Assembly (NCBI GenBank): GCA_020723305.1 | Contig: DYJC01000003.1 | Location: 270,418 to 334,417 of the forward strand | DNA from: Desulfosudis oleivorans | GTDB lineage: Bacteria; Desulfobacterota; Desulfobacteria; Desulfobacterales; SURF-7 | Reading direction: 5' to 3' | DNA length: 64,000 bases | Shown here: positions 1 through 64,000 of the stretch, one piece after another | Numbering within the stretch: position 1 is the stretch's first letter | Layout of the letters: the number at the start of each line of letters is the position of its first letter | Program-made: the position numbers and the translations under genes | Notes under the pieces: generated by a model | The model's database searches: none | Told to the model about the DNA's origin: nothing | Seen by the model: only the letters and a program-made list of their open reading frames with translations

Positions 1-987
1 AAGAATGGCCGTATCGTTGATACCGGGCATGCAGATCCCATCCCGGATATCAGTCTGATCGATCATCCGGACTGGGAACTCTTTGATATGAACCTGTATC
101 TTGAAAAATCCTTTCAGGATGTTCCGGAGCCATATCCCATTCCAAAAGAGGAGATACGGGCATTTGTCGTCAATACAGCAAGAGGGTGTCCGTTCCGGTG
201 CACATTCTGCTATCATGTTTTTCAATATACACCATACCGCCGGCGTTCGGTAGACTCCATTCTGTCCGAAATCAAAACGCTTCAGGAAAGATACGGCATC
301 AACTATATCAACTTTTTTGATGAACTGACCTTTTCCCATAAAAACCAGGTTCGGGAATTTGTAGAAGGAGTAAAGAAAAGCAAACTCCGGTTTTTCTGGA
401 ATGCAGATATCCGATCCGATCTTTTTACGGAAAAGGATCTTCCTCTTCTTCATGAGGTAAAGCTCTCCGGCTGTATGAGTTTCGGGTATTCACTCGAATC
501 CGGAAGTCCGGCGATCTTGAAGACCATGAATAAAAAATTAAAGGTGGAAGATTTCAAACGGCAGAAGCTTGCACTGGATCAGGCAAAGATCACCTCTTTT
601 ACCAGCATTGTGCTGGGGTATCCTCAGGAAACCCTTGAAACCCTGAAACAGACCTTTGATGTATGCCATGACCTGGATATATTCCCCAGCACCGGATATC
701 TGCTGCCCCAGCCTGGAACACCCATGTTCGAGGTCGCCCGGCAGAAAGGGGTGGCCGATGATTTGGAAACCTATCTTCTGGGCATGGGGGATCGTCAGGA
801 CCTTCGTTTTAATCTGACGGATATTCCCGATGATCTGTTTCAGAATGAAGTAGCCGGACACCTGAAGCGGATCAATCAGAAAATCGGTCTGGGCCTGCAT
901 GATGATCAACTTGTCAAAACCTTTACTTTTGTGACATCCAAAGAAACATCCCGGCATGCGGATTCGCAAGCTGCTGCCGCATCCTGA
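1..987 (+). CDS. Radical SAM protein, B12-binding-domain (class B) type; 5' end lies outside the window
   Basis: Frame 1 is open from nt 1, with no stop before the listed ORF at 88. It carries the CxxxCxxC motif RGCPFRCTFCYH. It is the first gene of a co-directional sugar-modification operon. Confidence 0.75.
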   Translation, partial: KNGRIVDTGHADPIPDISLIDHPDWELFDMNLYLEKSFQDVPEPYPIPKEEIRAFVVNTARGCPFRCTFCYHVFQYTPYRRRSVDSILSEIKTLQERYGINYINFFDELTFSHKNQVREFVEGVKKSKLRFFWNADIRSDLFTEKDLPLLHEVKLSGCMSFGYSLESGSPAILKTMNKKLKVEDFKRQKLALDQAKITSFTSIVLGYPQETLETLKQTFDVCHDLDIFPSTGYLLPQPGTPMFEVARQKGVADDLETYLLGMGDRQDLRFNLTDIPDDLFQNEVAGHLKRINQKIGLGLHDDQLVKTFTFVTSKETSRHADSQAAAAS

Positions 988-1003
988 TCCGAAGGAGAAA
1001 AAT

Positions 1004-2221
1004 ATGATTCGATATTGTATAAAATGCGTCATGCCGGAAACCAAGCCGGATCTTTATATTGATGATGAAGGGGTTTGCAGTGCCTGCCGGAATTTTGAGA
1101 AGCGGGATGAAGTGGACTGGGCGAATCGTCGGAAACAGCTCCTTTCCATTCTGGAACGTTACCGCTCAAAAGACGGTTCCAACTGGGACTGCATCATACC
1201 GGTGAGTGGCGGAAAGGACAGCACCTACCAGGTTATCCGGATGCTCCAGCTTGGCATGAATCCGCTTTGTGTGACGGCAACCACCTGCCATCTATCGGAT
1301 ATTGGAAGAAAGAATATTGAGAATATCCAGAATCTGGGAGTGGATTACATTGAACTCACCACCAATCGAGCAGTTCGAAGAAAGCTCAACAGGCTGGGGC
1401 TGATGCAGGTCGGGGATATTTCGTGGCCGGAGCATGTGGGCATTTTCACGGTTCCGGTCCGGGCTGCGGTGCAGTATAAGGTTCCCCTGATTGTATGGGG
1501 GGAGAATCCCCAGAACGAGTATGGAGGCCCGGGTGCAGCCAGCAAGGATCATGTATTGACCCGAAGATGGCTGGAGGAGTTCGGCGGGCTTCTGGGCCTG
1601 AGGGTGACCGATCTGATCGGCCAGGAAGGAATTGAACGCCGTCATCTGATTCCCTTCTCCTATCCAACCGATGAAGAACTGAAATCATCCAATGTAACCG
1701 GAATATTCCTTGGGTATTATATTCCATGGGATGGATATTCCAATGCATTGCTTTCTCAGGCGCATGGGCTTACTACCTTTAACCGGACAGTAGAGGGATC
1801 AGTCGTGAGCTATGAAAATCTGGACAACTATCAGACCGGAATTCATGATTATTTCAAGTTCCTGAAATTCGGTTTTGGCCGGGCTACCGATATCGCCTGC
1901 CTTCATATCCGGAGGGGAAGGATTACAAGGGAAGACGGGCTGTCATTGGTTCAGAAACATGATGGGAAATTCCCCTGGACCTACCTTGGAAAACCCATTG
2001 ACGAGATTCTGGAGCCTTTGGATATTTCCGTTGACCAGTTCATCCAGATCTGTGATCGGTTTACAAACAAGAAGCTGTTCAAGATTGATTCCCGGAACAA
2101 CCTGATCAAGGATCGTCACGGTAATCTGACCAAGATCAATGATGACAATCCTGAGGAGGAAACGAAAAGTGCCGACAGCGCTGATCATCGATTACGGCAT
2201 GGGAAACTTGCATTCGGTTAG
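1004..2221 (+). CDS. N-acetyl sugar amidotransferase (PP-loop ATP pyrophosphatase family; WbuX/WbpG/PseA-like)
   Basis: N-terminal Cys4 ribbon (CIKCVMPETKP...CSAC) followed by the PP-loop motif PVSGGKDSTYQ. Start moved to the ATG at 1004, which sits behind GAAGGAGA. The gene is followed by HisH/HisF paralogs, as in WbuXYZ-type loci. Confidence 0.8.
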   Translation: MIRYCIKCVMPETKPDLYIDDEGVCSACRNFEKRDEVDWANRRKQLLSILERYRSKDGSNWDCIIPVSGGKDSTYQVIRMLQLGMNPLCVTATTCHLSDIGRKNIENIQNLGVDYIELTTNRAVRRKLNRLGLMQVGDISWPEHVGIFTVPVRAAVQYKVPLIVWGENPQNEYGGPGAASKDHVLTRRWLEEFGGLLGLRVTDLIGQEGIERRHLIPFSYPTDEELKSSNVTGIFLGYYIPWDGYSNALLSQAHGLTTFNRTVEGSVVSYENLDNYQTGIHDYFKFLKFGFGRATDIACLHIRRGRITREDGLSLVQKHDGKFPWTYLGKPIDEILEPLDISVDQFIQICDRFTNKKLFKIDSRNNLIKDRHGNLTKINDDNPEEETKSADSADHRLRHGKLAFG

Positions 2222-2789
2222 ACGGGCATTTGAAGAGTGCGGGGCAAATGTTCTGATATCCGATGACCCGAAAGATATAAGGAAGGCAACCCATATTGTC
2301 CTTCCCGGCGTGGGGTCTTTCCATGATGGAATGGAGAGTCTTTTCAAATCCGGATGGTGTGAAGCCATCCGGACGGAGGCAGGGAACAAGGGTATTCCCA
2401 TGATAGGCATCTGTCTTGGCATGCAGCTTCTTGCTGAAAAAGGGTATGAAGGAGGAGAAATCCAAGGGCTGGGTCTGATACCCGGTGTGGTTGAAAAACT
2501 GATTCCATCCTCCTCCCTAATACGGCTTCCCCATGTGGGATGGAATGAAATTTACCATACAAAAGAATCTCCTGTATTGGAAGAGATCCCGGATGGAACG
2601 GATTTTTATTTTGTGCACAGTTACCATTTTATTCCGTCGAAACAGGAAAATGCAATCTCCATGACACCCTATTGCGGAGAGTTTGTTTCAGCCGTGATGA
2701 ATGGAAATGTATTTGGTGTTCAGTTTCATCCGGAAAAAAGTCAGAAATATGGATTCCAGGTGATCCGGAATTTTCTGGCGTTGAATTAA
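2169..2789 (+). CDS. hisH: Imidazole glycerol phosphate synthase HisH-like glutamine amidotransferase (polysaccharide-locus paralog, WbuY-like)
   Basis: Motifs IIDYGMGNLHSV, catalytic GICLGMQLL and VQFHPEKS. A GTG start at 2169 preceded by GAGGAGGA is more plausible than the ORF-track start at 2139. Confidence 0.85.
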   Translation: MPTALIIDYGMGNLHSVRRAFEECGANVLISDDPKDIRKATHIVLPGVGSFHDGMESLFKSGWCEAIRTEAGNKGIPMIGICLGMQLLAEKGYEGGEIQGLGLIPGVVEKLIPSSSLIRLPHVGWNEIYHTKESPVLEEIPDGTDFYFVHSYHFIPSKQENAISMTPYCGEFVSAVMNGNVFGVQFHPEKSQKYGFQVIRNFLALN

Positions 2790-2812
2790 ATATCGAAAGA
2801 TCCGGTTTTTCC

Positions 2813-2840
2813 GTCATGCCGGACTTGATCCGGCATCCAG
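2813..2840 (+). repeat. Hairpin repeat element, copy 1 (GTCA-NN-CCGG-loop-CCGG-N'N'-TCCAG family)
   Basis: Sequence gtcATGCCGGActtgaTCCGGCATccag gives an 8-bp stem. It lies in the 126-nt hisH-hisF spacer. The same framework occurs at 9024-9050 and 9087-9113. Confidence 0.7.
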
Positions 2841-2914
2841 GGATCACCCAAGGGGGCCGAAGATCATTGGATATTGGCTTTTACTGGAAAGACCCAAAAA
2901 AGAAGGATCTGAAA

Positions 2915-3688
2915 TTGCTGAAAGTACGCATCATTCCTACCCTGCTCTGGAAAGACTCCGGTCTGGTGAAAGGAGTCTCGTTTGACAGCTGGAGACGGGT
3001 CGGAACCGTGCTTCCGGCTGTGAAGGTATATAATATGAGGGAAGTGGATGAACTGATCGTTCTCGATATAACAGCCACACGGGAAAATCGGGAACCGGAT
3101 TACGAATCGGTTGCGGAATTTTCCGGGGATTGCTTTGTACCCCTTACAATCGGTGGAGGAATCCGGACAATCGACCATATCAAAAAGCTTCTTCGATCCG
3201 GTGCTGATAAGATCGCCATTAACAGCGCAGCCTATGATGATCCGGATCTGATTGCCAGGGCGGCCATGCATTTTGGATCGCAGTGTGTGGTGGCCAGTAT
3301 CGATGCCGGAAGGATGGATGACGGAAACCATTATTGCTATGCCCATTGTGGTTCCGCTCGCACCGGAAAAGAGGTCGTAGCCTGGGCAAAGGAGCTGGAA
3401 AAGCTGGGGGCCGGTGAAATCCTGATCACCTCCGTGGAAAAGGATGGAACCATGGAGGGATATGACCTGGATCTGATCCGGAAGGTTTCCGAAAATGTCG
3501 GCATTCCGGTGATCGCATCGGGCGGTGCCGGGAATTATCAGCATTTTCATGACGCCCTTTCCATTGGAAAATCTTCGGCTGTTGCGGCTGCCAGCATGTT
3601 TCATTTTACCGAGCAGACACCGCTCGGGGCCAAACAGTTTCTTCAGGAAAGAGGCATCTGTGTGCGAAATGCCAACATGAGGCAGTGA
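2915..3688 (+). CDS. hisF: Imidazole glycerol phosphate synthase HisF-like cyclase subunit (polysaccharide-locus paralog, WbuZ-like)
   Basis: Motifs RIIPTLLW, DELIVLDI, GGGIRT, ADKIAINSAA and ASGGAG. A TTG at 2915 follows AGAAGGA with a 7-nt spacer. The longer ORF-track N-terminus reads through the repeat element and overlaps hisH. Confidence 0.85.
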   Translation: MLKVRIIPTLLWKDSGLVKGVSFDSWRRVGTVLPAVKVYNMREVDELIVLDITATRENREPDYESVAEFSGDCFVPLTIGGGIRTIDHIKKLLRSGADKIAINSAAYDDPDLIARAAMHFGSQCVVASIDAGRMDDGNHYCYAHCGSARTGKEVVAWAKELEKLGAGEILITSVEKDGTMEGYDLDLIRKVSENVGIPVIASGGAGNYQHFHDALSIGKSSAVAAASMFHFTEQTPLGAKQFLQERGICVRNANMRQ

Positions 3689-3689
3689 T

Positions 3690-4439
3690 ATGGAAAAAAC
3701 AGTTGCGATCATTCAGGCACGTATGGGATCCACCCGTCTTCCAGGCAAAATTTTGAAAAACCTTTGCGGCAGATCGGTGCTGGAACATGTGATCGACAGG
3801 GTCGGACAGATGAAAGAGATTGATGAGATCGTGATCGCTACTACCAGTCTGCTCCAGGATGATATTATTGCGGAACTGTCTCAAAAACTGTCTGTGAAAT
3901 ATTTCAGGGGTAGTGAAAAAGATGTGCTTTCCCGTTATTATTTCACAGCAATGGAAAACCGGGCGGATCACATTGTACGCATTACTTCCGACTGCCCGCT
4001 GTTTGATCCCATTGTCGGGGACGCGGTGGTCCGGTTTTATCAGGAACATGGATATGATATTGTATCCAATGCCGGCGCGCTGGATTCAAAACGCACTTTT
4101 CCGCCCGGCTTGGATACGGAGGTGTTTTCCATCGCTGTACTTGCGACAGCCTTCCGGAATGCAAAAGAGAAATACCAACGTGAGCACGTAACGCCCTATA
4201 TTTATGAACATCCGGACCATCGGGTGTTTCATTTCAACTGTATGGATGACTACTCCCATTTCCGATGGACCCTGGATACGGAAGAAGATTTTCAACTCAT
4301 TCAGGCAATATATCAAGAGTTATTTCACGGGGGGCATGATTTTTATATGAATGATATTATTGAGCTGATGAATCGAAAACCATACCTGGCTTTTCTTAAT
4401 GCAACTGTTTCTCAGAAGAAATACAGAGATGTCGGCTGA
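3690..4439 (+). CDS. pseF: Cytidylyltransferase of SpsF/PseF type (probable CMP-pseudaminic acid synthetase)
   Basis: N-terminus VAIIQARMGSTRLPGKIL is typical of SpsF-like cytidylyltransferases. The gene sits immediately upstream of pseG/H and pseI. Confidence 0.7.
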   Translation: MEKTVAIIQARMGSTRLPGKILKNLCGRSVLEHVIDRVGQMKEIDEIVIATTSLLQDDIIAELSQKLSVKYFRGSEKDVLSRYYFTAMENRADHIVRITSDCPLFDPIVGDAVVRFYQEHGYDIVSNAGALDSKRTFPPGLDTEVFSIAVLATAFRNAKEKYQREHVTPYIYEHPDHRVFHFNCMDDYSHFRWTLDTEEDFQLIQAIYQELFHGGHDFYMNDIIELMNRKPYLAFLNATVSQKKYRDVG

Positions 4440-4448
4440 GGAAAAAAA

Positions 4449-5996
4449 GTGCAGATGAATGGTTCCATAGAAAAAACGATTCTTTTCAGGGTGGATGCAA
4501 ATTCTGAAATCGGCTGCGGCCATCTCATGCGATGTCTGGCCCTGGCCCAGGCCTGTCCGGGCAAGCAATTGAAAACGGTTTTTGTGCTCTCCTCCTCATC
4601 CTCCAAAGGAATTACAGAGAACAGATCTTTAGATGAGCTGGATATCCGCTTTATTTCCTCGGAACCCGGAAGTTTGCAGGATTCCAGAGAGACAGTACAA
4701 CTGGCGGTTCAAAACAATGCCTCTTGGATTGTTATTGACGGATACCATTTTGATGAAACCTATCATCAAAAAGTAAAGGAATCCGGGATAAGAACCCTCT
4801 GTATGGATGATTGCGGCCGGTTGGCCTATTATCATGCAGATATTATTCTGAATCAGAATTTTCATGCAGAGGAAGGAGAGTATCAGAATCGATCCCCGTA
4901 TACACAGCTTCTTCTCGGCAGCCGGTATGTTCTTCTTCGGAACGAATTTTTGGATCTGCCGGGCCGGACGAGAAATATCCCGGATCAGGCAAGAAGAATC
5001 CTCATCACCATGGGGGGGAGTGATCCTCAGAATATTACCCTTAGGGTAGTAAAGTGGATATCGGAGCTTTGCCTTCCGGATTTGATTGCGGATGTTGTTT
5101 TGGGCCCTTCCAATCTTCATTTTCCGGAGATCAGGAATTACCTGAATCAACAGAGTGGTTTGTTCCGGATTCATCGAAACGTGAACAACATCTCCGGACT
5201 GATGGCCAATGCCGACCTTGCGATTTCTTCTGCCGGAACCACTTCCTGGGAGATGGCGTTCATGGGGGTTCCGAGCCTGCTGATTGTCATTGCGGAAAAT
5301 CAGCGTCCAATTGCTGAAAAACTTAACTCATTGGGTGCAGCCATATCCCTTGGATGGCATGGAGAAATCACTTCCGGAAAGGTTCAGCGGAAATTTCTGG
5401 AATTGATAGGTTCACCGGAACAACGGAAAAAAATGATGCAGATCGGGCAGGGAATCGTAGACGGGAAGGGAAGGGAAAGGGTGGTTGAGGAAATCACCAA
5501 AAGCCGGATTGAGTTGCGACCGGCAGATGAGAGCGACTGCAGGATGATCTATAATTGGGCCAATGACGAAATTGTCCGGGAAGCCTCATTTTCAACTGAA
5601 ACCATATCCTGGGACAATCATGTGGAATGGTTTCAGACCAAACTGAAAGATTCAGGATGTGAAATTTATATTGCTCACAATGAAGACGGTATACAACTGG
5701 GACAGGTTCGTTTTGAGATGGATCACAACGATGCGATTATTTCCATCAGCCTGGACCCTGCCTGCCGAAACAAAGGATATGGCAGACAGATCATTGCCAT
5801 GGGGACCCGGAAGATAATGGAAAGAAGAAATGTCGAACAGGTCCGCGCAATGGTCAAAAAAAGCAACATCGCTTCCTTGCGGGCTTTTAAAAATGCATCA
5901 TTTGAAAAAGAAGGAGTGGACGAATTCCTGGGGGAACCGTCTATTCGTCTGGTATATCGAAAAAAGGACAGGGAAAAACATGCATATCACCATTAA
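4449..5996 (+). CDS. pseG: Bifunctional PseG (UDP-2,4-diacetamido-2,4,6-trideoxy-beta-L-altropyranose hydrolase) / GNAT N-acetyltransferase (PseH-like) fusion
   Basis: PseG-type N-terminus ILFRVDANSEIGCGHLMRCLALA and a GT-B-like body. The C-terminal ~170 aa (ELRPADESDCRMIYNWANDE...NKGYGRQII) has a GNAT fold signature. Confidence 0.8.
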   Translation: MQMNGSIEKTILFRVDANSEIGCGHLMRCLALAQACPGKQLKTVFVLSSSSSKGITENRSLDELDIRFISSEPGSLQDSRETVQLAVQNNASWIVIDGYHFDETYHQKVKESGIRTLCMDDCGRLAYYHADIILNQNFHAEEGEYQNRSPYTQLLLGSRYVLLRNEFLDLPGRTRNIPDQARRILITMGGSDPQNITLRVVKWISELCLPDLIADVVLGPSNLHFPEIRNYLNQQSGLFRIHRNVNNISGLMANADLAISSAGTTSWEMAFMGVPSLLIVIAENQRPIAEKLNSLGAAISLGWHGEITSGKVQRKFLELIGSPEQRKKMMQIGQGIVDGKGRERVVEEITKSRIELRPADESDCRMIYNWANDEIVREASFSTETISWDNHVEWFQTKLKDSGCEIYIAHNEDGIQLGQVRFEMDHNDAIISISLDPACRNKGYGRQIIAMGTRKIMERRNVEQVRAMVKKSNIASLRAFKNASFEKEGVDEFLGEPSIRLVYRKKDREKHAYHH

Positions 5997-7032
5997 CAAC
6001 CGGAAGATCGGTCAGGATTGCCCTGTTTATATCATTGCCGAAATGTCGGCCAATCACAACCAGGATTTCCATCAGGCCATATCGATTCTGGAGGAAGCGG
6101 CAAAAGCCGGTGCGGATGCGGTGAAGCTGCAAACCTACACTCCGGATACCCTGACCATCCCGTGTGATAAGGATTTTTTCCGGATTGACCAGGGACGGAT
6201 ATGGGGCGGCAAAAAGCTGTACGATCTGTATCAGGAAGCCTATACACCGTGGGAATGGCAGCCCAGGCTGAAACAGACGGCGGACAAGCTGGGCATTGAT
6301 CTGTTTTCTTCTCCTTTTGATCCCACAGCGGTTGATTTTCTGGAGCAGATGAATGTGCCGGCCTATAAGATTGCCTCTTTTGAGATTGTCGATATTCCGC
6401 TGATTCAATATATCGCCCGTACCGGGAAACCCATGATTCTGTCTACCGGGATGGCCGGTCAGAATGAAATTCAGGAAGCCCTGGATACCATTCACCGGGC
6501 CGGGAATTCACAGGTCGCCTTGTTGAAATGCACCAGCGCTTATCCGGCAATGGTTGAGGAGATGAACCTTCGAACCATTGTCCATATGGCCGATCATTTC
6601 AAGACACCGGTCGGTCTTTCCGACCACACCCTGGACGATACATCTGCCATTGCTGCTGTTGCCCTTGGCGCCTGTATTGTTGAAAAACATATTACGCTTT
6701 CAAGGAACAGTTCAGGACCGGACAGTTCCTTTTCCATGGAGATCCATGAGTTTGAAAGGATGGTGAAATCCATCCGGCTGGCGGAGAAATCTCTCGGGAC
6801 GATCAGCTACCAGCCGAGCCGGAAAGAGCAGACAAACCGGATGTTCCGGAGGTCTCTGTTCGCAGTAGCGGAAATCAGGGAAAATGAAGCGTTTACCCAT
6901 GAAAATGTCCGTTCGATCCGTCCTGCTCATGGTCTGCATACCCGGCATCTGCCGGAGATCATCGGTAGAAAAGCCTCCCGGGATATCGAATATGGGACGC
7001 CGATTTCCTGGGAACTCATTCAAGAAGGTTGA
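5980..7032 (+). CDS. pseI: Pseudaminic acid synthase (NeuB family)
   Basis: PVYIIAEMSANHNQD is the PseI-type signature, with a C-terminal SAF/antifreeze-like domain. The ATG at 5980 gives MHITINNRKIG. It overlaps the pseG/H stop by 17 nt. Confidence 0.85.
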   Translation: MHITINNRKIGQDCPVYIIAEMSANHNQDFHQAISILEEAAKAGADAVKLQTYTPDTLTIPCDKDFFRIDQGRIWGGKKLYDLYQEAYTPWEWQPRLKQTADKLGIDLFSSPFDPTAVDFLEQMNVPAYKIASFEIVDIPLIQYIARTGKPMILSTGMAGQNEIQEALDTIHRAGNSQVALLKCTSAYPAMVEEMNLRTIVHMADHFKTPVGLSDHTLDDTSAIAAVALGACIVEKHITLSRNSSGPDSSFSMEIHEFERMVKSIRLAEKSLGTISYQPSRKEQTNRMFRRSLFAVAEIRENEAFTHENVRSIRPAHGLHTRHLPEIIGRKASRDIEYGTPISWELIQEG

Positions 7033-7128
7033 CCAGCAAATCTATTTTGCAGCGTTGATCACCGAATTACCCCAAAAAGCAAGCCTGGAGGGTTATCATT
7101 CCGTATGTGAGTTTGATACGGAGTCCCC

Positions 7129-8082
7129 CTATGCTGCGGGTTTGTCATTGCCTGCCATGCCGCCTTGCTCCGTGCTCTTCATAACCGTGAGCGCAGTTGA
7201 AATCATGGTTGAAATATCCGTAAGATTGGAAGGAACGATCATGGTGTTATTGGTTTTCGCCAGATTACCAAACTGCTGAAGATACAGTTCCGCAACCCGC
7301 AGGTTAACTGCCTGTGGGCCATTGTTCAAACCAATGGCTTTGGCAATCTCCGCGATACCGGAAGCAGTGGCCTCGGCCACAAGCGTAATCTCTTTGGCAC
7401 GCCCTTCAGCCTCGTTGATGCGGCGCTGCTTTTCACCCTCGGACCTGAGGATAAACTCCTGCTTATCTCCTTCAGACCGGTTGATCTTGGACTGCCGTTC
7501 GCCTTCGGATTCAAGAATCAGCGCCCGTTTCTCCCGCTCGGCGCGCATTTGCTTTTCCATGGCCTCACGGATTGTCTGCGGCGGAACAATATTTTTTACT
7601 TCGTAGCGCATTACCTTCACGCCCCAAGGCTCGGAAGCCTTGTCAACTGCCGACACAATGGAGCTGTTGATGGTTTCGCGCTCTTCAAATGTTTTGTCAA
7701 GAGGAAGCCTGCCGATAACGGATCGCATCGTGGTCTGGGAAAGCTGGACAGATGCAAACTCATAGTTGCTGATGCCGTAACTCGCATTTTTCGGGTCAAT
7801 AACCTGAAGATACAGAATACCATCAACCTCTACAGGTATATTATCATTTGTTATACAGGTTTGGGGCGGCACATCAACTGCCTGCTCTTTGAGCGTGTGT
7901 TTGTAGGATACCCGGTCGATGAATGGTATGAGTATATGGAAACCGGCTTCAAGTGTGGAAGAGTATTTGCCCAGGCGCTCGACAATGAATGCACTTTTCT
8001 GCGGCACGATCCTGACTGTCTTGAGAAATGCCACCACGATCAGGATGATCAGACCCGTTAAAATGATAGTAGAAATTTCCAT
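7129..8082 (-). CDS. SPFH/Band 7 (stomatin-like, paraslipin/QmcA-type) membrane protein
   Basis: N-terminal TM helix followed by IVPQKSAFIVERLGKYSSTLEAGFHILIPFIDRV and a Glu/Arg-rich coiled coil. AGGAGG RBS upstream. Confidence 0.9.
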   Translation of the reverse strand: MEISTIILTGLIILIVVAFLKTVRIVPQKSAFIVERLGKYSSTLEAGFHILIPFIDRVSYKHTLKEQAVDVPPQTCITNDNIPVEVDGILYLQVIDPKNASYGISNYEFASVQLSQTTMRSVIGRLPLDKTFEERETINSSIVSAVDKASEPWGVKVMRYEVKNIVPPQTIREAMEKQMRAEREKRALILESEGERQSKINRSEGDKQEFILRSEGEKQRRINEAEGRAKEITLVAEATASGIAEIAKAIGLNNGPQAVNLRVAELYLQQFGNLAKTNNTMIVPSNLTDISTMISTALTVMKSTEQGGMAGNDKPAA

Positions 8083-8178
8083 GCTGGATTACCTCCTGTT
8101 ATAATTTGTTTGTTTTCTGTGAACACAGTCACGGCAGGAGCGGAACTGTCTTGTCCGCCCGATACAGCCTCTATCCGT

Positions 8179-8634
8179 TTACAGAGGCACAACCTTCAGC
8201 TTCAGACCAACCCTGTCGATAATCTTGACGCGGGCATCCACATCCAGGATGACCTCTGACGCAGCATCCCAATCAACCCCGTTAAATACGACTTTTCCGG
8301 GTTTGCCTGGCTCGATGCGAACCGACACGACAGCCTCTTTCCCGAAGTAGTCATCGATGTTCTGACCGGAACTTTGTCTGGACGAAACATACCCGAAAAA
8401 CACGGGTTTCAGTTTTTTTCGCATAATGGCGAGCAGCACAAGGGAGGAAATCGCAAAGACCATGAGCTGAGCAGAAAGATGAATATCAAAGAGCAGATAG
8501 AGCAACGTCACAATCCAGGCGCCAAACCCGAAAAACATCAGGATCAGGGATGGTGCAAACAGTTCCGTAAGCAGCAGCACAAGGCCTGCAATAAACCATA
8601 ATAACCCGGGGTTGCTCAGCATTTGGAAAGACAT
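8179..8634 (-). CDS. NfeD family membrane protein (partner of the SPFH protein)
   Basis: TM helices plus a C-terminal OB-like domain (GKVVFNGVDWDAAS). The start was moved to the ATG at 8634, behind GGAGG. The gene order is the classic nfeD-SPFH operon. Confidence 0.8.
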   Translation of the reverse strand: MSFQMLSNPGLLWFIAGLVLLLTELFAPSLILMFFGFGAWIVTLLYLLFDIHLSAQLMVFAISSLVLLAIMRKKLKPVFFGYVSSRQSSGQNIDDYFGKEAVVSVRIEPGKPGKVVFNGVDWDAASEVILDVDARVKIIDRVGLKLKVVPL

Positions 8635-9023
8635 ATGCCGCCTCCTTAATGACAATCCTTCATTTTTTTTGAAGCTGAATATATGTGAAAGTTGGTTTTG
8701 CGTCAACAGCATTGTTTGTGCACTTTGTTTATGCAATATGTAGAGATGTCCGTCAGCCCTGTCTCCATCCCTTTTATTTTTATTCCCTCCATAGTTCAGC
8801 ATTCCATCCGGCATATAGAGAGCGGTTGCAATCAGATCCGGTTCAAAAATTCATTGGTATAATCCGCCGGACATATCGTATTTGCGTTTCATAAACGGTT
8901 CCAACATTCCGGCAATGCCGAGGAAATCCACCTCCCATTTTATACCGACATTTTCCAGCATGGACATTACTGCTTTTGTGAAAAAACCGGAATGGTGAGC
9001 CAATTTCAAAACAATGAAAAATC

Positions 9024-9113
9024 GTCACACCGGCGAAGGCCGGTGTCCAGAAAAGAATTGAAAATACTGGATAGCACTTTAATTCTCTGGATTCCGGCCT
9101 TCGCCGGAATGAC
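9024..9113. repeat. Inverted pair of hairpin repeat elements (copies 2 and 3) flanking a 36-nt spacer
   Basis: 9024-9050 reads gtcACACCGGcgaaggCCGGTGTccag. The reverse complement of 9087-9113 reads gtcATTCCGGcgaaggCCGGAATccag. The arms match at 23 of 27 positions, and the four differences are compensatory within the stems. Confidence 0.75.
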
Positions 9114-9439
9114 AACAGCAGACTTTTGAAATTGGTTCTGGTGACAAAAAAAAGGATCAACAGCGTATATGCAATCCTGTTGATGATATAATTTTTCATG
9201 AGTCAGCTTTTCCTGTTTTGAGATCACTTCCAGAATCGTTCATTTATCTCTCAAAATATGTAATTTATAACATAATTTTCTATAAATCACATAACCAATG
9301 ACTTGTCTATCCCTGAGAAATTTTACTAACAACATGATATTTATCATAATTGTCTGTTCAATATTCTGGGCATGTTATTTGCAACAAACATATAATGAAT
9401 ACGATATCTTATATACCTTTAAAAAAAAGGATGGAGATT

Positions 9440-9568
9440 ATGATACACTTTTTACTCATCATATCCGGAATCGGTGTAATGTTCTGCCTGTATCTGGCGA
9501 TTGTCTGTCTTCTGGCTGCATCCCAGGAGAATGTGTTGCCGGATATTGAGGATATCGAAATCAGCTAA
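9440..9568 (+). CDS. Possible 42-aa single-TM small protein
   Basis: An ATG at 9440 follows GGATGGAG. The peptide is MIHFLLIISGIGVMFCLYLAIVCLLAASQENVLPDIEDIEIS. It sits in an AT-rich, otherwise non-coding region. No homology is recognised. Confidence 0.25.
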   Translation: MIHFLLIISGIGVMFCLYLAIVCLLAASQENVLPDIEDIEIS

Positions 9569-9647
9569 ATCAGGGTGCAGTCATCAGCACAACGATATCT
9601 TATAGCAATGAAATGTATTGGTTAATAAAATTGGATTGGAATTATTC

Positions 9648-10985
9648 TCAACCCGCCGGAGGTCTCGGCAATTGGACAGCGGATTCCAGTCCCAAGACCA
9701 CTTCCGATAGGATACCTTTTTCAACATATATGGGACGAATGACGGCGCGAAGGGCCGGTAGCTTTCGCATGAAGATAATGGCGCATACCAGACAGAAGCT
9801 CCCGCCGATCACCAGTGTTTCGGGCGTCCCAATTCGATCGGCAACAGCTCCGGCCAGAAAGCTCCCGAGGGGGGTCGTACCCATGACGCACATGACGTAC
9901 AAACTCATTATCCGTCCGCGTTTGTCTTCGTCCACGATTGTCTGCAAGATGGTATTGCTGGAAGCCATCTGAACCATCATGCCGAATCCTGTAATGATCA
10001 GCAGCAATATGGAAAGCCATAGGTGGCGGGATAGCGCAAATCCGATCAGCCCTAGACTGAACAGAATAGCAGTCAAGGGAAGGATACGTACCAGGCCGAC
10101 CACTGTTTTTCGTGAGGCGAGATAAATCGCTCCGCACAGAGCACCTCCGCCTGTCGCACTCATGAGCAAGCCCATTGTGTGTGCGCCACCATGCAAAATG
10201 TCTTTGGCAAAAATCGGCATCAAAACAATATAAGGCGTTCCCAGTATGCTCATCACGATCAGCAGAGACAGCACAATCCGGATAGGAGCAAAACCAAAAG
10301 CATAGGAAAACCCCTCCTGCAGGCCATGAAGCATGTTTTGCTGTTTTGTTTTTCTTTCTACCTTGGGAATCCGCATCAGCAGCAGAGCGGAAATAACGAA
10401 CAGATAACTGAGCCCGTTCAGCAGAAAGCATGGGCCTTCTCCAAAAACGGTGATCAGAGCCCCGGCGATGGCCGGGCCCACCAGCCGGGCGCTGTTGAAC
10501 ATAGCGGAATTCAAGGCAATAGCGTTGCTCAGATCTTCTTTTTTTTCGATCATTTCCAGAGTAAATGCTTGCCGTACCGGCGTATCAAAGGCATTGATCA
10601 GTCCGAGAAAAACAGCCAGAATCATGATATGTTCGATCCGGATCGATCCGGTTATGATCAAACCGGCCAGTATCAAGGCCTGGAGCATGGCCAGCACCTG
10701 GGTTGTGACCAGCAGTCGTCGCCGATTTATCCTGTCGGCCAACACACCGGCAAAAGGAGAAAGCACAAAAACCGGGATCAGCCCAAGAAAGGAAACCGTA
10801 CCCAAAAGCACTTCCGAGGAAGTCAGCCGGTAAACCAGCCAGCTCATGGCCACCCGCTGGATCCAGGTACCGAGAAGGGAGATACTCTGGCCGGCGAAAA
10901 AGAGACGATAGTTCCGGGATGCCAGGGTCCGGAAAAGGTTTTTCAGTCCACTGGAGATTGCCGGATGATTAGGACCCTGATTCAT
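9648..10985 (-). CDS. MFS transporter (EntS/MFS_3-like)
   Basis: About 12 predicted TM segments. N-terminus NYRLFFAGQSISLLGTWIQRVAMSWLVY is typical of this MFS subfamily. Start moved to the internal ATG (MNQGPN...). Confidence 0.8.
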   Translation of the reverse strand: MNQGPNHPAISSGLKNLFRTLASRNYRLFFAGQSISLLGTWIQRVAMSWLVYRLTSSEVLLGTVSFLGLIPVFVLSPFAGVLADRINRRRLLVTTQVLAMLQALILAGLIITGSIRIEHIMILAVFLGLINAFDTPVRQAFTLEMIEKKEDLSNAIALNSAMFNSARLVGPAIAGALITVFGEGPCFLLNGLSYLFVISALLLMRIPKVERKTKQQNMLHGLQEGFSYAFGFAPIRIVLSLLIVMSILGTPYIVLMPIFAKDILHGGAHTMGLLMSATGGGALCGAIYLASRKTVVGLVRILPLTAILFSLGLIGFALSRHLWLSILLLIITGFGMMVQMASSNTILQTIVDEDKRGRIMSLYVMCVMGTTPLGSFLAGAVADRIGTPETLVIGGSFCLVCAIIFMRKLPALRAVIRPIYVEKGILSEVVLGLESAVQLPRPPAG

Positions 10986-12384
10986 TATGGCGAACCCTAT
11001 TGGGATTAGTCTTTTGTACCTTGTTGCGGTTGGGTGAAGAAATCGCCGGCGCAATCCGGTTGACGGGGCTGTTCGTAATCAAAGACCTGTTGAATCCCGT
11101 ATGATTGGGCTCGATTGCCCGGTCGGACTCGGCTTTTCTCTGTGAATGGGTTACCGGCTTTTTGATGATCTGGATTTTCCGTTCCTTATGATCGTCACGA
11201 TAGGTGCGGACGGCATTTCCAATCTGATTGATTTTGGTTCGCTTTTTTTGATCCATCGGGTTGAGTCGAACCGGAGAATCAATACTTCTCCTCACAGGGC
11301 TGAATCTGTTCGTCACACTATCTGTCCTGGGTGAATTGTGCCGGTTCAGGCCCTCTCCTACTCCAAAATCCGGTCTGCGCGATGGCCTTTCTGCTTCGTG
11401 TTCACGGCGTTTCTGAAATCGCGATTGCAGATGATCTACCCAATATTTGTCATTTCGATGGTGCCAGCGCTGATGTGCATAAATTGGATCATAACCGGAC
11501 TGTCTGCCATGGTGTGAAAACCAGGGATAGAATCCTTTCCGGTAGTATTTCGGGGCAAAATAGTCTCCAAAATAATAATGGCGATAGACGGGGCGCAGAA
11601 AAAGGCAATCGGAAAACACGTTCAGGTTCACCACATGTCCGGGTGAGTATGAAAACACTCCTCCTCTATATATATTTGGAGAGACATACACCGGCGCATA
11701 CAGAACACCCCGTTTGTCCGTGATTAAATCCCAATATCCGCTCACAAAAACATAGCCCCGGGGAGTCCAGGAATAATGGGCCGGAATCCATATCCAGTCC
11801 CTGTGCATTTTCGTCCAGAACCCAGGCCGCCAGGCGTAACGGCCTTGGTGCCGGATCCAGCATCCGGGAATCCAGCCATAATCAGACGAAGGGGCGTGAG
11901 TATCGGGACCCAATTCAATCGAGTCCGGCGGTTCCGGCAGGTATGTTGTCTCATTCGTCTGGATCGTAATCCAGTAACCGGAAATCCACTGAAAACCCTC
12001 ACCGGATTTGTCCCAATTACCCGGGACCCATTGCCGGCCAGGAGGCGGGATGCGCCAGATGCCGCTCACCCAGATATATTCGCTACGTTCATCATCCCAG
12101 GCCCAATACCCGGAAATCCATTGAACGTCTCCATCCGGTTTTTCCTCCGGCGGCACCTCCTCGATTAAAGGGGGAGGTTCTTCGGGAGCAGTCGTTCCTG
12201 GCTGAGGATCATGGACTACGGTTTCGGCAAAAGCCTCATGAATGGGCCCATGGGAAAGTACTTGCACCTCCCCATCTTCCCCGGATTCCTCCTGATCAGC
12301 CATGGCCGGATGCAAACCAAACCCCATTCCGATTGCTGCCGAAACGGCCAATATAAATGCAAACCGAACAAGGCGCAGGTTCAT
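10969..12384 (-). CDS. Secreted YXWGXW/WxxGxW-repeat protein with a basic, low-complexity C-terminal tail
   Basis: Signal peptide MNLRLVRFAFILAVSAAIGMGFGLHPAMA. Repeated W-x-x-G-x-W units include WISGYWAWDD, WVSGIWRIP, WVPGNWD, WISGYWIT, WIPGCWIRH and FVSGYWD. RBS AAGGAGA lies before the ATG at 12384. Confidence 0.7.
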   Translation of the reverse strand: MNLRLVRFAFILAVSAAIGMGFGLHPAMADQEESGEDGEVQVLSHGPIHEAFAETVVHDPQPGTTAPEEPPPLIEEVPPEEKPDGDVQWISGYWAWDDERSEYIWVSGIWRIPPPGRQWVPGNWDKSGEGFQWISGYWITIQTNETTYLPEPPDSIELGPDTHAPSSDYGWIPGCWIRHQGRYAWRPGFWTKMHRDWIWIPAHYSWTPRGYVFVSGYWDLITDKRGVLYAPVYVSPNIYRGGVFSYSPGHVVNLNVFSDCLFLRPVYRHYYFGDYFAPKYYRKGFYPWFSHHGRQSGYDPIYAHQRWHHRNDKYWVDHLQSRFQKRREHEAERPSRRPDFGVGEGLNRHNSPRTDSVTNRFSPVRRSIDSPVRLNPMDQKKRTKINQIGNAVRTYRDDHKERKIQIIKKPVTHSQRKAESDRAIEPNHTGFNRSLITNSPVNRIAPAISSPNRNKVQKTNPNRVRHNESGS

Positions 12385-12515
12385 GATTTTTATCTCCTTA
12401 TCTTTGAGCCGATGCGGATGCTGATTGTAAAAAAGCATCCGGCTGTTTGAAGATCAGTTGTAATTATAGCAAATTGGCAATGGCAGGCAACCATTATGTT
12501 GCAGAAACACGGTTA

Positions 12516-12544
12516 TTGACTCAGAGGGGTCTTGCATATATATT
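12516..12544 (+). promoter_or_regulatory. Sigma70-like promoter for the 4Fe-4S gene
   Basis: TTGACT (12516-12521), a 17-nt spacer, then TATATT (12539-12544), about 110 nt upstream of the start codon. Confidence 0.4.
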
Positions 12545-12653
12545 TGCACAACAGAAAATCAAGGCATTATCCATTCTTTGCCGACAAACGGTGCAGCAGC
12601 GGGGCCGCTTTTTCTGATAGGGGTATCGGTTTATCATTCAATTGGGAGGTATA

Positions 12654-13961
12654 ATGGGACACACAGCTGGAAAAGATGTTTATCGCCGTCTATGGAAAAA
12701 AGTGGACGGTTTGACAATGCGAACCCCTTGGAATAAAGCGTTTTATGATATTCTGAAGGAGCTCTACAGCCCGGATGAGGCAGATTTGATTGTTAAAATG
12801 CCCTACGGCGCATCCACCTTCGAACGTGTGGCCAGGATAACAAAATATTCCGATGTCAAATTGAAAAAGATACTGGATCAACTGTGTAAAAAAGGGCTTG
12901 TCATCGACTTTTTTACCAACAATCATTACCATTATATGCCGTCGCCTATTGTAATCGGTATATTCGAATTCACCATGATGCGGACAGGTGAAGGTCTGAA
13001 CTCAGAAGGGTGGGCGAAACTTTTCAGTCAATATTTTCCAGGCGCATTCTATGCCGGCAATCTAAGCCATGGTGAGATCACATCACTCATGCGCACCGTG
13101 CCTCATGATGAAATGATTCGTCCGTCATCACATGTGGAAGTCCTTGATTATGAAAAAGCAACATCGATTATTGAGTCGCACGACAAATTTTCCATCGGTT
13201 ATTGCTCCTGCCGCCATGAAAAGTCGCACATGAATGAAAAGGAGTGTGATGTGCCCATGGAAAGCTGCACGGCCTTCAGCTATGCAGCTGATTATCTGAT
13301 CCGGAATCGTCTGGCCAGAGAGGTCTCCAAATCCGAAATGCTGGAACATCTGGCAAGATCAAAAGAGATGGGGCTGGTACTGAATGCCGACAATGTGCAA
13401 AAAAATGTCAGCTATATGTGTCATTGCTGCGGATGCTGCTGCAATGTCCTTTTGGGAATTCGCAAGTACGGATATGATAATGTTGTGATTACTTCCAACT
13501 ATATTGCAAAGACGCATGAACAGGATTGTATTGGATGCGGGAAATGCGCCAAGGCTTGCCCGATTCATGCCATTGAAATGAAGCCGCTTACGCCTCCCAT
13601 TGGAAAGAAGAAAAAGCAGGCTGTTGTGGATACCTCTATCTGTATTGGATGCGGGGTATGCGCCTTGAGCTGTAAAATAAAGGCCATGTCGCTTGTTCCA
13701 CGCAAACAAAGAGTCTTGCATCCTGAAACAACATTTCAGCGGGTGATCCTGCAATGCCTGGATAGGGGGACGCTTCAGAACCAGATTTTCGACAACCCCC
13801 AAAGTATCAGTCAGTCCGTCATGCGTGCGATAGTAGGTGCATTTTTTAAACTGCCGCCGGTTAAAAGAGCTCTTTTGGGCGACACACTTCGTTCCACTTT
13901 TTTAAAGGCGATGGAGTCAGGAGTCAAACTCCAGGGCAAGGGCTGGGTGATGGATATGTAA
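12654..13961 (+). CDS. Cys-rich 4Fe-4S dicluster domain protein
   Basis: Two ferredoxin motifs, CIGCGKCAKACP and CIGCGVCALSCK. Additional Cys clusters are CSCRHEKSH...C and MCHCCGCCC. GGGAGG lies before the ATG at 12654. Confidence 0.7.
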   Translation: MGHTAGKDVYRRLWKKVDGLTMRTPWNKAFYDILKELYSPDEADLIVKMPYGASTFERVARITKYSDVKLKKILDQLCKKGLVIDFFTNNHYHYMPSPIVIGIFEFTMMRTGEGLNSEGWAKLFSQYFPGAFYAGNLSHGEITSLMRTVPHDEMIRPSSHVEVLDYEKATSIIESHDKFSIGYCSCRHEKSHMNEKECDVPMESCTAFSYAADYLIRNRLAREVSKSEMLEHLARSKEMGLVLNADNVQKNVSYMCHCCGCCCNVLLGIRKYGYDNVVITSNYIAKTHEQDCIGCGKCAKACPIHAIEMKPLTPPIGKKKKQAVVDTSICIGCGVCALSCKIKAMSLVPRKQRVLHPETTFQRVILQCLDRGTLQNQIFDNPQSISQSVMRAIVGAFFKLPPVKRALLGDTLRSTFLKAMESGVKLQGKGWVMDM

Positions 13962-13993
13962 AAGAGAATTACAGAAAAAAGGGATCATAATAC

Positions 13994-14914
13994 ATGTTAA
14001 ATTTTTTAAGTCGATTCATATCATTCCTGCCATTATCATGGGCAATGGCCTTTGGTCGCTTTCTCGGGGGAGTTTGGTACCATATTATTCCGATCCGAAG
14101 AGGGGTGGCGATGCATAATATCAACCGGGCACTCGGGAAAGAACTATCCTTAAAGGAACAGCGGAAAAATATTCGGGAACTTTTTTCCAATTTTGGTATG
14201 TATATTGTCGAAATACTGCGTATACCTTATATGACTCTCACCGAAAATGAAAAATTGGTTCAGATTGACGGGTGGGAACATGTTGACGCTTCCCTTGAAC
14301 GCGGGAAAGGCGTTATCCTGGTTGCTACTCATGTTGATAATGTCGACCTTGGCGGCTGTTCAATGGCTATGAGGGGTGCGCCTATTGCGGTTGTAGCTAA
14401 AAAAATGAGTAAGACCGCAGAACGATTTATCTCCAAGGTTCGTGAGAATACCGGTGTTATTATTATTTCCGGTAAAGGTACCAAAAATTATATTAAAGAA
14501 TTGCTATCTGAAAATAAAATTGTAACGATCGTTATCGATCAGCACCTCGCAAAGCATCGTTCTATTGTTTGCAATTTTTTTGGTCAATGGGCTTCCACCA
14601 CACCGGCTCCAGCTCGTTTTGCCCTTGAAACCGGTGCCACGATCATACCGGCGGTTATTACGCGGAAAGAAAAAGCCGGGTATCATCATGTAAAGGTGTC
14701 TCCACCCTTTTGCCTGGAAACACCCTATCCCGATAACGATATGAATATTCGACATAATACGGAAAGACTGAACCGGATCGCTGAACAATGGATTCGCGAA
14801 ACTCCAAACCAATGGTGGTGGTTTCACAAGCGATGGAAAGTTCAAGACAATCCGGATGGGTGGGAAATTCCGGAATCTCTGATTCAGGATAGTACCGAAA
14901 AACTGAATAGTTGA
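13994..14914 (+). CDS. Lysophospholipid / lipid A biosynthesis acyltransferase (LpxL/HtrB family)
   Basis: N-terminal membrane anchor, an HX4D-type motif (ATHVDNVDLGG), and a WWWFHKRWK tail typical of the family. Confidence 0.7.
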   Translation: MLNFLSRFISFLPLSWAMAFGRFLGGVWYHIIPIRRGVAMHNINRALGKELSLKEQRKNIRELFSNFGMYIVEILRIPYMTLTENEKLVQIDGWEHVDASLERGKGVILVATHVDNVDLGGCSMAMRGAPIAVVAKKMSKTAERFISKVRENTGVIIISGKGTKNYIKELLSENKIVTIVIDQHLAKHRSIVCNFFGQWASTTPAPARFALETGATIIPAVITRKEKAGYHHVKVSPPFCLETPYPDNDMNIRHNTERLNRIAEQWIRETPNQWWWFHKRWKVQDNPDGWEIPESLIQDSTEKLNS

Positions 14915-14941
14915 ACCTTTTCAATAACAACTATATTTTTT

Positions 14942-14955
14942 TTGACTCAGGTCAA
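14942..14955. promoter_or_regulatory. Perfect CRP/FNR-family palindrome TTGAC-N4-GTCAA upstream of hcp
   Basis: The sequence is TTGACTCAGGTCAA. Its centre lies 41.5 nt upstream of position 14990. That places TATATG (14978-14983) where a -10 box would sit in a class II FNR-type promoter. Confidence 0.5.
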
Positions 14956-15100
14956 GGTTTTTCTTTTCAACATACCCTATATGGCATTCAACAACCGGGC
15001 AGAGAATGCCGGATAAAGGAATGACAAGGTTGCATGAGAAAAGAAAAATCATGATCATACTGTTACCAATAACCATATTATGTAATCAAGGAGGTTGATC

Positions 15101-16744
15101 ATGTTTTGTTTTCAATGCCAGGAGACAGCCAAAGGAACCGGCTGCACAATAAAGGGTGTTTGCGGAAAAGAGGAGACCACTGCCAATCTTCAGGATCTGC
15201 TTATCTTTAACCTGAAAGGCATTGCCGTTCTGGCTGTAAAAGGGAAGGTCGCAGGAGTGGATGTAATCAAGGAAGCCGGACAGTTTGTCACGCAGGGTCT
15301 TTTTACCACCATCACCAACGTCAATTTTAATGATCCCAATTTGATTCAGTGGATCAAAAAAGCGCAGGAATACAAAAAAAATCTGAAGAATAAAATGGAA
15401 GGAAAAGTAACCGGTGCGCTTGATGATGCCGTCCTTTGGTTTTCCGATGATGAGGCAGCCTTTCAGGCAAAGGCAAAAACAGTCGGCGTGCTGGCAACAG
15501 AAAATGAGGATGTCCGGTCATTACGTCAGCTTCTGATCATCGGGTTGAAAGGAATTTCTGCGTATGCGGATCATGCGGCAATTCTCGGCGTTGAAAAAGA
15601 TGAAATCTATGCGTTTATCCTTAGTGCCCTTGCATCCACCACAGAAAACCTCACTGTGGATCAGATGGTCGGTTGGGTGCTGAAAGCCGGAGAGTGTTCT
15701 GTGACAACGATGGCGGCTTTAGATCAGGCAAACACGACAGCTTATGGCAACCCTGAAATTACAGAGGTTAATATCGGTGTCGGCAAAAATCCGGGAATCC
15801 TGATCAGCGGACATGATCTGAAAGATATGGACGAACTCCTGAAGCAGACAGAGGGAAAAGGAGTGGATGTTTATACACACGGCGAAATGCTGCCTGCAAA
15901 CTACTATCCTGCTTTTAAAAAATATTCACACCTGAAAGGAAATTACGGAAGTTCATGGTGGAAACAGAATGAGGATTTTGAAACGTTTAATGGTGCGATT
16001 CTGATGACCACAAACTGCATTATCCCGATCAAGAGTAAAAACACCTATCAGAACAGAATTTTTACAACCGGTGTGGTCTCCTATCCGGGCTTGACACACA
16101 TTGCAGAAAGAGAATCCGGAAAAGCCAAGGATTTCTCACCAATCATCGAGGTTGCAAAAAAATGTGCCCCGCCCCAGGAGATTGAGACCGGAAAGATTGT
16201 CGGTGGATTCGCCCATCATCAGGTGCTTGCTCTTGCGGATAAGGTGATCGGAGCGGTCAAGTCCGGCGCAATCAAGCGGTTTATCGTCATGGCCGGCTGC
16301 GATGGAAGACAGAAAGGCCGGGCCTATTTCACAGAAGTTGCGGAAAAACTACCCAAAGACACGATTATTCTGACAGCCGGTTGCGCAAAATACCGCTATA
16401 ACAAACTCAACCTTGGCGATATCGGCGGTATTCCAAGGGTTCTGGATGCCGGACAGTGTAATGACTGTTATTCACTTGCAGTGATTGCAATGAAACTCCG
16501 GGATGCCTTTGGCCTTGGACATATCAACGATCTTCCGCTTTCATTTGATATTGCATGGTATGAGCAGAAGGCAGTTGCGGTTCTTCTGGCGCTGCTCCAT
16601 CTTCAGATCAAGGGAATCCGTCTTGGTCCGACACTGCCGGGATCCGTATCTCCGGGCGTTCTCAAGGTTCTGGTTGAAAATTTTGATATCAAACTCATCG
16701 GAGAGGCAGAGGCGGATATCCAGGCGATGATGGCAGGGAAATAA
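15101..16744 (+). CDS. hcp: Hybrid cluster protein / hydroxylamine reductase
   Basis: Hallmark N-terminus [23 protein letters not shown]. Length of about 547 aa. AAGGAGG RBS upstream. Confidence 0.95.
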
Positions 16745-16878
16745 ATTGAGAATCGTGATCATGCAGCATCAATTGACGTAATTAATTGTGTGCTGCCCTG
16801 AAACAGTGGAAATCAGGATTGCCCGGATACATTACATCCTGAACTATTATTCATCCCTAAAGTGAAAGGAGATAAATC

Positions 16879-19122
16879 ATGATTAGTTCACGGCTTAAAA
16901 TGTTTTTTGTGGTTTCATTTACAGGTGCAGTCCTGATTGCACTGATCGGGTATTATTTCACAGCACAGGATTTACCGCCATATCCAAAGCAGGTTGTTTC
17001 GGAAGGTGGAAACCTTTTAACAGGAAAAGACCGGATCATGGCCGGTCAGCAGGTATGGCAGAAATATGGTCTGATGGACTTAGGGAGCGTGTGGGGACAT
17101 GGAACATACAGGGGGCCGGATTTTACAGCTCAGGCACTTCACGCCATGGTTAAAAATATGCGGGAAAAACTGGCCGGGGAAAGATATGGGGCTTCTTATT
17201 CCACACTGGATACCCAATCCAGAGGTTCTGTGGATTCCGTGGTAATCGAACAGATCAAAACCAACCGTTATGATAAGAATACCGACACCCTGGTGCTGAG
17301 TCCTCTTCAGGAATATTCACTTCTTGAAAATCGAAAATTCTACAGCAATTTATTCACATCCGGAAATCCGGAAGGTCCGATCCGGGCGGAAACCATACGG
17401 AATCCGGAAGAGCTGAGTCAGTTGGCGGATTTTTTCTTCTGGACAGCTTGGTGCGCAGGGACTACCCGCCCTTCGGATACGCACACTTACACCAACAACT
17501 GGCCGCATGACCCTGAAGCAGGAAATGTGCTTTCCGGAAAATCACTGGTATGGTCTGCCATCTCTCTGGTTGTTTTTGGTTTTTTTCTGGGGGTGATCAT
17601 TTTTATCTACCATAAATACCGTTTCAATCAGGGGTCGCTTGCCTATAAGCCTGAGCTTGCAATCGAACTTGCAAACGGAAAGATCTCTTCCAGCCAACGG
17701 AAAACAGCCAAATATTTTTTTGTCGTATCCGCGTTATTTTTTGTTCAGATCAACATGGGCGGCCTGATGGCACATTATACCATCCATCCGGATTCGTTCT
17801 ATGGATTTGATTATATCGCCAGATGGATTCCCTATAACTGGGTGAAATCATGGCATCTGCAACTGGCGGTATTCTGGATTGCCACCGCATGGATCGGCAT
17901 GACCCTTTTTGTTTCTCCGCGGGTAGGCGGAACCGAACCAAAACTTCAGGGATTTCTGGTTGATGTACTTTTTGTCGCAGTTGTGATCGTGGTTGTCGGA
18001 AGTCTGACCGGTGAAGTGCTCGGGTTGAAAGGTTTACTCGGCAAATACTGGTTCTGGCTGGGGCATCAGGGCTGGGAATATCTGGAACTGGGTCGTTTGT
18101 GGCAGATTCTGCTGCTTGCAGGTCTTGTTATCTGGCTGGTTCTGGTCGTTCGCGCTTTACGTTCTGCAATGAGTCAGGATAGATGGGGTCTCCCATCGTT
18201 TCTGGCATATTCCGGAATTGCCGTTGTCGGCTTTTTCTGTTTCGGACTGTTTTATGATGCTCATTCCCATTTAACGATTGCTGATTTCTGGCGTTGGTGG
18301 GTGGTTCACACATGGGTGGAAGGCTCTTTTGAGTTTTTTGCTTCGGCAGCCATTGTGTTTGTATTGGTCAACCTGGGACTAACAGATCTGACGTCAGGAC
18401 TTCGCACGGTATATTTTACAGTCAGCATTGCGATGTTTTCCGGAATCATCGGCGTGGGGCACCATTATTACTGGTTTGGTGAGCCTTCTTTATGGCTTGC
18501 ACTGGGGTCGACAATTTCCGCCCTTGAACCCATACCGATTCTGCTGCTTCTCTCAGAGGTGTGGCATGGTCAGAGAGCGCTGGTTAAAGCAGGAAGCAGT
18601 TTCCCCTACCGCTATCCCCTGATGTTTCTGATGGCGTCCGTGACATGGGAATTTATCGGAGCCGGTGTTATGGGGCTTTCAATCACCACACCGGTAGTCA
18701 ACTACTATGAACACGGAACATATTTGACGGTTAATCATGGTCATACGGCTCTGTTCGGCACATACGGGATTCTTGCTGTCGGGCTGCTGCTGTTCTCCAT
18801 GCGAGGATTGGTAAATAAGGATGGATGGAGTGAGGGATACCTGAAAATGGCGTTCTGGGGAACCAACATCGGTTTGCTGGGCATGTTCATTCTGACGCTG
18901 CTGCCGGTCGGTATCCTTCAGGTGCTGGATAACATACAATATGGTTTCTGGCATGCCCGCTCCGATGGTTTCTGGAATCAGGAGATCATTAAAACCCTGG
19001 GCGTTATCCGAATGATTCCTGATTTGATTCTCATACTGGGATCTTTTGGATTGCTGATGTTCATGTTGAAAGCCATTACAAAACTGAAACCGGTTGAAAT
19101 CAGTGAAGGCGGTCGCTTTTAA
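16879..19122 (+). CDS. norZ: Quinol-dependent nitric oxide reductase large subunit (qNor, NorZ/NorB family; heme-copper oxidase superfamily)
   Basis: 747 aa. One N-terminal TM helix plus a ~200-aa periplasmic extension is fused to a 12-TM subunit-I-like core. His ligand motifs are GVGHHYYWFG and VNHGHTALFGTYG. Confidence 0.85.
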   Translation: MISSRLKMFFVVSFTGAVLIALIGYYFTAQDLPPYPKQVVSEGGNLLTGKDRIMAGQQVWQKYGLMDLGSVWGHGTYRGPDFTAQALHAMVKNMREKLAGERYGASYSTLDTQSRGSVDSVVIEQIKTNRYDKNTDTLVLSPLQEYSLLENRKFYSNLFTSGNPEGPIRAETIRNPEELSQLADFFFWTAWCAGTTRPSDTHTYTNNWPHDPEAGNVLSGKSLVWSAISLVVFGFFLGVIIFIYHKYRFNQGSLAYKPELAIELANGKISSSQRKTAKYFFVVSALFFVQINMGGLMAHYTIHPDSFYGFDYIARWIPYNWVKSWHLQLAVFWIATAWIGMTLFVSPRVGGTEPKLQGFLVDVLFVAVVIVVVGSLTGEVLGLKGLLGKYWFWLGHQGWEYLELGRLWQILLLAGLVIWLVLVVRALRSAMSQDRWGLPSFLAYSGIAVVGFFCFGLFYDAHSHLTIADFWRWWVVHTWVEGSFEFFASAAIVFVLVNLGLTDLTSGLRTVYFTVSIAMFSGIIGVGHHYYWFGEPSLWLALGSTISALEPIPILLLLSEVWHGQRALVKAGSSFPYRYPLMFLMASVTWEFIGAGVMGLSITTPVVNYYEHGTYLTVNHGHTALFGTYGILAVGLLLFSMRGLVNKDGWSEGYLKMAFWGTNIGLLGMFILTLLPVGILQVLDNIQYGFWHARSDGFWNQEIIKTLGVIRMIPDLILILGSFGLLMFMLKAITKLKPVEISEGGRF

Positions 19123-19136
19123 AATTCAGGAGGATT

Positions 19137-19730
19137 ATGAAAATCAACACATTGAATCAATGTACAATCGGTTTTACCGATGATGATATTGTTGAGGCCA
19201 TGAGAGATATTACCGGATATCTGGATATAACTCCGTCGGATTTCAAGGAGGTTTATCAGATTGCATCCAGACATGCCATGGAACGGCTGAAAAAATCCAT
19301 CAAGGCTGCGCATGTAATGACAACGCCTGTAATAACGGTATCCGAAGAAGAGCCTCTTCTTTATGCAGCAAAACTGATGGCGCACAATACTATTTCAGGC
19401 CTTCCGGTACTGAATCACAAGCAACGTGTTTCAGGTATCCTTTCCGAAAAGGATTTTTTGAAAAAAATAATGCAGGATCATAACGGGTCATTCATGAGTC
19501 TCATCGCCCAATGCCTTGAAGTCAGCGGGTGCCTGGCAACAGATTTAAGAAATCTTCATGTAAAGGATATAATGTCCTCTCCTCCCATATGTGTAAAAGA
19601 GTCTGTACCCATTATGGAGGTAGCAATAATACTGGAATCCCGCAAGATAAACAGGGTACCGGTTTTGGATGAAAATTCAAACCTCGCCGGAATCATAGCC
19701 AGATCCGATATTGTTCAGGTACTGTGTTGA
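19137..19730 (+). CDS. CBS-pair domain protein
   Basis: Two CBS motifs (VMTTPVITVSEEEPL...ISGLPVL and IMSSPPICVKESVPI...INRVPVLD). The start is 15 nt after the norZ stop. Confidence 0.8.
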   Translation: MKINTLNQCTIGFTDDDIVEAMRDITGYLDITPSDFKEVYQIASRHAMERLKKSIKAAHVMTTPVITVSEEEPLLYAAKLMAHNTISGLPVLNHKQRVSGILSEKDFLKKIMQDHNGSFMSLIAQCLEVSGCLATDLRNLHVKDIMSSPPICVKESVPIMEVAIILESRKINRVPVLDENSNLAGIIARSDIVQVLC

Positions 19731-19758
19731 TTTTTTAAAAAAATACCAGGAGTGCATT

Positions 19759-20298
19759 GTGATTCATTATTTCAATAAGATGAAAGGGGGAAAACAGAGC
19801 CCTCCGGCTGTAAGCCTGTCTGAAATTGTATGGTCGTGGATAGGGGCATTCTTCGGAATTACACCAATTGGTTTCCTTCACTACAATCTTTTTTCAGGTG
19901 CGGATATGGTTCTCATTATCGGCTCTTTTGGTGCTTCCGCAGTGTTGATCTATGGTGCAGTCAGAAGCCCTCTGGCACAACCCCGGAACCTTGTGGGAGG
20001 GCATCTGATTTCAGCCGTTATCGGAGTCGCCTCATACAAACTTTTCCCTGATTCTATCTGGCTTGCGTCGTCATTGTCTGTTGCAACTGCCATTGCAGCA
20101 ATGCACGCGACAAAAACGCTTCATCCTCCTGGCGGAGCGACTGCATTGATTGCAGTCATCGGAGGCGATCCGATTCATAGGCTGGGTTTTTTTTACGCTT
20201 TGGTGCCTGTGGGGTCAGGAGTCCTCATCATGCTTCTGGTGGCCCTTGTCGTGAATAACCTTTCCAAGGACAGGAGATATCCGGAATTCTGGTTTTAA
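19759..20298 (+). CDS. HPP family membrane protein (family includes nitrite transporters)
   Basis: Four TM segments and the family motif KTLHPPGGATALIAV. The GTG at 19759 follows AGGAG with a 6-nt spacer. An ATG at 19780 is an alternative start. Confidence 0.75.
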   Translation: MIHYFNKMKGGKQSPPAVSLSEIVWSWIGAFFGITPIGFLHYNLFSGADMVLIIGSFGASAVLIYGAVRSPLAQPRNLVGGHLISAVIGVASYKLFPDSIWLASSLSVATAIAAMHATKTLHPPGGATALIAVIGGDPIHRLGFFYALVPVGSGVLIMLLVALVVNNLSKDRRYPEFWF

Positions 20299-20474
20299 AT
20301 CCGCACTGCTATTAAAATTTTTGATTTCCTGAATCTGACTGCATCTTTGTCTTTGACTTAAAAAGAATGAAGAAGAATGATTTTTAATGAAAAAAAGACT
20401 AAAGGTTAGATATTTCCAATTCTGAATCAAGGCTGAGAACGTGATCAACCTCGTTGTTATGGAGGCAGCAGATT

Positions 20475-21560
20475 ATGTCAGCTTTATTTGCCGGGATTAC
20501 GGCAATGTTGATTGCCTTTTATATCATAATGAGAATCCAGGGGAAATCCAAAGCCTCTGAATTGCAGGCTATCAACAGCAAGTTGCAAAAGGAGATAGCA
20601 GATCACAAACGGAACGAAGACGACCTGCAATATGAAAAGGAAATTTTGGAAAATCTGATCCAGACGGTGAATGTTCTGTTCGTGCAATTGGATATCGCCG
20701 GTAATGTCGTGAGAATCAACCAGAGGGCGGAAAAGACCACCGGCTACAGTCTGGCGGATATTCAGGGCAGAAACTGGTTCGAGGTACTCGTGCCAAAGGG
20801 TCGCTACCCGAATGTGTGGGATGAATTTAATCGGCTGACCCGTAATGGTGAAGTACCTGAAATTTTTGAAAATCCCATTCTCACCCGGTCGGGGGAAGAA
20901 CGTCAGATCATCTGGGAAAACAAAGTGTTGACCAGGGATGACAGCCCGGTTGGAACCATCTCTTTTGGTATGGATATTACCGATCGCAAACGTGCAGAGG
21001 AGGCGATGCGTGCAAGCGAGTCCCGCATGCGGAACCTGTTTGAACAGGCAGCCGATGGCATCTTCCTGCTGACGCCCGATCACAGGTATCTGGATGCCAA
21101 TGCAGAAGGACTGAGAATGCTGGGTTACAGCCGCGATGAACTCCTTGGAATGCAAATTTTTGATGTTCTGGCAGAGCACGAGCGGCACCGGCTGAACAAG
21201 GAAGTGCCGGTGATGATGGCGGGTACGCCGCACCTGGCGGAATGGGATCATCTGCGAAAAGATGGAACCATTTTTCCGGCGGAAGTGAGTGCGCGGGCGC
21301 ATTCCCGTGAGCAATATATAGCCATTGTGCGCGACTTGACCCAACGCAAGCTAACGGAAAACGAATTAAAAAAACATCATGATCACCTTGAAGAGCTTGT
21401 GAAAGAGCGTACGTTATCACTGGAGGAAAAGGTGGCCAAGATTGAGCAGATGAACCGGGTCTTTGTCGGACGCGAGATGAGGATGATGGAATTGAAAGCG
21501 AAAATCAGAGAGCTGGAACAACAGGCAAAAGGTGTCGGTAGATTGAAGGAGGAAGCATGA
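20475..21560 (+). CDS. Membrane-anchored tandem PAS domain protein with C-terminal coiled coil and no output domain
   Basis: One TM helix, two PAS/PAC units (...DITDRKRAEEAMRASE... and ...VRDLTQRKLTENEL) and a coiled-coil tail. GGAGG lies before the ATG at 20475. Confidence 0.75.
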   Translation: MSALFAGITAMLIAFYIIMRIQGKSKASELQAINSKLQKEIADHKRNEDDLQYEKEILENLIQTVNVLFVQLDIAGNVVRINQRAEKTTGYSLADIQGRNWFEVLVPKGRYPNVWDEFNRLTRNGEVPEIFENPILTRSGEERQIIWENKVLTRDDSPVGTISFGMDITDRKRAEEAMRASESRMRNLFEQAADGIFLLTPDHRYLDANAEGLRMLGYSRDELLGMQIFDVLAEHERHRLNKEVPVMMAGTPHLAEWDHLRKDGTIFPAEVSARAHSREQYIAIVRDLTQRKLTENELKKHHDHLEELVKERTLSLEEKVAKIEQMNRVFVGREMRMMELKAKIRELEQQAKGVGRLKEEA

Positions 21561-22687
21561 AAACCCGAATTCATGGCAGAGTGGATATTGTTTTTGGATT
21601 GCTGTTTTTATTTTTGCTTGCAGGTTGTTTTTTCTGTTCTAAATCATCGGCGGAACCGGAAGATCTGTTTAAACACCCGCTTTATTCCAAATACAATTTC
21701 GGCAAAGAAGAAAGCATCATCGATTTTGCAACCCAGCCTCTGGCCGCACCGCTCGGCGTTGTGGTCGAAGTGATGAAACGGGATAACATTCTTGCGGAAC
21801 AACTTAAAAGCAAAGGAAGGGAAATACGTTTTCACTCTTTTTTCAAAGGTGCGGATGCCAATTTTTTTATTAAACAAGGGTTAGTAGAGGTTGCCATAAC
21901 CGGGGATACGCCGACAATAACACTTTCCGCCACATATGATATTGTGGTTGCAGCTCTTGTAAAGCAGGGACATTCTTCCCTGATCGCGAAAAAACAGATG
22001 GAGATAAAGCAGCTAAAAGGAAAACGGATCGGCTATTCTTTTGGTTCGACCGCCCATTATGGGTTGCTGTTGGGTCTCTATGCCGCGGGAATGAGTGAAT
22101 CGGATGTAACTATGGTTCCCATGGAGATCGATATGCTTGCGGAGGCAATCGAAACCGACAAGGTGGACGCCATTTCCGCATGGGAACCCATTCCCATGTC
22201 CCTGTTGGCCAGACACCCGGACTATGTTGTTTTGCAGCAGTTTATGAATTCCAGCTATATGTGTTTTACCAAAGCGTTTATAAATCGAAATCCGGAAGAG
22301 ACATCATGGATTCTTGCATCGTTTCTCCGATCTTTACGATGGATGAAGATGAATGAAAAGAATACGGTTCAGGCAGCAGAGTGGAACTGGAAAGCAAGGT
22401 CGGAATTTCAGAACAAGCCCTCCGAGGTTACCGTTGAGCAGCTCACGGTAATCACAAGAAACCAGGCTCTGTCGATTGCCGAAGCACCGTATATTCCGAT
22501 TAAGGATTTTAAGGAGGAGGGAATGTTTTATAAGTCGTTGAACTTTCTGAAATCCCAAAAACTGATCCAGGCATCCGTGCCCTGGAAAAAGGTAAAAGAC
22601 AGCCTGGATCGTGACTTGATGGCAAGCGTTCTCTCCAATCCGGTAAAATACAGACTCGATGAATTTGATTATAAACCGGGAAAATGA
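21557..22687 (+). CDS. Lipoprotein, ABC-type substrate-binding protein fold (NMT1/SsuA-like)
   Basis: Lipobox LLAGC after a hydrophobic leader. The body resembles the periplasmic-binding-protein type 2 fold. Its ATGA start overlaps the upstream stop. Confidence 0.6.
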   Translation: MKTRIHGRVDIVFGLLFLFLLAGCFFCSKSSAEPEDLFKHPLYSKYNFGKEESIIDFATQPLAAPLGVVVEVMKRDNILAEQLKSKGREIRFHSFFKGADANFFIKQGLVEVAITGDTPTITLSATYDIVVAALVKQGHSSLIAKKQMEIKQLKGKRIGYSFGSTAHYGLLLGLYAAGMSESDVTMVPMEIDMLAEAIETDKVDAISAWEPIPMSLLARHPDYVVLQQFMNSSYMCFTKAFINRNPEETSWILASFLRSLRWMKMNEKNTVQAAEWNWKARSEFQNKPSEVTVEQLTVITRNQALSIAEAPYIPIKDFKEEGMFYKSLNFLKSQKLIQASVPWKKVKDSLDRDLMASVLSNPVKYRLDEFDYKPGK

Positions 22688-22693
22688 TCTGAA

Positions 22694-25600
22694 ATGAGAT
22701 TTCGGGGAAAATCTACAACCTTTCACATGGGTATCCGGGGAAAGATGCTGCTTTCTTTTGGTGGAGGAGCGGCAATCATTTTAGTCGGTGTCGGCCTTTT
22801 TTCACTTCTGGGCATCCCATTTTTGGAAATGCAGGGGAATTATCAGTATCACCGGTCTGAAATAATACGGAAAATTGATATCCTGGCACAGATGAAAAAG
22901 GGGGAGCTGGTGTCCTGGTTTCAGGAACAGATCAACCATGCAAGAATATTTTCCGAAATTACCGGTTTTGACCAAAGCAGGGAGCGATTTTACAAAGGCA
23001 TTGAGCAGGATAAACAGAAAAGTATTCTGCTGGAGGAAATCAGACATATTGAGGAATATGAGAAAGCCTTGCTGATCGCCCGATCCATTCTCAAGGAGTA
23101 TACCGGGGATAATGAAATCCGGGTTGTCGAAACAAAAACCGGGATGGTGATTTTTTCAACAAATGAAAAGAGCCGGGGACTTGATCTGAGTTGGGATGAA
23201 GGTATCAGAAATGCTAAGCAGCCTGGTATTCGCGAACAGGTTTATTTCAGGAAGAAAAGATCCACCGGAAGAGGGTCTCTGTATATCCTTTATCCCATTG
23301 CAGCCCAAGGACCCATCCCCTCTTTGGTGGTAATGTTCGTACTGGATACGGAAAAACTGATGGCATCCATGCTTCACGAAGGCGAGGAATCGGAGAGATC
23401 AAGGGAGACGATACTGGTTGATATGAACAGGACGATCCTTTCGCCGTTAAAATATCCGCTTCCCGGAAACAGGACGGCGGAAATCCTGGAATACAAGCTC
23501 CATACAAAATCGGCCGAAATGGCTGCCTGGGGAATAGATGGAACAATTTTTTACCAGGATTATAGAGGATTACCTGCTATAGCTGCGGTAAGACATCTGC
23601 GAATCACCCCTGAATTCGGAATAGGATTAATCATCAAGATCGATGAGGAAGAGGTGATGGCTTCTACCCGAAGAAGTCTACAAAATACGATAATCATTTC
23701 AGGCATGGGACTTATGTTTCTGATGGCAATTGTGTATCTGCTTTCCGTAAGGATCACCCGTCCCATAACCCAGTTAAGCAAAACAGTAGAAAAGATAGGG
23801 GAAGGTGATCTGAGCCAGCGCTCTTTGGTCACAACAAGGGATGAAGTGGGCTTGTTAGCAGATTCTTTTAATGAGATGGTTGCAAAAACCCAGGAATGGC
23901 ATCAGGATCTGGAAAAAAAGATCAGAGAGAGGACGGCGCTTCTTTCGGAAAGCGAAGCGCGGCTACGTTTGACCTTGGATGCTACGCAAATCGGACTTTG
24001 GGACTGGAATATGCGCGATGATATCTGGTATTCCACCCCGATTTACTTTAAAATGTTGGGATATGACCCCACAACCGAGGAGCAGAAGCGGGAAGTATGG
24101 GGCGAACGAACCCATCCGGATGACCGGGATTTTGTCGTAAACAAGATGACAGAGGTTCGTGACAGCGGACTGAATGAATTTGATATTGAATTCCGTTTTC
24201 GCCATGCAGACGGGTCTTACCGATGGATTAATAGTATCGGCCGTGCTGTGGAGTTTGATGAAAGCCACAAGCCGATCCGCATGCTGGGGCTGCAGATCGA
24301 TATTACACGGCGTAAACAGGATGAGGAAGAACTCAGGATAATCAACAGGGAACAGCATGCTGTCAACCGTATCATCTCAGCAACAGCGACTTCCACCGGG
24401 GTTCATGAAGTTCTTGAGCGTGCGCTGGATGAGGTGCTTTTTCTCACCGGCCTTGAAGGCGGAACAGTCTGTCTGGTCACACCGGACAATACATTATCGC
24501 TGGCGGCACACCGGGGCACCTCTGAAGAAACAATACAGGATCTTACAATGAACGTCATCAGGATCGGAGACTGCCTTTGCGGAGAGTGTGCCATGGATCA
24601 CAAACCCCTCATTCTCCCTGACCGGGAAGCAGTGTTGAAGTTCGCCACCCGCGAGGCGAGCCGCGGTGAAGACATCCGTTTCCATGCTGCGTTTCCTCTG
24701 TTGGTCGCGGACAGATGCCTCGGAGTTCTCTGCATTTTTACACGGACAGATATAAAGCCGATGGAGCGGAGCCTGAAGATGCTGGAGACCGTATCTTTGC
24801 AGATTGCACTGTCCTTGGAGGCGGCACAACTGTATGAAAAAACCCTTGAGCATGCAGCGACACTGGAAATCAAGATCAAGGATAGAACCTATGCGCTTGA
24901 GGAGAACCAGAAAGCGCTGATGAATGTTGTGGAAGATCTGAATGTGAAGACCGAGGAACTGAAATCGGCAAATATCAAACTTCAGGATCTGGACCGTCTG
25001 AAAAATATTTTTCTGGCCAGCATGAGCCACGAACTTCGAACACCGTTGAATTCCATTATCGGATTTACCGGCATTCTGTTGATGGGTTTGACCGGAAAAT
25101 TAAACAAGGAGCAGGAAAATCAGCTCGGCATGGTCAAGAACAGCGCCCACCATTTGTTGAGTTTGATCAATGATATCCTGGATATTTCCAAGATTGAGGC
25201 TGGGATGATGGAGCCGATGCCGGAAGAATTCCGTTTTCATGATCTTGTTCAGGATGCAACCAGGAGCGTTATGGTGACAGCGGAAGAAAAAGGCATAGAT
25301 CTTTCCTATACATGTCCTTCCGACATTATTCTGTTTAGTGATCCAAAACGAATCCGTCAGATCATCATCAACCTGTTGAGCAATGCCGTCAAATTCACCG
25401 AAAAAGGTTCGGTTCATCTCCTGGTGCAATCCGTAACTCTTAACCGGAAATCTCATATCCGGGTTTTGGTAACCGACACAGGCATCGGCATAAAAAAGGA
25501 AGACATATACCGGCTTTTTTCCCCTTTTCAGCAGGTGAACGAATCGCTTGTTAAAAAATTTGAAGGAACCGGGTTGGGACTGTATCTCTGTAAAAAACTG

Positions 25601-25705
25601 GCGAATATGCTGGGCGGCGATATCACGGTAAACAGCGAATACGGCAAGGGGAGTGAGTTTGTCATGGAACTTCCTTTGCTGCTGGATCAAAAGGATCAGA
25701 CATGA
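22694..25705 (+). CDS. Sensor histidine kinase (periplasmic sensor-HAMP-PAS-GAF-HisKA-HATPase)
   Basis: HAMP (ITRPITQLSKTVEKIGEGDLSQR...EVGLLADSFNEMV), PAS/PAC, GAF, the H-box SHELRTPLNSIIGF and the G2 box GTGLGLYLCKKLANMLGG. Confidence 0.9.
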   Translation: MRFRGKSTTFHMGIRGKMLLSFGGGAAIILVGVGLFSLLGIPFLEMQGNYQYHRSEIIRKIDILAQMKKGELVSWFQEQINHARIFSEITGFDQSRERFYKGIEQDKQKSILLEEIRHIEEYEKALLIARSILKEYTGDNEIRVVETKTGMVIFSTNEKSRGLDLSWDEGIRNAKQPGIREQVYFRKKRSTGRGSLYILYPIAAQGPIPSLVVMFVLDTEKLMASMLHEGEESERSRETILVDMNRTILSPLKYPLPGNRTAEILEYKLHTKSAEMAAWGIDGTIFYQDYRGLPAIAAVRHLRITPEFGIGLIIKIDEEEVMASTRRSLQNTIIISGMGLMFLMAIVYLLSVRITRPITQLSKTVEKIGEGDLSQRSLVTTRDEVGLLADSFNEMVAKTQEWHQDLEKKIRERTALLSESEARLRLTLDATQIGLWDWNMRDDIWYSTPIYFKMLGYDPTTEEQKREVWGERTHPDDRDFVVNKMTEVRDSGLNEFDIEFRFRHADGSYRWINSIGRAVEFDESHKPIRMLGLQIDITRRKQDEEELRIINREQHAVNRIISATATSTGVHEVLERALDEVLFLTGLEGGTVCLVTPDNTLSLAAHRGTSEETIQDLTMNVIRIGDCLCGECAMDHKPLILPDREAVLKFATREASRGEDIRFHAAFPLLVADRCLGVLCIFTRTDIKPMERSLKMLETVSLQIALSLEAAQLYEKTLEHAATLEIKIKDRTYALEENQKALMNVVEDLNVKTEELKSANIKLQDLDRLKNIFLASMSHELRTPLNSIIGFTGILLMGLTGKLNKEQENQLGMVKNSAHHLLSLINDILDISKIEAGMMEPMPEEFRFHDLVQDATRSVMVTAEEKGIDLSYTCPSDIILFSDPKRIRQIIINLLSNAVKFTEKGSVHLLVQSVTLNRKSHIRVLVTDTGIGIKKEDIYRLFSPFQQVNESLVKKFEGTGLGLYLCKKLANMLGGDITVNSEYGKGSEFVMELPLLLDQKDQT

Positions 25706-26073
25706 AACGGATACTGGTAATTGAAGACAATGCAAACAATCTCTATCTGATGAGATTTCTGTTGGAAAAAAAAGGCTATGTTGTGATAGAAGCAAAAACA
25801 GGCCTTCAGGGAGTACAACTGGCGGAAAAAGAAACACTGGATCTGATTCTGATGGATATTCAGCTTCCGGATATCGACGGTCTTGAGGCGACCCGGATGA
25901 TCCGGGCGTCTATTGCAGATAGCACGCTTCCTATTTTAGCGGTAACTTCCTATGCAATGGTCGGGGACAGGCAGAAGGCGATATCAGCCGGGTGTACAGG
26001 ATATATTGAAAAACCGATTGATCCGGTTACATTCATCTCTGAAGTTGAGAAATATCTTCTAAAGGATTGTTGA
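25702..26073 (+). CDS. Single-domain response regulator (CheY-like receiver)
   Basis: ILVIEDNANNLYLM...DLILMDIQLPDIDG...AVTSYAM...GYIEKPI. Its ATGA start overlaps the kinase stop. Confidence 0.9.
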   Translation: MKRILVIEDNANNLYLMRFLLEKKGYVVIEAKTGLQGVQLAEKETLDLILMDIQLPDIDGLEATRMIRASIADSTLPILAVTSYAMVGDRQKAISAGCTGYIEKPIDPVTFISEVEKYLLKDC

Positions 26074-26120
26074 TAAGCGGATACACACGCGGGTACATTA
26101 AAGTTATACGGGAGACAATC

Positions 26121-28202
26121 ATGAAAATCCTCATTGTGGATGACAATAAGGAAAATCGCATCCTGCTGGATGCCCTGCTCAGAGGGCACGGTTTTGAAAC
26201 AGCAATAGCGGAAAACGGAAAAGATGCTTTGCAAGAGCTTAAGGAAAAATCCATTGACCTGGTTATTTCCGATATCCTTATGCCGGTCATGGACGGATTT
26301 CAACTGTGCTGGACAATCAAGAGTGATGAGGAACTGCGTCTGATCCCGATCATTATTTATACGGCAACCTATACCGGTCCACAGGATGAGGCGTTTGCCA
26401 TGAAAATCGGTGCTGACCGGTTCATCCTTAAACCATGCGACCCGGAGATTTTCATCAAGGTGGTCAGGGACGTAATGGAAGCGGATCGGCAGCAAGATGG
26501 TACCGTAAAACCATTACCTGCCGGGGAAGAGGAAGTCCTCAAGCTTTACAACGAACGACTGGTGAGAAAGCTTGAGCAGAAAATGTTGCGGGCGGAGTTT
26601 GAAATCAAGAAACGGCAAGAGGCGGAAGAAGCGTTAAAAGAAAGTGAAGAAAAGCTGCGCCGGATTACGGCATCTGCACAGGATGCGATAATCATGATTG
26701 ATGATCAGGGAAAGGTATCCTTCTGGAACGAGGCCGCGGAACGCATTTTCGGCTATTCAGGTCCGGAAATTATGAAAAAAGATCTGCATGCTGTTTTGGC
26801 GTCTCAGCAGAATTATGAAGCGTATCATAAAAATTATCCCCGTTTCAAAGAAACAGGTCAAGGCCCTTTTCTGGATAAAATTTCCGAACTGACCGGCAAA
26901 AAAAAGGATGGTACGGAGTTTCCCATCGAGCTTTCCCTGTCAGGAGTCGAAATCCGTGGAAAATGGCATGGCATCGGGATTGTCCGGGATATTACTTATC
27001 GAAAACGGATTGAAGCCGAACAAAAAGCGATGGAAAAAAAAATACAGCAAAACCAGAGGATAGAGGCTATTGGAACCCTTGCCGGTGGCATTGCCCATGA
27101 TTTTAACAACCTGTTATCCGCCATCATTGGGTTTACCGAGTTGTCTTTGGATACTGTTGAAAAAGGCTCCGTCATGGACGATAATTTAAATGAGGTGCAT
27201 ATCGCCGCAAATCGGGCCAAAGAGCTGGTGAAGCAGATCCTCACGGTTTCCCGGCAATCAGACGAGGCGGTCAAACCCACCCGGATTGATATCATTGCAG
27301 AAGAAGTGTTGAAACTGATCAGATCATCCATTCCCGCAACAATAGAAATCAGGCAGAATATCGAAAGCGATTCCCTCATTATGGGTAATGCATCCCGGGT
27401 CCACCAGATATTGATGAATCTCTGTACAAACGCCGCATATGCAATGGAAAAGGAAGGCGGTGTTCTGAAAGTCGGTTTAAAGGATGTTACAATCCAGGAT
27501 GCCGGGCCATTGTCGGATTTTGAATTAAAACCGGGAGAGTATGTTGAATTGACGGTGTCGGATACAGGTGCCGGCATACCACCTGAAGTAATGGGGTCGA
27601 TTTTTGAGCCATATTTTACCACAAAGCCTCCTGGCGAAGGAACCGGTATGGGCCTTGCACTGGTTCACGGTATTGTTAAAAGCTACGGCGGTAAGATTGC
27701 TGTGGAAAGCGAACTGGAAAAGGGCACTGTCTTTACAATTCATTTACCCATCACCCAAAAATGTAATGAAGTCAGCCCCTATATCTCTGAAGAATTACCT
27801 TCAGGGAGGGAACGGATATTGTTTGTTGATGATGAAACCTCAATCGTCAGGATGAGCAGCAAAATTCTTGAAAAATTGGGTTATTCCGTCACAATAAAAA
27901 CCAGCAGCAAAGAGGCCCTGGAATTGTTTCGCGTCAAACCGGATGAATTTGATCTGGTTATTACGGATATGAACATGCCGCATATAACGGGAGATGCTCT
28001 TTCGGCTGAGTTGATGAAAATCCGGCCGGATATTCCGGTGATTCTGTGCACAGGTTACAGTAAAAAAATATCCGATCAGGTAGTAAGAGAGGTGGGCATC
28101 AAGGCCCTTGTTTATAAACCTGTTGTAAGATCTGATCTGGCAAAAACAGTCCGAAAGATTCTGGATGAGGCGAGAGTTTTTGCTCAGAGTAACTTGAAAT
28201 AG
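26121..28202 (+). CDS. Hybrid sensor kinase (REC-PAS-HisKA-HATPase-REC)
   Basis: N-terminal receiver (ILIVDDNKENR...DLVISDILMPVMDG), PAS, the H-box GGIAHDFNNLLSAIIGF, GTGMGLALVHGIVKSYGG and a C-terminal receiver (ILFVDDETSIV...DLVITDMNMPHITG). Confidence 0.9.
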   Translation: MKILIVDDNKENRILLDALLRGHGFETAIAENGKDALQELKEKSIDLVISDILMPVMDGFQLCWTIKSDEELRLIPIIIYTATYTGPQDEAFAMKIGADRFILKPCDPEIFIKVVRDVMEADRQQDGTVKPLPAGEEEVLKLYNERLVRKLEQKMLRAEFEIKKRQEAEEALKESEEKLRRITASAQDAIIMIDDQGKVSFWNEAAERIFGYSGPEIMKKDLHAVLASQQNYEAYHKNYPRFKETGQGPFLDKISELTGKKKDGTEFPIELSLSGVEIRGKWHGIGIVRDITYRKRIEAEQKAMEKKIQQNQRIEAIGTLAGGIAHDFNNLLSAIIGFTELSLDTVEKGSVMDDNLNEVHIAANRAKELVKQILTVSRQSDEAVKPTRIDIIAEEVLKLIRSSIPATIEIRQNIESDSLIMGNASRVHQILMNLCTNAAYAMEKEGGVLKVGLKDVTIQDAGPLSDFELKPGEYVELTVSDTGAGIPPEVMGSIFEPYFTTKPPGEGTGMGLALVHGIVKSYGGKIAVESELEKGTVFTIHLPITQKCNEVSPYISEELPSGRERILFVDDETSIVRMSSKILEKLGYSVTIKTSSKEALELFRVKPDEFDLVITDMNMPHITGDALSAELMKIRPDIPVILCTGYSKKISDQVVREVGIKALVYKPVVRSDLAKTVRKILDEARVFAQSNLK

Positions 28203-28265
28203 AAGAGCCAGTTTCAAAAGTCTGTAGTTGTTATTCCGCTGGTTAATACAGTCAACTGTGTCAGG

Positions 28266-29252
28266 GTGATGGGCAAGGGGATTGCCCTGCAGTTCAAGAA
28301 GGCGTTTCCGGAAAATTTTAAAGCCTATGAGGCTGCTTGTCGACAGGAAGAGGTCAAACCCGGTCGAATGTTCGTGTTCGAAACCGGTCAGATATTCAAT
28401 CCGCGCTATATTGTCAATTTTCCCACCAAGCGCCACTGGCGCGGTAAAAGCTGTTATGAGGATATTGAATCAGGTCTACAGGCGTTGGTAGAGGAGGTGC
28501 GGGCGCGCAAAATTCTTTCTATTGCCATCCCTCCATTGGGTTCTGGTTTGGGTGGGCTGCAATGGGGCAAGGTTAAAAAGATGATCGAGGCGGCGTTTGA
28601 ACAGCTACCGGAAGTTCAGGTAAAACTCTATGAACCCAAAGGAAGTCCCGATGCCGTGGATATGCCGGTAGGCACTTCCAAACCGAAAATGACGGTTGCC
28701 CGGGCCTTATTGATAAAGCTGATGAAGCAGTATGCTCGTTTTGCATATCGGCTGACGCTCCTGGAAATACAAAAACTTGCCTATTTCCTGCAAGAGTCGG
28801 GCATGGAGCTGAAACTGCGGTATGTCAAACACCTGTATGGGCCGTATGCTCACAATCTCAACAAAGTATTGGAAATTCTGGAAGGCCATCATATCCGGGG
28901 ATATGGCGATACCCAGAAGCCGGATGTGGAAATTACGCTGCTGCCGGATGCTGATAAAGCCGCTGAACTTTTCCTTCAACAAGACCCGCGTGCCGCATGG
29001 CACCTTGAAAGAGTAGCGGATCTTGTAGACGGATTTGAAACGCCTTATGGCATGGAATTGCTTGCATCTGTTCACTGGACAGCCGTTCATGATGGTGATG
29101 CTTCTGATGCCGAAAGCGCCGTTGTTGCAATGGCAAGTTGGAATGACCGGAAACAGCACCTTTTCAAACCGGCACATATCCGACTGGCCTGGGAAAGACT
29201 CCGGGCTGAGGGATGGATAACCGCTTGTTGTAAAAGTGGAGAAAGGTTATAA
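28266..29252 (+). CDS. darG: DarG-like macrodomain protein (DNA ADP-ribosyl glycohydrolase antitoxin family). It is N-terminally truncated and has no cognate darT; it may be a relic or pseudogene
   Basis: [41 protein letters not shown]...[11 protein letters not shown]...[11 protein letters not shown] closely follows the DarG macrodomain as I remember it. Homology continues upstream in frame ([14 protein letters not shown]) to the TAG that ends the kinase gene. That leaves no ordinary start codon or RBS for a full-length domain. Confidence 0.6.
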   Translation: [328 protein letters not shown]

Positions 29253-30419
29253 CCCCCTCAATGCCGGAGCGATAGGAGTGTGTGCAGCTCGGATCGCCGG
29301 GAACAGTCCACCGAAAAATCCCAGCAAGAGTGAAAACAGAATCCCCTGGATCAGGATGTCCGGGGTTATGGCAAAGGCAAAACTCATGTGGGAAAAAGTC
29401 TGCCAGTTGATGGTGGATGCGGTATAGCCGTTAATCGGCAGGATGATGAGGGAGCCGAGCAGACCGCCCAGAAAAGCAATCAAAAGTGATTCCAGAAGGA
29501 ATGAGATTACGACATCCCTTTCGTGAAACCCGATGGCCCGCAGGGTGGCGATTTCCCGGTTACGTGTTGAAACCGCAGAATACATGGTGTTGAGCGCTCC
29601 AAAAATGGCGCCGATGCCCATGGCTCCGGCCACGAGGAAACCAAGAACGTTGATCAGTGTGGAGACCATGACGGATTGATCCGCATAATAGTCAATTTCG
29701 CTTTTCAGCGAAATTGTAAGACGCGGATCTGTGTTCAATGCATCCTTGAGGCTTTTCAGGGATTCGGGGGAGATCAGCCGCGCAGTCATGGATTGAAACA
29801 GGTTCTCCGGTCTTTTGTAAGCCTGATTGAGCACATTGGCGTCACACCAGCTTTCCGAGTCAAATGCACTGCCGCCGGCGTCGAATATGCCGACAATGGT
29901 CCAATCGATGCCGCCGAAATGAATGGTTTTATTGAGATCAAAACCTCGATAGGTTTCATGGGCATATTTACCAACGACGATTTCAGCCAGGCCGGGTGTA
30001 AAGAATCGGCCTTTGAGCAGCTTGACCGTATCACGGATCACGAAAGCGTTTTGGGAAACACCACGGATCTGAACGTTCGCATCGGTTCCGGTAGTACTGA
30101 GGGGCAGGGAGGCGATGACGACGACTTCGGCTGAGATCAGGGGACGGCCCGAAGCGTCGCGGGCAACACGCGGATCATCCCCGATGATTTTAATCTGTTC
30201 CAGCTCCAGGCTGCTTTCCATCTCGGATGTGGCACCACCCCGCAGGATGATGGCATTTTGTGAAGAACCGGAAGCCACCAGTGTTTTTTTGAATCCTTTG
30301 GCCATGGCCATCGTGGCCACCAGTACTGCAACGACTCCTGCAATGGAAAGCAGCGCCACCAGTGTGGAAGAGAAACGTCCCTGAATGCTGCGTACATTGT
30401 AAATCATTGGAATAGCCAT
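29247..30419 (-). CDS. ABC transporter permease (FtsX/MacB-type)
   Basis: One N-terminal TM helix, a large periplasmic domain and the C-terminal FtsX 3-TM bundle (REIATLRAIGF...). GGAG RBS upstream. Confidence 0.85.
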   Translation of the reverse strand: MAIPMIYNVRSIQGRFSSTLVALLSIAGVVAVLVATMAMAKGFKKTLVASGSSQNAIILRGGATSEMESSLELEQIKIIGDDPRVARDASGRPLISAEVVVIASLPLSTTGTDANVQIRGVSQNAFVIRDTVKLLKGRFFTPGLAEIVVGKYAHETYRGFDLNKTIHFGGIDWTIVGIFDAGGSAFDSESWCDANVLNQAYKRPENLFQSMTARLISPESLKSLKDALNTDPRLTISLKSEIDYYADQSVMVSTLINVLGFLVAGAMGIGAIFGALNTMYSAVSTRNREIATLRAIGFHERDVVISFLLESLLIAFLGGLLGSLIILPINGYTASTINWQTFSHMSFAFAITPDILIQGILFSLLLGFFGGLFPAIRAAHTPIAPALRGL

Positions 30420-30421
30420 AA

Positions 30422-31561
30422 TTATACACTCCTCAGGGCTTGGACGATGTTTAAACGCATGGCGATCAGGGCGGGAATGAAACCGGAAATCAGGCCGACC
30501 ATGAAGGTGATACCGACACCCAGAATAACGGTTATATTGGAAAGGAAGAAAACCGGCAATAAACCATTGGTTGGATCACCTGCGAGTGTAAAGAGATTGC
30601 ATAGGCTCAACCCCAGGAAACCGCCAATGACCGCATATCCAATGGACTCCGCCAGGATCAGGGTGAGAATATGTGTGGGGCTGAAACCCATGGCCTTGAG
30701 TATGGCGATTTCATTGGTTCTTTCCCGGATGGAAAGGGACATGTTGCTGCCGGTGATCAAAAGCAGTGTGAACATGACGACGCTTCCGACGATCAGTATG
30801 ATTAATTTGATATTGCCGAATTGTTTTACAAATCCCGCCATGAAGGCTTTTTCCGTTTCCGTGGTGGTTTCAAAGGAGGAGTTGGCAAAACGCTCATCGA
30901 TAATTTTCGTGACTTGGGCAGCATTGTCCGGGTTATGGACGCGAACCGTATACCAGCCGACGTAATCTTTGATAAAGGGCGTCCGTTCGTTCAGATAATT
31001 GAAATGAAACCAGAACTGGGTGGTATCGTCTGCTTCGCGCTTTGCATCATAAACGCCCCGGATGTTAAATTCCCATAGCCCCCTGTAAATGGTGGCCTGA
31101 ATGGGAATCCGGTCTCCGATTTTCCAGCCGAAACGATCCAGCGTCTTTCGCCCTACGATGCAGCCTTGCCGGTCACGGACAAATGCATCCCACTGGTCTT
31201 CCGGAATCTCGAATTCCGGAAACATGTTCCGATAGGTATCGACATCGATGGCAAACTGGGCGAAGAAGTTTTTCGGTTCCTGATATACACCGCCGAACCA
31301 GGATGCAAAGGTAACGTCCTTGACACCCTTGATTTGACTCAGCCTTTCCTTGTAAGCGATGGGAAGGGGCATGATCAGGGAGGTTTTATTCCGCACAATC
31401 AGACGATCCACTCCGGCCACTTCCAGGCCTTGATTAAAAGACATGTCGATAACGCCAAGCAGGCCGAACAGAAACAGGGCCACGGTATACGATCCAACGG
31501 TAAGAATCGTCCGCATTTTTTTCCGGCTGATATTGGCAAGCAGGAGGGGAAGGAATTTCAT
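30422..31561 (-). CDS. ABC transporter permease (FtsX/MacB-type), second paralog
   Basis: Same architecture as the neighbouring permease (NEIAILKAMGF...). Its start overlaps the ATPase stop by 4 nt. Confidence 0.85.
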   Translation of the reverse strand: MKFLPLLLANISRKKMRTILTVGSYTVALFLFGLLGVIDMSFNQGLEVAGVDRLIVRNKTSLIMPLPIAYKERLSQIKGVKDVTFASWFGGVYQEPKNFFAQFAIDVDTYRNMFPEFEIPEDQWDAFVRDRQGCIVGRKTLDRFGWKIGDRIPIQATIYRGLWEFNIRGVYDAKREADDTTQFWFHFNYLNERTPFIKDYVGWYTVRVHNPDNAAQVTKIIDERFANSSFETTTETEKAFMAGFVKQFGNIKLIILIVGSVVMFTLLLITGSNMSLSIRERTNEIAILKAMGFSPTHILTLILAESIGYAVIGGFLGLSLCNLFTLAGDPTNGLLPVFFLSNITVILGVGITFMVGLISGFIPALIAMRLNIVQALRSV

Positions 31562-32274
31562 GCGGTTTCCCCCTGTGAATTGGCGGTCAGAACCCCCTTT
31601 TCAAGGTGGAATCGGGTCCCGGCATTTTTGGCGGCAAGCGGGTCATGGGTCACCATCAACAGGGTTTTTTCATGTTCATTCACAAGACGGGTGAGAAGAT
31701 CGAGAATCTCATTGGCACTTTTTCGATCCAGGTCACCGGTGGGCTCATCGCAAAGAAGGAAAGCGGGGTCCGTGACAATGGCCCGTGCAATGGCAACGCG
31801 CTGCTCCTGGCCGCCGGACAACTGGCGGGGATAATGACTCATCCGATCCGACAATCCGACAATGGCAAGGGCGGTTTCCACATGTCGGCGGCGCTCCTTT
31901 TTGGAAAGCCGGGTCAACAAGAGCGGGAGTTCGACATTCTGGAATGCAGTCATCACCGGAATGAGATTATACAACTGAAAAATAAACCCCACGTGTTGCG
32001 CACGCCATGCGGTCAGCTTTTTCGATGACATGCCGGCGATGTCCCGGCCGTCGATGAGAATATGACCGGAAGTCGGAAAATCAAGTCCGCCTAATAGATT
32101 CAGCAGCGTTGTCTTGCCGGAACCGCTCGGACCCATGAAGGCGACAAAATCGCCTTTATGGATATTCAGGTTTACATCTTTCAGCACCTCAATGGTTTCG
32201 CTGCCGCGGGTGTAGTTTTTATGAATGTTTTTTACGGTAATCAGAGAATCTTGCGTTTGCCGGTTATTGGCCAT
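31558..32274 (-). CDS. ABC transporter ATP-binding protein (MacB/LolD-like)
   Basis: Walker A GPSGSGKTT, signature LSGGQEQRVAIARA and Walker B LLCDEPTGDLD. The ATG at 32274 sits behind AAGGCGG. Confidence 0.9.
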   Translation of the reverse strand: MANNRQTQDSLITVKNIHKNYTRGSETIEVLKDVNLNIHKGDFVAFMGPSGSGKTTLLNLLGGLDFPTSGHILIDGRDIAGMSSKKLTAWRAQHVGFIFQLYNLIPVMTAFQNVELPLLLTRLSKKERRRHVETALAIVGLSDRMSHYPRQLSGGQEQRVAIARAIVTDPAFLLCDEPTGDLDRKSANEILDLLTRLVNEHEKTLLMVTHDPLAAKNAGTRFHLEKGVLTANSQGETA

Positions 32275-32340
32275 AATCAATCCGCCTTGTTTTTAGGGTT
32301 GTATCTGAAAATGAAAGCCAGGAGCAAAATGAATTGGAGC

Positions 32341-33585
32341 TTACTGATTTGCTGCCAATCTTGCTTTCTGTCCATCGTGAAGATTGACAATGTCTCCGAT
32401 GACCACCTGTTCACCGGGCATAATTCCGGCGAGAATCTCAATGAATTTTCCATTGGACGGTCCTGTTTTAACGGGTCGGCTTTCAACGGTTCCGTTTTTG
32501 AATATAAAGGTAACTGTATTATCCTTATCCTGCCGGATAGATTCAAGGGGTACACGAACCCGGTTTGCATTGGTTTCCGGTACGGCTGCTGCTTCCATAA
32601 AAGAGACTTTAACGCCCATGTCCGGTAAGATTTTCGGGTCAAGATCGTCAAAGGAGATGCGCACCTTAACCGTTGCTTTTTGACGATCTGCCGTGGGAAT
32701 GACAGTTCGAACACGGGCAGGTATTTTCCACTCCGGATAGGCGTCCAGAGTCGCTGTGACTTTCTGACCGATTTTGACCTTGGCAATGAAGGATTCATTG
32801 ATATCGACCTCGATTTCAAGAGACTGCATATCCACGATGGTGGCGATTCCCGTACGGGTATATCCGCCGCCGGCTGAAATGGGCGATACGATTTCACCCA
32901 CCTGGGCGTCTTTTGAGACCACGATACCGGCAAAAGGGGCTCTGATCGTGTAATTGTCGAGTTCCTGTTTCATCTCCGAAAGGCGGGCTCGTGAAACATC
33001 GATCTGCTTTTGAGCGAGTTCAAGTCTGGCAGCGGTCCCGTCAAATAACGTTTCGGAATCATCCAGTTCTTTGACCGTGATGACTCCGGTCTTATACAGA
33101 CTCCGGTTTCGGGCAAGATTTTTTTTCATGTTTTTCAAATTAACGCTGATTTCGGCAATCGTAGCTTCTGCAGCGTCCGTTTCCGCCTCAAGCGTTTTCA
33201 TCATGGCTTTTATATTCGCATCATCCAGACGGGCCAGAACATCCTCTTTTTGAACAAGCATCCCTTCTTCAACAAGCATTTCCATGATCTGTCCGGTGAT
33301 TTTTGAGGCAATGGTGGCCCGTCTTCTCGGGGTTACATATCCGCTGGCATTCAATATCGTATGCTCCTGATCGGATACGATCTGTTCAGCGTCGGCTACC
33401 GTGACCGTCACAGCCTGTTCCCGGAAAAAATAGAAAAAAATGGATGCAGCAACCGTCAGAACTGCAATAACGGTTATAATAAGGAACCATCTTCCGATGG
33501 GCCGCTCTTCTTTATCTTGAGGTGCAATCCGGAGATGGGATATATCGGGACGAGTCGTATTGTTATCCTGGGTTAACATGGTCAA
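32341..33585 (-). CDS. Periplasmic adaptor (membrane fusion protein, HlyD/MacA family)
   Basis: N-terminal TM helix, a long coiled-coil hairpin and beta-barrel/lipoyl-like segments. It lies directly upstream of the ABC genes. Confidence 0.85.
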   Translation of the reverse strand: MTMLTQDNNTTRPDISHLRIAPQDKEERPIGRWFLIITVIAVLTVAASIFFYFFREQAVTVTVADAEQIVSDQEHTILNASGYVTPRRRATIASKITGQIMEMLVEEGMLVQKEDVLARLDDANIKAMMKTLEAETDAAEATIAEISVNLKNMKKNLARNRSLYKTGVITVKELDDSETLFDGTAARLELAQKQIDVSRARLSEMKQELDNYTIRAPFAGIVVSKDAQVGEIVSPISAGGGYTRTGIATIVDMQSLEIEVDINESFIAKVKIGQKVTATLDAYPEWKIPARVRTVIPTADRQKATVKVRISFDDLDPKILPDMGVKVSFMEAAAVPETNANRVRVPLESIRQDKDNTVTFIFKNGTVESRPVKTGPSNGKFIEILAGIMPGEQVVIGDIVNLHDGQKARLAANQ

Positions 33586-33725
33586 TCCATACTATTTTTA
33601 GAGATAATTTGGAATAATGATATGACATGGGCGGCGGATTTTCGCAATCAAAAACAGCGTCTGAACCCGAACCGTCTTTTTTCGCCATATCTGCTTCAGT
33701 CGATACTCACTTGTCTTTTTGCATG

Positions 33726-33742
33726 TGTAGTGTATTGTAGTG
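33726..33742 (+). promoter_or_regulatory. Direct repeat TGTAGTG x2 (10-bp period) abutting the antitoxin RBS; candidate RHH operator
   Basis: TGTAGTG at 33726-33732 and again at 33736-33742, immediately 5' of GGAGG and the ATG at 33761. Confidence 0.3.
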
Positions 33743-33760
33743 AAACAGGAGGTGATTGTT

Positions 33761-33979
33761 ATGAGAACAGTTCTTTCCGTAAGCCTGCCGGAAAAAATAG
33801 CGAAAGATTTAAATGCCTTTGCCAGGGAAATGGGCCGGAATAAAAGCGATATTGTAAAGGAATCTTTGAGTCTCTATCTTTGGGAAGCAAAGCTGCGCAA
33901 AGCACAGAAGATTTTTTATACAAAAGCCAAGGTGAAAGGCATAGTTACTGAAGAAGACATGTTGAGAGAAATCTCGTGA
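33761..33979 (+). CDS. Ribbon-helix-helix (CopG-like) antitoxin
   Basis: MRTVLSVSLPEKIAKDLNAFAREMGRNKSDIVKESL fits an RHH beta-alpha-alpha pattern. The stop overlaps the PIN gene start (GTGA). Confidence 0.75.
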   Translation: MRTVLSVSLPEKIAKDLNAFAREMGRNKSDIVKESLSLYLWEAKLRKAQKIFYTKAKVKGIVTEEDMLREIS

Positions 33980-34380
33980 GAGTGATTCCGGATACGAATA
34001 TTTTGTTGTCTGCTTTTCTCACAAACGGCATTTGTGCCAACATATTGAAAAGGGCGCGCCATAAATATTTTTCATTCATTCTCTGCACACCGGTTTTAAA
34101 TGAAACAAAAAGGTTGTTAAAAAATAAGTTTTTACTATCTGCCCAGGAAATTGCCTTTTTTGTTTCCGTTCTTTCAGAAGCGGCGGATGAGGAGTACCAT
34201 CCTGTCGGTGTTCTTTCCGGTGTATGTCGTGATCCTGATGATGATCTTATTCTTCTTTGTGTCGCTGAAACCAAAACCGCCTATCTTGTAACAGGTGACA
34301 AGGATCTGCTGGTGCTGAAACAGTATGAAGATACAAAGATAATCACTCCACGAGATTTCGAATTACTTTTCGGTGATTGA
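33976..34380 (+). CDS. PIN-domain toxin (PIN_3 / TIGR00305-like)
   Basis: Acidic PIN residues occur in RVIPDTNILLSA, CRDPDDDLIL and LVTGDKDLL. 134 aa. Confidence 0.8.
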   Translation: MRVIPDTNILLSAFLTNGICANILKRARHKYFSFILCTPVLNETKRLLKNKFLLSAQEIAFFVSVLSEAADEEYHPVGVLSGVCRDPDDDLILLCVAETKTAYLVTGDKDLLVLKQYEDTKIITPRDFELLFGD

Positions 34381-34568
34381 GGACGGTCACTGAAAAAATA
34401 TTTTGAAAGATCCTCTCCACCCTGCGGGCCGATGGGCAGACGGTTTCCTCATGATGTGATTTCAGAATGGAGTCAAATCAACCAATAGCATGGATTGGAA
34501 TATTGCCGATCAGCAGGCAATCTTTCAGATTGACTTTTTTTTTAAATTTCTCTATTATTCAGCATATT

Positions 34569-37500
34569 ATGAAAAATTACTTTCATGCACTCCTTCGCGG
34601 ACGTTTTTCCCAAGCCCGAACCGGTTTTACATTGATTGAAATGGCAGTGGTGATGGTCCTTGCCGGTATTGTGATTTCCATCATCGCCACTGTTGTTCCG
34701 ACGCTGATCCGGTCTGCCAAAATCAAGCAGGCACAAGCCATTCTTGAGAAGGTGGATTATGCCATCCAGGGATATGTTACGGCAAACGGGCGTCTTCCAT
34801 TTGCCGACAATGGTGTATCCGGCGTGGAGGATTCCGCGACACCCACCTATTTCGGTAATTTGCCTTTTGTGACACTGGGGCTCTCTTCCGGCGATGATGT
34901 CTGGGGCAATCGCATGAAATACGGCGTGAATAGCGATCTGACCACAACCAACAAAACTACCATGGGCACAGCATTGGGAACTGCCTGTCCTGATCCGGTC
35001 GATCCTGCAAAACTGAATGTTGAACGCACGGTCGGCGGCAGCGCGAACATGGCCTATGTCATTGTCAGTGGGGGGCCTCAGGATCTGGATGCGGCTGGTG
35101 GTTTTTTTGACGGACTGAACGGTGGTTCCGACAATTCCAGTTATGATAATCCGGATCGTTTTGTAACAGCAACCTACGATGACCTCATGATCGCCCGTTC
35201 CTGTTTCACGGTTTCCGGCCAGCAGGGTTATGGGATCGGGACGGGAACAGGAGGGGGCGGCAGCAGCGGTGTCGAGAACACCAACGTACTGTGCAGTGAT
35301 GGAATTGATAATGACAGTGACGGCCGCATTGACTGCCATGATCAGGACTGCTGCGGCGCAAGTGTGACTGTTTGTCCGGATGGTTGTCCGCCGCCTACTT
35401 CCGTTTCGATTGTCACCACCCCGGCTGTTCTTACGGCGACGATTGGCCAGCTGGGTTTCAGCCATTCTTTTCAGGCCACCGGCGGTTCCGGTTATTATTA
35501 CTGGTACCTGGATGCAGCCACACCTGCCATATCCGGATTGGACATTGGCCTGGCTTCGGGCACCCTCAGCGGAAATGTTACCGTATGTGATGGAAATTAC
35601 AGTCTGGATGTCAGGGTGGAAGATCGATATGATTCCGCGAAAACCGATTCACATACCTTTCAATTAACGGTTGCCAGAGGGTCTCTGGCAATTTCACCGG
35701 CTCCCTCGGGATTGGGAACTCCGGCTGATTTTATTGTCAACACATCCAATTTCACACAGGATTTTTCCGTCAGCGGCGCTTATGTGGGGCCTTTTACATC
35801 TACTTCTCCTTCCGCCTGGTCGATCCAGTGGACGGAAGTGGATCCGGGAGGGTTTCAGATCGATCCTGTTTCAGATACCGTTGCCCGGTTGCGGAAAAGC
35901 GGCAACGCAACCTCGCGTGTCAATCCCTATCCTTTTAAACTTACGGCCATGGATGATTCCTGTCTGACCAATACAATTACCAGCGGTACGTATACGATTG
36001 AAATCACGTCCGCCGGCGCAGGTGCACCATATAGTGCCAATCTTGTGGCGGAATGGCGTCTGGATGAATGTTTATGGAACGGTACTTCCGGAGAAGTGAA
36101 GGATGAAGGCTCACTTGTATTAGATGGAACAGCCATGAACGGCGCAACCACTATCGGTTCCGGCAAGAATTGCCGTGCCGGGCTGTTTGACGGCACAAAT
36201 GATTATGTGACCGTGGCGAACAATGCTGAACTCCAGCGCACCACTGCTTTTTCAGTCGCCGCATGGGTCAAGGTTCATGCAAATGCTGCGGATTGGGTCA
36301 GGCTTGTGGGAAAAGGCAATTCTACCAATCGAAATTATGGCTTGTGGCTGGCCACCAACGGAACGGTTCTTTTTCAGATTTATTCCGACGGCGGCAATGG
36401 GAATTCCCAGACAGCCGTGACAATCAATGACGGAAACTGGCATCATGTGGTCGGCGTGTATGACCTTTCCACCATGAAAGTATACATTGACAATACGGAA
36501 AGGGCATCTGTCAATTATAGCCAGACGCCGCGGACATCCACTGATCCGTTTACCATGGGATATGCGGGTTTTCATACCTATTTAAGAGGCCTGCTGGATG
36601 AGGTGATGCTTTTTCATAAAGCCCTGACCTTGGCGGAAATTACGGAAATCTACCAGATCACCCGTACTGCATGCAGCGGAAATTGCTATGATGGTCCGAT
36701 TGCGGAATACCGCATGGAAAATTTTCCCTGGAACGGCAGTGCAAATGAAGTAGAGGATTCAGGAACCGGCCTTAGCCATGGTCGCGCGCTTGCCCGGGGG
36801 ACCGGCGTCAGGCCTTCCCAAACAACGCCTTCCGGCGGCAAGATCTGCCGATCGGGTATTTTTACTCGAACGGACGCAAACAATGGCGGCTATCTTGACC
36901 TGGGTGATCCTGCCGACGGTGATCTGGATCCGAACACGGCACCATTTACCATTTCCGCCTGGATCAAATGGAATGGATTAAACGGTGAGAACATCATCTA
37001 TAACAAGGAAAATTTATACGAAGCCCGCGTGAATGGCGGATATGTACAGTATGCCTGGCAGCCTCACTGGGTATGGGACGGCGGGAATACGTTTCCGATA
37101 ACCGCCAACACCTGGACCTATGCAACCCTGGTGTATGATGGTAATCAGCAGAGTCTTTATAAAAACGGCAGCCTTGTCTATTCCCGTTCACAGACCGGCG
37201 CCATCGGAGTCAACTCCGCGAAACTGCTCATCGGTGCACGGGGAAACAGCAATCCTATTAATTTTTTCGGCGGGCAGATTGACGAAATAAAGATTTACAA
37301 ACGCGCCCTGGCGGAAAATGAAATCGGAATCGATTATGCAGTAACCCGTGACTGTGCCGCAGATTCGGTCATCATAACCAGCACAACTCTTCCCGCTGCT
37401 TTGATCGGCCAGACCGGCTGGACCAGCGGCAGCGAGCCGACAGCCACCGGTGGTGCCACACCCTATGTTTGGCAGATCATCTCTCAGGAAGGGGGCTTGA

Positions 37501-37958
37501 ATCTCGGCATGCCTGATGTTGGTACCGGCGCACTGTCCGGCAACATTACCGTGTGTGCCGGAGTCTACCTTGTTACATTGCGGGTTACGGACAACAACGG
37601 GCGAATGGATGAAACAGCCCTGCCGCTTACCGTTTCCAACGGCACACTTGCGGTTTCAGGCCTGACTTCACCCCTCGACTGTACAGTCAGTACCTGTGAA
37701 TGGCCATTTTCCATTACCGGACCCATTCGGGGGCAGATGGACAATTGGGTCATTACCTGGCAAGGTGCAAATCCAGGTGGTTTTGTAGTCGTCACCACCG
37801 GTTCCAATACCGCAACATTACGTAAAACCGGAGCTTCGACCCCGGCCAACGGCTACCGTTTTTCTCTTACCGCATCGGACACTTCCTGCGCCAGTAATAT
37901 TCTGACAAGTCCATCCTATACCCTTAACATATCAGCGGCGGCTGCTCCGTCACCATAA
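34569..37958 (+). CDS. Giant prepilin-leader protein: type IV pilin-like N-terminus, Cys/Asp-rich motif, Ig-like module, 2 x LamG (concanavalin-like), Ig-like module
   Basis: Class III signal ...SQARTG/FTLIEMAVVMVLAGIVISI. Motif CSDGIDNDSDGRIDCHDQDCCG. Two LamG-type domains, both with the typical LDEV/IDEI...ALT/ALAxxEI endings. Duplicated flanking modules. No SD was seen before the ATG at 34569, so the start is uncertain (34467-34569). Confidence 0.8.
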   Translation: MKNYFHALLRGRFSQARTGFTLIEMAVVMVLAGIVISIIATVVPTLIRSAKIKQAQAILEKVDYAIQGYVTANGRLPFADNGVSGVEDSATPTYFGNLPFVTLGLSSGDDVWGNRMKYGVNSDLTTTNKTTMGTALGTACPDPVDPAKLNVERTVGGSANMAYVIVSGGPQDLDAAGGFFDGLNGGSDNSSYDNPDRFVTATYDDLMIARSCFTVSGQQGYGIGTGTGGGGSSGVENTNVLCSDGIDNDSDGRIDCHDQDCCGASVTVCPDGCPPPTSVSIVTTPAVLTATIGQLGFSHSFQATGGSGYYYWYLDAATPAISGLDIGLASGTLSGNVTVCDGNYSLDVRVEDRYDSAKTDSHTFQLTVARGSLAISPAPSGLGTPADFIVNTSNFTQDFSVSGAYVGPFTSTSPSAWSIQWTEVDPGGFQIDPVSDTVARLRKSGNATSRVNPYPFKLTAMDDSCLTNTITSGTYTIEITSAGAGAPYSANLVAEWRLDECLWNGTSGEVKDEGSLVLDGTAMNGATTIGSGKNCRAGLFDGTNDYVTVANNAELQRTTAFSVAAWVKVHANAADWVRLVGKGNSTNRNYGLWLATNGTVLFQIYSDGGNGNSQTAVTINDGNWHHVVGVYDLSTMKVYIDNTERASVNYSQTPRTSTDPFTMGYAGFHTYLRGLLDEVMLFHKALTLAEITEIYQITRTACSGNCYDGPIAEYRMENFPWNGSANEVEDSGTGLSHGRALARGTGVRPSQTTPSGGKICRSGIFTRTDANNGGYLDLGDPADGDLDPNTAPFTISAWIKWNGLNGENIIYNKENLYEARVNGGYVQYAWQPHWVWDGGNTFPITANTWTYATLVYDGNQQSLYKNGSLVYSRSQTGAIGVNSAKLLIGARGNSNPINFFGGQIDEIKIYKRALAENEIGIDYAVTRDCAADSVIITSTTLPAALIGQTGWTSGSEPTATGGATPYVWQIISQEGGLNLGMPDVGTGALSGNITVCAGVYLVTLRVTDNNGRMDETALPLTVSNGTLAVSGLTSPLDCTVSTCEWPFSITGPIRGQMDNWVITWQGANPGGFVVVTTGSNTATLRKTGASTPANGYRFSLTASDTSCASNILTSPSYTLNISAAAAPSP

Positions 37959-38104
37959 GAGCATCTGAAAGCTGAATTTTTTTCCTATTTCCTTTTCCTG
38001 CCTGAAAGACGATAATTTTTCAATCCATTGTTATTATGATGATTATTTAAAAAATGACCTTGTGGCATATGTTTTGCTCCATGAAGTTGATGAAAAAGTT
38101 TCAT

Positions 38105-38132
38105 TTAACTTTTCTGCGATATGCGCCGATTG
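38105..38132 (+). promoter_or_regulatory. Sigma28 (FliA)-like promoter upstream of the glycosylation operon
   Basis: TTAA-N16-GCCGATTG, compared with the enterobacterial consensus TAAA-N15-GCCGATAA. It lies about 40 nt upstream of the ATG at 38173. Confidence 0.4.
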
Positions 38133-38172
38133 AAATACTAACAGGTTTCAACGCAAAGGGAAAAAAGATCAT

Positions 38173-38877
38173 ATGACGCTTCAAAACAATTTAACCTTTA
38201 CGCTTCAGGTCAACAATCAGGCAATAGCCATCCCCGCCGACCGGATCGTTGAAATGTTCCATCAGCTGTATTATGCCATCAAGGATCAGACTTGGGAGAA
38301 TACCTATTACCTGGGAAGACATATTATCAAATGTCCTCTGGATCTATGGGTCTGTCAGGAAATCTTTCATGAGGTTAAACCGGATCTGATCATCGAGACC
38401 GGGACGTTTCACGGCGGCGCTGCTTTATACTATGCCAATGTATGCGATACCTTGCAGCACGGCCGGATTCTCACCATCGATATTGACCGGTATTCCGGAG
38501 TCACCGAGCATCCCCGGATCACCTATATCAACGGATCTTCCACCTCGGAATCGGTTGTCCGGGAGGTGGAAGCGGTTGTGAAAAACAAAAAAACAATCCT
38601 TGTCATCCTGGATTCGGACCATGGGTATGATCATGTGCTTCAGGAGCTTCAAATTTACAGCCGATTTGTCACACCGGGAAGTTATCTGATTGTCGAAGAC
38701 ACCAATGTCAACGGTCATCCCGTAAGGCCGGAATGGGGGCCCGGACCCATGGAGGCATTGGAGGAGTTTTTGCGGAATGACAACTGTTTTAAAATCGATA
38801 TTGGACGTGAAAAATTCATGTTGACCATGAATCCGAAAGGCTACTTGAAAAAAATCCTGTCCGATGGATCGGCCTGA
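38173..38877 (+). CDS. CmcI/cephalosporin-hydroxylase-family SAM-dependent (sugar O-)methyltransferase
   Basis: CPLDLWVCQEIFHEVKPDLIIETGTFHGGAALYYA and ILDSDHGYDHVLQEL are typical CmcI-family blocks. Confidence 0.75.
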   Translation: MTLQNNLTFTLQVNNQAIAIPADRIVEMFHQLYYAIKDQTWENTYYLGRHIIKCPLDLWVCQEIFHEVKPDLIIETGTFHGGAALYYANVCDTLQHGRILTIDIDRYSGVTEHPRITYINGSSTSESVVREVEAVVKNKKTILVILDSDHGYDHVLQELQIYSRFVTPGSYLIVEDTNVNGHPVRPEWGPGPMEALEEFLRNDNCFKIDIGREKFMLTMNPKGYLKKILSDGSA

Positions 38878-39835
38878 AGGCTGGAGGTATATCGTGGAGC
38901 CCTATGAGGATATCTATTTTGAAGTATCCGGAAGGTGCAACGCCCGGTGCCGGTGGTGTGCCACCGGCCGGAAAAACAGGGCCGGCCGGAAAACCGGGGC
39001 GTTTATCGATCCGGATCTGTTTGCAAGGGGCATCCGGTATCTGAGAGAATACGGCATGATCGGTCCCAAAACGGTCGTCAAGCTGTTCAGCTGGGGTGAA
39101 CCCCTGCTTCATCCGAAATTTACGGATCTGGTGGATATCCTCAATCAGGAGGATGTTCCTTTCGGCATCAGCACCAATGCCTCCAAGCCGGTCTTTTTTC
39201 AGGCCCCTGACGCTCTCCGGAATCTGAGACAGGTTATTCTCTCCCTGCCGGGATTCAGTCAGAAATCCTATGACCGGATTCAGATGCTGGACTTTGAAAA
39301 AATGAAGACCAATATCGCCAAAATGCTCGTGAATTTCCGGGAGTGCGGTTATACGGGCAGCACCATCGGCAGCTATCATGTCTATCAATCCAATATGGAT
39401 GAGCTGGAAGCGGCGGCAGCCTTTGCCCAAGAGCATGATATCGGCCTCCTGCCCTCTTTTGCTTATATTGCGGACTGGATGGAATACCGCCGGTATCTGC
39501 GTCTTGAAATGACAGCGGAAAGGCTGAAGGAGGCCACCCAATCCCTGTTTCTGTTTCATGTAGAGGACAGGCTTCGGGAATTGCGCGCCTTCGGCAAGTG
39601 CATATGTCCCCAGTTCGACCATCTTGTCCTGGATGAACATTGCAATGTGCTCACCTGCTGTCTGGTGGACCGTGACTATCCGGATTACAGCATCGGCAAC
39701 CTGTTCGATCTGTCCCCGGAGAAAATCCAAACCCTGAAAAGAGCCCAGTCGATATGCCGGGAATGTCACGAGCTGGGGATCTGGTATTTAATCCAGGGAC
39801 CGCTGCCGATCAAGCGGCTTCTGACACTGAACTGA
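38864..39835 (+). CDS. Radical SAM protein with a Cys-rich (SPASM/twitch-like) C-terminus
   Basis: CxxxCxxC motif in GRCNARCRWCATG. C-terminal cysteines occur in CICPQFDHLVLDEHCNVLTCC...CRECHELG. It overlaps the upstream gene by 14 nt. Confidence 0.75.
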   Translation: MDRPEGWRYIVEPYEDIYFEVSGRCNARCRWCATGRKNRAGRKTGAFIDPDLFARGIRYLREYGMIGPKTVVKLFSWGEPLLHPKFTDLVDILNQEDVPFGISTNASKPVFFQAPDALRNLRQVILSLPGFSQKSYDRIQMLDFEKMKTNIAKMLVNFRECGYTGSTIGSYHVYQSNMDELEAAAAFAQEHDIGLLPSFAYIADWMEYRRYLRLEMTAERLKEATQSLFLFHVEDRLRELRAFGKCICPQFDHLVLDEHCNVLTCCLVDRDYPDYSIGNLFDLSPEKIQTLKRAQSICRECHELGIWYLIQGPLPIKRLLTLN

Positions 39836-39895
39836 TATCCGATGCATGCGGCTGCCGCCGGCTGTCCTATGCTGAATAAAAAAGGAGGCAATTGA

Positions 39896-42817
39896 ATGGG
39901 TACAAAAACAGAGAATTTTTTCAATGCCAATATGGCTGTTTTGAAGGAGACTCACCCGCATGTCTGGACCCTTTTTCAGGAAAACCGTTTTGAGCATATG
40001 GGGGAAATTCGCCGATCTCCATCCGGCAAACTCAATCTGGTTGTAACAGACAAGGAAGGCCGACAAACCTTTCTTCATGATCAGAATGATCCGGAAGCGG
40101 AAGTGCCGCAGTTTCTGGCAATGGTACCGGAAGAATCCACCGGCTTTATCGCCATGGTCGGGATGGGGCTGGCATATGCCCCCATGACCATTTTAAAAAA
40201 GAGGCCGTATATCCGTCATCTTGCGGTTTTTGACCGGCACCCGGGTATTCTCTTTCAGGCCATGCACCATCTGGATCTGACTCCTATGCTGTCCGACCCG
40301 CGTCTGCTTCTGGGAATCGGACCGGAGCCCGACATCCACGGGATTCTCATGCCGGCAACCCGGGCACTGCTGGTCGAGGCCATTCATACCCTCAAGCATG
40401 TACCCTCTTTTCGTCTGGATCCGGCCGGCTATGATGAACTCTATGACAAGGTATTTTCGTTTGTCAACGATTGCAATGTGGGCGGTGGGACTCTGTTTGC
40501 ATTTGGCGGCGACTTTCTGTCAAACCGTCTGGCCCATCTCACCGCCATGCCCCATAACCGGCTGATCGATCATGTAAAGGGTGCCTTCACCGGCAAGCCT
40601 GCCATTCTTGTGGCCGGCGGCCCTTCTCTGGACAAAAACATCCATGTGCTTGCACAGGCGAAGGACAAGGCGGTGATCATCGCCGCGGACACGGTGCTGA
40701 CCAAACTGATCAAACACGGGGTGCGGCCGGACTTTGTCACCTCCATTGATATGGAGGAGTTTACGTTCGAGAAGATCGCCGGTGCCATTCCGATGCTGAA
40801 CCATACGGACAAAATCGGGCTGATCTGTTCCTCCTGGGTGACCCCCAGGATGCCCAAGACCTTTCCCGCGTCACAGGTGTACTGGACCTTTACCGGCCGT
40901 CCTCTGGAAAACCGCATCAACATGCTCCTGGGTGGTTCCGTTTCCATGCCGGGGGCTAAAACCGTGGCCCATTTAAGTCTCCAGGCAGCCGTGGTCATGG
41001 GCTGCTCGCCGATTATTTTTATTGGACAGGATCTGGCCTTTTCGGACGACAAGGATCATGCCGATGGAACGGTTTTAACCAACCAGACGGCCATTACCTC
41101 CTTTCTTCAATCCAGCGACGTTATCTGGGTGGACGGCGTTCTGGGAAAGAAAGTGCCGACCAACCGTGGTTTTTTCAGTATGAAAGCCTACTTTGAACAG
41201 TTTATCGCCGGAACGCCGGGACATTACATCAATGCTACCGAAGGAGGCGCCCATATCGACGGAACGGAAGTTTTTACGCTGCAACAAGCCCTTGATCAAT
41301 TTTGCATGGAGGATCAAAACATTGCCGCCATCACTGCCCGCAGCGCCGTTGTTGATCGGAATCCGGGCAGGGAGCTGACTTCCAGTCTGCGCAACATACT
41401 TTCCAAGGTCAACCATCTCCGGAAGCTGATCAAAAAAGCCGATGCCCGATCGATTACAATTACGCGGGAGATTGGAAAACTTCAGCAGCGCGGCGGCATG
41501 TATACTTCCTTGAGGATGCTGCCCAAAAATCTTCAGCAGATGATTATTGAACTTAACAAGCTTCATGACGAAGTGGATGCAGCCAATCAGATATGGGAGT
41601 ACCTGGATGAAATCACCCTGGAAGGTGTCCGTCGGAGCGAGCGTCATCTGCATATCATTAAAATGCTGGAAGGAAAACCGGACAGATATATCGAGTGGCT
41701 GCTGAAAAGCATGGAACGGCTCGACGAGATCAACGGGGTTAGAAAAAATGTTCTGGACTTTTTCCATCAGCACCTTTCAAAGGCAATGCATCATTTTTTA
41801 CAGGAAGCCAAAATACGCGGGGAAATGGAAAAACAGGGCGACAGCATCACCTCCTGCTTGAAACTGGCAAAGCTGTATTTGGAATCAGACGATATTGTGC
41901 TGGCCCAATCCGTGTTGAAGCCTTTTGATGGTGTTTCCGGCGGTCCGGCTGAGATTTCTCTGTTCCTCGGGATGATCGCTGCCTGTCAGACCGAATTTGA
42001 CAAGGCGGAATTCCATTTCCGGGAAGCATGTCAAAAAGACTCCTCCTGCCATGAACAAATTAAAACCTTCCGGAAAAAGATGGGAGACACCTATATCCGG
42101 TATGCGGAGCGCCTCCGGTCGGAAGGCTATGATATCGGCACCATTCTGCTGAGAGGACTGCAATATTGTGAATCCAGCGACATCATCCGGACTTCGTTGA
42201 AAACCCTTTTCGAAGAGGAGATGCAGCGTATGGAAGCGAAAGCCGGGGATGGAAATCCGCTCTCTGCCGAACGCGAGATCCGCTTCTGGTATGATGCCCT
42301 GAAACAGAACAAACCTTTTGCCGCCTTGCTGACCGAAGATCTCAAAAAACGGTTGTGCTGCCTGAACGGTTTTATGCATGTCCGGCAAAACCATCCGGAA
42401 GAAGCGGCGGAGAGTTATGAGAGAGCATTGGATCTTTCAGCAGATGATCCGGAGCTCCATCTGCTTCTGGCGGATGTCCATTTTGCCGCACACGATTTTA
42501 CCAAGGGCATTGTCAGTCTCGACAGAGCCGTGGCATTGGACCGGAATTACGCCCGGTACTGGGAGAACATGGGTGATAACCTGTCAGCGGCCGGACAGCC
42601 GCTGGATGCTATCGCGGCTTATGAAAGATGCATCCTGGCATTGCCGGAACATCTCCTGATACTGAAAAAAATCGGGGATTGCCACATGGCTGCGGATCAG
42701 CTCCCGGCAGCTCTGGAAGCGTATCAACAATTCAAGGTCAAATCCGGAATTGCGGTCAACGGATGTTCTAAGATCGGTCCGCAGAAAGAACTGGAATATG
42801 GGCAACCCTGTAGCTGA
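39896..42817 (+). CDS. maf: Motility accessory factor (Maf, DUF115/MptE-like flagellin nonulosonic-acid glycosyltransferase) fused to a C-terminal TPR region
   Basis: DUF115 core KPAILVAGGPSLDKNIHVL...AVIIAADTVLTKLIKHGVRPDFVTSIDMEE...IIFIGQDLAFSD. The C-terminal ~350 aa contains TPR-like repeats. AGGAGG RBS upstream. Confidence 0.8.
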   Translation: MGTKTENFFNANMAVLKETHPHVWTLFQENRFEHMGEIRRSPSGKLNLVVTDKEGRQTFLHDQNDPEAEVPQFLAMVPEESTGFIAMVGMGLAYAPMTILKKRPYIRHLAVFDRHPGILFQAMHHLDLTPMLSDPRLLLGIGPEPDIHGILMPATRALLVEAIHTLKHVPSFRLDPAGYDELYDKVFSFVNDCNVGGGTLFAFGGDFLSNRLAHLTAMPHNRLIDHVKGAFTGKPAILVAGGPSLDKNIHVLAQAKDKAVIIAADTVLTKLIKHGVRPDFVTSIDMEEFTFEKIAGAIPMLNHTDKIGLICSSWVTPRMPKTFPASQVYWTFTGRPLENRINMLLGGSVSMPGAKTVAHLSLQAAVVMGCSPIIFIGQDLAFSDDKDHADGTVLTNQTAITSFLQSSDVIWVDGVLGKKVPTNRGFFSMKAYFEQFIAGTPGHYINATEGGAHIDGTEVFTLQQALDQFCMEDQNIAAITARSAVVDRNPGRELTSSLRNILSKVNHLRKLIKKADARSITITREIGKLQQRGGMYTSLRMLPKNLQQMIIELNKLHDEVDAANQIWEYLDEITLEGVRRSERHLHIIKMLEGKPDRYIEWLLKSMERLDEINGVRKNVLDFFHQHLSKAMHHFLQEAKIRGEMEKQGDSITSCLKLAKLYLESDDIVLAQSVLKPFDGVSGGPAEISLFLGMIAACQTEFDKAEFHFREACQKDSSCHEQIKTFRKKMGDTYIRYAERLRSEGYDIGTILLRGLQYCESSDIIRTSLKTLFEEEMQRMEAKAGDGNPLSAEREIRFWYDALKQNKPFAALLTEDLKKRLCCLNGFMHVRQNHPEEAAESYERALDLSADDPELHLLLADVHFAAHDFTKGIVSLDRAVALDRNYARYWENMGDNLSAAGQPLDAIAAYERCILALPEHLLILKKIGDCHMAADQLPAALEAYQQFKVKSGIAVNGCSKIGPQKELEYGQPCS

Positions 42818-42821
42818 TGGA

Positions 42822-44555
42822 ATGGAAACCGACGCCATGCTGAAAACGGCGGTGAAATGCCATCAGGATGGGAATCTTTCCGAAGCAGACCGGAGTTATT
42901 CGGCCATTTTGGTCGAGGAGCCGGATCATGCCGATGCATTACACCTGAAAGGACTCATCGCCTACCAGTCCGGGTGTTTTGAAGATGCGGCCCGGCTGAT
43001 CCAAAGGGCCATTTCCGTCAATCCCGGTTCACCTGAATTCCATAACAGCCTGGGCGCAGTTCAGGAAGCATTGGGTGATCCGGTTTTATCCATCGGCAGT
43101 TATGTAAAGGCGATTGAAAACCATCCGGATTACATTGACGCCTATGTCAATCTGGCGCGTCTGCGTCCGGATGTGGCGGAAGTCCGTTTTAATCTGGCGA
43201 GTATCCTCCACCGGCAGGGAAATATCGGGTCTGCCGTTGAGAATTACAAGGCAGCGGTCCGGCTTCAGCCCGAAAACGTCATTGCGCTCAACAATCTGGG
43301 CCTGACCCTTCAGGAAATGGGTAAAACAAGTGAAGCTGTCGATTGCTATATCCGTGCGGTGAATCTGATGCCGGATTTTTCCGAGGCCCGTTATAATCTA
43401 GGCCGCGTGTACCAGCTTCAGGGGGATTTGGAAAAGGCCGTCGAAGAATACCGCCGGGCAATCCGGACGACCCGCGGGCCATCTTCCCGGATTTTTTATA
43501 ACTGGGCCTTGGCCTTGCAGAAACTCGGCCAATATGATGAGGCTATCCAGCGGTATGCGGATGCTGTCCATGATGATCCGGGATATGCGGAAGCCCATGT
43601 GAACCGGTCGCTCCTGTTGCTGCTGACCGGCCGTTACCGGGAAGCCTGGCCCGAATATGAATGGCGGCGGAGGCGTCCGGACTGGCTCTCGGCTAATCCA
43701 ATCTATCCGGATCTGCCGTCCTGGGACGGAAGCCCTATGTCTGGAAAACGCATTCTGGTTCAGGCGGAGCAAGGTTTCGGCGATACGATTCAGTTTGTCC
43801 GATATCTGCCCCTGGTCAAAAATCGCTGCGGGCGGATTATTCTCGAAGCACCTCCGGCCCTGCACCCTTTGTTGAAATCCCTGTCCGCCATTGATGAGAT
43901 GGCGGCACCGAATCCGGAAAACGCTAAAAAGGCCGATGCCGGTGTGCATCTGTTGAGCCTTCCCGGGATCTTTCAGACCACCGTAAATACGATTCCCATG
44001 GTGGTTCCCTATCTGCATGCTCCGGCCGGAAAAATAGAAAACTGGCAAGACCGGATTTCCGGAAACGGGTTCAACATCGGTGTGGTTTGGTCCGGCAATC
44101 CAGCCCATCCGGAAAATACTTTTCGCTCCTGTGATCCAGGTCATTTTGTTTCCCTGGTATCCCTGCCGTCCGTGAACCTGTACAGCCTGCAAAAAGGCCC
44201 GGCCGCGGACAGGCTTCGGGAAACGCCCGGCTGCGCCGGTATTGTGGATCTCGGACCGGAACTCCATGATTTTTCCGATACGGCCGCCGTCATAATGAAC
44301 CTGGACCTGGTCATTTCCGTGGATACGGCGCTGGTTCATCTGGCCGGTGCTTTGGGAAAGCCTGTCTGGACCCTGCGCTATCATCAGCCTTACTGGGTAT
44401 GGGGAACACACGAAAACAAATCACCCTGGTATCCCACCATGCGGATTTTCCGGCAATCGCCTGCGGAGAGCTGGAGTCAATTTTTCCAGCATATTATAGA
44501 GACACTGCACCAATATGTTTATTCGCCATATGGCATGCGGGAAAAGGAAATTTGA
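42822..44555 (+). CDS. TPR-repeat protein with a C-terminal GT-B (GT9/heptosyltransferase-like) glycosyltransferase domain
   Basis: N-terminal TPR units (ALHLKGLIAYQSG..., ALNNLGLTLQEMG..., ARYNLGRVYQLQG...). The C-terminus carries EQGFGDTIQFVRYLPLV and ISVDTALVHLAGALGKPVW. The start is ambiguous (42798, 42822 or 42837). Confidence 0.75.
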   Translation: METDAMLKTAVKCHQDGNLSEADRSYSAILVEEPDHADALHLKGLIAYQSGCFEDAARLIQRAISVNPGSPEFHNSLGAVQEALGDPVLSIGSYVKAIENHPDYIDAYVNLARLRPDVAEVRFNLASILHRQGNIGSAVENYKAAVRLQPENVIALNNLGLTLQEMGKTSEAVDCYIRAVNLMPDFSEARYNLGRVYQLQGDLEKAVEEYRRAIRTTRGPSSRIFYNWALALQKLGQYDEAIQRYADAVHDDPGYAEAHVNRSLLLLLTGRYREAWPEYEWRRRRPDWLSANPIYPDLPSWDGSPMSGKRILVQAEQGFGDTIQFVRYLPLVKNRCGRIILEAPPALHPLLKSLSAIDEMAAPNPENAKKADAGVHLLSLPGIFQTTVNTIPMVVPYLHAPAGKIENWQDRISGNGFNIGVVWSGNPAHPENTFRSCDPGHFVSLVSLPSVNLYSLQKGPAADRLRETPGCAGIVDLGPELHDFSDTAAVIMNLDLVISVDTALVHLAGALGKPVWTLRYHQPYWVWGTHENKSPWYPTMRIFRQSPAESWSQFFQHIIETLHQYVYSPYGMREKEI

Positions 44556-44557
44556 AT

Positions 44558-45310
44558 ATGCAGGCAAATGAAAAGGAATATGAATTTACAGTTCCCGGTG
44601 CGGTAGCGCTGGCCCCGGACGGCATGGAGCATGCGCTGGATGTGGGTTGCGCCGGAGGCGCCTTGGGATCTTATCTGAAATCCCAAAAAAAATATAAAAC
44701 AGTTGTCGGCATCGAGTACAGCAAATCCTCAGCAGCCAAAGCACGCCTTCTCCTGGACGAGGTCTACGTCGGAGATGCCTGCATCATCGATCTGCCGACA
44801 AAATACCGAAATTATTTTGATTTGATTGTCTACACCAATGTCCTTGAGCATCTGTATGACCCCTGGTCCGTCATCACCAGGCATAAAGCCTATCTGAGGG
44901 AAGGCGGCTATATGCTTGCGAGCATACCGAATATGCGAAATCTTTTCATCCTGCTGCATTTATTGATCGGGCGGTTTGACTATACCGAACTCGGTTTGCT
45001 GGATAAAACCCATATCCGATTTTTCACGGCAGACACGGCATTGGAGATGTTTATAAACGCAGGTTTTATTCTTGATCGCATGGCAAGAACCATCTGCGAT
45101 GCCAAATGGCATGCAGACTTAAACGACCGGCCCATTCAGCCGGCGATTCTGGAATTTTATGATAAAATTTATCAGAAGCATATGCGTGGAGAGGATTGTT
45201 CGTCGGATTTGCAGCAATGTTTCGGGCTGTTTTCGTTCACTATAGAGGCTACCGTAGAATTTCTTACCAGCCAATATCATCTGCTGCTCAGGAAACCCGT
45301 AACAGGTTAA
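44558..45310 (+). CDS. Class I SAM-dependent methyltransferase
   Basis: Motif I ALDVGCAGGALGSYL and the post-I block DLIVYTNVLEHLYDPW. The ATG at 44558 begins 3 nt after the upstream TGA. Confidence 0.8.
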   Translation: MQANEKEYEFTVPGAVALAPDGMEHALDVGCAGGALGSYLKSQKKYKTVVGIEYSKSSAAKARLLLDEVYVGDACIIDLPTKYRNYFDLIVYTNVLEHLYDPWSVITRHKAYLREGGYMLASIPNMRNLFILLHLLIGRFDYTELGLLDKTHIRFFTADTALEMFINAGFILDRMARTICDAKWHADLNDRPIQPAILEFYDKIYQKHMRGEDCSSDLQQCFGLFSFTIEATVEFLTSQYHLLLRKPVTG

Positions 45311-45328
45311 AAAATAAGGAATTTTTAA

Positions 45329-46570
45329 TTGGATCAGCGTAAAACCAGATATCATGTTGTTGTTGTCATTGAAAAAGGTATTGCCGCCCCCAACATTATG
45401 CTGGATTTTGCATCAGCGTTTGAAGAGCTGGGTCATTCCGTTTTCCTGATTGATTTCCGTCTTCTGGAAACCATGGCATCCGATGAGGAAAAAATCACCT
45501 ATTTTGAAAATATCCGAAAAGAATTAAAGCAGTTCGAGCCGGATTTTGCCGTCGGATATGGCAACAGCGTGTTTATTTCACTGCCCCCTAATGATCCGGA
45601 ACGCCATTTTTTCGAGGAATTGAACCTGGATTATGTCTCTCTGTTTTTCGACAACCCGCTCCTGACCGGTTTTATCAGTTCCATGCTGACCTTGCATTCC
45701 CCCCGGTATACGGTTTTTATCTGGGATCGGAACCACCTTGCCGAATTCCGCAAGCAGCATAAAAAGGAAGCCTTTTATCTGCCACTGGCCACCAATCCAA
45801 AGATATTTCAGCCCCTTGCCTCGGAACCGGAATTTGAGGCAGATGTCGGTTTTATCGGGTCGGTCAGCACGACAGCGGATTATGATCTGGAGCGGACTCA
45901 GAATGGCTGGCACGAATGGCTCATCAGTTTTGCCCGGAATATTGTAGATGAGGTCCGCCGGCACCCGGGTGTTACCGTGACGGAAATCATTCATACCTTT
46001 CGGGATGGTTTCCCGGATGAAACCCGAAAGGCCCTGGACGATTTTTCCAGGCGGGATGATTACACCTCCTTTATCCTTTCCATATATGATGAAATCGGAG
46101 CCCGTGACCGCATGGATGCCATCCGCCTGTTGCCGGACGACCTGCGGGTGCACGTCTACGGAGGTCCCGGCTGGAACCGTCTGAGCAAACCCGGCTTGCA
46201 TCTGAAAGGCCCGGTCGATTATCATCGGACGGCGCCCCTGGTATATAATTCGGCCCGGATCAATCTGAATGTCACCGGCAGCCAGTTGTCCGCAGCCGTG
46301 AATCAGCGGGTGTTTGATGTGGCTGCATGCGGGGCTTTCCTGCTTACGGATTATCGAACCGCCCTGGATGAACTGTTTGATGTGGGCCGGGAAGTGGCCT
46401 GCTATCGCAACCTGAATGAATTAAACCAGTTGACGGATTATTACCGGAGCCATCCGGATCTGCGGCTGGAAATCGCAGCCCGGGGCAGGGAACGGGTGCT
46501 TGCCGAGCACACCTATTGCCACCGGGCCCAGCGCATCATCGACCTTTTTCAATACCGCGCATCCTATTGA
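45329..46570 (+). CDS. CgeB-family glycosyltransferase (DUF3880 plus GT1-like C-terminus)
   Basis: C-terminal block INLNVTGSQLSAAVNQRVFDVAACGAFLLTDY...RGRERVLAEHTYCHRAQRI is typical of CgeB-like enzymes. The TTG start follows AAGGAA. Confidence 0.65.
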   Translation: MDQRKTRYHVVVVIEKGIAAPNIMLDFASAFEELGHSVFLIDFRLLETMASDEEKITYFENIRKELKQFEPDFAVGYGNSVFISLPPNDPERHFFEELNLDYVSLFFDNPLLTGFISSMLTLHSPRYTVFIWDRNHLAEFRKQHKKEAFYLPLATNPKIFQPLASEPEFEADVGFIGSVSTTADYDLERTQNGWHEWLISFARNIVDEVRRHPGVTVTEIIHTFRDGFPDETRKALDDFSRRDDYTSFILSIYDEIGARDRMDAIRLLPDDLRVHVYGGPGWNRLSKPGLHLKGPVDYHRTAPLVYNSARINLNVTGSQLSAAVNQRVFDVAACGAFLLTDYRTALDELFDVGREVACYRNLNELNQLTDYYRSHPDLRLEIAARGRERVLAEHTYCHRAQRIIDLFQYRASY

Positions 46571-46626
46571 TTCTCTCCTTTTATATCTAACCCTGGAATA
46601 AATAACATAGGGAACCGGAAAAACAC

Positions 46627-46653
46627 TCAAGAAATTTCCCAATTTGTCGATTT
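46627..46653 (+). promoter_or_regulatory. Sigma28 (FliA)-like promoter of the flagellin gene
   Basis: TCAA-N15-GTCGATTT, with exactly the canonical 15-nt spacing. It implies a leader of about 160 nt. Confidence 0.45.
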
Positions 46654-46780
46654 ATCTTGTGTAGAGTCAAATATTTCTGCTCAGCAATTATCTGTCAAAA
46701 TCCAAAGGAGGTGATCGAAACGAATTAAGTTTCTACCTTAAAACAATAAGTTATCTTTTCTATCAATGATTTCACAAAAT

Positions 46781-46796
46781 GGGGAAAGGAATCCCC
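46781..46796 (+). promoter_or_regulatory. Leader hairpin presenting GGA in its loop, 14 nt upstream of the SD; candidate CsrA-type site
   Basis: GGGGA-aaggaa-TCCCC gives a 5-bp stem with an AAGGAA loop. The SD GGAGG at 46810-46814 supplies a second GGA. Confidence 0.3.
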
Positions 46797-46821
46797 GTCA
46801 CCCACACATGGAGGTTAGATC

Positions 46822-49800
46822 ATGGCATTACGAATCAATACCAACGTATCGGCGTTGAACGCCCACAAAAACATGCTTAAGAATGATGGCTTGCTGTCAT
46901 CTTCACTGGAGAAGCTGTCTTCCGGTCTGCGCATCAACAAGGCAGCCGATGATGCTTCGGGCATGGCCATCGCTGATTCCCTCAAATCCCAGGCAATGAG
47001 TCTGGGCCAGGCCATCCGGAACGCCAATGACGGAATAAACATTGTGCAGACCGCTGATGCCGCCCTGGAAGAATCCATTAACATTGTCAACACGATTAAA
47101 ACCAAGGCCATCCAGGCAGCCCAGGACGGTCAGACGACCGATTCCCGGAAAGCCATTCAGGCGGATATCACCAAACTGATGGAAGAATTGGATATCATTG
47201 CCAAGACGACGGCTTTTAACAACCAGAAACTGCTGTTCGGTAATTTTACCAACAAGAAGTTTCAGGTGGGCGCCTATTCCGGAGAGACGGTCAATATTTC
47301 CATCGCCTCTTCCCAGTCCACCAAAATCGGTCATGTCACCACCGGTAAGCTGGCGCTAACCGGCGACCAGGCCGGTTCCGTGGAGCTGGCCATTTACAGC
47401 AACCTGCAGAACAGAAGTTTCCTGGTCGAGTCCACCAACGTTCAGTACAACAACTCCCGGGAAAACAGCCTGGGTGCGTTGGCGGACGCCATCAACAAAC
47501 TGAGTGATGTTCTGGGTATTTCCGCATCGGCCAAGGTGGAAAGCAAGACCGTTCTCAATATTGCCGGCGGCACCACGGATACGGATTTTGCTATCAACGG
47601 CGTCAACATCGGACAGTTGAATGTTGTGGCCAATGACGCGGATGGCGCCCTGGTCAAGGCCATCAACCAGAAAACCTCCCAGCACGGTGTCGTTGCCAGC
47701 GTGGACAACGCCGGCTTTATGACCATGACATCCACCGACCAGAGAGCCCTGGAGGTCAGTTACAGCAGTGCGGTCGGCAGCGGTCTTGGTACCGATGCCA
47801 TTTTCAGGGGAACCAACATGAGTACCTTTGGTTATATAACCCTCAATCAGGAAGGTTCGGCTGAAATTCAGGTCCTTGATGTAGGCGACGGCGGGGTTGT
47901 GGCCATTTCCAGTGATCTGGAAACCTCCGGCACTACCACCACCACCATCGACTCCACCCTGGGCACCGGGTCCACACTAGCCCAGAACTCTATCCTGGGT
48001 GCCGGTTGGACAGCCGATCAGAACATCACCGGAGGGACTTTTTCTTCTGCCATCACCACCACCCAGACATCCACCCTGGTCAGCGGTTCAGCCCTTGGTC
48101 AGAATTCGGTTCTGGGTGCGGGTACGGTTATCGGCGCCAGTTCGACATTCGGCGGCAATGGCCGGGTTGAGGAAGTGGCCAACACCACCGGTTCCAGTAC
48201 CATCGTCACCAGTTCCATCCTCCAGGCCGGTACGGTGCTGAATATTTCCTCCAGTGAGCAAATTCAGTCGGATATGACCATTGCCGCTTCCAGTACGGCG
48301 ACTTCCGCGAGTACCCTTGTCAGCGGCTCGATTTTGGCCATTGGCACGGTCCTGGCCTCCGGGCAAGGGCTCACCAGCGGACTTTCCGGCGTGGCCCTGA
48401 CTATCGGCGCCACGGGCGTGGCTGCCGGCGCATCCGTACTTGGCTCCGGTGCTACATTGGCGTTGGGAACGGTACTGGCTTCCGGGCAATCTCTCACCAG
48501 CGGTCTTTCCGGCGTGGCGTTGACCATCGGCGCCACCGGCATAGCGGAAGGGCTATCTGTCTTAGGTTCCGGCGCAACACTGGCATTGGGTACGGTTCTG
48601 GCTTCCGGGCAAGGGCTCACCAGCGGTCTCTCCGGCGTGGCCTTGACCATCGCCGCAACAGGAGTGGCTGCGGGCGTTTCCGTTGTCGGTTCCGGCGCCA
48701 CCCTGGCTATCGGCACGGTTCTGGCTGCCGGCGCTACCCTGACCAGCGGTCTGGCTCAGACCGTCCAGATTGACACCACAACCACCAGCCTGTCCACTTC
48801 CGGTTCGACCGGCAGCGTACTGGCCGTGGGCACCAGGTTGATCGCAGGTCACACGACCCAGTATAATACAACCATTAGTGATACCGCCGCCACCACCAGC
48901 AGCAGCACTGTGGCCGCTAACAGTACTCTGGCCAACGGTACGGTGATCGGATCGGGCACGATATTCACGCAGGATATCAATACCACCAGCGGTGTTCTCA
49001 CCGCCGGTACGGCTGTTGTAGGAACAGCCACCCTATCCGGTGCCCAGACCCTGACGGCAGACAACACACTGCAAGGCGGCAGCCGCTTCATCAACGGTAC
49101 GGTTCTCGCCAGCGGTTCCTCCGTAGATACGGCCATCACCCTGACCTCGGCCATCACTACTACAGCGGCCTATGTTTTGGAAGCTGGGACCGTGATCGGT
49201 AGAGGTACTGATTTCACCGCCGGCTCCTCCATTGGCGGGGCAGCCACCCTCTTGACAGCGGAAACCCTTGCTGTTGCATCGGCCTACACCATGGCCTCCG
49301 GCCATAGCTTCGGCAGCGGGTCCATCATTGGTGTGGCCACCACAGAAGGCGGCTCCGGATATCTGGGCGTGGATGCTACCCTCATTGCCGCAGCCACCAT
49401 CAGCACCGCCGGTGCTGTAACCCTGGTGTCAGGCCATAGCTTCGGCAGCGGGTCCATCATTGGTACGGCCACCACAGCAGGCGGCTCCGGATATCTGGGT
49501 GTGGATGCTACCCTCATTGCCGCAGCCACCATCAGTACCGCCGGTGCTGTAACCTTGGTGACCGGCCACAGCTTCGGCAGCGGTTCCATCGTTGGTACAG
49601 CTACCACCGCCGGCGGTTCCGGGTACTTTGGTGTGGATGTTACCCTCATTGCCGCAGCCACGATTGGCGAAGACACGTTGGTGATCGGTCATGTCTTTGG
49701 CGCCGGCACTTTCCTGGAAAGCGGCACAACGGTCGGTACAGCCATCACCCTGCAGAACACCGCCACCCTTGGCGGCGATATGACCCTGAGTGCCGGGTCA

Positions 49801-50709
49801 ACGATTGCCGACGGCAGCGTGCTGCAGACCGGTTCCATCCTGTCCAATGACGCTACACTGTCATCCGGCATGACCCTGGTCAACGCCATGACCCTGAACA
49901 GTGACATGGATCTGGCATCCGGAAGTGTAATCCAGAACAATATTGGTACCTTGATTGCAGCAGGTTCGCTTGTCGGCGGTGATGCCACCCTGGCGTCCGA
50001 TCTGGAACTGGTAGGAGATCTGGACCTTGCAACCGGTTCCACCATCGGCAGCGGTTCGGTTCTGGTGAATGGATCGACTCTTGGCGGTGCTATCACCCTG
50101 GCCAACGCTGAAACCGTAAGCGGAGACGGCGGCATGAACCTGGCTGGGGGATCTTCCCTGGCCGCAGGCAGCGTGATCGCTAAAGGCACCTACCTGACCA
50201 ATAACATTGTTGCCTCAGATGGTAAGACATACACCACCGGTACGGTGCTGACCGACAATATCACCACATCGGGTGTTAACAGCATTACCGTGGAGATGAG
50301 TCTGCAGGAAGGTTCGGTTCTGGCGGCAGGCAGTGTTCTGGGTGCCAACCAGAGCTCCGGATCGGTCACGACCGATATAACCGACACTGAGTTGAATCGG
50401 CTCTCAAATGTGAGTGTACTCACTCAGGAATCGGCACAGAAAACCATTGCCATTGCAGATGCAGCGTTGAAAGATCTGGACAAGGTCAGGGCGGATCTTG
50501 GTTCTACTCAGAATCAATTGAATTCGACCATTGCCAATATCACAACCACAACCGTCAATGTAAAGGCTGCGGAATCCAGTATCCGTGAGGTGGATTTTGC
50601 AGATGAAGCATCAAACTTTACAAAGATGCAGGTTTTGATGCAGGCCAGCACATTCGCACTGGCCCAGGCCAATGCAACCTCTCAGCAGATACTGAGTCTT
50701 CTTCAATAA
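46822..50709 (+). CDS. Giant flagellin (1295 aa)
   Basis: Canonical N-terminus MALRINTNVSALNAHKNM...LSSGLRINKAADDASGMAIAD and C-terminus LGSTQNQLNSTIANITTTTVNVKAAESSIREVDFADEASNFTKMQVLMQASTFALAQANATSQQILSLLQ. An enormous Gly/Ser/Thr/Ala/Val/Leu-rich insert lies between them. fliD, fliS and flaG follow. Confidence 0.95.
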   Translation: MALRINTNVSALNAHKNMLKNDGLLSSSLEKLSSGLRINKAADDASGMAIADSLKSQAMSLGQAIRNANDGINIVQTADAALEESINIVNTIKTKAIQAAQDGQTTDSRKAIQADITKLMEELDIIAKTTAFNNQKLLFGNFTNKKFQVGAYSGETVNISIASSQSTKIGHVTTGKLALTGDQAGSVELAIYSNLQNRSFLVESTNVQYNNSRENSLGALADAINKLSDVLGISASAKVESKTVLNIAGGTTDTDFAINGVNIGQLNVVANDADGALVKAINQKTSQHGVVASVDNAGFMTMTSTDQRALEVSYSSAVGSGLGTDAIFRGTNMSTFGYITLNQEGSAEIQVLDVGDGGVVAISSDLETSGTTTTTIDSTLGTGSTLAQNSILGAGWTADQNITGGTFSSAITTTQTSTLVSGSALGQNSVLGAGTVIGASSTFGGNGRVEEVANTTGSSTIVTSSILQAGTVLNISSSEQIQSDMTIAASSTATSASTLVSGSILAIGTVLASGQGLTSGLSGVALTIGATGVAAGASVLGSGATLALGTVLASGQSLTSGLSGVALTIGATGIAEGLSVLGSGATLALGTVLASGQGLTSGLSGVALTIAATGVAAGVSVVGSGATLAIGTVLAAGATLTSGLAQTVQIDTTTTSLSTSGSTGSVLAVGTRLIAGHTTQYNTTISDTAATTSSSTVAANSTLANGTVIGSGTIFTQDINTTSGVLTAGTAVVGTATLSGAQTLTADNTLQGGSRFINGTVLASGSSVDTAITLTSAITTTAAYVLEAGTVIGRGTDFTAGSSIGGAATLLTAETLAVASAYTMASGHSFGSGSIIGVATTEGGSGYLGVDATLIAAATISTAGAVTLVSGHSFGSGSIIGTATTAGGSGYLGVDATLIAAATISTAGAVTLVTGHSFGSGSIVGTATTAGGSGYFGVDVTLIAAATIGEDTLVIGHVFGAGTFLESGTTVGTAITLQNTATLGGDMTLSAGSTIADGSVLQTGSILSNDATLSSGMTLVNAMTLNSDMDLASGSVIQNNIGTLIAAGSLVGGDATLASDLELVGDLDLATGSTIGSGSVLVNGSTLGGAITLANAETVSGDGGMNLAGGSSLAAGSVIAKGTYLTNNIVASDGKTYTTGTVLTDNITTSGVNSITVEMSLQEGSVLAAGSVLGANQSSGSVTTDITDTELNRLSNVSVLTQESAQKTIAIADAALKDLDKVRADLGSTQNQLNSTIANITTTTVNVKAAESSIREVDFADEASNFTKMQVLMQASTFALAQANATSQQILSLLQ
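48322..48756 (+). repeat. In-frame 123-bp (41-codon) tandem repeat, about 3.5 units, inside the flagellin gene
   Basis: The unit anchor GGN ACG GTN CTG GCY KCC GGS recurs at 48343, 48466, 48589 and 48712, an exact 123-nt spacing. The protein unit is GTVLASGQGLTSGLSGVALTIGATGVAAGASVLGSGATLAL. Confidence 0.9.
49294..49695 (+). repeat. In-frame 132-bp (44-codon) tandem repeat, about 3 units, inside the flagellin gene
   Basis: GGCCAYAGCTTCGGCAGCGG occurs at 49300, 49432 and 49564. Units 1 and 2 differ at 8 of 132 nt by manual alignment. The protein unit is SGHSFGSGSIIGTATTAGGSGYLGVDATLIAAATISTAGAVTLV. Confidence 0.9.
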
Positions 50710-50737
50710 CTCGCTGATTAATTGAAACCTTTAACCA

Positions 50738-50769
50738 GGGCCCTGGAAATTTTCCAGGGCCCTTTTTTT
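50738..50769 (+). terminator. Rho-independent terminator of the flagellin gene
   Basis: GGGCCCTGGaa-att-ttCCAGGGCCC gives a 9-11-bp GC-rich stem followed by T7. It begins 29 nt after the stop codon. Confidence 0.8.
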
Positions 50770-50771
50770 AT

Positions 50772-50799
50772 TCAAGTTTTTTTCATATTCTGCCGATGG
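50772..50799 (+). promoter_or_regulatory. Sigma28 (FliA)-like promoter of fliD
   Basis: TCAAGTTT-N12-GCCGATGG, compared with the consensus TAAAGTTT-N11-GCCGATAA. It lies directly after the flagellin terminator. Confidence 0.45.
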
Positions 50800-50813
50800 T
50801 ACTTAATAGGGGG

Positions 50814-50877
50814 TGGCCGGTTTGCCCGTTGGCCCGTTGGCCGGTTGGCCGGTTGGCTCGTTGGCTGGTTGGTTGGG
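50814..50877 (+). repeat. Eight tandem octamers (TGGCCGGT-like) in the fliD 5' leader
   Basis: The units are tggccggt ttgcccgt tggcccgt tggccggt tggccggt tggctcgt tggctggt tggttggg. They are contiguous with an 8-nt period. The array is non-coding and lies between the putative promoter and the fliD RBS. Confidence 0.85.
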
Positions 50878-50907
50878 TTCCGCAGAGGTTAAAATCAGGA
50901 GATCTGT

Positions 50908-52614
50908 ATGGCTTCTTTAGGCAGTGTGACAAGTCTCGGTGTGGGTTCAGGATTTGAACTTCAGCAGATGCTGGAGGATTTTCGAAAAATCGATGAAAAG
51001 CCCATTGATGCCATGAAAGATGAGATCAAGGTTATCGAAGAGCGGCTGACCAAATATGATGAAGTGCAAGCAAAGCTGATTGCGGTAAAGTCACATGCCC
51101 TGACCTTGTCTCTAGAATCCAATTTTCTGGAGCGGACCGTTGCCAGTTCCGATGAAGATATTGCTTCGGCTACTGTTCTTTCCGGAGCCACGGTGACCTC
51201 GAATGCGATTGAGATACTTCGTATGGCAACCAAGAGTTCCTGGCAGACGGCAGGGGTGGCTAGTACGGACACATCAACCTATATCCCCACCAGTCAGGAG
51301 TCGACAACCGGATTCAGCAGCGCAGATTCATCCTCGGTTTTAGATGAAGAAGAAGTCATGAGCATTACTTACGGCTCAGGCGATTCGGTTCGAACGATCA
51401 GCATGATCCTTCCCCAGGGCTCAACGCTGAACGATATCGTGGATTCGATCAATTCGGATTCAAGCAATCAGGATGGGCTTGGCGGAAAGTATGTAACCGC
51501 TTCCACCTTTCAGGGAGAGGATGACCTGTATTATCTTAGGATTGCGTCTTCTGCCGAAGGCAGCACCGAGGCGAACCGCGTCATGGTTACCGTGCAGCCG
51601 GAAGATTTTCAATTCAAGGCACCGGCTGTTGAATTTTCCTATACGCTGGGTGACGGTGAGGCGGTTGCTGTTTCCGTTGAGGCAGACACCACGTTTAATG
51701 AACTCGCAGATCTCATCAACAGTGATGTAAAAAATGCCGGGATTACGGCAAAGGTGATCAACGACGGCAGCAAGGATAATCCGTACCGGCTGGTTCTGAC
51801 CGCCAATCAGACCGGCGAGGACAACCGGATAACCATCAGCGGCATGCAGATGATCGAAGTCCAGGGTGCGGAAGGTGCCTCTCTGAATGCCGAGATCAGC
51901 GTTGACGGTGTTCTTTATCAGCGTCAGGTGAATACGGAAATCAGTGATATCATCCAGGGCGTCAAACTGACACTGGAGGGTGTGGGAGAGGTGAACATCA
52001 CAACATCGGCAGATGATGAACTGGTGAGAACCGAGATCATAGAAATGATTAAAGCCTACAATGAAGCGATCCAGGAGATCCGAAACCACAGCGGGTATGA
52101 TGCGGAAACGGAAGAATGGGGACTTCTTGCAACTTCTTATGGCATCAAAGGACTGCCGACCGAGTTGAACAGCATTATAAGTACAATGATCCAAACCAAT
52201 ACGGGTATTCAAAGTCTGTTTGATCTGGGTGTGGAGATCAACCGGGATGGAACCATCACAATTGATGAAGAAGCCCTGGACATCGCGATCGCAGCAAACC
52301 GTGAGGATCTGGCAGGCTTTTTTGTTACAGATGAGGATACCGGCCGTCTTGGATTGGGGGATATTCTAAATGAAAAGTTACGGAATCTGACCAGTTCCAC
52401 CGGTGTGATACAAACGGAAACGGATTTTTCCGAAAATGAACTATCCCAGTTGGAGAAAGATATCGAGGATTCCACAGCCCGTCTGGATAAGCGATATGAT
52501 CTTCTTGCCCGGCGTTTTGTGGAACTGGATATGTATATCGGGCAGATGAATGCACAGGCAACTTATCTCACGAGTGTTTTCAGCAGCGCTGAATCCTCGG
52601 GCAATAAAAACTGA
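50908..52614 (+). CDS. fliD: Flagellar filament cap protein FliD (hook-associated protein 2)
   Basis: N-terminus SLGVGSGFELQQMLEDFRKIDEKPIDAM and C-terminal coiled coil RYDLLARRFVELDMYIGQMNAQATYLTSVF. AGGAG RBS upstream. Confidence 0.9.
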   Translation: MASLGSVTSLGVGSGFELQQMLEDFRKIDEKPIDAMKDEIKVIEERLTKYDEVQAKLIAVKSHALTLSLESNFLERTVASSDEDIASATVLSGATVTSNAIEILRMATKSSWQTAGVASTDTSTYIPTSQESTTGFSSADSSSVLDEEEVMSITYGSGDSVRTISMILPQGSTLNDIVDSINSDSSNQDGLGGKYVTASTFQGEDDLYYLRIASSAEGSTEANRVMVTVQPEDFQFKAPAVEFSYTLGDGEAVAVSVEADTTFNELADLINSDVKNAGITAKVINDGSKDNPYRLVLTANQTGEDNRITISGMQMIEVQGAEGASLNAEISVDGVLYQRQVNTEISDIIQGVKLTLEGVGEVNITTSADDELVRTEIIEMIKAYNEAIQEIRNHSGYDAETEEWGLLATSYGIKGLPTELNSIISTMIQTNTGIQSLFDLGVEINRDGTITIDEEALDIAIAANREDLAGFFVTDEDTGRLGLGDILNEKLRNLTSSTGVIQTETDFSENELSQLEKDIEDSTARLDKRYDLLARRFVELDMYIGQMNAQATYLTSVFSSAESSGNKN

Positions 52615-52655
52615 TCCTAATCAATGATTAAATAAGGTAAAAAAGGAGACCACGA

Positions 52656-53165
52656 ATGACATCATGTACCGGATATGATACGTATCGAAGTACCCATTTT
52701 GAAGGCATGGATCCGAAGAGGCTTATCCTGATGTTGTATGATGGGGCCTTAAAATATATTCGGATCGCAAAAGAGGGGATTGAGCAGGGGGATGTTCAGA
52801 AAAGAGGAGAAAATATAGGCAGGGTTATCGCCATTGTTGCGGAACTGAACGCCTGCCTGGATATCAGTATTCAGGATGATTCCGTTGAATTTCTGAGAGG
52901 GTTGTATACCGCCATCCTGGTGGAGCTGCCAAAGGTATCTATCCATAATGATGTAAAAATACTGGATCGGTCATATTCTTATATCGCCAGGCTGAAGGAG
53001 ATCTGGGAAAAAAATGTGATGGGAATTCAAGACAAAAAAGAGGTCACCATACCTTATGTGGAGGACAAACCAAAGGAAGAACCGGTATCCAGTATAAGGT
53101 ACTCAGGCAGATCAATTAACAACTATGGTTCGTATAATGGAAAAAGCACATCGATTTCTGTTTAA
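52656..53165 (+). CDS. fliS: Flagellin-specific export chaperone FliS
   Basis: Core LILMLYDGALKYIRIAKEGIEQGDVQKRGENIGRVIAIVAELNACLD. It carries an unusually long C-terminal tail. Confidence 0.85.
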   Translation: MTSCTGYDTYRSTHFEGMDPKRLILMLYDGALKYIRIAKEGIEQGDVQKRGENIGRVIAIVAELNACLDISIQDDSVEFLRGLYTAILVELPKVSIHNDVKILDRSYSYIARLKEIWEKNVMGIQDKKEVTIPYVEDKPKEEPVSSIRYSGRSINNYGSYNGKSTSISV

Positions 53166-53171
53166 AAGGAA

Positions 53172-53552
53172 ATGGTTATGATATTTTCGCCTAAAAAATT
53201 GTCGCTGGCTCTGGATCAGTATGAAGCCATGCAGTCCCTTCATCTGCAAGCAATTTCAGATTCCGGGAATCAGAGCCCGGATATGAGAATCCTGAATTTT
53301 GAAAGATCCAGGGCTTTTGAGGAACTTAAGAATCAGCTCAGATTTCATATCAAAGACTGGAATACAGATAACGATAATCTGGAAAACAAGGAATGCAGGT
53401 CAAGGCTGGAAAAGATCATCTGTAAGGAAAAATGCATCGCCGGACTGACCGCGGAATACCGGCAAAAATTGACACATCGGAAAAGACTGATCCAGCAGGG
53501 AATGAAAGCGCTCAGGGGGTATGGGAGAGCTTGCATTTCCGGATCTCCCTGA
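53172..53552 (+). CDS. Hypothetical helical protein in the filament operon (possible FliT/FlgN-like chaperone)
   Basis: 126 aa, predicted all-alpha, Gln/Glu/Lys-rich, between fliS and flaG. No motif is recognised, so the function is inferred from context only. Confidence 0.45.
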   Translation: MVMIFSPKKLSLALDQYEAMQSLHLQAISDSGNQSPDMRILNFERSRAFEELKNQLRFHIKDWNTDNDNLENKECRSRLEKIICKEKCIAGLTAEYRQKLTHRKRLIQQGMKALRGYGRACISGSP

Positions 53553-53600
53553 CAGGCATAAAATCAATGAAAAGAAAGGCAATTTGTAAAGGAGGTAGTT

Positions 53601-53936
53601 ATGGATGTGAATGGAGTAGAAGTAAAAAGGACATCAATCCCAAACATCTCAGAAGTGGATTCAAAAAGACAAGCCAATATCTATGAGGGAAAATCCGGGA
53701 CACAACCGGTTTCAGTCCGTGAAACCGAGGCGATCATAAAGTCACTGGAAAAATACATGGATGTATTGAAAACAAGCATCGGATTTCGTGTGGATACAAA
53801 GACGGATCGGGTGGTGGTCACCATTACCAATCAGGAAACCAATGAGGTGATCCGGCAGCTTCCTCCTGAGGAACTGATTTCTCTTCAGGAAAGAATGAAA
53901 GAATTGACCGGTATTATTTTCTCCGAGACGGTATAG
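53601..53936 (+). CDS. flaG: FlaG family flagellar protein
   Basis: C-terminal block DRVVVTITNQETNEVIRQLPPEELISLQERMKELTGIIF is the FlaG signature. Confidence 0.85.
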   Translation: MDVNGVEVKRTSIPNISEVDSKRQANIYEGKSGTQPVSVRETEAIIKSLEKYMDVLKTSIGFRVDTKTDRVVVTITNQETNEVIRQLPPEELISLQERMKELTGIIFSETV

Positions 53937-53968
53937 CAAAGGAGATGATTGCAGATTTTTTTAAGGAA

Positions 53969-54000
53969 GCATATACCAGAAGGAGTGGTATGCCTTTTTT
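53969..54000 (+). terminator. Probable intrinsic terminator after flaG
   Basis: GCATA(ta)CC-agaaggagt-GGTATGC is a bulged 7-bp stem. It is followed by C and T6. Confidence 0.4.
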
Positions 54001-54033
54001 GATGCCGGAATGGTAATCCGTATCCGATTTCCA

Positions 54034-56364
54034 TCACAACGCTTTGTTTTTTGCATCCAGCACATTCCGGATCATCGCCGCAAGTTCATTGATACCAAAG
54101 GGTTTCATCAACAGCCCCTTGGCTCCGATCTTTTTTGAAACCGCTTCTGTAATCGTATCTTTATAACCCGTACTGATAATGACAGGTAGTCCGGGTTTTA
54201 TTTTAAAGATTTCCCGGATCAGGTCTTCTCCGGTCAGTTGCGGCATGGTCATATCGGTGATCACCAGATCAAAAAGATCCGGTTCAGCCTTTAATTTGTC
54301 CAGAGCCCTGAGTGGATTGGTTTCCGCTTGCACACGATACCCCAGTCTCTCAAGCTGTTTTTGTGTAATCTGCGCGATTAATTCTTCATCATCCACAAAC
54401 AGGATTGTGCTGTTCCCTTCGGGTATTTCACAGGATATTTTTTTCTCTTCCTCACATTCAACATTCACCATCGGGAACAGGATACGAAAACTGGTTCCCT
54501 CATTGATCCGGCTTGTCACCTTGATATCCCCGCCATAATTTTTGACAATGCCGTGTACCACGGAAAGTCCCATTCCGCAACCTTTACCAACCTCTTTGGT
54601 AGTAAAATAGGGGTCGAAAATTTTCTCGATCACACCTTCATCAATTCCTTCTCCATTATCGCGAACCTCAAGTTGGACATAATTCCCGGCAGAAAGACAA
54701 TGATTGCTGTTCAAATCAGGCTTATCAATAAAGGTATTGGACAGTTCGATATCCAGCATCCCTTTTCTGTTTTCCATGGCATGAACAGCGTTTGTAAATA
54801 GATTCAGAATGATCTGGTGTATCTGTGTGGGATTGGCCATGACGATGCCAATTGGATCATGAACCGTTTTCCGGATCGTGATATTGGGTGGGGCAGAGGC
54901 TCGCAAAAGTTTTAGGGAATCCTCAATAACCATATCGAGCTTTATGGGTTTCAACTGGTCTTCGGCTTTCCAGCTGAAAATTAAAAGTTGCTGTATCACA
55001 TCTTTGGCCCGGAGGGTTGCATTTCGAATCTCCGCCAGATTTTTCCGGGCCGGATTCCATTCCGGCACGTCATCCATGGCGATTTCCGTATTACCGAGGA
55101 TGATACTCAGGATATTGTTAAAATTGTGCGCGATTCCGCCGGAAAGTGTACCCATGGATTCCATTTTCTGGGAATACCGCAGTTGTTTTTCAAGTGCTTC
55201 CTTTTCCTGTGCAGCGATTTTTCTTTCCGAGATGTCGCGGACAAAGCCCCGAAAACCTGCCGGTTGGTTATCCGAATCATATAGAAGGGTCACGGATGTT
55301 TCAATCCATCTACTTGTACCATCCGGCCGGGAAATCTTCCAGTCAATTCCTTTATTCGGTTTCCCGGTTCTGAATACCTCATTAAAAGTTTTGTAGACCT
55401 TATAGGCTGTTTCATCATCCATATATTTACGGTTATTCATTCCTATGAGTTCTTCTTTTCGATTGCCGGCAATTTTGCTCATGGAATCGTTACAGAAAAC
55501 CATATTACCGGCCAGATCCACTTCAAAATATCCATCCTCGAAAATATTCAGGATGGTCCGGTATCGCTCCTCACTGATTTTCAGGGTGTTTTCGGCAATG
55601 GTTTTTTTCTTTTCATTTTGTCTGGCATGCCAGATTGTGTATAAGGAAAGAAGAATGATGAAAAAAAGTATGACGGAAAAGAGATATTGAAGATTTAGGC
55701 TGAGCTGATGGATTCTTGTCTGTACATCTTCCAGGTAAATTCCGGTTCCAATGATCCATCCCCAGGGTTTAAATTCTCTTACATAGGAAAGCTTGGGAAC
55801 AATCCGGTCAGGATCATCCTTCCATTGCCACATATATTGGACATAACCCTGCCCGTCTGCTTTTACGATTTTTACAAATTCGACAAAAAGATGTTTTCCC
55901 TCCGGATCGCTATAATTGGTCAGATCTGAACCGTTTAACTCAGGCCGATAAGGATGCACCACCATAGAGGGATGCATATCAATGATCCAGAAATAATCCT
56001 TTCTTTCCGGTCCGTACCGCAGATCACGGATGTATTCTCTGGCCAGTTGCTGCGCCTGAGACCGGCTCATCTCCTTGGTTTGAACTTTTTTTTCGAAATT
56101 GTTCAGGATCTCCCAGGTCAGGGATGTCAATTCCTTGATGGTTTCACGTTTTGTAGACATCAGATTGGATTCAAATGAGGGCAGGGTCAGGAAAAAAACA
56201 GCGCCGATAAACAGAATAACTGTAATACCTACGGGTAATGCGACATTGGTCACCGTAGGTGCGGCAATGAATTGCAACATGCGTTTCAGTATGGTGTATG
56301 TCTGCCTGTTCTCAGCTATCATAATAGGAGCAATCCTGAATTCGTCTTTCCAGCCCGTCAACAT
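54034..56364 (-). CDS. Hybrid sensor kinase (Cache-type periplasmic sensor-PAS-HisKA-HATPase-REC)
   Basis: Cache-like block DYFWIIDMHPSMVVHPYRPELNGSDL...GYVQYMWQWKDD between two TM helices, then PAS/PAC. The H-box is GGIAHNFNNILSIILGNTEI, followed by GCGMGLSVVHGIVKNYGG and the receiver ILFVDDEELIA...DLVITDMTMPQLTG. No clear RBS was seen, so the start is uncertain (56280-56364). Confidence 0.85.
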   Translation of the reverse strand: MLTGWKDEFRIAPIMIAENRQTYTILKRMLQFIAAPTVTNVALPVGITVILFIGAVFFLTLPSFESNLMSTKRETIKELTSLTWEILNNFEKKVQTKEMSRSQAQQLAREYIRDLRYGPERKDYFWIIDMHPSMVVHPYRPELNGSDLTNYSDPEGKHLFVEFVKIVKADGQGYVQYMWQWKDDPDRIVPKLSYVREFKPWGWIIGTGIYLEDVQTRIHQLSLNLQYLFSVILFFIILLSLYTIWHARQNEKKKTIAENTLKISEERYRTILNIFEDGYFEVDLAGNMVFCNDSMSKIAGNRKEELIGMNNRKYMDDETAYKVYKTFNEVFRTGKPNKGIDWKISRPDGTSRWIETSVTLLYDSDNQPAGFRGFVRDISERKIAAQEKEALEKQLRYSQKMESMGTLSGGIAHNFNNILSIILGNTEIAMDDVPEWNPARKNLAEIRNATLRAKDVIQQLLIFSWKAEDQLKPIKLDMVIEDSLKLLRASAPPNITIRKTVHDPIGIVMANPTQIHQIILNLFTNAVHAMENRKGMLDIELSNTFIDKPDLNSNHCLSAGNYVQLEVRDNGEGIDEGVIEKIFDPYFTTKEVGKGCGMGLSVVHGIVKNYGGDIKVTSRINEGTSFRILFPMVNVECEEEKKISCEIPEGNSTILFVDDEELIAQITQKQLERLGYRVQAETNPLRALDKLKAEPDLFDLVITDMTMPQLTGEDLIREIFKIKPGLPVIISTGYKDTITEAVSKKIGAKGLLMKPFGINELAAMIRNVLDAKNKAL

Positions 56365-56726
56365 TTATGCTTTTTTAAACAATCTCAATTGGTTTTGCAA
56401 GCACAATTCTATCTTTTTTTCCGCGATATCAAAATCCGGGAAAACCTGGATTACAGGGGAGTATGATCCCATGGACTTTTGAAATCGGCTCAATTGATGA
56501 AATAAGGGAACAGTGACGATATTTCGCATGCAGCCGTGAAATATAGAAAGTTCAATGAAGCATAATATAGTGGAAGGAGGAACGAAAACATAAAAATATG
56601 TAATTAATATGGAATGTTGCCATGCTATTTCGGTAGTGGCATACAAATTGAAACTGCGAACAGTCATGAATAAAATGGTTTTGGAGAGTCGAAAATATAC
56701 GGCAACAATCATCAAGGAGAGGTTTT

Positions 56727-57368
56727 ATGTTTGCACTATTTCATAGCGGCGGAATGTTTATGTATGTCATTCTGGTGGTTTCAATTGTGGCGTTTGCCTT
56801 GTTCTGTGAAAGGGTGAGCTTCCTTTATTTCCGTCTGAAACTGAACATGGACAGTCCGTTTCAAAAAATTTTGAGAAGACTTCATGAAACCAATTTCCGG
56901 GGAGCAATGGAGGAGTGTGCAAGGATTGAAAAACATCCTTTGGGAAGGATTTTAAAGGCGGGTCTTTTGAAGTCGGACAAGCGGGATAAGGATATTGAAC
57001 GGGCTTTGGAAGAAAAAATACTGGAAGAGATACCCTTTGTAAAAGCCCGCATCAATCTGCTTACCATGTTTGCAAACATCTCAACACTTCTTGGCCTGCT
57101 GGGAACGATTGCCGGTCTGATCAGCGCTTTTGAAGGTTTAAGTACGGCAACAGGAGCCATGAAGCAGGAGGTACTTGCAAGTGGTATATCGGTTGCAATG
57201 TTGACCACGGCTTTTGGATTGATTGTGGCGATTCCTTGTCTGGTCGGTTTCTATTTCCTCAACAACCGGGGGGAATTTATCATTGAGCAACTGGAGACAA
57301 AAGCACTCAGCCTGTTCAACGTCCTTTCATCCATCAAGAGGGAAAAGGAGCTGCAATGTCAATCCTGA
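56727..57368 (+). CDS. MotA/TolQ/ExbB-family proton channel (AglR-like)
   Basis: Three TM segments with the family C-terminal block GLLGTIAGLISAF...GISVAMLTTAFGLIVAIPCLVGFYFL. Confidence 0.9.
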   Translation: MFALFHSGGMFMYVILVVSIVAFALFCERVSFLYFRLKLNMDSPFQKILRRLHETNFRGAMEECARIEKHPLGRILKAGLLKSDKRDKDIERALEEKILEEIPFVKARINLLTMFANISTLLGLLGTIAGLISAFEGLSTATGAMKQEVLASGISVAMLTTAFGLIVAIPCLVGFYFLNNRGEFIIEQLETKALSLFNVLSSIKREKELQCQS

Positions 57369-57868
57369 GAAAACAGCGCAAAGCCAATAGGGAAGAGGAT
57401 GATCCGGATATGGTTCCGGTCATGAATCTGTTTCTCGTATTGATTCCATTCCTGCTGATGTCTGCAAGCTTTTACCATCTGAAGGCGATCAACACTTCCG
57501 TACCGGTTCTTTCCCAGCAGAGTGAAGATATGGAAGAGGAAGCGAAAAAGGAAATCAAATTGACTGTCATTGTGGAAATCAAGGAAAAGCAGATCGACGT
57601 ATCTGCCCTTTCAGGGGAGGTTGGAGTAGAACTGCTGAAGGGTCTGGAGAGAACGATTGATCGAAAGGGCAGTGATGAACAGACCATGAAAGCATTATCG
57701 GATTGTCTGGAGAAGATCAAGTCCGGTTTTCCTGCCAGTGATACGGTGATTATTATACCGGAGGAAGATGTCGTGTATGAGACAATCATTCAGACAATGG
57801 ATGTAGCAAGGTATTATAATGAAAGCCCCCTGTTTCCGAAAGTAGTTCTTTCCGGGAAAGTAGGTTGA
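57356..57868 (+). CDS. ExbD/TolR-family protein 1
   Basis: Single TM helix with a conserved Asp just before it (DPDMVPVMNLFLVLIPFLLM) and a periplasmic domain. It overlaps the upstream gene by 13 nt. Confidence 0.8.
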   Translation: MSILRKQRKANREEDDPDMVPVMNLFLVLIPFLLMSASFYHLKAINTSVPVLSQQSEDMEEEAKKEIKLTVIVEIKEKQIDVSALSGEVGVELLKGLERTIDRKGSDEQTMKALSDCLEKIKSGFPASDTVIIIPEEDVVYETIIQTMDVARYYNESPLFPKVVLSGKVG

Positions 57869-57900
57869 TCGGGTATATTGATAATCTGAGGAAATCATCA

Positions 57901-58389
57901 ATGGCACTTGGCAGACGAAATAAACGAAACCGGCAGTTTGTTCCACCCAAATTGCAATTAACTTCCATGATGGACATGTTTACCATTATTCTGATTTTCC
58001 TGCTTGTATCATTTTCGGATAAACCGGAAACCATGAACCTGGAGAAAAATCTGGAATTGCCGGTGTCCGATGCAAAACTGGATTACAATGACAATATCAA
58101 ACTGGTTCTGTCCCGGGACAGCCTGTATCTGGGGGATGAGCGGATTGCCGGGATTCAGGATGGAAAGATCGAAGGGCTGAATCCAACCAGGCTGGAAGAT
58201 TCAGTGCTGTATAAGGAGTTGATGGCATACCATAAAGAGGAAATAGATGGTGATCCAAAAGCGGATAAAGAGGTTTCGATTCTTTTTTTATGCGACAAAC
58301 GGCTCTCTTTTAAAACAGTCAACAGCATCATTAAAACTGCCGGAATGGCAGGATACCCCAATTTTCAGTTCGGGGTATTAAAAAAATAA
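57901..58389 (+). CDS. ExbD/TolR-family protein 2
   Basis: LTSMMDMFTIILIFLLVSF (TM Asp) and the C-terminal periplasmic block VSILFLCDKRLSFKTVNSIIKTAGMAGY. The ATG at 57901 follows GAGGA. Confidence 0.85.
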   Translation: MALGRRNKRNRQFVPPKLQLTSMMDMFTIILIFLLVSFSDKPETMNLEKNLELPVSDAKLDYNDNIKLVLSRDSLYLGDERIAGIQDGKIEGLNPTRLEDSVLYKELMAYHKEEIDGDPKADKEVSILFLCDKRLSFKTVNSIIKTAGMAGYPNFQFGVLKK

Positions 58390-58410
58390 GAAGGAATAGG
58401 AACTGTACCC

Positions 58411-58752
58411 ATGAAAAAAGGCATCAAAAAATCAATTCAGACTGTGCTTATTGCTCTATTACTGGTGGTGGGTTCCGGTTTTGGAAGTTCCCTTGCTGGA
58501 ACCTCCAGCGAAACAGGAACTTCCGGCAAACAGGATCCGGAAAAAACAGCTCTGACGAATCGAATCGATTTCGGGAACTCATATATCATGGGGCAGTCCA
58601 TCAAGTCAGGGGCTGTGTACCTGTTGCAGCGAAAAAAAACAGACATCAGCAGCATGCTGAAGTGCCGGTCCGATTACCGTGATGAAATTCTGGAAGATTT
58701 TCAATTTGAAGAAGTGGAAAAGGATCGGAAAACAGGTTCGAAAAAACCGTAA
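58411..58752 (+). CDS. Small secreted protein of unknown function (position equivalent to GltF-like)
   Basis: Signal-peptide-like MKKGIKKSIQTVLIALLLVVGSGFGSSLAG. 113 aa. No recognisable domain. Confidence 0.5.
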   Translation: MKKGIKKSIQTVLIALLLVVGSGFGSSLAGTSSETGTSGKQDPEKTALTNRIDFGNSYIMGQSIKSGAVYLLQRKKTDISSMLKCRSDYRDEILEDFQFEEVEKDRKTGSKKP

Positions 58753-58786
58753 CTTTATACCATAAGAACGATCCGGGGAAGGAAAA

Positions 58787-60982
58787 ATGAACTACCAGAA
58801 TACACATCTTGAGAAAAAAAGATTTGAAACCATTCCAACCGATAAAAAAGAGTCCGGCGCAGGATGCTTGATTTCTCAGTTTTTCATTTTCAAAAAAGAT
58901 GTTCATGTCGGATGGGACTGCTTTTACAAAGAGAAAATCATCATCGGCAGCAGTGAAAAGGCGGATCTTGTCCTGAAGGGAAATGATATTTCAGCTATCC
59001 ACGCGATTGTTTATCTGAAAAACAATCAGATTGTGGTGATGTCCCAGAACAAGGAGGGGAAGGTTCTGGTCAACAATCAATCAGCAGAGATGGCGATTCT
59101 TGGAAAATTCGATTATCTGGATATCGGGCCCTATACAATTAAAATCAAGCTTCTGGAGAGTGGCAATCCGGTTTCAGATAAACAGAATATACTGAAAAAA
59201 AGAAAGAATGTTGTATTACCGAAAAGACCTGAAGGGATATCAATTAAAGATGATTCAAAAAAAGAAAGAACAAGTCGATCCATGGCTGATCAACAACATT
59301 CGGCAAAATCCGACCCATTGGAAACTGAAATATTTGACTCGATCCAGAGAGACAGCAAGAATACGATTCAAATTCCGGAAAACAAACCGGATATCGGACG
59401 GGAAAAAATAGAAAACCCTCGTCTTCATGCTCCGGATACGGATGAAGACGAAGATGAAGATGATGACCGTGAAGCGCTGTTTGGGCTTAAAGAGATGATC
59501 CTGAATGATGGCCGGAATATGAAAGCCTCTGCGGACAGCCGGGAAATCAATGTGGAGGTGACAAAATTCAAGAACAACACAATGGTGGATATCTTTTTTT
59601 TAAAGCCGAAGAATCAATACCATATCCGATCCAAAGACCGGAAATTTCTCTTGGCTGAACATTCAGAAAAAAATACCTGTTTTTTTTACTTCAGCGATCA
59701 TGTCTGGGGCACCATCCTGAAAAACGGCTCTGATGCGGTAAAGACCGACCATTTGAAGAAAACAGCAAATCTACAGAATGAAAATAAAGGAATTTATCAA
59801 TATCCCATTCAAATTGGGGATACCGTTACAGTTACCGATGGCATCTTTGATTATATCATACGATCAATTTTTGTAGAAGAGAGTCCGGCGATCAACTTGC
59901 CGGAACAAGAGGAAAAAGTATTTCATAAGTACATGATAAAATCCTCAATCTTTCATATGTTTCTTCTTGTATTCCTCGGCTTTTTCAATTCCGTGAAGCA
60001 ACCTGAACCCTTGCCCCCTGAAACACATTTCGTAAAAATCGATACATCCGAGCTTTCAAAAATCATAACCATGAAAAGACCGGTAGAGAAGCCGGTAGTT
60101 AAACCAAAGATCATGGAACCCATGGTTGAAAAAAAGCAGATTGTCATGGAAAGCAAGAAAAAAGCACCTGAAGTAGTGGAAAACAAGAAAATGATATCCA
60201 AAGCAATGGAAAACAGAAAACAGATGTCCCAACCAGGCAAGGGAAACAGTAAAAAAAGCGGCAACCAGGTAGTTTCCCGATCACCGCAGGCAGGCGGTGG
60301 TTTTGGACAGGGAAATATTTCGAATCGAAATATCAATCAGCAGGGGTTGCTAAGCATGCTTGGGAACAGTGTGGGTATCCAACCTCAGGCCGCGATGGCA
60401 GCGGTCACAAATCTGGATGCGGTTTCTACTGTTCATTCCGGTAATGCAAACTTCAAGGTTGGCGGAATTGCCGGAAACCTTGGGAATGCCAAGATTGAAA
60501 TTCCAAAGATTTCCAATACCGGGATTGTCGGTACCAAGGGTTCTTCTCAGGTTTTGCGAAGTTATGGAGCAGAAGGAGCGGGAACGGTTGCAGCACTTGA
60601 AAAAGGAAGGATCGGACAAAAACAGGTTCAGGGAATGGTATCTGCGCAGTTGAGTGCTCAATTGCGTATGGCTGTCGGGGTAAGTGGCGGTATGAGCCGC
60701 GAGGCAGTGAAAAAGGTAATTGATCAGCATCTGGACGAGATCAGTTACTGCTATGAAACAGCGCTGATTTCAAATCCATCCATCATGGGAAAAGTGATTT
60801 TCGAGTGGAAAATTCTGACATCCGGAAAGGTCGGGATGGTTCAGATCAAATCTTCTACCATTAATTCAAATGAAATCCACTCCTGCATAAAAGCTGCGAT
60901 TCAAACCTGGCAGTTTCCACAGCCAAAAGGCAGTGAAGTGATTGTATCGTATCCATTTGTTTTTGATATTGTCGGGTTCTGA
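58787..60982 (+). CDS. Bitopic protein: cytoplasmic FHA domain, TM helix, Pro/Lys/Glu-rich TonB-like spacer, AgmX/PglI-type (TonB-C-like) C-terminal domain
   Basis: FHA-like block IIIGSSEKADLVLKGNDISAIHAIVYLKNNQIVVMSQNKEGKVLVNN. TM helix IFHMFLLVFLGFF. Spacer KRPVEKPVVKPKIMEPMVEKK. C-terminus MSREAVKKVIDQHLDEISYCYE...IHSCIKAAIQTWQFPQPKG...VSYPFVF. Confidence 0.75.
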   Translation: MNYQNTHLEKKRFETIPTDKKESGAGCLISQFFIFKKDVHVGWDCFYKEKIIIGSSEKADLVLKGNDISAIHAIVYLKNNQIVVMSQNKEGKVLVNNQSAEMAILGKFDYLDIGPYTIKIKLLESGNPVSDKQNILKKRKNVVLPKRPEGISIKDDSKKERTSRSMADQQHSAKSDPLETEIFDSIQRDSKNTIQIPENKPDIGREKIENPRLHAPDTDEDEDEDDDREALFGLKEMILNDGRNMKASADSREINVEVTKFKNNTMVDIFFLKPKNQYHIRSKDRKFLLAEHSEKNTCFFYFSDHVWGTILKNGSDAVKTDHLKKTANLQNENKGIYQYPIQIGDTVTVTDGIFDYIIRSIFVEESPAINLPEQEEKVFHKYMIKSSIFHMFLLVFLGFFNSVKQPEPLPPETHFVKIDTSELSKIITMKRPVEKPVVKPKIMEPMVEKKQIVMESKKKAPEVVENKKMISKAMENRKQMSQPGKGNSKKSGNQVVSRSPQAGGGFGQGNISNRNINQQGLLSMLGNSVGIQPQAAMAAVTNLDAVSTVHSGNANFKVGGIAGNLGNAKIEIPKISNTGIVGTKGSSQVLRSYGAEGAGTVAALEKGRIGQKQVQGMVSAQLSAQLRMAVGVSGGMSREAVKKVIDQHLDEISYCYETALISNPSIMGKVIFEWKILTSGKVGMVQIKSSTINSNEIHSCIKAAIQTWQFPQPKGSEVIVSYPFVFDIVGF

Positions 60983-61017
60983 CCCGTAATCATAATCCTG
61001 TTTAGGAGAGAGAAAAC

Positions 61018-61740
61018 ATGAAGAAAAGAGTAACGATTTTTGCCCTGATCCTGATGGCGGTTTTTAACCCGATCTGGGGAATCTGTGAAGACAATGACCC
61101 CAAAGATCCGGTTTCAGCCATTCAAAAACGAATTTTTCATAAGAGTCATGAATTGGGCCTGCCATTCGGCTATATCCCGGATGATGATTTTTATGAAGTC
61201 CTTCCTGTCGGTGTCAGCTATACCTATAACTTTAATGAAAACTGGGCATGGGAAGTGGCAAGAGGGCTGTATTTTGTCAATCAGGAAAAGGATCTCAAGG
61301 GTAAACTTGAAATTGAATTCGGTGTCACGCCTTCTGAATTCAGTGAACCAAAGTATATGATCCATTCCAGCATCATGATGAAGCCATTTTATGGAAAAGA
61401 ATCCATATGGAATAAAGGGATTGTCAACAAGGAAAGCTATTTCCTGATTGGAGGTGGGGTTGTCAATTACGAGAGGCAATTCAGTTACGGTGAACCTTCA
61501 ACCGAAAATGCCCTGTCCATCAATCTTGGATATGGAAGCCGGTATTTTATTACAGAGACCCTGTGTCTGAACATTGAAATACGGGACATGATTACATTCA
61601 AAGAAGAAGAAACGGTAAACAACATATTTATCGGATGTACGGTTGGCTTCCGGTTTAATCTTTCTCCCCGGGAAACAGAGAAGGATCAGACAGTGGATAT
61701 GATGAAAACCTACTTAAAGAAAAATGATGAAAATGAATAA
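61018..61740 (+). CDS. Outer-membrane beta-barrel protein (small, about 8-10 strands)
   Basis: Signal peptide MKKRVTIFALILMAVFNPIWG. Alternating amphipathic strands. An aromatic-rich terminal strand (IFIGCTVGFRFNL) precedes a short hydrophilic tail. Confidence 0.6.
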   Translation: MKKRVTIFALILMAVFNPIWGICEDNDPKDPVSAIQKRIFHKSHELGLPFGYIPDDDFYEVLPVGVSYTYNFNENWAWEVARGLYFVNQEKDLKGKLEIEFGVTPSEFSEPKYMIHSSIMMKPFYGKESIWNKGIVNKESYFLIGGGVVNYERQFSYGEPSTENALSINLGYGSRYFITETLCLNIEIRDMITFKEEETVNNIFIGCTVGFRFNLSPRETEKDQTVDMMKTYLKKNDENE

Positions 61741-63244
61741 AAAACTATTTTTTTTGATTCTAATCCTTTTTGTATTGTTTTTCAGGAGCAATGCGTTTTC
61801 TGTTGGGAATGAAAACAATTCAGAGAAGAGTGGTGTGTCCGACAGCAGTATGGATACTTCGGAAAATACGAATCGTGAAATGGCTCGGAAAGCCTTTCAG
61901 GAGGGATATGATCTGTTTGAAGATAAGGATTACAAGGATGCATGCCCCTTGTTTTATCAGTATTTGAGCAACAGTACTCCGGATGATGCGGATTATGAAT
62001 GGGCTGAGTTTTTTTTCGGGATCTGCCTCAAAAAATCAGGATTCTCTCATGCTGCAGTGGATACGCTTTCCGAACTGGTTATCCGGAAACCGAATCCGAA
62101 AATTGTTTCATACTGCTTAGAGTTTTTTGAAAATACAATCCGGACTTCCCCTTTTGATCACGATCTGGTTATCAACAAGGTGATCTGTGACCAGGAGTAT
62201 GGCTTTGTAGGAGAAGAGCTTGCTGATTTCATCCATTATCATCAGGGGGTTTATGATTGGAAGCATGGCTTTGTGTCATGGGGCGATGACCATTTTAAAA
62301 AAATCAAGCCCGGTACCTACTATTTTCATCAGTTCCAATACCATCAGGCAATGATGCGGATTCACACCGGCAGGATTGACGAGGCGATTGTCCTCTTGAA
62401 AAAGATCATGGAAAGCCCTCTTCAGGATAATCAGTTAAAAAATGAAGTCCGAAAAACCATTGCCCGTCTTCTGTATGAAAAAGGTGAATATAAAGAAGCT
62501 GACAGGCTGTATGGTGAAATCACAAAAAATATCCTTGAGCAATCCCAGAATCTGCTGGAAAGAGCATGGGCTCATTACCGGATCGGTAATCCTGAAAAGG
62601 CCATGGGCTTCTTATATGCGTTTGAGGCACCGAGCTTTCAGAATTACTTCACACCGGAATACTATATTTTGAAATCATTTATTTTCAAGGATGTTTGTCA
62701 TTATCAAAGTGCCCTGCAGGTGGTTACGGATTTTAAGGATCGATACGGTGTGGCGCTTGAAGATATTTACCAGAGAGGAAAACCGGAAGATAACTATCCA
62801 TTGATGCTGGTTCTGATGAATAAAAAGAGAGTCAATGAAACCTGGAAATTTTTAGAACTTCTGGAATCGGAAAAAAAGGAGATCGAATCGATTCAGGACA
62901 AACCCTTGGGAGATTATCTGGAAAAAATGTATGTCCTGCAAATTGAGGAAAGCACAAACGAACTTCGCCTGACCATCCAGGAAGAGTATGAAGTAATGGC
63001 CAATCAACTCCTGCGGTATGAAGAGGAATCCCATCTGATGGAATATGAGATTGGAATGGATATGTATCAGCGGATTTCTGAAAGCCATTATCAGGATGAA
63101 AAGTCCGGTGAAAAGCAATCTGAAGATGGCATGGTTGTTTATCCTTTCCAGGGCGAATTCTGGAATGATGAACTGGCGGACTACCATGTAAAATTGCCGA
63201 ATAAATGCAACAACAATGAAGAATGGGATATTTTTTTCAAATGA
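61724..63244 (+). CDS. Secreted TPR-like helical-repeat protein
   Basis: Signal peptide MMKMNKKLFFLILILFVLFFRSNAFS. All-helical repeats with TPR-like A/Y/F spacing. It overlaps both neighbouring genes. Confidence 0.6.
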   Translation: MMKMNKKLFFLILILFVLFFRSNAFSVGNENNSEKSGVSDSSMDTSENTNREMARKAFQEGYDLFEDKDYKDACPLFYQYLSNSTPDDADYEWAEFFFGICLKKSGFSHAAVDTLSELVIRKPNPKIVSYCLEFFENTIRTSPFDHDLVINKVICDQEYGFVGEELADFIHYHQGVYDWKHGFVSWGDDHFKKIKPGTYYFHQFQYHQAMMRIHTGRIDEAIVLLKKIMESPLQDNQLKNEVRKTIARLLYEKGEYKEADRLYGEITKNILEQSQNLLERAWAHYRIGNPEKAMGFLYAFEAPSFQNYFTPEYYILKSFIFKDVCHYQSALQVVTDFKDRYGVALEDIYQRGKPEDNYPLMLVLMNKKRVNETWKFLELLESEKKEIESIQDKPLGDYLEKMYVLQIEESTNELRLTIQEEYEVMANQLLRYEEESHLMEYEIGMDMYQRISESHYQDEKSGEKQSEDGMVVYPFQGEFWNDELADYHVKLPNKCNNNEEWDIFFK

Positions 63245-64000
63245 AGCAATTCAATTACAAAAAATCAAATGTCATGCTGTTTGCAGCTTCTGTGCTGTTC
63301 CTGATCTGTTATTGGGGAACCGCCTCTGGAGAGGAAAACCTTGATTTTCAGAAACAGAGTAAGGAAGAGGAGCATCAAAAGTATGTTGAAAAGCTGTCGC
63401 AGGATATGGGAAAAGTTGAAAAAGCGATTGCGACTACCAGGGTTCTGATCGACCAATCGAGCAACCGGCCCTATCTGCCGGAATTGTATCTGCGGCTGGC
63501 GGAATTATATATCGAAAAGTCCAGAATCGTCTATTTTATCCGTAAAGACAGAACCAAGGTGTCTGAATCCTCCCTCGAGAATCTGGAATCCAACTCTCTT
63601 AAAAACCAGGCCATTGAAATCTATCAGAGGATTCTAAACAACTTTCCGGATTTTCCGGATCGGGATAAGGTTCATTTTTTCATGGCCCATGAATACAGGG
63701 AACTGGGACTGTTTGACAACATGATCGTTCAATACCGGGAGATAATCAAGAAATATAAAGATAGCGGATATGTTCCGGAAGCATATCTTCTTTTGGGCGA
63801 TTATTTCATTAATAAAGAAGATCTGGATCTGGCCAAACGTCACTACCACTCGGTATTGAACTATCCGGACAGTCCGGCAGTCGGAATTGCACGGTATAAA
63901 CTTGCCTGGTGTCATATCAACAAGGCGGAATATCCGGAAGCGATCAAGCTTTTTGAAGAAGCCGTCGCTCATACCGGGTCCGGGAAAAATCCGGATGTGG
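63241..64000 (+). CDS. Secreted TPR-repeat protein, 3' end outside the window (not in the ORF track because no stop is reached)
   Basis: The ATG at 63241 overlaps the upstream TGA (ATGA). Frame 1 stays open to nt 64000. Signal peptide MKQFNYKKSNVMLFAASVLFLICYWGTASG. TPR units include PEAYLLLGDYFINKEDLDLAKRHYHSVL and ARYKLAWCHINKAEYPEAIKLFEEA. Confidence 0.7.
   Translation, partial: MKQFNYKKSNVMLFAASVLFLICYWGTASGEENLDFQKQSKEEEHQKYVEKLSQDMGKVEKAIATTRVLIDQSSNRPYLPELYLRLAELYIEKSRIVYFIRKDRTKVSESSLENLESNSLKNQAIEIYQRILNNFPDFPDRDKVHFFMAHEYRELGLFDNMIVQYREIIKKYKDSGYVPEAYLLLGDYFINKEDLDLAKRHYHSVLNYPDSPAVGIARYKLAWCHINKAEYPEAIKLFEEAVAHTGSGKNPDV

Follow-up and report, generated by a model that had tools for sequence, protein, structure and literature searches.

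A probable flagellin glycosylation island of Desulfobacterota carrying Maf-TPR and TPR-GT9 glycosyltransferases and two proposed tailoring pairs

Six tightly packed genes directly upstream of a giant flagellin gene raise the question of whether they modify the flagellar filament, and which roles two different candidate flagellin glycosyltransferases would have among them. We analysed these genes within a 64,000-nucleotide stretch of Desulfosudis oleivorans DNA (the window). The six ORFs lie co-directionally on the + strand at 38173-46570, with the 1295-aa flagellin (46822-50709, + strand) directly downstream. Intergenic distances between the six genes range from -14 to +60 nt, consistent with one operon. 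A Pfam profile search of the window ORFs bore out all six domain assignments of the original prediction. Its ORFs were confirmed as well, while the starts of the TPR-glycosyltransferase and of the class I methyltransferase had to be corrected (see below). Most likely the products of the six genes add sugars to the flagellar filament, in a sulfate-reducer-like bacterium, and modify them.

That the locus is a flagellin glycosylation island was supported by the adjoining flagellin, FliD, FliS and FlaG genes, by a pseudaminic acid pathway in the same window and by the recurrence of the gene families beside flagellin genes of relatives. The flagellin, the presumed acceptor, carries both terminal domains (Flagellin_N E 5.6e-43, Flagellin_C E 5.6e-26). 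Its central region (aa 171-1205) contains 28% Ser+Thr, 15% Gly, zero Cys and internal repeats. Each of the 36 complete flagellins that adjoin Maf relatives in the fetched loci measures 801-2011 aa; nearly all of these relatives are Maf-TPR fusions. The filament accessory genes recognised by Pfam follow at 50908-53936 (+ strand), with fliD (50908-52614, FliD_N/FliD_C), fliS (52656-53165), an ORF without assigned function (53172-53552) and flaG (53601-53936).

Donor-sugar genes were found 31 kb upstream of the operon at 956-7032 (+ strand). According to NCBIfam and Pfam they encode a WbuX amidotransferase, a HisH-like and a WbuZ/HisF2-like protein, a CMP-sugar cytidylyltransferase, a PseG-PseH fusion and PseI. 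NCBIfam scores exceeded the cutoffs for PseI (491.6 bits vs 340), PseG (239.9 vs 153.6) and WbuX (338.3 vs 203.2), whereas WbuZ with 291.6 bits stayed below its cutoff of 299.7; HisH scored 230 bits. The PseG/H, PseI and WbuX/HisH/WbuZ genes probably provide pseudaminic acid in an acetamidino form as the donor. At their distance the Pse genes could also serve LPS or capsule. In two related loci (L002, L005) the same donor-sugar genes lie directly upstream of Maf.

A sigma-54-type promoter-like site, TGGCATatgttTTGCT (38063-38078, + strand), is located 95 nt 5' of the first gene. It is the single match to TGGCAY-N5-TTGCW in the window, where 0.2 matches were expected and one or more turned up in 17 of 100 shuffles; taken alone, its window-wide significance is weak. 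Among relatives, 20 strict sigma-54 matches were found, 10 of them co-oriented with the Maf gene and no more than 1 kb 5' of it, a zone covering 2.9% of the sequence searched (binomial p 5e-11). The operon is thus probably transcribed from a sigma-54-type promoter.

The third gene (39896-42817, + strand, stop codon 42815-42817) encodes a 973-aa predicted flagellin glycosyltransferase of the Maf-1 type (MAF_flag10/DUF115) with a C-terminal TPR domain. The expected DUF115 domain is present (MptE-like/DUF115 PF01973, E 5.3e-38, aa 213-384), and Pfam TPR families span about aa 620-950. The Maf portion also matched NCBIfam FlagModPseD (E 3.7e-30) and, over aa 76-394, the Magnetospirillum Maf structure 5MU5 (E 1.6e-9). 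The fusion had been regarded as unusual; it proved to be standard in Desulfobacterota, where it is found throughout the phylum in at least 120 protein clusters of 950-1000 aa. Of the 80 species-level loci with Maf relatives, 62 carry it. Its characterised counterpart is Maf-1 of Shewanella oneidensis (Unay, Kint & Viollier; bioRxiv 10.1101/2023.12.03.569772), which by architecture has the same N-terminal MAF_flag10/DUF115 catalytic part and a C-terminal TPR that binds flagellin, and which is likewise encoded at a flagellin locus in an organism with a Pse pathway. The proteins differ in length (973 vs 822 aa) and in the giant flagellin that is the presumed acceptor here, and the window organism belongs to a phylum outside that paper, which has no 'Desulfo' term.

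The next gene encodes the TPR-glycosyltransferase (42798-44555, + strand; Pfam and structure model) with about 300 N-terminal aa of TPR. Its most likely start is ATG 42798, as chosen by the gene caller, or ATG 42822, giving 585 or 577 aa, in place of the ORF start at 42750; the 5' end of the gene lies over or next to the stop codon of Maf. Within ORF 42750-44555 Pfam placed TPR at aa ~36-310 and Glyco_transf_9 (PF01075) at aa 498-542, with 29.5 bits vs a gathering cutoff of 22, a domain shared with the GT9 heptosyltransferases. A confident model of the GT domain (pLDDT 89.6, pTM 0.90) showed the GT9-type GT-B fold that had been predicted. In Foldseek its best PDB matches were WaaC, WaaF and TibC (BAHT family; E 5e-10 to 1e-5, TM 0.45-0.60), led by WaaF 1PSW at E 5e-10, and the GT9 structure 3TOV was matched too. 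Identity to WaaC, WaaF and TibC was 11-15% only, and these enzymes are devoid of the TPR domain. A sequence-only search of the PDB with the TPR-glycosyltransferase gave nothing significant (E about 0.9). TibC is a protein O-heptosyltransferase, i.e. the fold is able to glycosylate Ser/Thr of proteins in the cytoplasm.

A Maf and a TPR-glycosyltransferase in one operon had been taken as notable, the two being normally regarded as alternatives. The combination is not unprecedented and represents a recurrent minority layout, since TPR-GT9 was found near Maf in 11 of 80 related loci; flagellin glycosylation as such does not require it. In islands of Clostridium, including C. sporogenes, a Maf and a TPR-bearing GT2 occur together in one flagellin island with co-encoded methyltransferases, as here, and each is predicted to transfer a different sugar to flagellin (BMC Microbiol 2026, PMC13317340). 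The Clostridium enzymes have the GT2 (GT-A) fold instead of GT9 (GT-B), and their hosts are Gram-positive, unlike the window organism. By architecture the window enzyme resembles FlmG of Caulobacter crescentus and Brevundimonas (PMC7591256, bioRxiv 10.1101/2022.03.25.485807), with an N-terminal TPR of ~300 aa and a C-terminal GT-B of ~290 aa in a total of ~580-600 aa. It too is encoded among flagellin-modification genes, and its TPR binds flagellin (PMC7591256). FlmG organisms are without Maf, whereas the window gene lies directly behind a Maf gene, and FlmG has been reported from Caulobacterales only, the window organism being a member of Desulfobacterota.

[quoted passage not shown] Size and architecture agree (FlmG 596 aa, TPR 1-313, GT-B 309-596; window enzyme 577-585 aa), and the primer-derived junction peptide 'WSGQDL' of FlmG (about aa 309-313) weakly resembles 'SWDGSPMSGK', which begins the window GT domain at the corresponding place. 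The nearest solved folds are, however, ADP-heptose transferases and not CMP-sugar enzymes, the 64-kb window contains a single nonulosonic acid synthase, and FlmG is said to be limited to Caulobacterales, which together make this reading unlikely. The acceptor itself can be questioned as well. TPR-GT9 homologues number at least 7998 (best identity among the matches listed 50%), and many are non-flagellar in context, e.g. in Azospirillum, where the neighbours are a T1SS and a giant Ca-binding protein. Because of this family size and diversity it is the genomic context that points to flagellin. The enzyme, and possibly the CgeB-like glycosyltransferase, might act on another cytoplasmic or secreted protein or on a cell-envelope glycan and be merely co-located with Maf, in line with the absence of TPR-GT9 from most Maf-TPR loci. 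We consider this distinctly improbable, given that the window gene is placed at the Maf stop between Maf and the flagellin genes, that 6 of the 11 TPR-GT9 loci have the gene immediately 3' of Maf in the same orientation, and that the order Maf, TPR-GT9, methyltransferase, CgeB-like is kept at 47-65% protein identity in three related loci (L005, L009, L088). We favour flagellin as the acceptor of the TPR-GT9 enzyme.

The last two genes of the operon encode a class I SAM methyltransferase (44558-45310, + strand, Methyltransf_23/11/12 in Pfam) and a CgeB/YkvP-like glycosyltransferase (45329-46570, + strand, 413 aa). The former most likely starts at ATG 44558, 2 nt past the TPR-glycosyltransferase stop and preceded by an AAGGA Shine-Dalgarno sequence, which gives 250 aa vs 303 for ORF 44399-45310; its nearest solved structure is the putative methyltransferase 3CC8 (E 2.7e-40). 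The latter has a TTG start with AAGGA 9 nt upstream and contains DUF3880 (PF12996, E 2.7e-11) and Glyco_trans_1_2 (PF13524, E 1.2e-36). A PDB sequence search with the CgeB-like protein gave no match and no solved structure. The same two domains make up CgeB and YkvP of Bacillus subtilis, which are spore-surface glycosylation proteins. CgeB is tied to glycosylation of a proteinaceous surface layer, its own function being poorly defined. Unlike B. subtilis CgeB, the window gene has a flagellar context and a methyltransferase partner. In relatives the two are always paired, and in L087 they form a single fused protein; in L005, L009 and L088 the equivalent place is taken by CgeB-like homologues with 47-61% identity.

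The operon begins with a 234-aa methyltransferase of the CmcI family (rhamnosyl O-methyltransferase/cephalosporin-hydroxylase-like; 38173-38877, + strand; RMNT_CmcI PF04989, E 1.4e-63), for which NCBIfam RhmsylMtase gave 164 bits, under the cutoff of 400. Its 3' end overlaps by 14 nt with the start of a 323-aa radical SAM enzyme (38864-39835, + strand; PF04055, E 2.1e-12). The Cys-rich tail noted in the original prediction is real: the CX3CX2C motif (C25/C29/C32) and C248, C265, C266, C298 and C301 vary little or not at all across 34 homologues. Pfam gave no SPASM match in the window enzyme, and its model (pLDDT 93.4) matched Twitch/SPASM structures that likewise combine a radical SAM core with a C-terminal Cys-ligated auxiliary-cluster region, anSME on top, followed by BlsE, DesII, BtrN, SuiB, CteB and EpeE (Foldseek E 1e-9 to 3e-7, 13-18% identity, TM only about 0.5). 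The C-X16-CC...C-X2-C spacing presumably resembles that of the BtrN auxiliary-cluster ligands. C-methylation, which the original prediction named beside other radical tailoring steps, is less likely given these neighbours and since the window enzyme has no cobalamin-binding (B12) domain. Nor is such an enzyme unusual here, radical SAM genes being common in Desulfobacterota flagellin islands. Of 1.84e9 representatives searched, 213 belong to the family at E<=1e-30. Homologues of 48-58% identity lie inside Maf-TPR/flagellin loci, those of 34-44% in unrelated contexts. Flagellin-island context and fusions to WbsX, GT2 or GT4 glycosyltransferases and class I methyltransferases set the family apart from the Twitch/SPASM enzymes. 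[quoted passage not shown]

Whether these enzymes build more than one sugar is less certain. The two methyltransferases, the radical SAM enzyme and the CgeB-like protein might instead work on pseudaminic acid in its nucleotide-activated form, or on one sugar after its transfer, the product being a decorated monosaccharide and the CgeB-like protein no chain-extending glycosyltransferase. Campylobacter and Clostridium are well known for flagellar Pse/Leg derivatives that bear methyl, acetamidino and other substituents (PMC13317340), L087 and L088 interleave tailoring genes with NeuB, PseF and HisH/F genes, and Firmicute homologues have an N-terminal extension (precomputed PF22674) that a methyltransferase and a GT2 of the same locus have as well. 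The repeated fusion of the radical SAM family to bona fide GT2, GT4 or WbsX domains fits better, however, with tailoring coupled to glycosyl transfer, the Glyco_trans_1_2 domain of the CgeB-like protein is complete, and an operon with three GT-type enzymes speaks for at least two sugars, such that we regard a monosaccharide as possible but rather unlikely and a multi-sugar glycan on flagellin as plausible. There is only a slim chance that the radical SAM enzyme acts directly on flagellin side chains like the protein-modifying SPASM enzymes. The matches to anSME, SuiB, CteB and EpeE and the two TPR-bearing radical SAM proteins mentioned above agree with such a role, but the sugar-acting BlsE, DesII and BtrN match the model equally well, fusions in the family are overwhelmingly to glycosyltransferases and methyltransferases, and the gene is translationally coupled to that of a CmcI-type sugar methyltransferase.

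From this we infer activities, acceptor, order of steps and glycan structure as follows. Maf-TPR would be a bipartite, Maf-1-type enzyme whose C-terminal TPR docks cytoplasmic flagellin in an unfolded or chaperone-free form, while the MAF_flag10 domain moves a CMP-activated pseudaminic acid derivative to Ser/Thr of the flagellin central region before export. The TPR-GT9 enzyme would be a second flagellin-docking glycosyltransferase with another catalytic fold that adds sugar at further Ser/Thr or on the first sugar. The class I methyltransferase and the CgeB-like protein may work as a pair that adds and methylates a further sugar, and the CmcI methyltransferase and the radical SAM enzyme as a second pair for oxygen-free sugar modification, e.g. 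oxidation or epimerisation plus methylation.

All six families occur together in one other metagenomic contig (L088), where a 58% identical CmcI homologue adjoins the radical SAM homologue, and the Maf/TPR-GT9/MT/CgeB cassette is present in two species-representative genomes. Overall, a Desulfobacterota flagellin glycosylation island in an apparent single operon, with Maf-TPR, TPR-GT9 and two tailoring pairs acting in the proposed steps, is the likely identity of the locus. It is a rare yet recurrent variant of a familiar type of gene island and not a novel kind of system. Its newest element is the radical SAM enzyme, a member of a small, so far uncharacterised family in which extra cysteines are conserved.

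The six genes preceding the flagellin gene are encoded by plus-strand ORFs spanning 38173-46570. They are followed by the gene of a 1295-aa flagellin (46822-50709) and then, in this order, by fliD, fliS, an unknown ORF and flaG. Two gene starts were corrected: the TPR-GT9 protein starts at ATG 42798 or 42822, so that the gene overlaps with the Maf stop codon (42815-42817) or lies next to it, and the class I methyltransferase (MT) starts at ATG 44558 with an AAGGA ribosome-binding site in front. Adjacent genes are -14 to +60 nt apart, which points to a single operon. Pfam searches bore out all domain assignments of the original prediction for the six genes, i.e. in order a CmcI-type methyltransferase, a radical SAM enzyme, a Maf protein with TPR repeats, a TPR protein with a GT9 domain, the MT and a CgeB-like glycosyltransferase. 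The locus belongs to the flagellin glycosylation islands, a generally known kind, and its core enzyme is of the known Maf-1 type. It varies from this kind by a TPR transferase of GT9 fold directly coupled to the Maf, a conserved MT/CgeB-like pair and a rare CmcI/radical-SAM pair. Everything said below on catalytic activities, on the acceptor and on glycan structure is prediction.

For the Maf protein, the MAF_flag10/DUF115 model (PF01973) matched aa 213-384 with 130.9 bits (cutoff 34.6; E = 5.3e-38) and the FlagModPseD (PseD) domain model matched with E = 3.7e-30. Compared with the solved Magnetospirillum Maf (5MU5_A), the Maf of the window gave E = 1.6e-9, its aa 76-394 aligning with 114-430. 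Because the Maf part matches DUF115, 5MU5 and the PseD model, the reservation that this gene might lack DUF115 falls away. The distance to the downstream flagellin gene is 4 kb, and PseI, PseG/H and WbuX are encoded within the window. TPR families were found on the C-terminus (aa ~620-950). This fusion had been regarded as unusual, which did not hold: with the Maf part as query, at least 120 clusters of 950-1000 aa that combine Maf and TPR in this way were retrieved at 42-58% identity (sources: Desulfobulbaceae, Desulfobacterales, Desulfobacula, Desulfurivibrio and Thiovibrio), and the TPR tail is present in 62 of 80 related loci, i.e. species-representative genome loci encoding relatives of the Maf. 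All 36 complete flagellins found beside Maf relatives in the fetched loci comprise 801-2011 aa, and these Mafs are nearly all Maf-TPR fusions. Given the frequency of the TPR tail and the uniformly large flagellins, the combination of a giant flagellin with a Maf-TPR is the norm in Desulfobacterota. The same architecture is found in Maf-1 of Shewanella oneidensis, which binds flagellin through its C-terminal TPR, a domain that glycosylation requires (bioRxiv 10.1101/2023.12.03.569772). A contig labelled 'Promethearchaeota archaeon' (JAIWHJ010000016.1, L053) has genes for a Maf-TPR of Desulfobacterota type (46% identity) and for a bacterial flagellin, the latter sharing 81% identity with the window flagellin in the N-terminus; this contig is probably mis-binned.

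In the TPR-GT9 enzyme, with a full length of 577-585 aa, TPR repeats occupy aa ~36-310. At the C-terminus the Glyco_transf_9 model (PF01075) matched with 29.5 bits (cutoff 22) in an alignment limited to aa 498-542; the same family is precomputed for most homologues. Searching the PDB with the sequence of the glycosyltransferase domain provided no significant match (WaaC at E of about 0.9), and in a profile search started from the homologues the TPR columns dominated, such that nothing useful was obtained on this domain. AlphaFold modelled the C-terminal 307 aa confidently (pLDDT 89.6, pTM 0.90). The best PDB matches of the model in Foldseek were 1PSW (WaaF; E = 5.3e-10, TMq 0.60), 3TOV, 2H1H and 4RAP, so that the structural neighbours comprise the GT9 enzymes WaaF, 3TOV and WaaC as well as the protein O-heptosyltransferase TibC. 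As modelled, the domain has a GT-B fold and is nearest to GT9 structures. Genes for heptose biosynthesis were not seen in the 64-kb window. In domain order and size the enzyme is like FlmG, the TPR and GT-B enzyme of Caulobacter crescentus and Brevundimonas (596 aa; TPR 1-313, GT-B 309-596), a likeness that is architectural. Primer-derived FlmG patterns gave no matches in metagenome contigs.

The TPR-GT9 family is huge, with at least 7998 matches, the closest among the matches listed being only 50% identical. It is multi-copy in replicons of Azospirillum and the Burkholderia group, often in non-flagellar contexts. Flagellin as the acceptor of the window enzyme is therefore suggested by the genomic context only; at this locus that context is favourable. 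Up to 12 copies are found on Azospirillum chromids. On plasmid p2 of Azospirillum sp. TSA2s (L086) the neighbours of a homologue at 7134-8891 are a type I secretion system and a calcium-binding protein exceeding 2200 aa. The family may glycosylate further secreted proteins. We also considered that the presence of a TPR-GT9 gene tracks flagellin size, but found no clear relation (802-1492 aa with the gene versus 801-2011 aa without it).

To our knowledge, Maf-1-type and FlmG-like transferases have so far been regarded as lineage-specific alternatives. The occurrence of a Maf and a TPR glycosyltransferase in one operon had accordingly been put forward as notable. Among the 80 related loci, a TPR-GT9 gene lies within 10 kb of the Maf gene in 11, and in 6 of these it is located directly downstream on the same strand. 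For Clostridium sporogenes, a Maf and TPR-bearing glycosyltransferases have been predicted together, with TPR repeats as a marker of flagellin glycosyltransferases (PMC13317340). The layout is thus a recurring minority arrangement and no anomaly.

The order Maf, TPR-GT9, MT, CgeB-like is kept at 47-65% identity in two species-representative loci (L005, L009) and on a metagenomic contig (L088). The CgeB/YkvP-like glycosyltransferase carries DUF3880 (PF12996; 44 bits versus 25.2) and Glyco_trans_1_2 (PF13524; 126.3 versus 25). In a further locus (L087) CgeB-like and MT domains are joined in a single 665-aa protein, which argues that both act on the same sugar. The CmcI-type methyltransferase matched PF04989 with 214.8 bits versus 23.2 (E = 1.4e-63); against the equivalog model for the mycobacterial rhamnosyl O-methyltransferase it reached 164.6 with a cutoff of 400 and is no equivalog. 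The L088 contig encodes all six families, including the neighbouring radical SAM-CmcI pair. Among the 80 species-representative loci none contained the CmcI gene and none a close homologue of the radical SAM gene, the match in L064 having just 25% identity.

The radical SAM enzyme (323 aa) matched PF04055 with 48 bits (cutoff 29.5; E = 2.1e-12), and its C25-X3-C29-X2-C32 motif is invariant or nearly so among homologues. The proposed Cys-rich tail was confirmed in that five C-terminal cysteines are conserved in the homologues. Pfam gave no match to SPASM (PF13186) in this enzyme and NCBIfam SPASM-type models stayed far below their cutoffs; neither Pfam nor NCBIfam revealed a B12-binding domain (PF02310). 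The structural model was confident (pLDDT 93.4) and has SPASM/Twitch neighbours acting on sugars (BlsE, DesII, BtrN) and on proteins (anSME, SuiB, CteB), which are similar in score and do not tell the chemistry of the enzyme apart. An exhaustive HMMER search identified 213 representatives among 1.84 billion at E<=1e-30; an apparent family size of only 38 clusters was a word-index artefact. Homologues of 48-58% identity sit in Maf-TPR/flagellin islands, one of 34% lies in a flagellin island of a Firmicute, and others are found elsewhere. Large members of 700-1500 aa are fused to WbsX, GT2 or GT4/GT1 glycosyltransferase and class I methyltransferase domains (P0292, P0361, P0371, P0384, P0385, P0386, P0391 and P0338). 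Such Rosetta-stone evidence points to a role of the family in glycan tailoring coupled to glycosyl transfer.

Further radical SAM genes were seen in the window and in related islands. The ORF at 88-987, which heads the Pse gene cluster and whose true start may precede the window, matches just the radical SAM half (profile ~188-419) of B12-binding radical SAM methyltransferases. We considered it as a paralogue of the operon enzyme, but this B12-type fragment has no similarity to it. In L087 a full B12-radical SAM gene adjoins the radical SAM homologue. A flagellin island from a Desulfosudis oleivorans MAG (L003/L009, 17186-18919, minus strand) encodes a 577-aa protein with TPR, Radical_SAM and SPASM domains; the genes after it specify a sulfotransferase, a GT1 and a methyltransferase. 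The 577-aa protein gave no tblastn match with the window enzyme and belongs to a different family.

The central region of the giant flagellin (aa 171-1205) contains 28% Ser+Thr and 15% Gly and is devoid of Cys; its DNA has 61% GC versus about 47% elsewhere. Internal repeats are obvious, for example ~45-aa units in the stretch of about aa 500-640 and blocks of almost the same sequence at about aa 830-960. Pfam returned a weak Hexapep match. A literature search for giant flagellins together with glycosylation found nothing. A short hairpin (46781-46796; GGGGA-aaggaa-TCCCC) with GGA in its loop precedes the Shine-Dalgarno sequence of the flagellin gene (GGAGG) by about 25 nt, in a way reminiscent of CsrA binding sites on flagellin mRNAs. 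In L003, csrA and fliW adjoin a flagellin gene. Directly upstream of the operon (34467-37958) a 1163-aa protein is encoded that combines two Laminin_G_3 domains with an N-terminal methylation motif of the prepilin type, suggesting a giant pilin-like or pseudopilin adhesin. In front of its gene lies an RHH/PIN toxin-antitoxin pair.

A sigma-54-type site, TGGCATatgttTTGCT, occupies 38063-38078, 95 nt upstream of the first operon gene, and is the sole strict sigma-54 consensus match in the 64 kb, which is weak evidence taken alone. Of 20 strict matches within 1.4 Mb of related loci, 10 fell at most 1 kb upstream of a Maf gene and were co-oriented with it, a zone that makes up 2.9% of the search space (p = 5e-11). 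Given this enrichment in the relatives, the operon is probably part of a sigma-54 flagellar regulon, as judged from the predicted site. Two related loci, L050 (17147) and L055 (19378), likewise have strict sigma-54 sites ~80-110 nt ahead of flagellin genes; in the upstream region of the window flagellin no such strict site was found. A candidate sigma-28 promoter upstream of the operon (38106-38132, 3 mismatches) was rejected, such matches being barely above chance (73 seen versus 56.5 expected, with 2 of 100 shuffles reaching 73). A generic sigma-70 and terminator scan was uninformative, with promoter matches no more frequent than in shuffles.

How far does the island depart from those already known? 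Within its first 7 kb, the window holds donor-sugar genes, namely PseI (491.6 bits; cutoff 340), a PseG-PseH fusion, a cytidylyltransferase and a WbuX/HisH/WbuZ amidotransferase set, which constitute a predicted pathway for pseudaminic acid bearing an acetamidino group. The closest named relative, Desulfobulbaceae MAG127, has the same genes directly upstream of Maf, and in L002/L005 pse genes immediately adjoin the Maf gene. If the flagellin carries modified pseudaminic acid alone, the island would be an ordinary flagellin glycosylation island. A more far-reaching reading, which we consider unlikely as a whole, is that a Maf-1-type and an FlmG-like TPR/GT-B transferase both act on the one giant flagellin and that the radical SAM family tailors protein-linked glycans. 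Its first part would have the GT-A-like Maf-1-type enzyme coexist with an FlmG-like enzyme in some Desulfobacterota. In its second part, an uncharacterised radical SAM family coupled to glycosyltransferases and methyltransferases would carry out oxygen-independent glycan tailoring, for example by first oxidising or epimerising a carbon of the sugar, with CmcI-type methylation as the next step. By analogy, the hydroxylase/CmcI pair known from cephamycin biosynthesis would then have an anaerobic equivalent in radical SAM/CmcI.

The encoding of acceptor and donor specificity is under active study, and the window together with L005, L009 and L088 offers a natural case for it: a single giant flagellin of an anaerobe, rich in Ser/Thr, would be the common target of two TPR-guided transferases that differ in fold, of two glycosyltransferase/methyltransferase modules for tailoring and of a radical SAM enzyme. 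Should the first part of the two-part reading be true, the FlmG class would reach far beyond Caulobacterales. Experimental confirmation would show the TPR-GT-B (FlmG-like) solution to be more widespread than known so far, provide a function for part of the very large 'TPR repeat protein' family, which is mostly annotated for its TPR only, and define a hitherto unknown radical SAM family that acts on glycans.

Follow-up and report, generated by a model that had tools for sequence, protein, structure and literature searches.

The window analysed here (a 64-kb stretch of DNA) contains a single flagellin gene, which encodes a giant protein of 1295 aa. Beyond a conserved outer domain, this flagellin carries an acidic insert of 833 residues with a strong six-residue period, and its profiles match those of left-handed beta-helix (LbH) proteins. 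The host would be a Desulfobacteraceae/Desulfosudis-like sulfate reducer, and the gene that of a structural flagellin. The model as a whole, i.e., a structural flagellin with an LbH-like repeat coat, glycosylated and expressed as a late gene, is considered likely. The gene is divided as follows:

46822..50709, + strand: giant flagellin gene (ORF with ATG start, 1295 aa; Flagellin_N and Flagellin_C; FlaB/FlaA-type by NCBIfam)
46822..47346, + strand: N-terminal D0/D1 helices, aa 1-175 (PF00669; aligned with PDB flagellins 9yh1 and 6x80)
47347..47883, + strand: conserved D2-type outer domain, aa ~176-354 (phmmer, AF2, Foldseek; common to Helicobacter/Campylobacter flagellins)
47884..50382, + strand: acidic hexapeptide-repeat (LbH-type) insert, aa 355-1187, 833 aa (period-6, Hexapep, LbH profiles)
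50383..50709, + strand: C-terminal D1/D0 helices, aa 1188-1295, and stop codon (PF00700; 9yh1 alignment)

The initial annotation described a giant flagellin with flagellin-type helices at both ends, and the ORF and the Pfam models Flagellin_N (PF00669; aa 5-143, E 5.6e-43) and Flagellin_C (PF00700; aa 1210-1294, E 5.6e-26) agree with it. The top NCBIfam models are FlaB/FlaA (1e-132 to 1e-111), compared with 2e-19 for FlgL; the NCBIfam cut-offs for full-length flagellins are missed by the 1295-aa protein (443.5 vs 503). Residues 3-353 align to 9yh1 by phmmer, and the C-terminal helices align with residues 405-513 of the same structure. Between the terminal helices lie about 1025 residues, which do not form a single insert: aa ~176-354 are a D2-type domain (AF2 pLDDT >90) that aligns with H. 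pylori FlaB/FlaA and C. jejuni FlaA and matches 9yh1, 6x80 and 9ygu in structure (Foldseek E 1.7e-13), and the repeats occupy aa 355-1187. Homologues that are non-flagellar adhesins had been named as the case that would speak against a flagellin. Searches with the insert alone returned only flagellins as strong homologues, and no Oceanospirillales proteins; fliD and fliS lie directly 3' of the gene. Together with the lead of FlaB/FlaA over FlgL, this supports a flagellin rather than an adhesin merely sharing terminal helices.

The gene is intact and under purifying selection. Its reading frame is open for 3885 nt, and the orthologue from an independent MAG with the same gene order (L003) encodes 1294 aa with 90% identity. 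Within the insert, identity to L003 is 89%, with one single-codon indel and a dN/dS of 0.13. The orthologues L002 and L004 (1303 and 1290 aa) carry the same modules, and the worry that the repeat copy number might be an assembly artefact is dispelled by these comparisons. The D0/D1 regions are 60-90% identical to those of other family members, and the family comprises hundreds of flagellins of 800-1440 aa in Desulfobacterota, with the same architecture and context. Desulfobacter postgatei, Desulfospira joergensenii and Desulfobotulus alkaliphilus are among its cultured representatives.

The composition annotated for the insert was confirmed. Over aa 341-1190, G (16.2%), A (13.2%), S (13.3%), T (16.8%), V (8.0%), L (10.0%), I (6.5%) and N (3.2%) sum to 87%, with K at 0.2%, R at 0.5% and aromatics at 2.3%; Cys and Pro are absent from the whole protein. 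The 833 residues of aa 355-1187 include 254 Ser+Thr (30%), 6 Lys+Arg and 42 Asp+Glu. The SGS-type motifs quoted in the annotation do recur: [AG]SGS[VIL][VIL] and GS.[LIV]..G[ST][VIL][LIV] occur five times each, and there are 12 instances of a generalised double hexapeptide. At lag 6 the residue identity reaches 0.225, whereas 500 shuffled sequences gave 0.115 +/- 0.011 and never exceeded 0.148; harmonics appear at lags 12, 18, 24 and 30. A large hydrophobic residue tends to return at every sixth position throughout the insert (autocorrelation +0.29 at lag 6). The whole family shares this period, with a median lag-6/baseline ratio of 2.23 in 121 inserts. The insert has strong period-6 order, not generic low complexity, and its repetition goes far beyond chance. 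Two tandem modules are embedded in it:

48337..48705, + strand: tandem module A, 41 aa x 3, aa 506-628 (TRF period 123 nt, 3.2 copies, 78% matches)
49300..49695, + strand: tandem module B, 44 aa x 3, aa 827-958 (TRF period 132 nt, 2.7 copies, 90% matches)

The protein copies of module A are 85-90% identical to each other, and a degenerate fourth copy follows aa 628. This module was found in L003, L002, L004, L021 (five copies) and L007, and module B is common to the orthologues. For both, the copy number varies among orthologues and the copies are homogenised within genomes. Inserts of the family fall into discrete size classes (~350, 435, 520, 665 and 820-950 aa). Tandem duplication and homogenisation of these two modules (41 and 44 residues) have probably enlarged the insert and probably still alter its length.

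A beta-helix or solenoid had been proposed for the insert, and at the sequence level a beta-helix-type repeat, specifically of the hexapeptide/LbH type, is supported. Pfam Hexapep scores 31.3 bits on the insert against a gathering cut-off of 27, and Hexapep and LbH_EIF2B match 17 of 17 large orthologues (best 3.8e-25 and 1.5e-19). With a profile of aa 929-1190, the 60 PDB matches listed were solely LbH proteins, such as LpxA (2e-6), LpxD, GlmU, gamma-carbonic anhydrase and eIF2B-epsilon. The full-insert profile gave 34 PDB matches, all LbH, which tile profile positions 45-800. The three-dimensional part of the proposal was not confirmed by structure comparison: Foldseek returned only flagellin D2 matches with model 1, and with the insert-only model (mean pLDDT 66) the best match was to phage tail fibres (E 0.15), with no beta-helix in either search. 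The profiles suggest an LbH fold and its handedness. The AlphaFold prediction suggested by the initial annotation was confident over only about half of the insert. It shows two-residue strands each six residues, with ~450 residues modelled as regular strands at pLDDT above 80-90 and values >90 for aa ~934-1194, but pLDDT is <50 for aa 546-715 and 768-907, ~300 residues that overlap with the larger part of each tandem module, namely copies 2-3 of module A and copies 1-2 of module B. In these low-pLDDT stretches the repeats are lineage-specific, and the alignment given to AF2 covers them poorly. Since the hexapeptide register shifts many times and neither module length (41 or 44 residues) is divisible by 6 or 18, the insert is unlikely to form one regular LbH rod.

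The genes around the flagellin gene point to filament assembly and modification:

88..7032, + strand: pseudaminic-acid-type nonulosonic acid pathway (Pfam, NCBIfam)
38173..39835, + strand: CmcI/rhamnosyl-O-methyltransferase-like protein and radical SAM protein, start of the modification island
39896..42817, + strand: Maf-type flagellin glycosyltransferase fused to TPR repeats, 973 aa (PF01973 MptE-like 5.3e-38; weak Maf_flag10_N)
42750-44555, + strand: TPR and GT9-like glycosyltransferase, upstream of the flagellin
44399-45310, + strand: SAM methyltransferase, upstream of the flagellin
45329-46570, + strand: GT1-like/DUF3880 protein, upstream of the flagellin
50908..53165, + strand: fliD (filament cap, 568 aa) and fliS (flagellin chaperone, 169 aa), directly 3' of the flagellin

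The Maf and TPR-glycosyltransferase genes are present upstream as annotated. For the 973-aa protein, the best NCBIfam model is the PseD flagellin modification protein (3.7e-30, below cut-off). L003 has the same genes of 42750..46570 (59-92% identity). In 45 of 63 related loci a Maf homologue lies directly upstream; fliD and fliS are conserved downstream in 45 and 41 of the 63. The genes of 88..7032 encode, by Pfam, a radical SAM protein, a WbuX amidotransferase, a HisH/HisF-like pair, a cytidylyltransferase, a PseG-PseH-like fusion and PseI. Bit scores in NCBIfam are 491.6 for PseI (curated cut-off 340), 239.9 for PseG (153.6) and 338.3 for WbuX (203.2). Flagellins of H. pylori and C. jejuni undergo Maf-dependent pseudaminic-acid glycosylation. 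From this context, glycosylation of the giant flagellin is plausible, as is the annotated role of the Ser/Thr-rich insert as its target.

Expression signals were located on both sides of the gene:

46627..46653, + strand: sigma-28-like promoter motif TCAAG-N16-CGATTT, 195 nt 5' of the ATG (consensus match only)
46781..46814, + strand: leader hairpin GGGGA-AAGGAA-TCCCC with GGA in the loop (alignment; predicted CsrA-type two-site architecture)
50737..50773, + strand: intrinsic terminator after the flagellin gene (12-bp stem, 8 G-C pairs, T-run)
50772-50799, + strand: sigma-28-like TCAAGTTT-N12-GCCGATGG, listed with fliD-fliS

The promoter motif is kept in the window, L003 and L004, and its regex matches 22 of 64 loci; a further sigma-28-like match is found at 38105-38132, by the start of the modification island. 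The second GGA of the leader sits in the Shine-Dalgarno sequence (ATGGAGG). All 64 loci have this GGA, and 57 have the GGA-loop hairpin with covarying stems. In C. jejuni, flaA translation is controlled by CsrA, and the two GGA sites would fit such control here. About 23 related loci have a csrA gene no more than 10 kb away; none was found within the 64-kb window.

In the flagellin family, the conserved D0/D1 helices polymerise into the filament core. Those of the giant flagellin would do the same, with the D2-type domain sitting on the core and the ~833 hexapeptide-repeat residues leaving from and returning to its tip. After export, the repeats would most probably fold into one or more LbH-like solenoid segments coating the filament. 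The filament would thereby gain a surface that is acidic, rich in Ser/Thr and thicker than usual, to which the adjacent Maf enzyme probably attaches a pseudaminic-acid derivative by O-glycosylation. Expression would be late-flagellar-gene-like, with a sigma-28-like promoter, an own terminator and a two-GGA leader fitting CsrA control.

The insert could instead be a mostly disordered, mucin-like Ser/Thr/Gly brush that mainly carries glycans, the hexapeptide signal being a by-product of repeat amplification. The ~300 residues of pLDDT <50, the low-confidence insert-only model, the Foldseek searches without a match, and the richness in Ser+Thr (30%) and Gly (16%) at very low charge would agree with it. 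Nevertheless, it is rather unlikely, as the lag-6 hydrophobic recurrence runs through the whole insert and through 121 of 121 family inserts, LbH matches tile the insert, ~450 residues were modelled as confident strands, dN/dS is low with almost no indels against L003, and the low-confidence parts are repeats thinly represented in the AF2 alignment. It is very unlikely that the protein is a surface/adhesin protein exported by the flagellar T3SS or a FlgL-like hook-filament junction protein with flagellin termini: D0/D1 align end to end with filament-forming FlaA/FlaB and are well conserved within the family, FlgL models are ~110 orders of magnitude worse, and the sole flagellin gene of the window has the canonical position before fliD-fliS, a flagellin-type leader and its own terminator. 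Cell-surface flagellin homologues do exist (PDB 2zbi and 3k8v are among the matches), FlgL-like proteins P0144, P0155 and P0156 carry similar hexapeptide inserts, and giant FlgL proteins are listed for Desulfobacterales MAGs.

Two internal tandem repeats of 78-90% DNA identity, and the absence of the exact protein from the large protein collection searched, might suggest a length due to repeat expansion or collapse during assembly, or a pseudogene. Given the one-codon difference from an independent MAG, the shared modules of L002 and L004, the open frame and the purifying selection, this is highly improbable. That the filament displays an active LbH acyl-/acetyltransferase, in the manner of proteolytic flagellins, is extremely unlikely. 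The PDB and NCBIfam matches of the insert are all, among those listed, LbH acyl/acetyltransferases, gamma-carbonic anhydrases or eIF2B-epsilon, but they cover the repeat scaffold only. The catalytic-histidine segment of LpxA (CHIAHDC) lies opposite non-His consensus positions, Lys+Arg number 6 in 833 residues, and flanking substrate-binding domains are missing. Moreover, LbH transferases work as trimers and use acyl-CoA or acyl-ACP, neither of which is available outside the cell.

The closest solved relatives of the structural flagellin proposed here are H. pylori FlaA/FlaB and C. jejuni FlaA (9ygu, 9yh1, 6x80), whose alignment to it spans D0, D1 and the first outer domain (aa 1-353 and 1188-1295; Foldseek E ~1e-13); a maf gene adjoining the flagellin is common to both. 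Those flagellins have 508-576 aa, and their ~50-140 distal residues give way here to the 833-aa repeat region. Along the insert, significant profile matches link it to LbH proteins (LpxA, LpxD, GlmU, PglD, gamma-carbonic anhydrase, eIF2B-epsilon; PF00132, PF25084), which share its six-residue period and its pattern of one large aliphatic position set among small residues or Gly. Known LbH proteins are, however, intracellular trimeric enzymes or scaffolds of 5-10 coils, whereas the insert would have up to ~46 putative coils in an exported filament subunit, lacks catalytic residues, shifts register many times and has a three-dimensional fold that is predicted rather than confirmed.

Giant flagellins (>1000 aa) were surveyed by Thomson et al. 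2018 (PMC6248924), with experiments in Bermanella marisrubri and Oleibacter marinus; filaments of these two gamma-proteobacteria are at least 30 nm thick vs 24 nm (PMC6248924). The window flagellin resembles them in size class, conserved D0/D1, enormous central region and growth by internal tandem duplication (PMC6248924). The Oceanospirillales inserts consist of tandem 'DE' domains and a Gly-rich DX insert, in contrast to the hexapeptide/LbH type, and beta-helices are not mentioned in that study (PMC6248924). The novelty claimed in the initial annotation did not hold, since the protein is one of hundreds in Desulfobacterota and members already stand in list S1, which includes the 1126-aa protein of RIFOXYD12_FULL_56_24 (locus L056) and giant flagellins of Desulfobacterales and Desulfobacula (1251 aa) and Desulfotalea (1128 aa) (PMC6248924). 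No filament images of the family were found in the searchable literature, and the LbH-type outer region of these oversized sulfate-reducer flagellins seems not to have been described before. The 1295-aa flagellin is attractive for structural study but does not constitute a new type of system, since public surveys had already listed members of its large family. The largest solved flagellin, that of Geovibrio thiophilus (793 aa, PDB 9au6), has a strongly negative filament surface according to a Nat Commun 2024 survey of outer-domain structural clusters (PMC11532411); it matches only D0/D1 (aa 1-143) of the window flagellin. The main text of that survey names a pectate-lyase-like cluster and no hexapeptide/LbH cluster (PMC11532411). 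The window flagellin, like that of G. thiophilus, would exemplify how diverse outer domains are and how they were acquired independently.

The giant flagellin gene was found at the position and with the length reported in the initial annotation:

46822-50709, + strand: giant flagellin ORF, ATG start, 1295 aa

The flagellin call made there also holds. Both termini are recognized by Pfam, as Flagellin_N (PF00669) matches aa 5-143 over its full profile (positions 1-139, E 5.6e-43) and Flagellin_C (PF00700) matches aa 1210-1294 (E 5.6e-26). The NCBIfam FlaB/FlaA models (1e-132 to 1e-111) place the protein nearer to flagellins than to the FlgL/FlgK paralogues (FlgL TIGR02550, 2.3e-19). The cut-off of the curated full-length NCBIfam flagellin models was missed, the best being PRK13588 with 443.5 bits vs a cut-off of 503. 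These models are 282-576 positions long, too short to span the insert; the missed cut-offs rule out those specific subfamilies and leave membership in the flagellin superfamily unaffected. With 1295 aa and flagellin termini, the protein belongs to the giant flagellins (>1000 aa) defined by Thomson et al. (2018; PMC6248924). It is the sole flagellin encoded in the 64-kb window and is predicted to be a filament subunit. An exact-sequence look-up returned no identical protein on record. For genome annotation, the gene is ordinary and the label "flagellin" is correct.

The region between the terminal helices (D0/D1) had been described as one large insert. A large insert is present, but it is not the only element there since a D2-type domain, the first outer domain, precedes it. 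In phmmer searches against PDB sequences, aa 3-353 and 1188-1295 align with H. pylori FlaB (9yh1), C. jejuni FlaA (6x80), and H. pylori FlaA (9ygu). The AlphaFold2 (AF2) pLDDT exceeds 90 over aa ~174-444, and Foldseek pairs that part with the same three structures at E ~1e-13. Because of these alignments and matches to three filament structures, aa ~176-354 are assigned to a conserved D2-type domain. The lineage-specific region comprises aa 355-1187 (833 aa), in contrast to the ~50-140 distal residues that epsilon-proteobacterial flagellins have in its place. The likeness to the 793-aa flagellin of G. thiophilus (9au6), the largest solved one in the text of a 2024 outer-domain survey (PMC11532411), is confined to D0/D1.

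Over aa 341-1190, G/A/S/T/V/L/I/N account for 87% of the residues, K for 0.2%, R for 0.5%, and aromatics for 2.3%, and both Cys and Pro are absent from the whole protein. The short motifs quoted in the initial annotation do recur in the insert. At lag 6, residue identity reaches 0.225 vs a baseline of ~0.09, and 500 shuffles gave 0.115 +/- 0.011 (maximum 0.148). The autocorrelation of large-hydrophobic residues and of Gly peaks at 6, 12, 18, 24, and 30, and the hexapeptide register holds for 60-100 residues per stretch before it shifts. The periodicity is family-wide, with a lag-6/baseline ratio of 1.6-3.2 (median 2.23) in 121 inserts.

Profile comparisons point to the left-handed beta-helix (LbH). 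The Pfam Hexapep model (PF00132) matches the giant flagellin with 31.3 bits (cut-off 27), and LbH_EIF2B (PF25084) and NeuD-type models match it weakly. Hexapep and LbH_EIF2B match 17/17 orthologues, with best E values of 3.8e-25 and 1.5e-19. An alignment of the insert fragment with full-length homologues (A2) was dropped, since MAFFT had spread the fragment across columns of D0/D1, and cropped homologues were used in its place. With the profile A3 (aa 929-1190 and 20 cropped homologues), only LbH proteins occur among the 60 PDB matches listed, namely LpxA (2e-6), LpxD, GlmU, PglD-like proteins, QdtC, gamma-carbonic anhydrases, and eIF2B-epsilon. The profile A5, built on the whole insert of 17 large orthologues, gave 34 PDB matches at E <= 0.01, LbH proteins without exception, which tile profile positions 45-800.

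The beta-solenoid proposed in the initial annotation therefore stands at the sequence level (hexapeptide/LbH profiles, period 6) but not as a structural match in Foldseek. The AlphaFold prediction suggested there gave a divided answer. The AF2 model contains two-residue strands at six-residue spacing, with pLDDT >90 at aa ~934-1194 and 70-97 at aa ~355-525, but pLDDT falls below 50 at aa 546-715 and 768-907, overlapping most of both tandem modules. A second, insert-only model from a shallower 21-sequence alignment (mean pLDDT 66) was poorer over the shared region (66 vs >90). With the long model, Foldseek found flagellin D2 matches and nothing else; with the insert-only model it found nothing significant, and with neither a beta-helix. 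Due to the low confidence in parts and these Foldseek results, the fold class rests on sequence profiles and periodicity. The insert is probably of the solenoid/LbH type, with a putative handedness and overall path.

In an LbH, each coil has 18 residues and rises by ~4.8 A. On this established geometry, 833 residues would amount to no more than ~46 coils, a length of ~220 A. Since both ends of the insert must return to D2 and register shifts are frequent, several solenoid segments running out and back from D2 would be likelier than one rod. The Salmonella filament has a 495-aa flagellin and a diameter of 24 nm (PMC6248924). By mass scaling from it, and assuming the same packing density, we infer a filament diameter that could reach roughly 35-40 nm.

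The giant flagellin is one of many. A word-indexed search with the whole protein gave 977 matches at E <= 1e-10. The best 120 of these 977 are 788-1416 aa long, carry the signatures Flagellin_N, Flagellin_IN, Hexapep/LbH, and Flagellin_C, and are mostly annotated as flagellin. They come from Desulfobacula, Desulfobacter postgatei, Desulfospira joergensenii, Desulfobotulus alkaliphilus, Desulfurivibrio, Thiovibrio, and many MAGs. The inserts of 120 homologues fall into length classes of ~350, 435, 520, 665, and 820-950 aa. The uniqueness implied in the initial annotation is refuted by this shared architecture and by locus L056, the 1126-aa protein of RIFOXYD12_FULL_56_24, which is of the same family, has the same period-6 signal, and is contained in the S1 list of Thomson et al. 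(PMC6248924).

Two other identities were considered for the protein. It could be a non-flagellar adhesin that merely shares the terminal helices, for which a homology search with the central region alone had been proposed as a check. In an exhaustive search of 1.84 billion representatives with the insert, just 53 proteins matched at E <= 1e-3. The 30 matches at E <= 1e-10 are all flagellins or flagellin fragments, with no non-flagellar adhesin among them. Among the weak remainder are FlgL-like members of the flagellin superfamily and one protein that resembles a phage tail fibre and has hexapeptide stretches. Homologues of the tandem DE regions known from Bermanella and other Oceanospirillales giant flagellins were absent from these matches, which comprise Desulfobacterota-type flagellins and a few weak hexapeptide proteins only. 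The adhesin identity was dismissed on the flagellin-model scores, the strong insert homologues, and the conserved flagellar gene context. The LbH profiles also raise the idea of an enzyme of the acyl/acetyltransferase type. The CHIAHDC segment of LpxA, which holds the catalytic His, aligns to non-His consensus positions, and the insert is nearly free of basic residues; the enzymatic idea was dismissed on that alignment.

The gene is real, and an assembly artefact can be dismissed. A scan of one genome per species found 398 relatives. In the locus L003 (Desulfobacteraceae bacterium SURF_7), the orthologue has 1294 aa with 90% identity overall and 89% in the insert, and the gene order is kept. 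Between the two genes, the 832 codons of the insert show one single-codon indel, and the insert dN/dS of 0.13 is close to that of D0/D1 (0.10-0.11). More distant are L002, from a Desulfosudis oleivorans MAG (1303 aa, 67% identity, insert dN/dS 0.38), and L004 (1290 aa, 61% identity). Two tandem modules lie inside the insert:

48339-48731: 123-nt tandem unit, 3.2 copies, 78% matches (TRF), the 41-aa modules of aa 506-628
49300-49661: 132-nt tandem unit, 2.7 copies, 90% matches (TRF), the 44-aa modules of aa 827-958

These modules are also found in L003, L002, L004, L021, and L007 with differing copy number; L021, for instance, has five 41-aa units. The copies within L007 share 71-93% identity among themselves vs 50-56% with the window copies, and those within L002 68-83% vs 56-73%. 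Positional orthology (93-95%) is kept only in the very close pair of the window and L003. The greater likeness of copies within a genome than between positional counterparts indicates concerted evolution or recurrent duplication.

In some related genomes, large or giant flagellins occur as pairs of paralogues that differ in size class. In Desulfospira joergensenii DSM 10085, the loci L020 and L030 are on one scaffold, about 30 kb apart, and the matches P0014 (1121 aa) and P0092 (1339 aa) both carry the name of this species. Further pairs are L011/L031, L016/L035, and L055/L068. The paired paralogues suggest multi-flagellin or alternative filaments. In addition, three FlgL-like proteins (P0144, P0155, P0156; N-terminus MRITNGM...) have hexapeptide inserts weakly related to that of the giant flagellin. 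Giant FlgL proteins (1155 and 1027 aa) from MAGs of Desulfobacterales and Desulfobacula also appear in the S1 list of PMC6248924. Therefore, the hook-filament junction may bear the same kind of outer region.

Candidate expression signals surround the gene; the three sigma-28-like motifs are consensus matches only:

38105-38132: sigma-28-like motif TTAACTTT-N12-GCCGATTG, 12/16 positions, 41 nt upstream of the first modification-island gene
46627-46653: sigma-28-like motif TCAAG-N16-CGATTT, 195 nt upstream of the flagellin, kept in L003 and L004
46781-46796: leader hairpin GGGGA-AAGGAA-TCCCC, its loop containing GGA, directly before the ATG
46808-46814: Shine-Dalgarno sequence ATGGAGG with a second GGA
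50737-50763 and T-run: strong intrinsic terminator of the giant flagellin gene itself
50772-50799: sigma-28-like motif upstream of fliD, 13/16 consensus positions

The hairpin is located 40-50 nt 5' of the flagellin ATG (window 46778-46824 and loci L002-L077). A GGA-loop hairpin with covarying stems is present in 57/64 loci, and the GGA in the Shine-Dalgarno sequence in 64/64. In B. subtilis (hag) and C. jejuni (flaA), such a two-site GGA architecture mediates repression by CsrA. The leader is a putative CsrA-type two-site translational control element. About 23 related loci have a csrA gene no more than 10 kb from the flagellin; none was found in the window or in L003. An Rfam scan of 46400-51000 gave sub-threshold matches on the terminator only and no family for the leader. 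The sigma-28-like motif before the modification island hints at co-regulation with late flagellar genes. These sites are only suggestive because the consensus scan gives about 18 matches in the window at the threshold used. Strict sigma-54 patterns had no match in the window, and looser ones (GG-N10-GC, TGG-N9-TGC) had none in front of the flagellin. In the gap that separates the flagellin terminator from fliD, shortly after the motif at 50772-50799, an odd G+C-rich tandem occupies 50814-50872, with about 7 copies of TGGCCGGT or, alternatively, a 24-nt unit repeated 2.5 times.

Genes for flagellin modification and filament assembly are found on both sides:

88-7032: pseudaminic-acid-type pathway, ~40 kb from the flagellin with unrelated genes between
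39896-42817: Maf (MptE-like) and TPR protein, 973 aa, upstream of the flagellin, best NCBIfam match the PseD flagellin-modification family
from 50908: fliD, 568 aa, downstream of the flagellin
from 52656: fliS, 169 aa, downstream of the flagellin

Further genes upstream encode a CmcI-type methyltransferase, a radical SAM protein, a TPR and GT9-like glycosyltransferase, a SAM methyltransferase, and a GT1-like/DUF3880 protein; another radical SAM gene belongs to the sugar cluster at 88-7032. Among the 63 related loci with a delimitable flagellin ORF, a Maf homologue is directly upstream in 45, fliD downstream in 45, and fliS in 41, and many loci without these neighbours are broken by contig ends. 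The sugar cluster encodes PseI (491.6 bits, NCBIfam cut-off 340), a PseG-PseH-like fusion (PseG 239.9 bits, cut-off 153.6), a cytidylyltransferase, and the amidotransferase WbuX (338.3 bits, cut-off 203.2) alongside a HisH/HisF-like pair. No PseB or PseC was seen in the 64-kb window. WbuX and the HisH/HisF-like pair suggest an acetamidino derivative. With the adjacent maf-type gene and PseI, PseG, and WbuX above their cut-offs, the insert is a plausible glycosylation substrate, as had been proposed, and heavy O-glycosylation of its 254 Ser and Thr residues is a reasonable inference.

Other genes of the window deserve mention. Just upstream of the modification island, 34467-37958 encodes a giant pilin- or pseudopilin-like protein of 1163 aa. 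It starts with a prepilin-type methylation motif, contains two LamG/concanavalin-like domains, and lies beside the flagellin in 0/63 related loci. The stretch 15095-19122 encodes a hybrid-cluster (prismane) protein next to a nitric oxide reductase of the qNOR type that has a cytochrome-c-like domain; the pair forms a nitrosative-stress module in what is presumably a sulfate reducer. Sensor kinases (Cache-PAS-HK-receiver, HAMP-PAS-GAF-HK, and receiver-PAS-HK-receiver) and a MotA/ExbB-ExbD-ExbD cluster are located around the flagellin region at 54034-56364 (-), 20454-28202 (+), and 56727-58389 (+). The Cache-type kinase adjoins fliS in L003 too, with 72% identity.

The rung spacing of a beta-helix (~4.8 A) is close to the filament axial rise per subunit. 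A continuous LbH sheath round the filament, tuned by module copy number and extended to the hook-filament junction by the FlgL-like inserts, is a tentative and rather doubtful prospect. Such a sheath would so far have no counterpart among the outer domains of flagellar structures. Module copy number, shifted by unequal recombination and homogenised within genomes across Desulfobacterota, would then set how thick or stiff the filament is, or the identity of its surface (glycan display, phage evasion, mineral-surface behaviour).

If the more probable reading, a filament flagellin with an LbH-type insert, holds, a whole group of sulfate reducers at the level of an order, important in the environment, has filaments for swimming in which each subunit has two to three times the normal mass and bears a coat of beta-helix repeats and probably also of pseudaminic-acid glycans. 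This raises the questions of how a 126-kDa, 46-coil repeat protein passes unfolded through a 2-nm channel to fold at the tip, how a thick, acidic, glycosylated filament affects motility in sediments, and how repeat copy number evolves. The flagellar outer-domain catalogue would also gain an LbH-type class, with a possible use for engineered filaments.

Giant flagellins have convergent origins in several phyla, delta/epsilon-proteobacteria among them, and filaments of at least 30 nm were shown in two gamma-proteobacteria, the only two with >24 nm shown (PMC6248924). The S1 list of the same study includes entries from Desulfobacterales and Desulfobacula (1251 aa) and Desulfotalea (1128 aa) (PMC6248924). 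The paper makes no mention of beta-helices (Thomson et al. 2018; PMC6248924). The text of the 2024 outer-domain survey names pectate-lyase-like, WD40, and peptidase clusters and no hexapeptide/LbH cluster (PMC11532411). Full-text literature searches, Desulfobacter flagellar filaments included, returned no description of a hexapeptide/beta-helix flagellin architecture. Within the literature searched, three features are descriptively new: an outer region of hexapeptide/LbH type throughout, copy-number-variable modules homogenised within genomes, and a family-wide maf-flagellin-fliD-fliS layout with a CsrA-type leader. The giant flagellin is a good target for cryo-EM and glycoproteomics and no categorical surprise. 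It is one more member of a large family of Desulfobacterota flagellins, large to giant in size, that has been catalogued but not studied by experiment.

Follow-up and report, generated by a model that had tools for sequence, protein, structure and literature searches.

A 12-gene operon of about 16 kb, of which the window (the whole stretch of 64,000 nt analysed) holds only the first part, is carried by a relative of sulfate reducers. It is read here, with slightly better than even confidence, as the genes for a machine of the Agl-Glt/Nfs family that is self-contained, spans the envelope and controls surface adhesins by its motor, probably serving adhesion or cohesion and possibly slow translocation. 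What has been observed is which genes are present, the identity of their domains, signals of membrane topology, and the collinearity and conservation of the set. The same operon recurs across many anaerobic bacteria, where it appears to be undescribed. The genes are arranged as follows:

56727..57368, + strand: gene 01, TolQ/ExbB/MotA-type proton channel, AglR-like, 213 aa, 3 TM segments (Pfam MotA_ExbB, 98 bits)
57356..57868, + strand: gene 02, ExbD/TolR paralog 1, 170 aa (Pfam ExbD, 44 bits)
57865..58389, + strand: gene 03, ExbD/TolR paralog 2, 174 aa from TTG 57865 or 162 aa from ATG 57901 (Pfam ExbD, 37 bits)
58411..58752, + strand: gene 04, small secreted protein, 113 aa, distant CglF/GltF family (signal peptide; NCBIfam CglF, 27 bits)
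58787..60982, + strand: gene 05, GltG-like transducer, 731 aa (FHA, NF033768, GltG model, AF2 layout)
61018..61740, + strand: gene 06, small outer-membrane beta-barrel, GltA/B/H (OMP_myx_plus) family, 240 aa (TIGR04565, 92.6 bits, cutoff 60; signal peptide)
61724..63244, + strand: gene 07, periplasmic TPR protein, GltC-like, 506 aa (NCBIfam GltC, 101.6 bits; signal peptide)
63241..64000, + strand: gene 08, long TPR protein, GltD-like, N-terminal 253 aa in the window (TPR domains; signal peptide)
66650-72711 (window-equivalent, read from the source contig): genes 09-12

The preliminary description had placed eight co-directional, tightly packed genes at 56727-64000, and ORF coordinates, spacings (-13, -4, +21, +34, +35, -17 and -4 nt from gene 01 to gene 08) and domain calls bear this out. 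The domain descriptions given there also stand (MotA_ExbB, two ExbD, FHA with AgmX/PglI, OMP_myx_plus, two TPR proteins, signal peptides), and the scores of AgmX/PglI, OMP_myx_plus, MotA_ExbB and ExbD exceed the curated cutoffs. The eight genes had been taken for the whole cluster, a view that the source contig corrects: further genes follow, adhesin-like ones among them, with no gap in the 12-gene operon exceeding 35 nt, and a carboxyltransferase gene comes after the operon end. The contig completes the GltD-like TPR protein (1145 aa, ending at window-equivalent 66678; source contig L001 13736-17173) and adds a lipoprotein without known family, a TSP3 protein, a VWA+TSP3 lipoprotein and a PPC-repeat lipoprotein.

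The cluster has a GC content of 0.42, against 0.45-0.50 across most of the window and 0.56-0.62 in the flagellin ORF. Its earlier characterisation as AT-rich compared with the flagellin locus holds in relative terms only, the true outlier being the flagellin ORF. The cluster does adjoin the filament operon and a Cache-PAS hybrid kinase, but the kinase (54034-56364) lies on the minus strand, divergent from the cluster, and is not upstream in the same direction. Adjacency to the flagellar and kinase genes is lineage-specific and limited to the closest relatives.

Most of 73 related loci, which belong to Desulfobacterota, Nitrospirota, Bacteriovoracaceae and other groups, show all 12 genes in collinear order. 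The genes co-occur very strongly from genome to genome: among the related loci long enough for the test, 94-98% have each of genes 01-08 at its place in the order, an arrangement far removed from chance. The full order 01-12 is found in 27 loci, and the share of testable loci that have a given gene ranges over 87-100%. In a second clade all 12 genes occur but are permuted (10-11-12-01..09), which is what one would expect if they form one functional unit.

The motor genes resemble, at a distance, those of Tol and Exb systems. Gene 01 (60 of 61 testable loci), with TM2 and TM3 strongly conserved, has TolQ as its top NCBIfam match, but at 72 bits, far under the cutoff of 221, it cannot count as a true TolQ. 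It overlaps gene 02 by 13 nt. In the TM motif of gene 02, VPVMNLFLVL, Asn replaces the canonical Asp, and does so in about 90% of 62 sequences. The motif SMMDMFTIIL of gene 03, whose start in the public gene call is the ATG at 57901, keeps the TM Asp, which is conserved.

The 731-aa product of gene 05 possesses, in order, an FHA domain, an acidic linker, a second beta domain, a TM helix (about residues 379-402), a long conserved linker and an AgmX/PglI C-terminal domain (NF033768, 112 bits, cutoff 40). The GltG model matches this protein over its whole length (residues 34-727 to profile positions 9-646 of 650; 117 bits, E 8e-34, under the 650-bit cutoff). The AF2 model of the protein has the same five parts in the same arrangement as M. 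xanthus GltG (PMC11761067). The FHA fold finds matches in the PDB; the domain lacks the canonical pThr-binding Arg, as read off the sequence. Residues 497-612 are predicted to be disordered yet are conserved. Gene 04 is a weak member of the CglF family (27 bits, cutoff 90), which is matched by 26 of its 28 positional homologs; its conserved core reads RIDFGNxYIxGQSIKSGAVYLLxRKKSEIKSML. Gene 06 is the only barrel in the operon and is present in 68 of 70 testable loci.

Gene 07 stays under the 450-bit equivalog cutoff of NCBIfam GltC but matches that model with 101.6 bits (E 5e-29), and gene 08 matches a 1110-aa protein of a Myxococcales locus with 540 bits. Profile searches favour the Agl-Glt-like reading that had been proposed. 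Among the individual Glt names suggested, GltF-, GltG- and GltD-like can be kept; GltE cannot, as the 506-aa TPR protein resembles GltC and the profile search recovers no GltE homolog among the operon products.

Genes 09, 11 and 12 possess lipoboxes. Neither gene 09 nor the PPC-repeat lipoprotein of gene 12 matches an informative family. Gene 10 encodes a secreted TSP3 Ca-binding repeat protein of 264 aa with 7 DxDxDG repeats (Pfam TSP_3, 146 bits) and without a MYXO-CTERM end. Its top NCBIfam match is MtsC (201 bits, cutoff 350), and the VWA+TSP3 lipoprotein of gene 11 reaches 117 bits against MtsD (cutoff 800), a similarity to Mts proteins that may stem partly from the low-complexity TSP3 repeats alone. 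The MIDAS of gene 11 is intact, its residues DxSxS...T...D being at least 90% conserved in 42 homologs.

We infer the protein contacts from the analogous models published for M. xanthus. On this view the TolQ-like channel would be a pentamer holding a heterodimeric TolR-like plug, one subunit with a protonatable Asp and the other with Asn. Proton flow, presumably drawing on the proton-motive force, would bring about a conformational change that the GltG-like protein takes up through its TM helix. The long, conserved periplasmic segment of this protein and its TonB-CTD-like domain would dock on a periplasmic TPR scaffold made of the GltD-like 1145-aa and GltC-like 506-aa proteins and a small GltF/CglF-like bridge. 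The scaffold in turn may touch an outer-membrane module of the GltA/B/H-type barrel, three lipoproteins (one of unassigned fold, one with VWA-MIDAS and TSP3, one with PPC repeats) and the secreted TSP3 Ca-binding protein. The motor would thereby control how surface adhesins are exposed, positioned or tensioned, probably for adhesion or cell-cell cohesion, and possibly for slow surface movement. The VWA and TSP3 proteins CglB and CglD are adhesins of the Glt gliding machine.

Some Desulfobacterota glide, e.g. Desulfonema and cable bacteria, and Bacteriovoracaceae MAGs hold relatives of the operon. Both would suit a true gliding engine, Myxococcus-like or as proposed for Bdellovibrio, whose motor traffics along the cell and pushes against surface-bound adhesins; so would the VWA and TSP3 adhesin-like proteins in the same operon, and the presence of gene types proposed as marks of potential gliders (AglRQS-like, GltC/D/F/G-like, GltA/B-type barrel; Luciano 2011). 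We nevertheless consider gliding quite unlikely: GltE, GltI, GltJ, GltK, AglZ and an MglA-type gene are all absent in or next to the operon, a single barrel stands against GltA, GltB and GltH in M. xanthus, the nearest myxobacterial counterpart, G5, is dispensable for gliding, and the host encodes flagella.

A modest but appreciable probability remains with envelope maintenance or assembly of Nfs-like or Tol-Pal-like kind, in which the motor deposits or organises a surface polymer or matrix, or tethers the outer membrane, the TSP3, VWA and PPC proteins being structural matrix. The family includes Nfs, a spore coat polysaccharide assembler that uses AglRQS (PMC3858216), the stator is nearest to TolQ/TolR, the TPR proteins have sub-threshold matches to YbgF/CpoB and BamD, and Ca-binding TSP3 proteins resemble matrix proteins (COMP-like). 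However, the operon and its conserved flanks contain no Wza, Wzy or glycosyltransferase genes, TolA, TolB and Pal are absent, TolQ and YbgF scores stay under their cutoffs, and the conserved MIDAS argues for ligand binding. Ordinary ExbB-ExbD-TonB energy transduction for TonB-dependent uptake, suggested by the ExbB-like gene with its two ExbD-like companions and by a membrane protein that combines a Pro/Lys-rich linker with a TonB-CTD-like fold, is effectively refuted and of almost negligible probability: TonB_C (TIGR01352) scores 16.4 bits, under its cutoff of 27.1, on the domain that AgmX/PglI recognises with 112 bits, none of the 12 products has a Plug or TonB_dep_Rec domain, scores against the NCBIfam ExbB and ExbD equivalog models are far below cutoffs, and cytoplasmic FHA domains and obligatory TPR/adhesin partners are alien to TonB systems.

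The adhesin-controlling machine favoured here shares with Tol-Pal and ExbBD-TonB a 5:2-type proton channel energising a single-pass inner-membrane protein that reaches the outer membrane via a long linker and small C-terminal domain. It differs in two distinct ExbD/TolR paralogs, one without the Asp, in a cytoplasmic FHA domain, in an AgmX/PglI rather than a TonB/TolA C-terminal domain, and in lacking TolB, Pal or a TonB-dependent receptor. Agl-Nfs is built from the same protein families, NfsA-H being paralogs of Glt proteins, and likewise has a motor-driven outer-membrane/periplasmic module; Nfs, however, borrows AglRQS and is paired with the Exo polysaccharide pathway, whereas the window operon encodes its own motor and has no linked polysaccharide genes.

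The published ancestral core consists of aglRQS and gltC, D, E and G and occurs in Gammaproteobacteria, Geobacter and Fibrobacter (Luciano 2011). The preliminary description had matched the cluster to a conserved core; this is right for the family but not for the gene set. Motor, GltG, GltC and GltD homologs likewise share a single locus in non-gliding flagellated bacteria, but the window operon lacks GltE, adds four conserved downstream genes, and possesses a GltF/CglF-like gene and a GltA/B/H-type barrel, reported only from Myxococcales and Bdellovibrionales. It also occurs in Desulfobacterota and Nitrospirota, groups absent from the tables of that study.

With the Agl-Glt gliding machine the operon shares the GltG architecture, a TolQR-like stator whose two TolR-like subunits differ, GltC- and GltD-like TPR proteins, a GltA/B/H-family barrel, a small GltF/CglF-like protein and VWA and TSP3-type surface partners comparable to CglB and CglD. 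It scores well under the equivalog cutoffs (GltG 117/650, GltC 101/450, CglF 27/90, CglD 47/400), lacks GltE, GltH as a separate third barrel, GltI, GltJ, GltK, AglZ and CglB, and forms a single operon where M. xanthus splits its genes across the G1, G2 and M1 loci; reportedly, cglD never clusters with glt genes.

The nearest described relative is a Glt-like cluster of M. xanthus, 'G5' (MXAN_1327-1331), together with the mts cohesion gene beside it. MtsC (MXAN_1334) is reported to contribute to S motility and to cohesion between cells (PMC11980579, PMC12475490). When MXAN_1327, the gltD homolog of G5, carries a polar insertion, A and S motility stay wild-type (Luciano 2011), whereas mts mutants are reported to be defective in S motility, so G5 and Mts may not form one functional unit in M. 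xanthus. No agl-like motor genes are listed for the G5 locus of DK1622. In the operon the TSP3 gene lies downstream and is shorter (264 aa) without the MYXO-CTERM anchor, and lipoprotein genes 09, 11 and 12 are additional; it has one barrel where Myxococcota MAGs have two, and no GltE-like TPR protein follows. In these MAGs TolQ-ExbD-ExbD and a true MtsC TSP3 protein come before the G5-type series, full-scoring MtsC (581 and 584 bits; cutoff 350) lying directly upstream of the same motor/Glt series, and MtsC is also the top NCBIfam match of the TSP3 protein of the operon. Genes 04-08 correspond in order and size to MXAN_1331-1327: GltF-like (162 aa in G5, 113 here), FHA/GltG-like (749, 731), GltB-type barrel (246, 240), GltC-like (538, 506) and GltD-like TPR (1089, 1145), with MXAN_1331, MXAN_1329, MXAN_1328 and MXAN_1327 being the GltF, GltB, GltC and GltD homologs of Luciano Table S3.

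Eight open reading frames occupy positions 56727-64000 of the window, all on the + strand and exactly where the preliminary description had placed them, with spacings of -13, -4, +21, +34, +35, -17 and -4 nt. Profile searches of the eight products reproduce the domain content described earlier (MotA_ExbB, ExbD, AgmX/PglI, OMP_myx_plus and TPR). Extension beyond the window, as had been proposed, yields further genes, and the eight-gene unit is therefore incomplete. The 3' part was read from a 28-kb public contig encoding the exact proteins (Logan SRR13164373_4315; source-contig loci L001 and L075). There the last gene of the window encodes, at full length, a 1145-aa TPR protein and is followed co-directionally by genes 09-12, each of which overlaps its neighbour or is separated from it by a gap of at most 14 nt. 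A short minus-strand ORF and then a carboxyltransferase gene come next 3' of gene 12, so the operon ends at gene 12. It comprises 12 genes in ~16 kb, with slightly less than half of its length (~7.3 kb) inside the window.

Genes of the operon (genes 01-08 at 56727-64000 of the window, + strand; genes 09-12 beyond it, same direction)
Gene 01: TolQ-like channel gene, contiguous and overlapping with the ExbD genes; MotA_ExbB 98 bits
Gene 02 (57356-57868, + strand): first ExbD/TolR paralog; ExbD 44 bits
Gene 03 (57865-58389, + strand): second ExbD/TolR paralog; ExbD 37 bits
Gene 04: small protein of 113 aa with signal peptide
Gene 05: GltG-like protein of 731 aa, FHA plus AgmX/PglI C-terminal domain; NF033768 112 bits (cutoff 40)
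Gene 06: 240-aa OMP_myx_plus barrel; TIGR04565 92.6 bits (cutoff 60)
Gene 07: TPR protein with signal peptide
Gene 08: TPR protein with signal peptide
Gene 09: 457-aa lipoprotein, lipobox LTGC, without family or PDB relative
Gene 10: 264-aa secreted protein with thrombospondin type-3 (TSP3) repeats; Pfam TSP_3 146 bits, seven DxDxDG motifs
Gene 11: 533-aa lipoprotein, VWA domain plus bacterial TSP3 repeats
Gene 12: 757-aa lipoprotein, about five PPC-like repeats

Several models of named gliding and adhesion proteins are matched below their equivalog cutoffs (GltG 117 of 650, GltC 101 of 450, CglF 27 of 90 and CglD 47 of 400). The gene 07 product reaches 101.6 bits (E 5e-29) against the GltC model and is likely, judged by this match, to be homologous to GltC; equivalence would go beyond what a score of 101.6 against the 450-bit equivalog cutoff supports. 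Gene 08 has no direct match to a GltD model, and its signal-peptide TPR product stands at the position expected of a ~1100-aa GltD-like protein and scores 540 bits against its Myxococcales counterpart. None of the 12 products matches the GltE model NF033758; in the Myxococcales locus L070 a downstream TPR protein matches it with 164 bits. Gene 04 contains a conserved core of ~45 residues common to the Myxococcota versions, and 26 of the 28 members of its family match the CglF model weakly. GltI, GltJ, GltK, AglZ, MglA coupling and CglB are absent from the operon and from the surrounding 10 kb in related loci. For the TSP3 protein of gene 10, the best NCBIfam match is MtsC (201 bits, below the cutoff of 350). 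The gene 11 product scores 117 bits against MtsD and 47 bits against CglD, both under cutoff, and the MIDAS residues of its VWA domain (DxSxS...T...D) are conserved at 90% or more. For the products of genes 09 and 12, neither sequence searches of the PDB nor Pfam scans at permissive settings gave anything except a weak PPC match.

The two ExbD/TolR paralogs differ at the canonical transmembrane Asp, which is essential in TolR, ExbD and AglQ. Gene 02 carries Asn at this position (VPVMNLF), as do ~90% of 62 sequences, and gene 03 retains Asp (SMMDMF). The D28N exchange in AglQ of Myxococcus xanthus abolishes function. With Asn in the first paralog and Asp in the second, the stator plug would have a single protonatable site; the two sequences imply that it would be an obligate heterodimer with this one protonatable residue.

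The GltG-like protein aligns end to end with the GltG model in profile searches. Its AF2 model has a mean pLDDT of 52 (65-86 in the folded domains). In it, a disordered acidic linker joins an FHA domain (residues 28-124) to a second beta domain (254-362); the latter abuts the TM helix at 379-402, from which a long linker leads to a C-terminal alpha/beta domain (631-727). The same layout has been published for M. xanthus GltG (PMC11761067). Foldseek confirmed the FHA fold of this model, with FHA matches only and nothing for the C-terminal domain. Canonical phosphothreonine-binding FHA domains carry Gly-Arg, in place of which the domain encoded at window positions 58787-59160 has Gly-Ser; this suggests that the domain may serve to bind a scaffold and not to read phosphothreonine. 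Residues ~497-612 (window 60275-60620) form a Gly/Asn/Ala-rich periplasmic stretch. Its conservation ranks with the highest in the family, yet it is disordered in the AF2 model (pLDDT <50); it probably constitutes an extended partner-binding segment. A long segment of GltG is predicted to sit in a crevice of GltD (PMC11761067), and the conserved disordered linker would fit that prediction.

In 185,579 species genomes, a pattern scan recovered 73 loci. Carriers belong to Desulfobacterales, Desulfatiglandales, Desulfomonilia, Desulfobulbia and Syntrophobacteria, furthermore to Nitrospirota (Thermodesulfovibrionia), Bacteriovoracaceae and Myxococcota, besides a few doubtfully assigned MAGs. The source organism belongs to the Desulfobacteraceae, near Desulfocicer: its GltG-like protein shares 91% identity with the counterpart in an uncultured Desulfocicer sp., 82% with the one in a Desulfobacterium sp. 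MAG and 77% with the one in D. vacuolatum. An exhaustive search with the GltG-like protein at E<=1e-30 yielded 204 representative clusters (50% identity). Gene order was compared by phmmer synteny analysis, with percentages referring to loci long enough to test. Genes 01-08 are present in 94-98% and genes 09-12 in 87-100% of these loci, and the strong co-occurrence that the preliminary description would have expected is thus found. The full 01-12 order occurs in 27 loci; the remaining loci are mostly shorter stretches with partial 01-12 order, with the exception of two clades and a few single loci. One of these clades (Thermodesulfobacteriota and Syntrophobacteria; loci L061, L062, L064 and L065, from Thermodesulfobacteriota and unclassified MAGs) possesses all 12 genes in the order 10-11-12-01..09, and such a circular permutation with every gene kept is the pattern expected of a single functional unit. 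The Myxococcota clade has the order gene 10, 01-05, two barrels, 07-08. Genes for a cytochrome b (ExtP-like) and a c-type cytochrome consistently precede the mtsC-motor-Glt series in three Myxococcota loci (L070 1678-4072, L071 3099-5487 and L072 2909-5606). Gene content, domains, topology signals and co-inheritance of the operon are thus direct observations.

The preliminary description had located it beside the flagellar filament locus and directly downstream of a Cache-PAS hybrid kinase. The kinase exists; it lies on the minus strand, diverging from the cluster. As a general trait the adjacency does not hold: among related loci, flagellar genes adjoin L003 and L005 alone, and L002, L003 and L005, all three of them nearest relatives, are the only ones beside which a close homolog of the kinase lies; a functional tie to either neighbour was rejected. 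The reported AT-richness holds in relative terms (GC 0.42 versus 0.45-0.50 in most of the window), but the true outlier is the flagellin ORF with 0.56-0.62. The GC content of the cluster is shared by the neighbouring fliS, flaG and kinase genes. Low GC lends no support to horizontal transfer, as the cluster is only ~4-6 points under the window baseline.

The flagellin ORF itself (window 46822-50709) encodes a giant flagellin of 1295 aa with normal Flagellin_N and Flagellin_C ends and an insert of ~1050 aa, Gly/Ala/Thr/Ser-rich and with several near-identical internal repeats. Immediately 5' of it, a probable flagellin-glycosylation island (38173-46570) contains genes for a CmcI-type methyltransferase, a radical SAM protein, a 973-aa MptE/Maf-like protein with TPR, a TPR plus GT9 protein, another methyltransferase and a glycosyltransferase. 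A 1163-aa protein encoded at 34467-37958 combines a prepilin-type N-terminal methylation motif with two Laminin_G_3 (ConA-like lectin) domains and is possibly a large pilus-associated adhesin.

Consensus scans found promoter-like sites no more often than expected by chance, and terminator-like matches coincided with no operon boundary. The intergenic region 56365-56726 contains the element GGCATACAAATTGAA at 56638-56652, ~75 nt 5' of the first motor gene. L002 and L003 retain this element, and the more distant L005 has it in the form GGCACAGGAATTGAA. The element resembles a sigma-54 -24/-12 promoter, yet its -12 part reads TTGA, not TTGC; across the window, a relaxed version of the sigma-54 pattern is no more frequent than chance predicts.

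Contacts, energy source and output of the machine can be proposed from the Tol/TonB and Agl-Glt precedents. Proton flow through the TolQ-like/TolR-like stator would take the GltG-like protein through a cycle of conformational changes, and the small bridge protein would mediate its engagement with the scaffold of GltD-like and GltC-like TPR proteins. The scaffold would act on the outer-membrane barrel, its associated lipoproteins and the TSP3 protein, and the output would be control over how Ca2+/MIDAS-dependent adhesins are exposed, placed or put under tension. A true gliding engine is a rival explanation. Against it count the absence of GltE, I, J, K and AglZ/MglA coupling from the operon and the fact that gliding does not require the nearest relative of the operon in myxobacteria. 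Alternatively, the genes could form an assembly or maintenance system of Nfs or Tol type; for this, linked polymer genes are missing.

Two standard systems were rejected. For an ExbB-ExbD-TonB uptake system, the C-terminal domain of the gene 05 product scores too low as TonB (TIGR01352 16.4 bits, cutoff 27.1) and no product matches Plug or TonB_dep_Rec, so that no TonB-dependent receptor is encoded. For Tol-Pal, the TolQ model TIGR02796 is matched with 72 bits against 221 and YbgF with 77 against 90, and TolA, TolB and Pal are absent. Because of the non-TonB C-terminal domain, the missing receptor and the strong co-occurrence, the Agl-Glt-like reading of the preliminary description stands in essence; its gene names and the size of the unit needed correction.

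The role of the ancestral Glt 'core' outside myxobacteria has been in question since 2011, as has that of the additional M. xanthus clusters G4 and G5. The present locus unites motor, periplasmic transducer, barrel and adhesin-type proteins (MIDAS-VWA, TSP3, PPC) in one operon conserved in many anaerobic lineages. This linkage leads to the testable hypothesis that the ancestral output was motor-coupled surface adhesion or cohesion, which could be approached in M. xanthus through the epistasis of G5 and mts. Should the hypothesis be correct, it would also matter for the way in which sulfate reducers form aggregates and biofilms. A wider reading, which we consider rather unlikely, takes the operon as an ancestral self-sufficient motor/transducer/adhesin Glt module, widespread in anaerobic Desulfobacterota and Nitrospirota, that powers focal-adhesion-like motor-controlled attachment or slow gliding. 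If true, focal-adhesion machinery of bacteria would not be peculiar to Myxococcota and Bdellovibrionota, and in M. xanthus the orphan cluster G5 would make up one machine together with the mts cohesion locus, each being one half of it. The operon is not categorically new, because it falls within the Glt/Nfs family and two of its domains already have names in NCBI models. Judged by the searchable literature, three things are new: a self-contained architecture of 12 genes that includes adhesin-type genes in the operon, its spread over Desulfobacterota and Nitrospirota, and the link that it suggests between the orphan G5 cluster and the mts cohesion locus. Literature searches returned nothing tying AgmX or GltG to Desulfobacterota.

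Luciano et al. (2011) defined a 'core complex' of aglRQS with gltC, D, E and G, present in Gammaproteobacteria, Geobacter and Fibrobacter and of unknown function outside myxobacteria (PMC3169522). Barrels of the gltA/B/H family and gltF were reported solely in Myxococcales and Bdellovibrionales, and the tables of that study include no Desulfo-, Syntropho- or Nitrospira-type genome (PMC3169522). As in the Glt-like clusters of these authors, a TolQ-like channel with two TolR/ExbD paralogs (an AglR/Q/S-type motor), a GltG-type protein and a GltA/B/H-family barrel are all present here. The closest correspondence is with G5, the M. xanthus cluster MXAN_1327-1331.

Counterparts in cluster G5 (PMC3169522 Table S3)
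MXAN_1331, 162 aa, GltF homolog: gene 04, 113 aa
MXAN_1330, 749 aa, FHA/GltG homolog: gene 05, 731 aa
MXAN_1329, 246 aa, GltB homolog: gene 06, 240 aa
MXAN_1328, 538 aa, GltC homolog: gene 07, 506 aa
MXAN_1327, 1089 aa, GltD homolog: gene 08, 1145 aa

The order GltF-like, GltG-like, barrel, GltC-like, GltD-like is common to the operon, MXAN_1331-1327 and the Myxococcota loci L070-L073. A putative orthology to G5 rests on synteny, sizes, profile matches and published tables; homology searches from Myxococcales MAG proteins had only uncultured Myxococcota among the matches listed. Three locus tags away from G5 lies MtsC (MXAN_1334), the NCBIfam 'cell-cell cohesion MYXO-CTERM protein' (PMC12475490), with a reported role in cohesion, S motility and development (PMC11980579). 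Two Myxococcota loci, L070 and L072, carry an MtsC that scores above the model's cutoff (581 and 584 bits, cutoff 350), directly 5' of genes for TolQ, two ExbD proteins, the small protein, a GltG-like protein, two barrels, a GltC-like and a GltD-like protein, in this order. A polar insertion in MXAN_1327 leaves motility wild-type (PMC3169522), which argues against a simple unity of G5 and Mts. Unlike true MtsC with its MYXO-CTERM anchor, the gene 10 product aligns with no more than positions 13-264 of the 428 in the profile and has no hydrophobic tail at its end. According to the CglD preprint, cglD (VWA plus TSP3) is never clustered with glt genes; here, the TSP3 and VWA genes are operonic with Glt-like genes. 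By gene order, sizes and profile matches, the operon is best described as a putative Desulfobacterota form of the G5/Mts-type Glt-like system.
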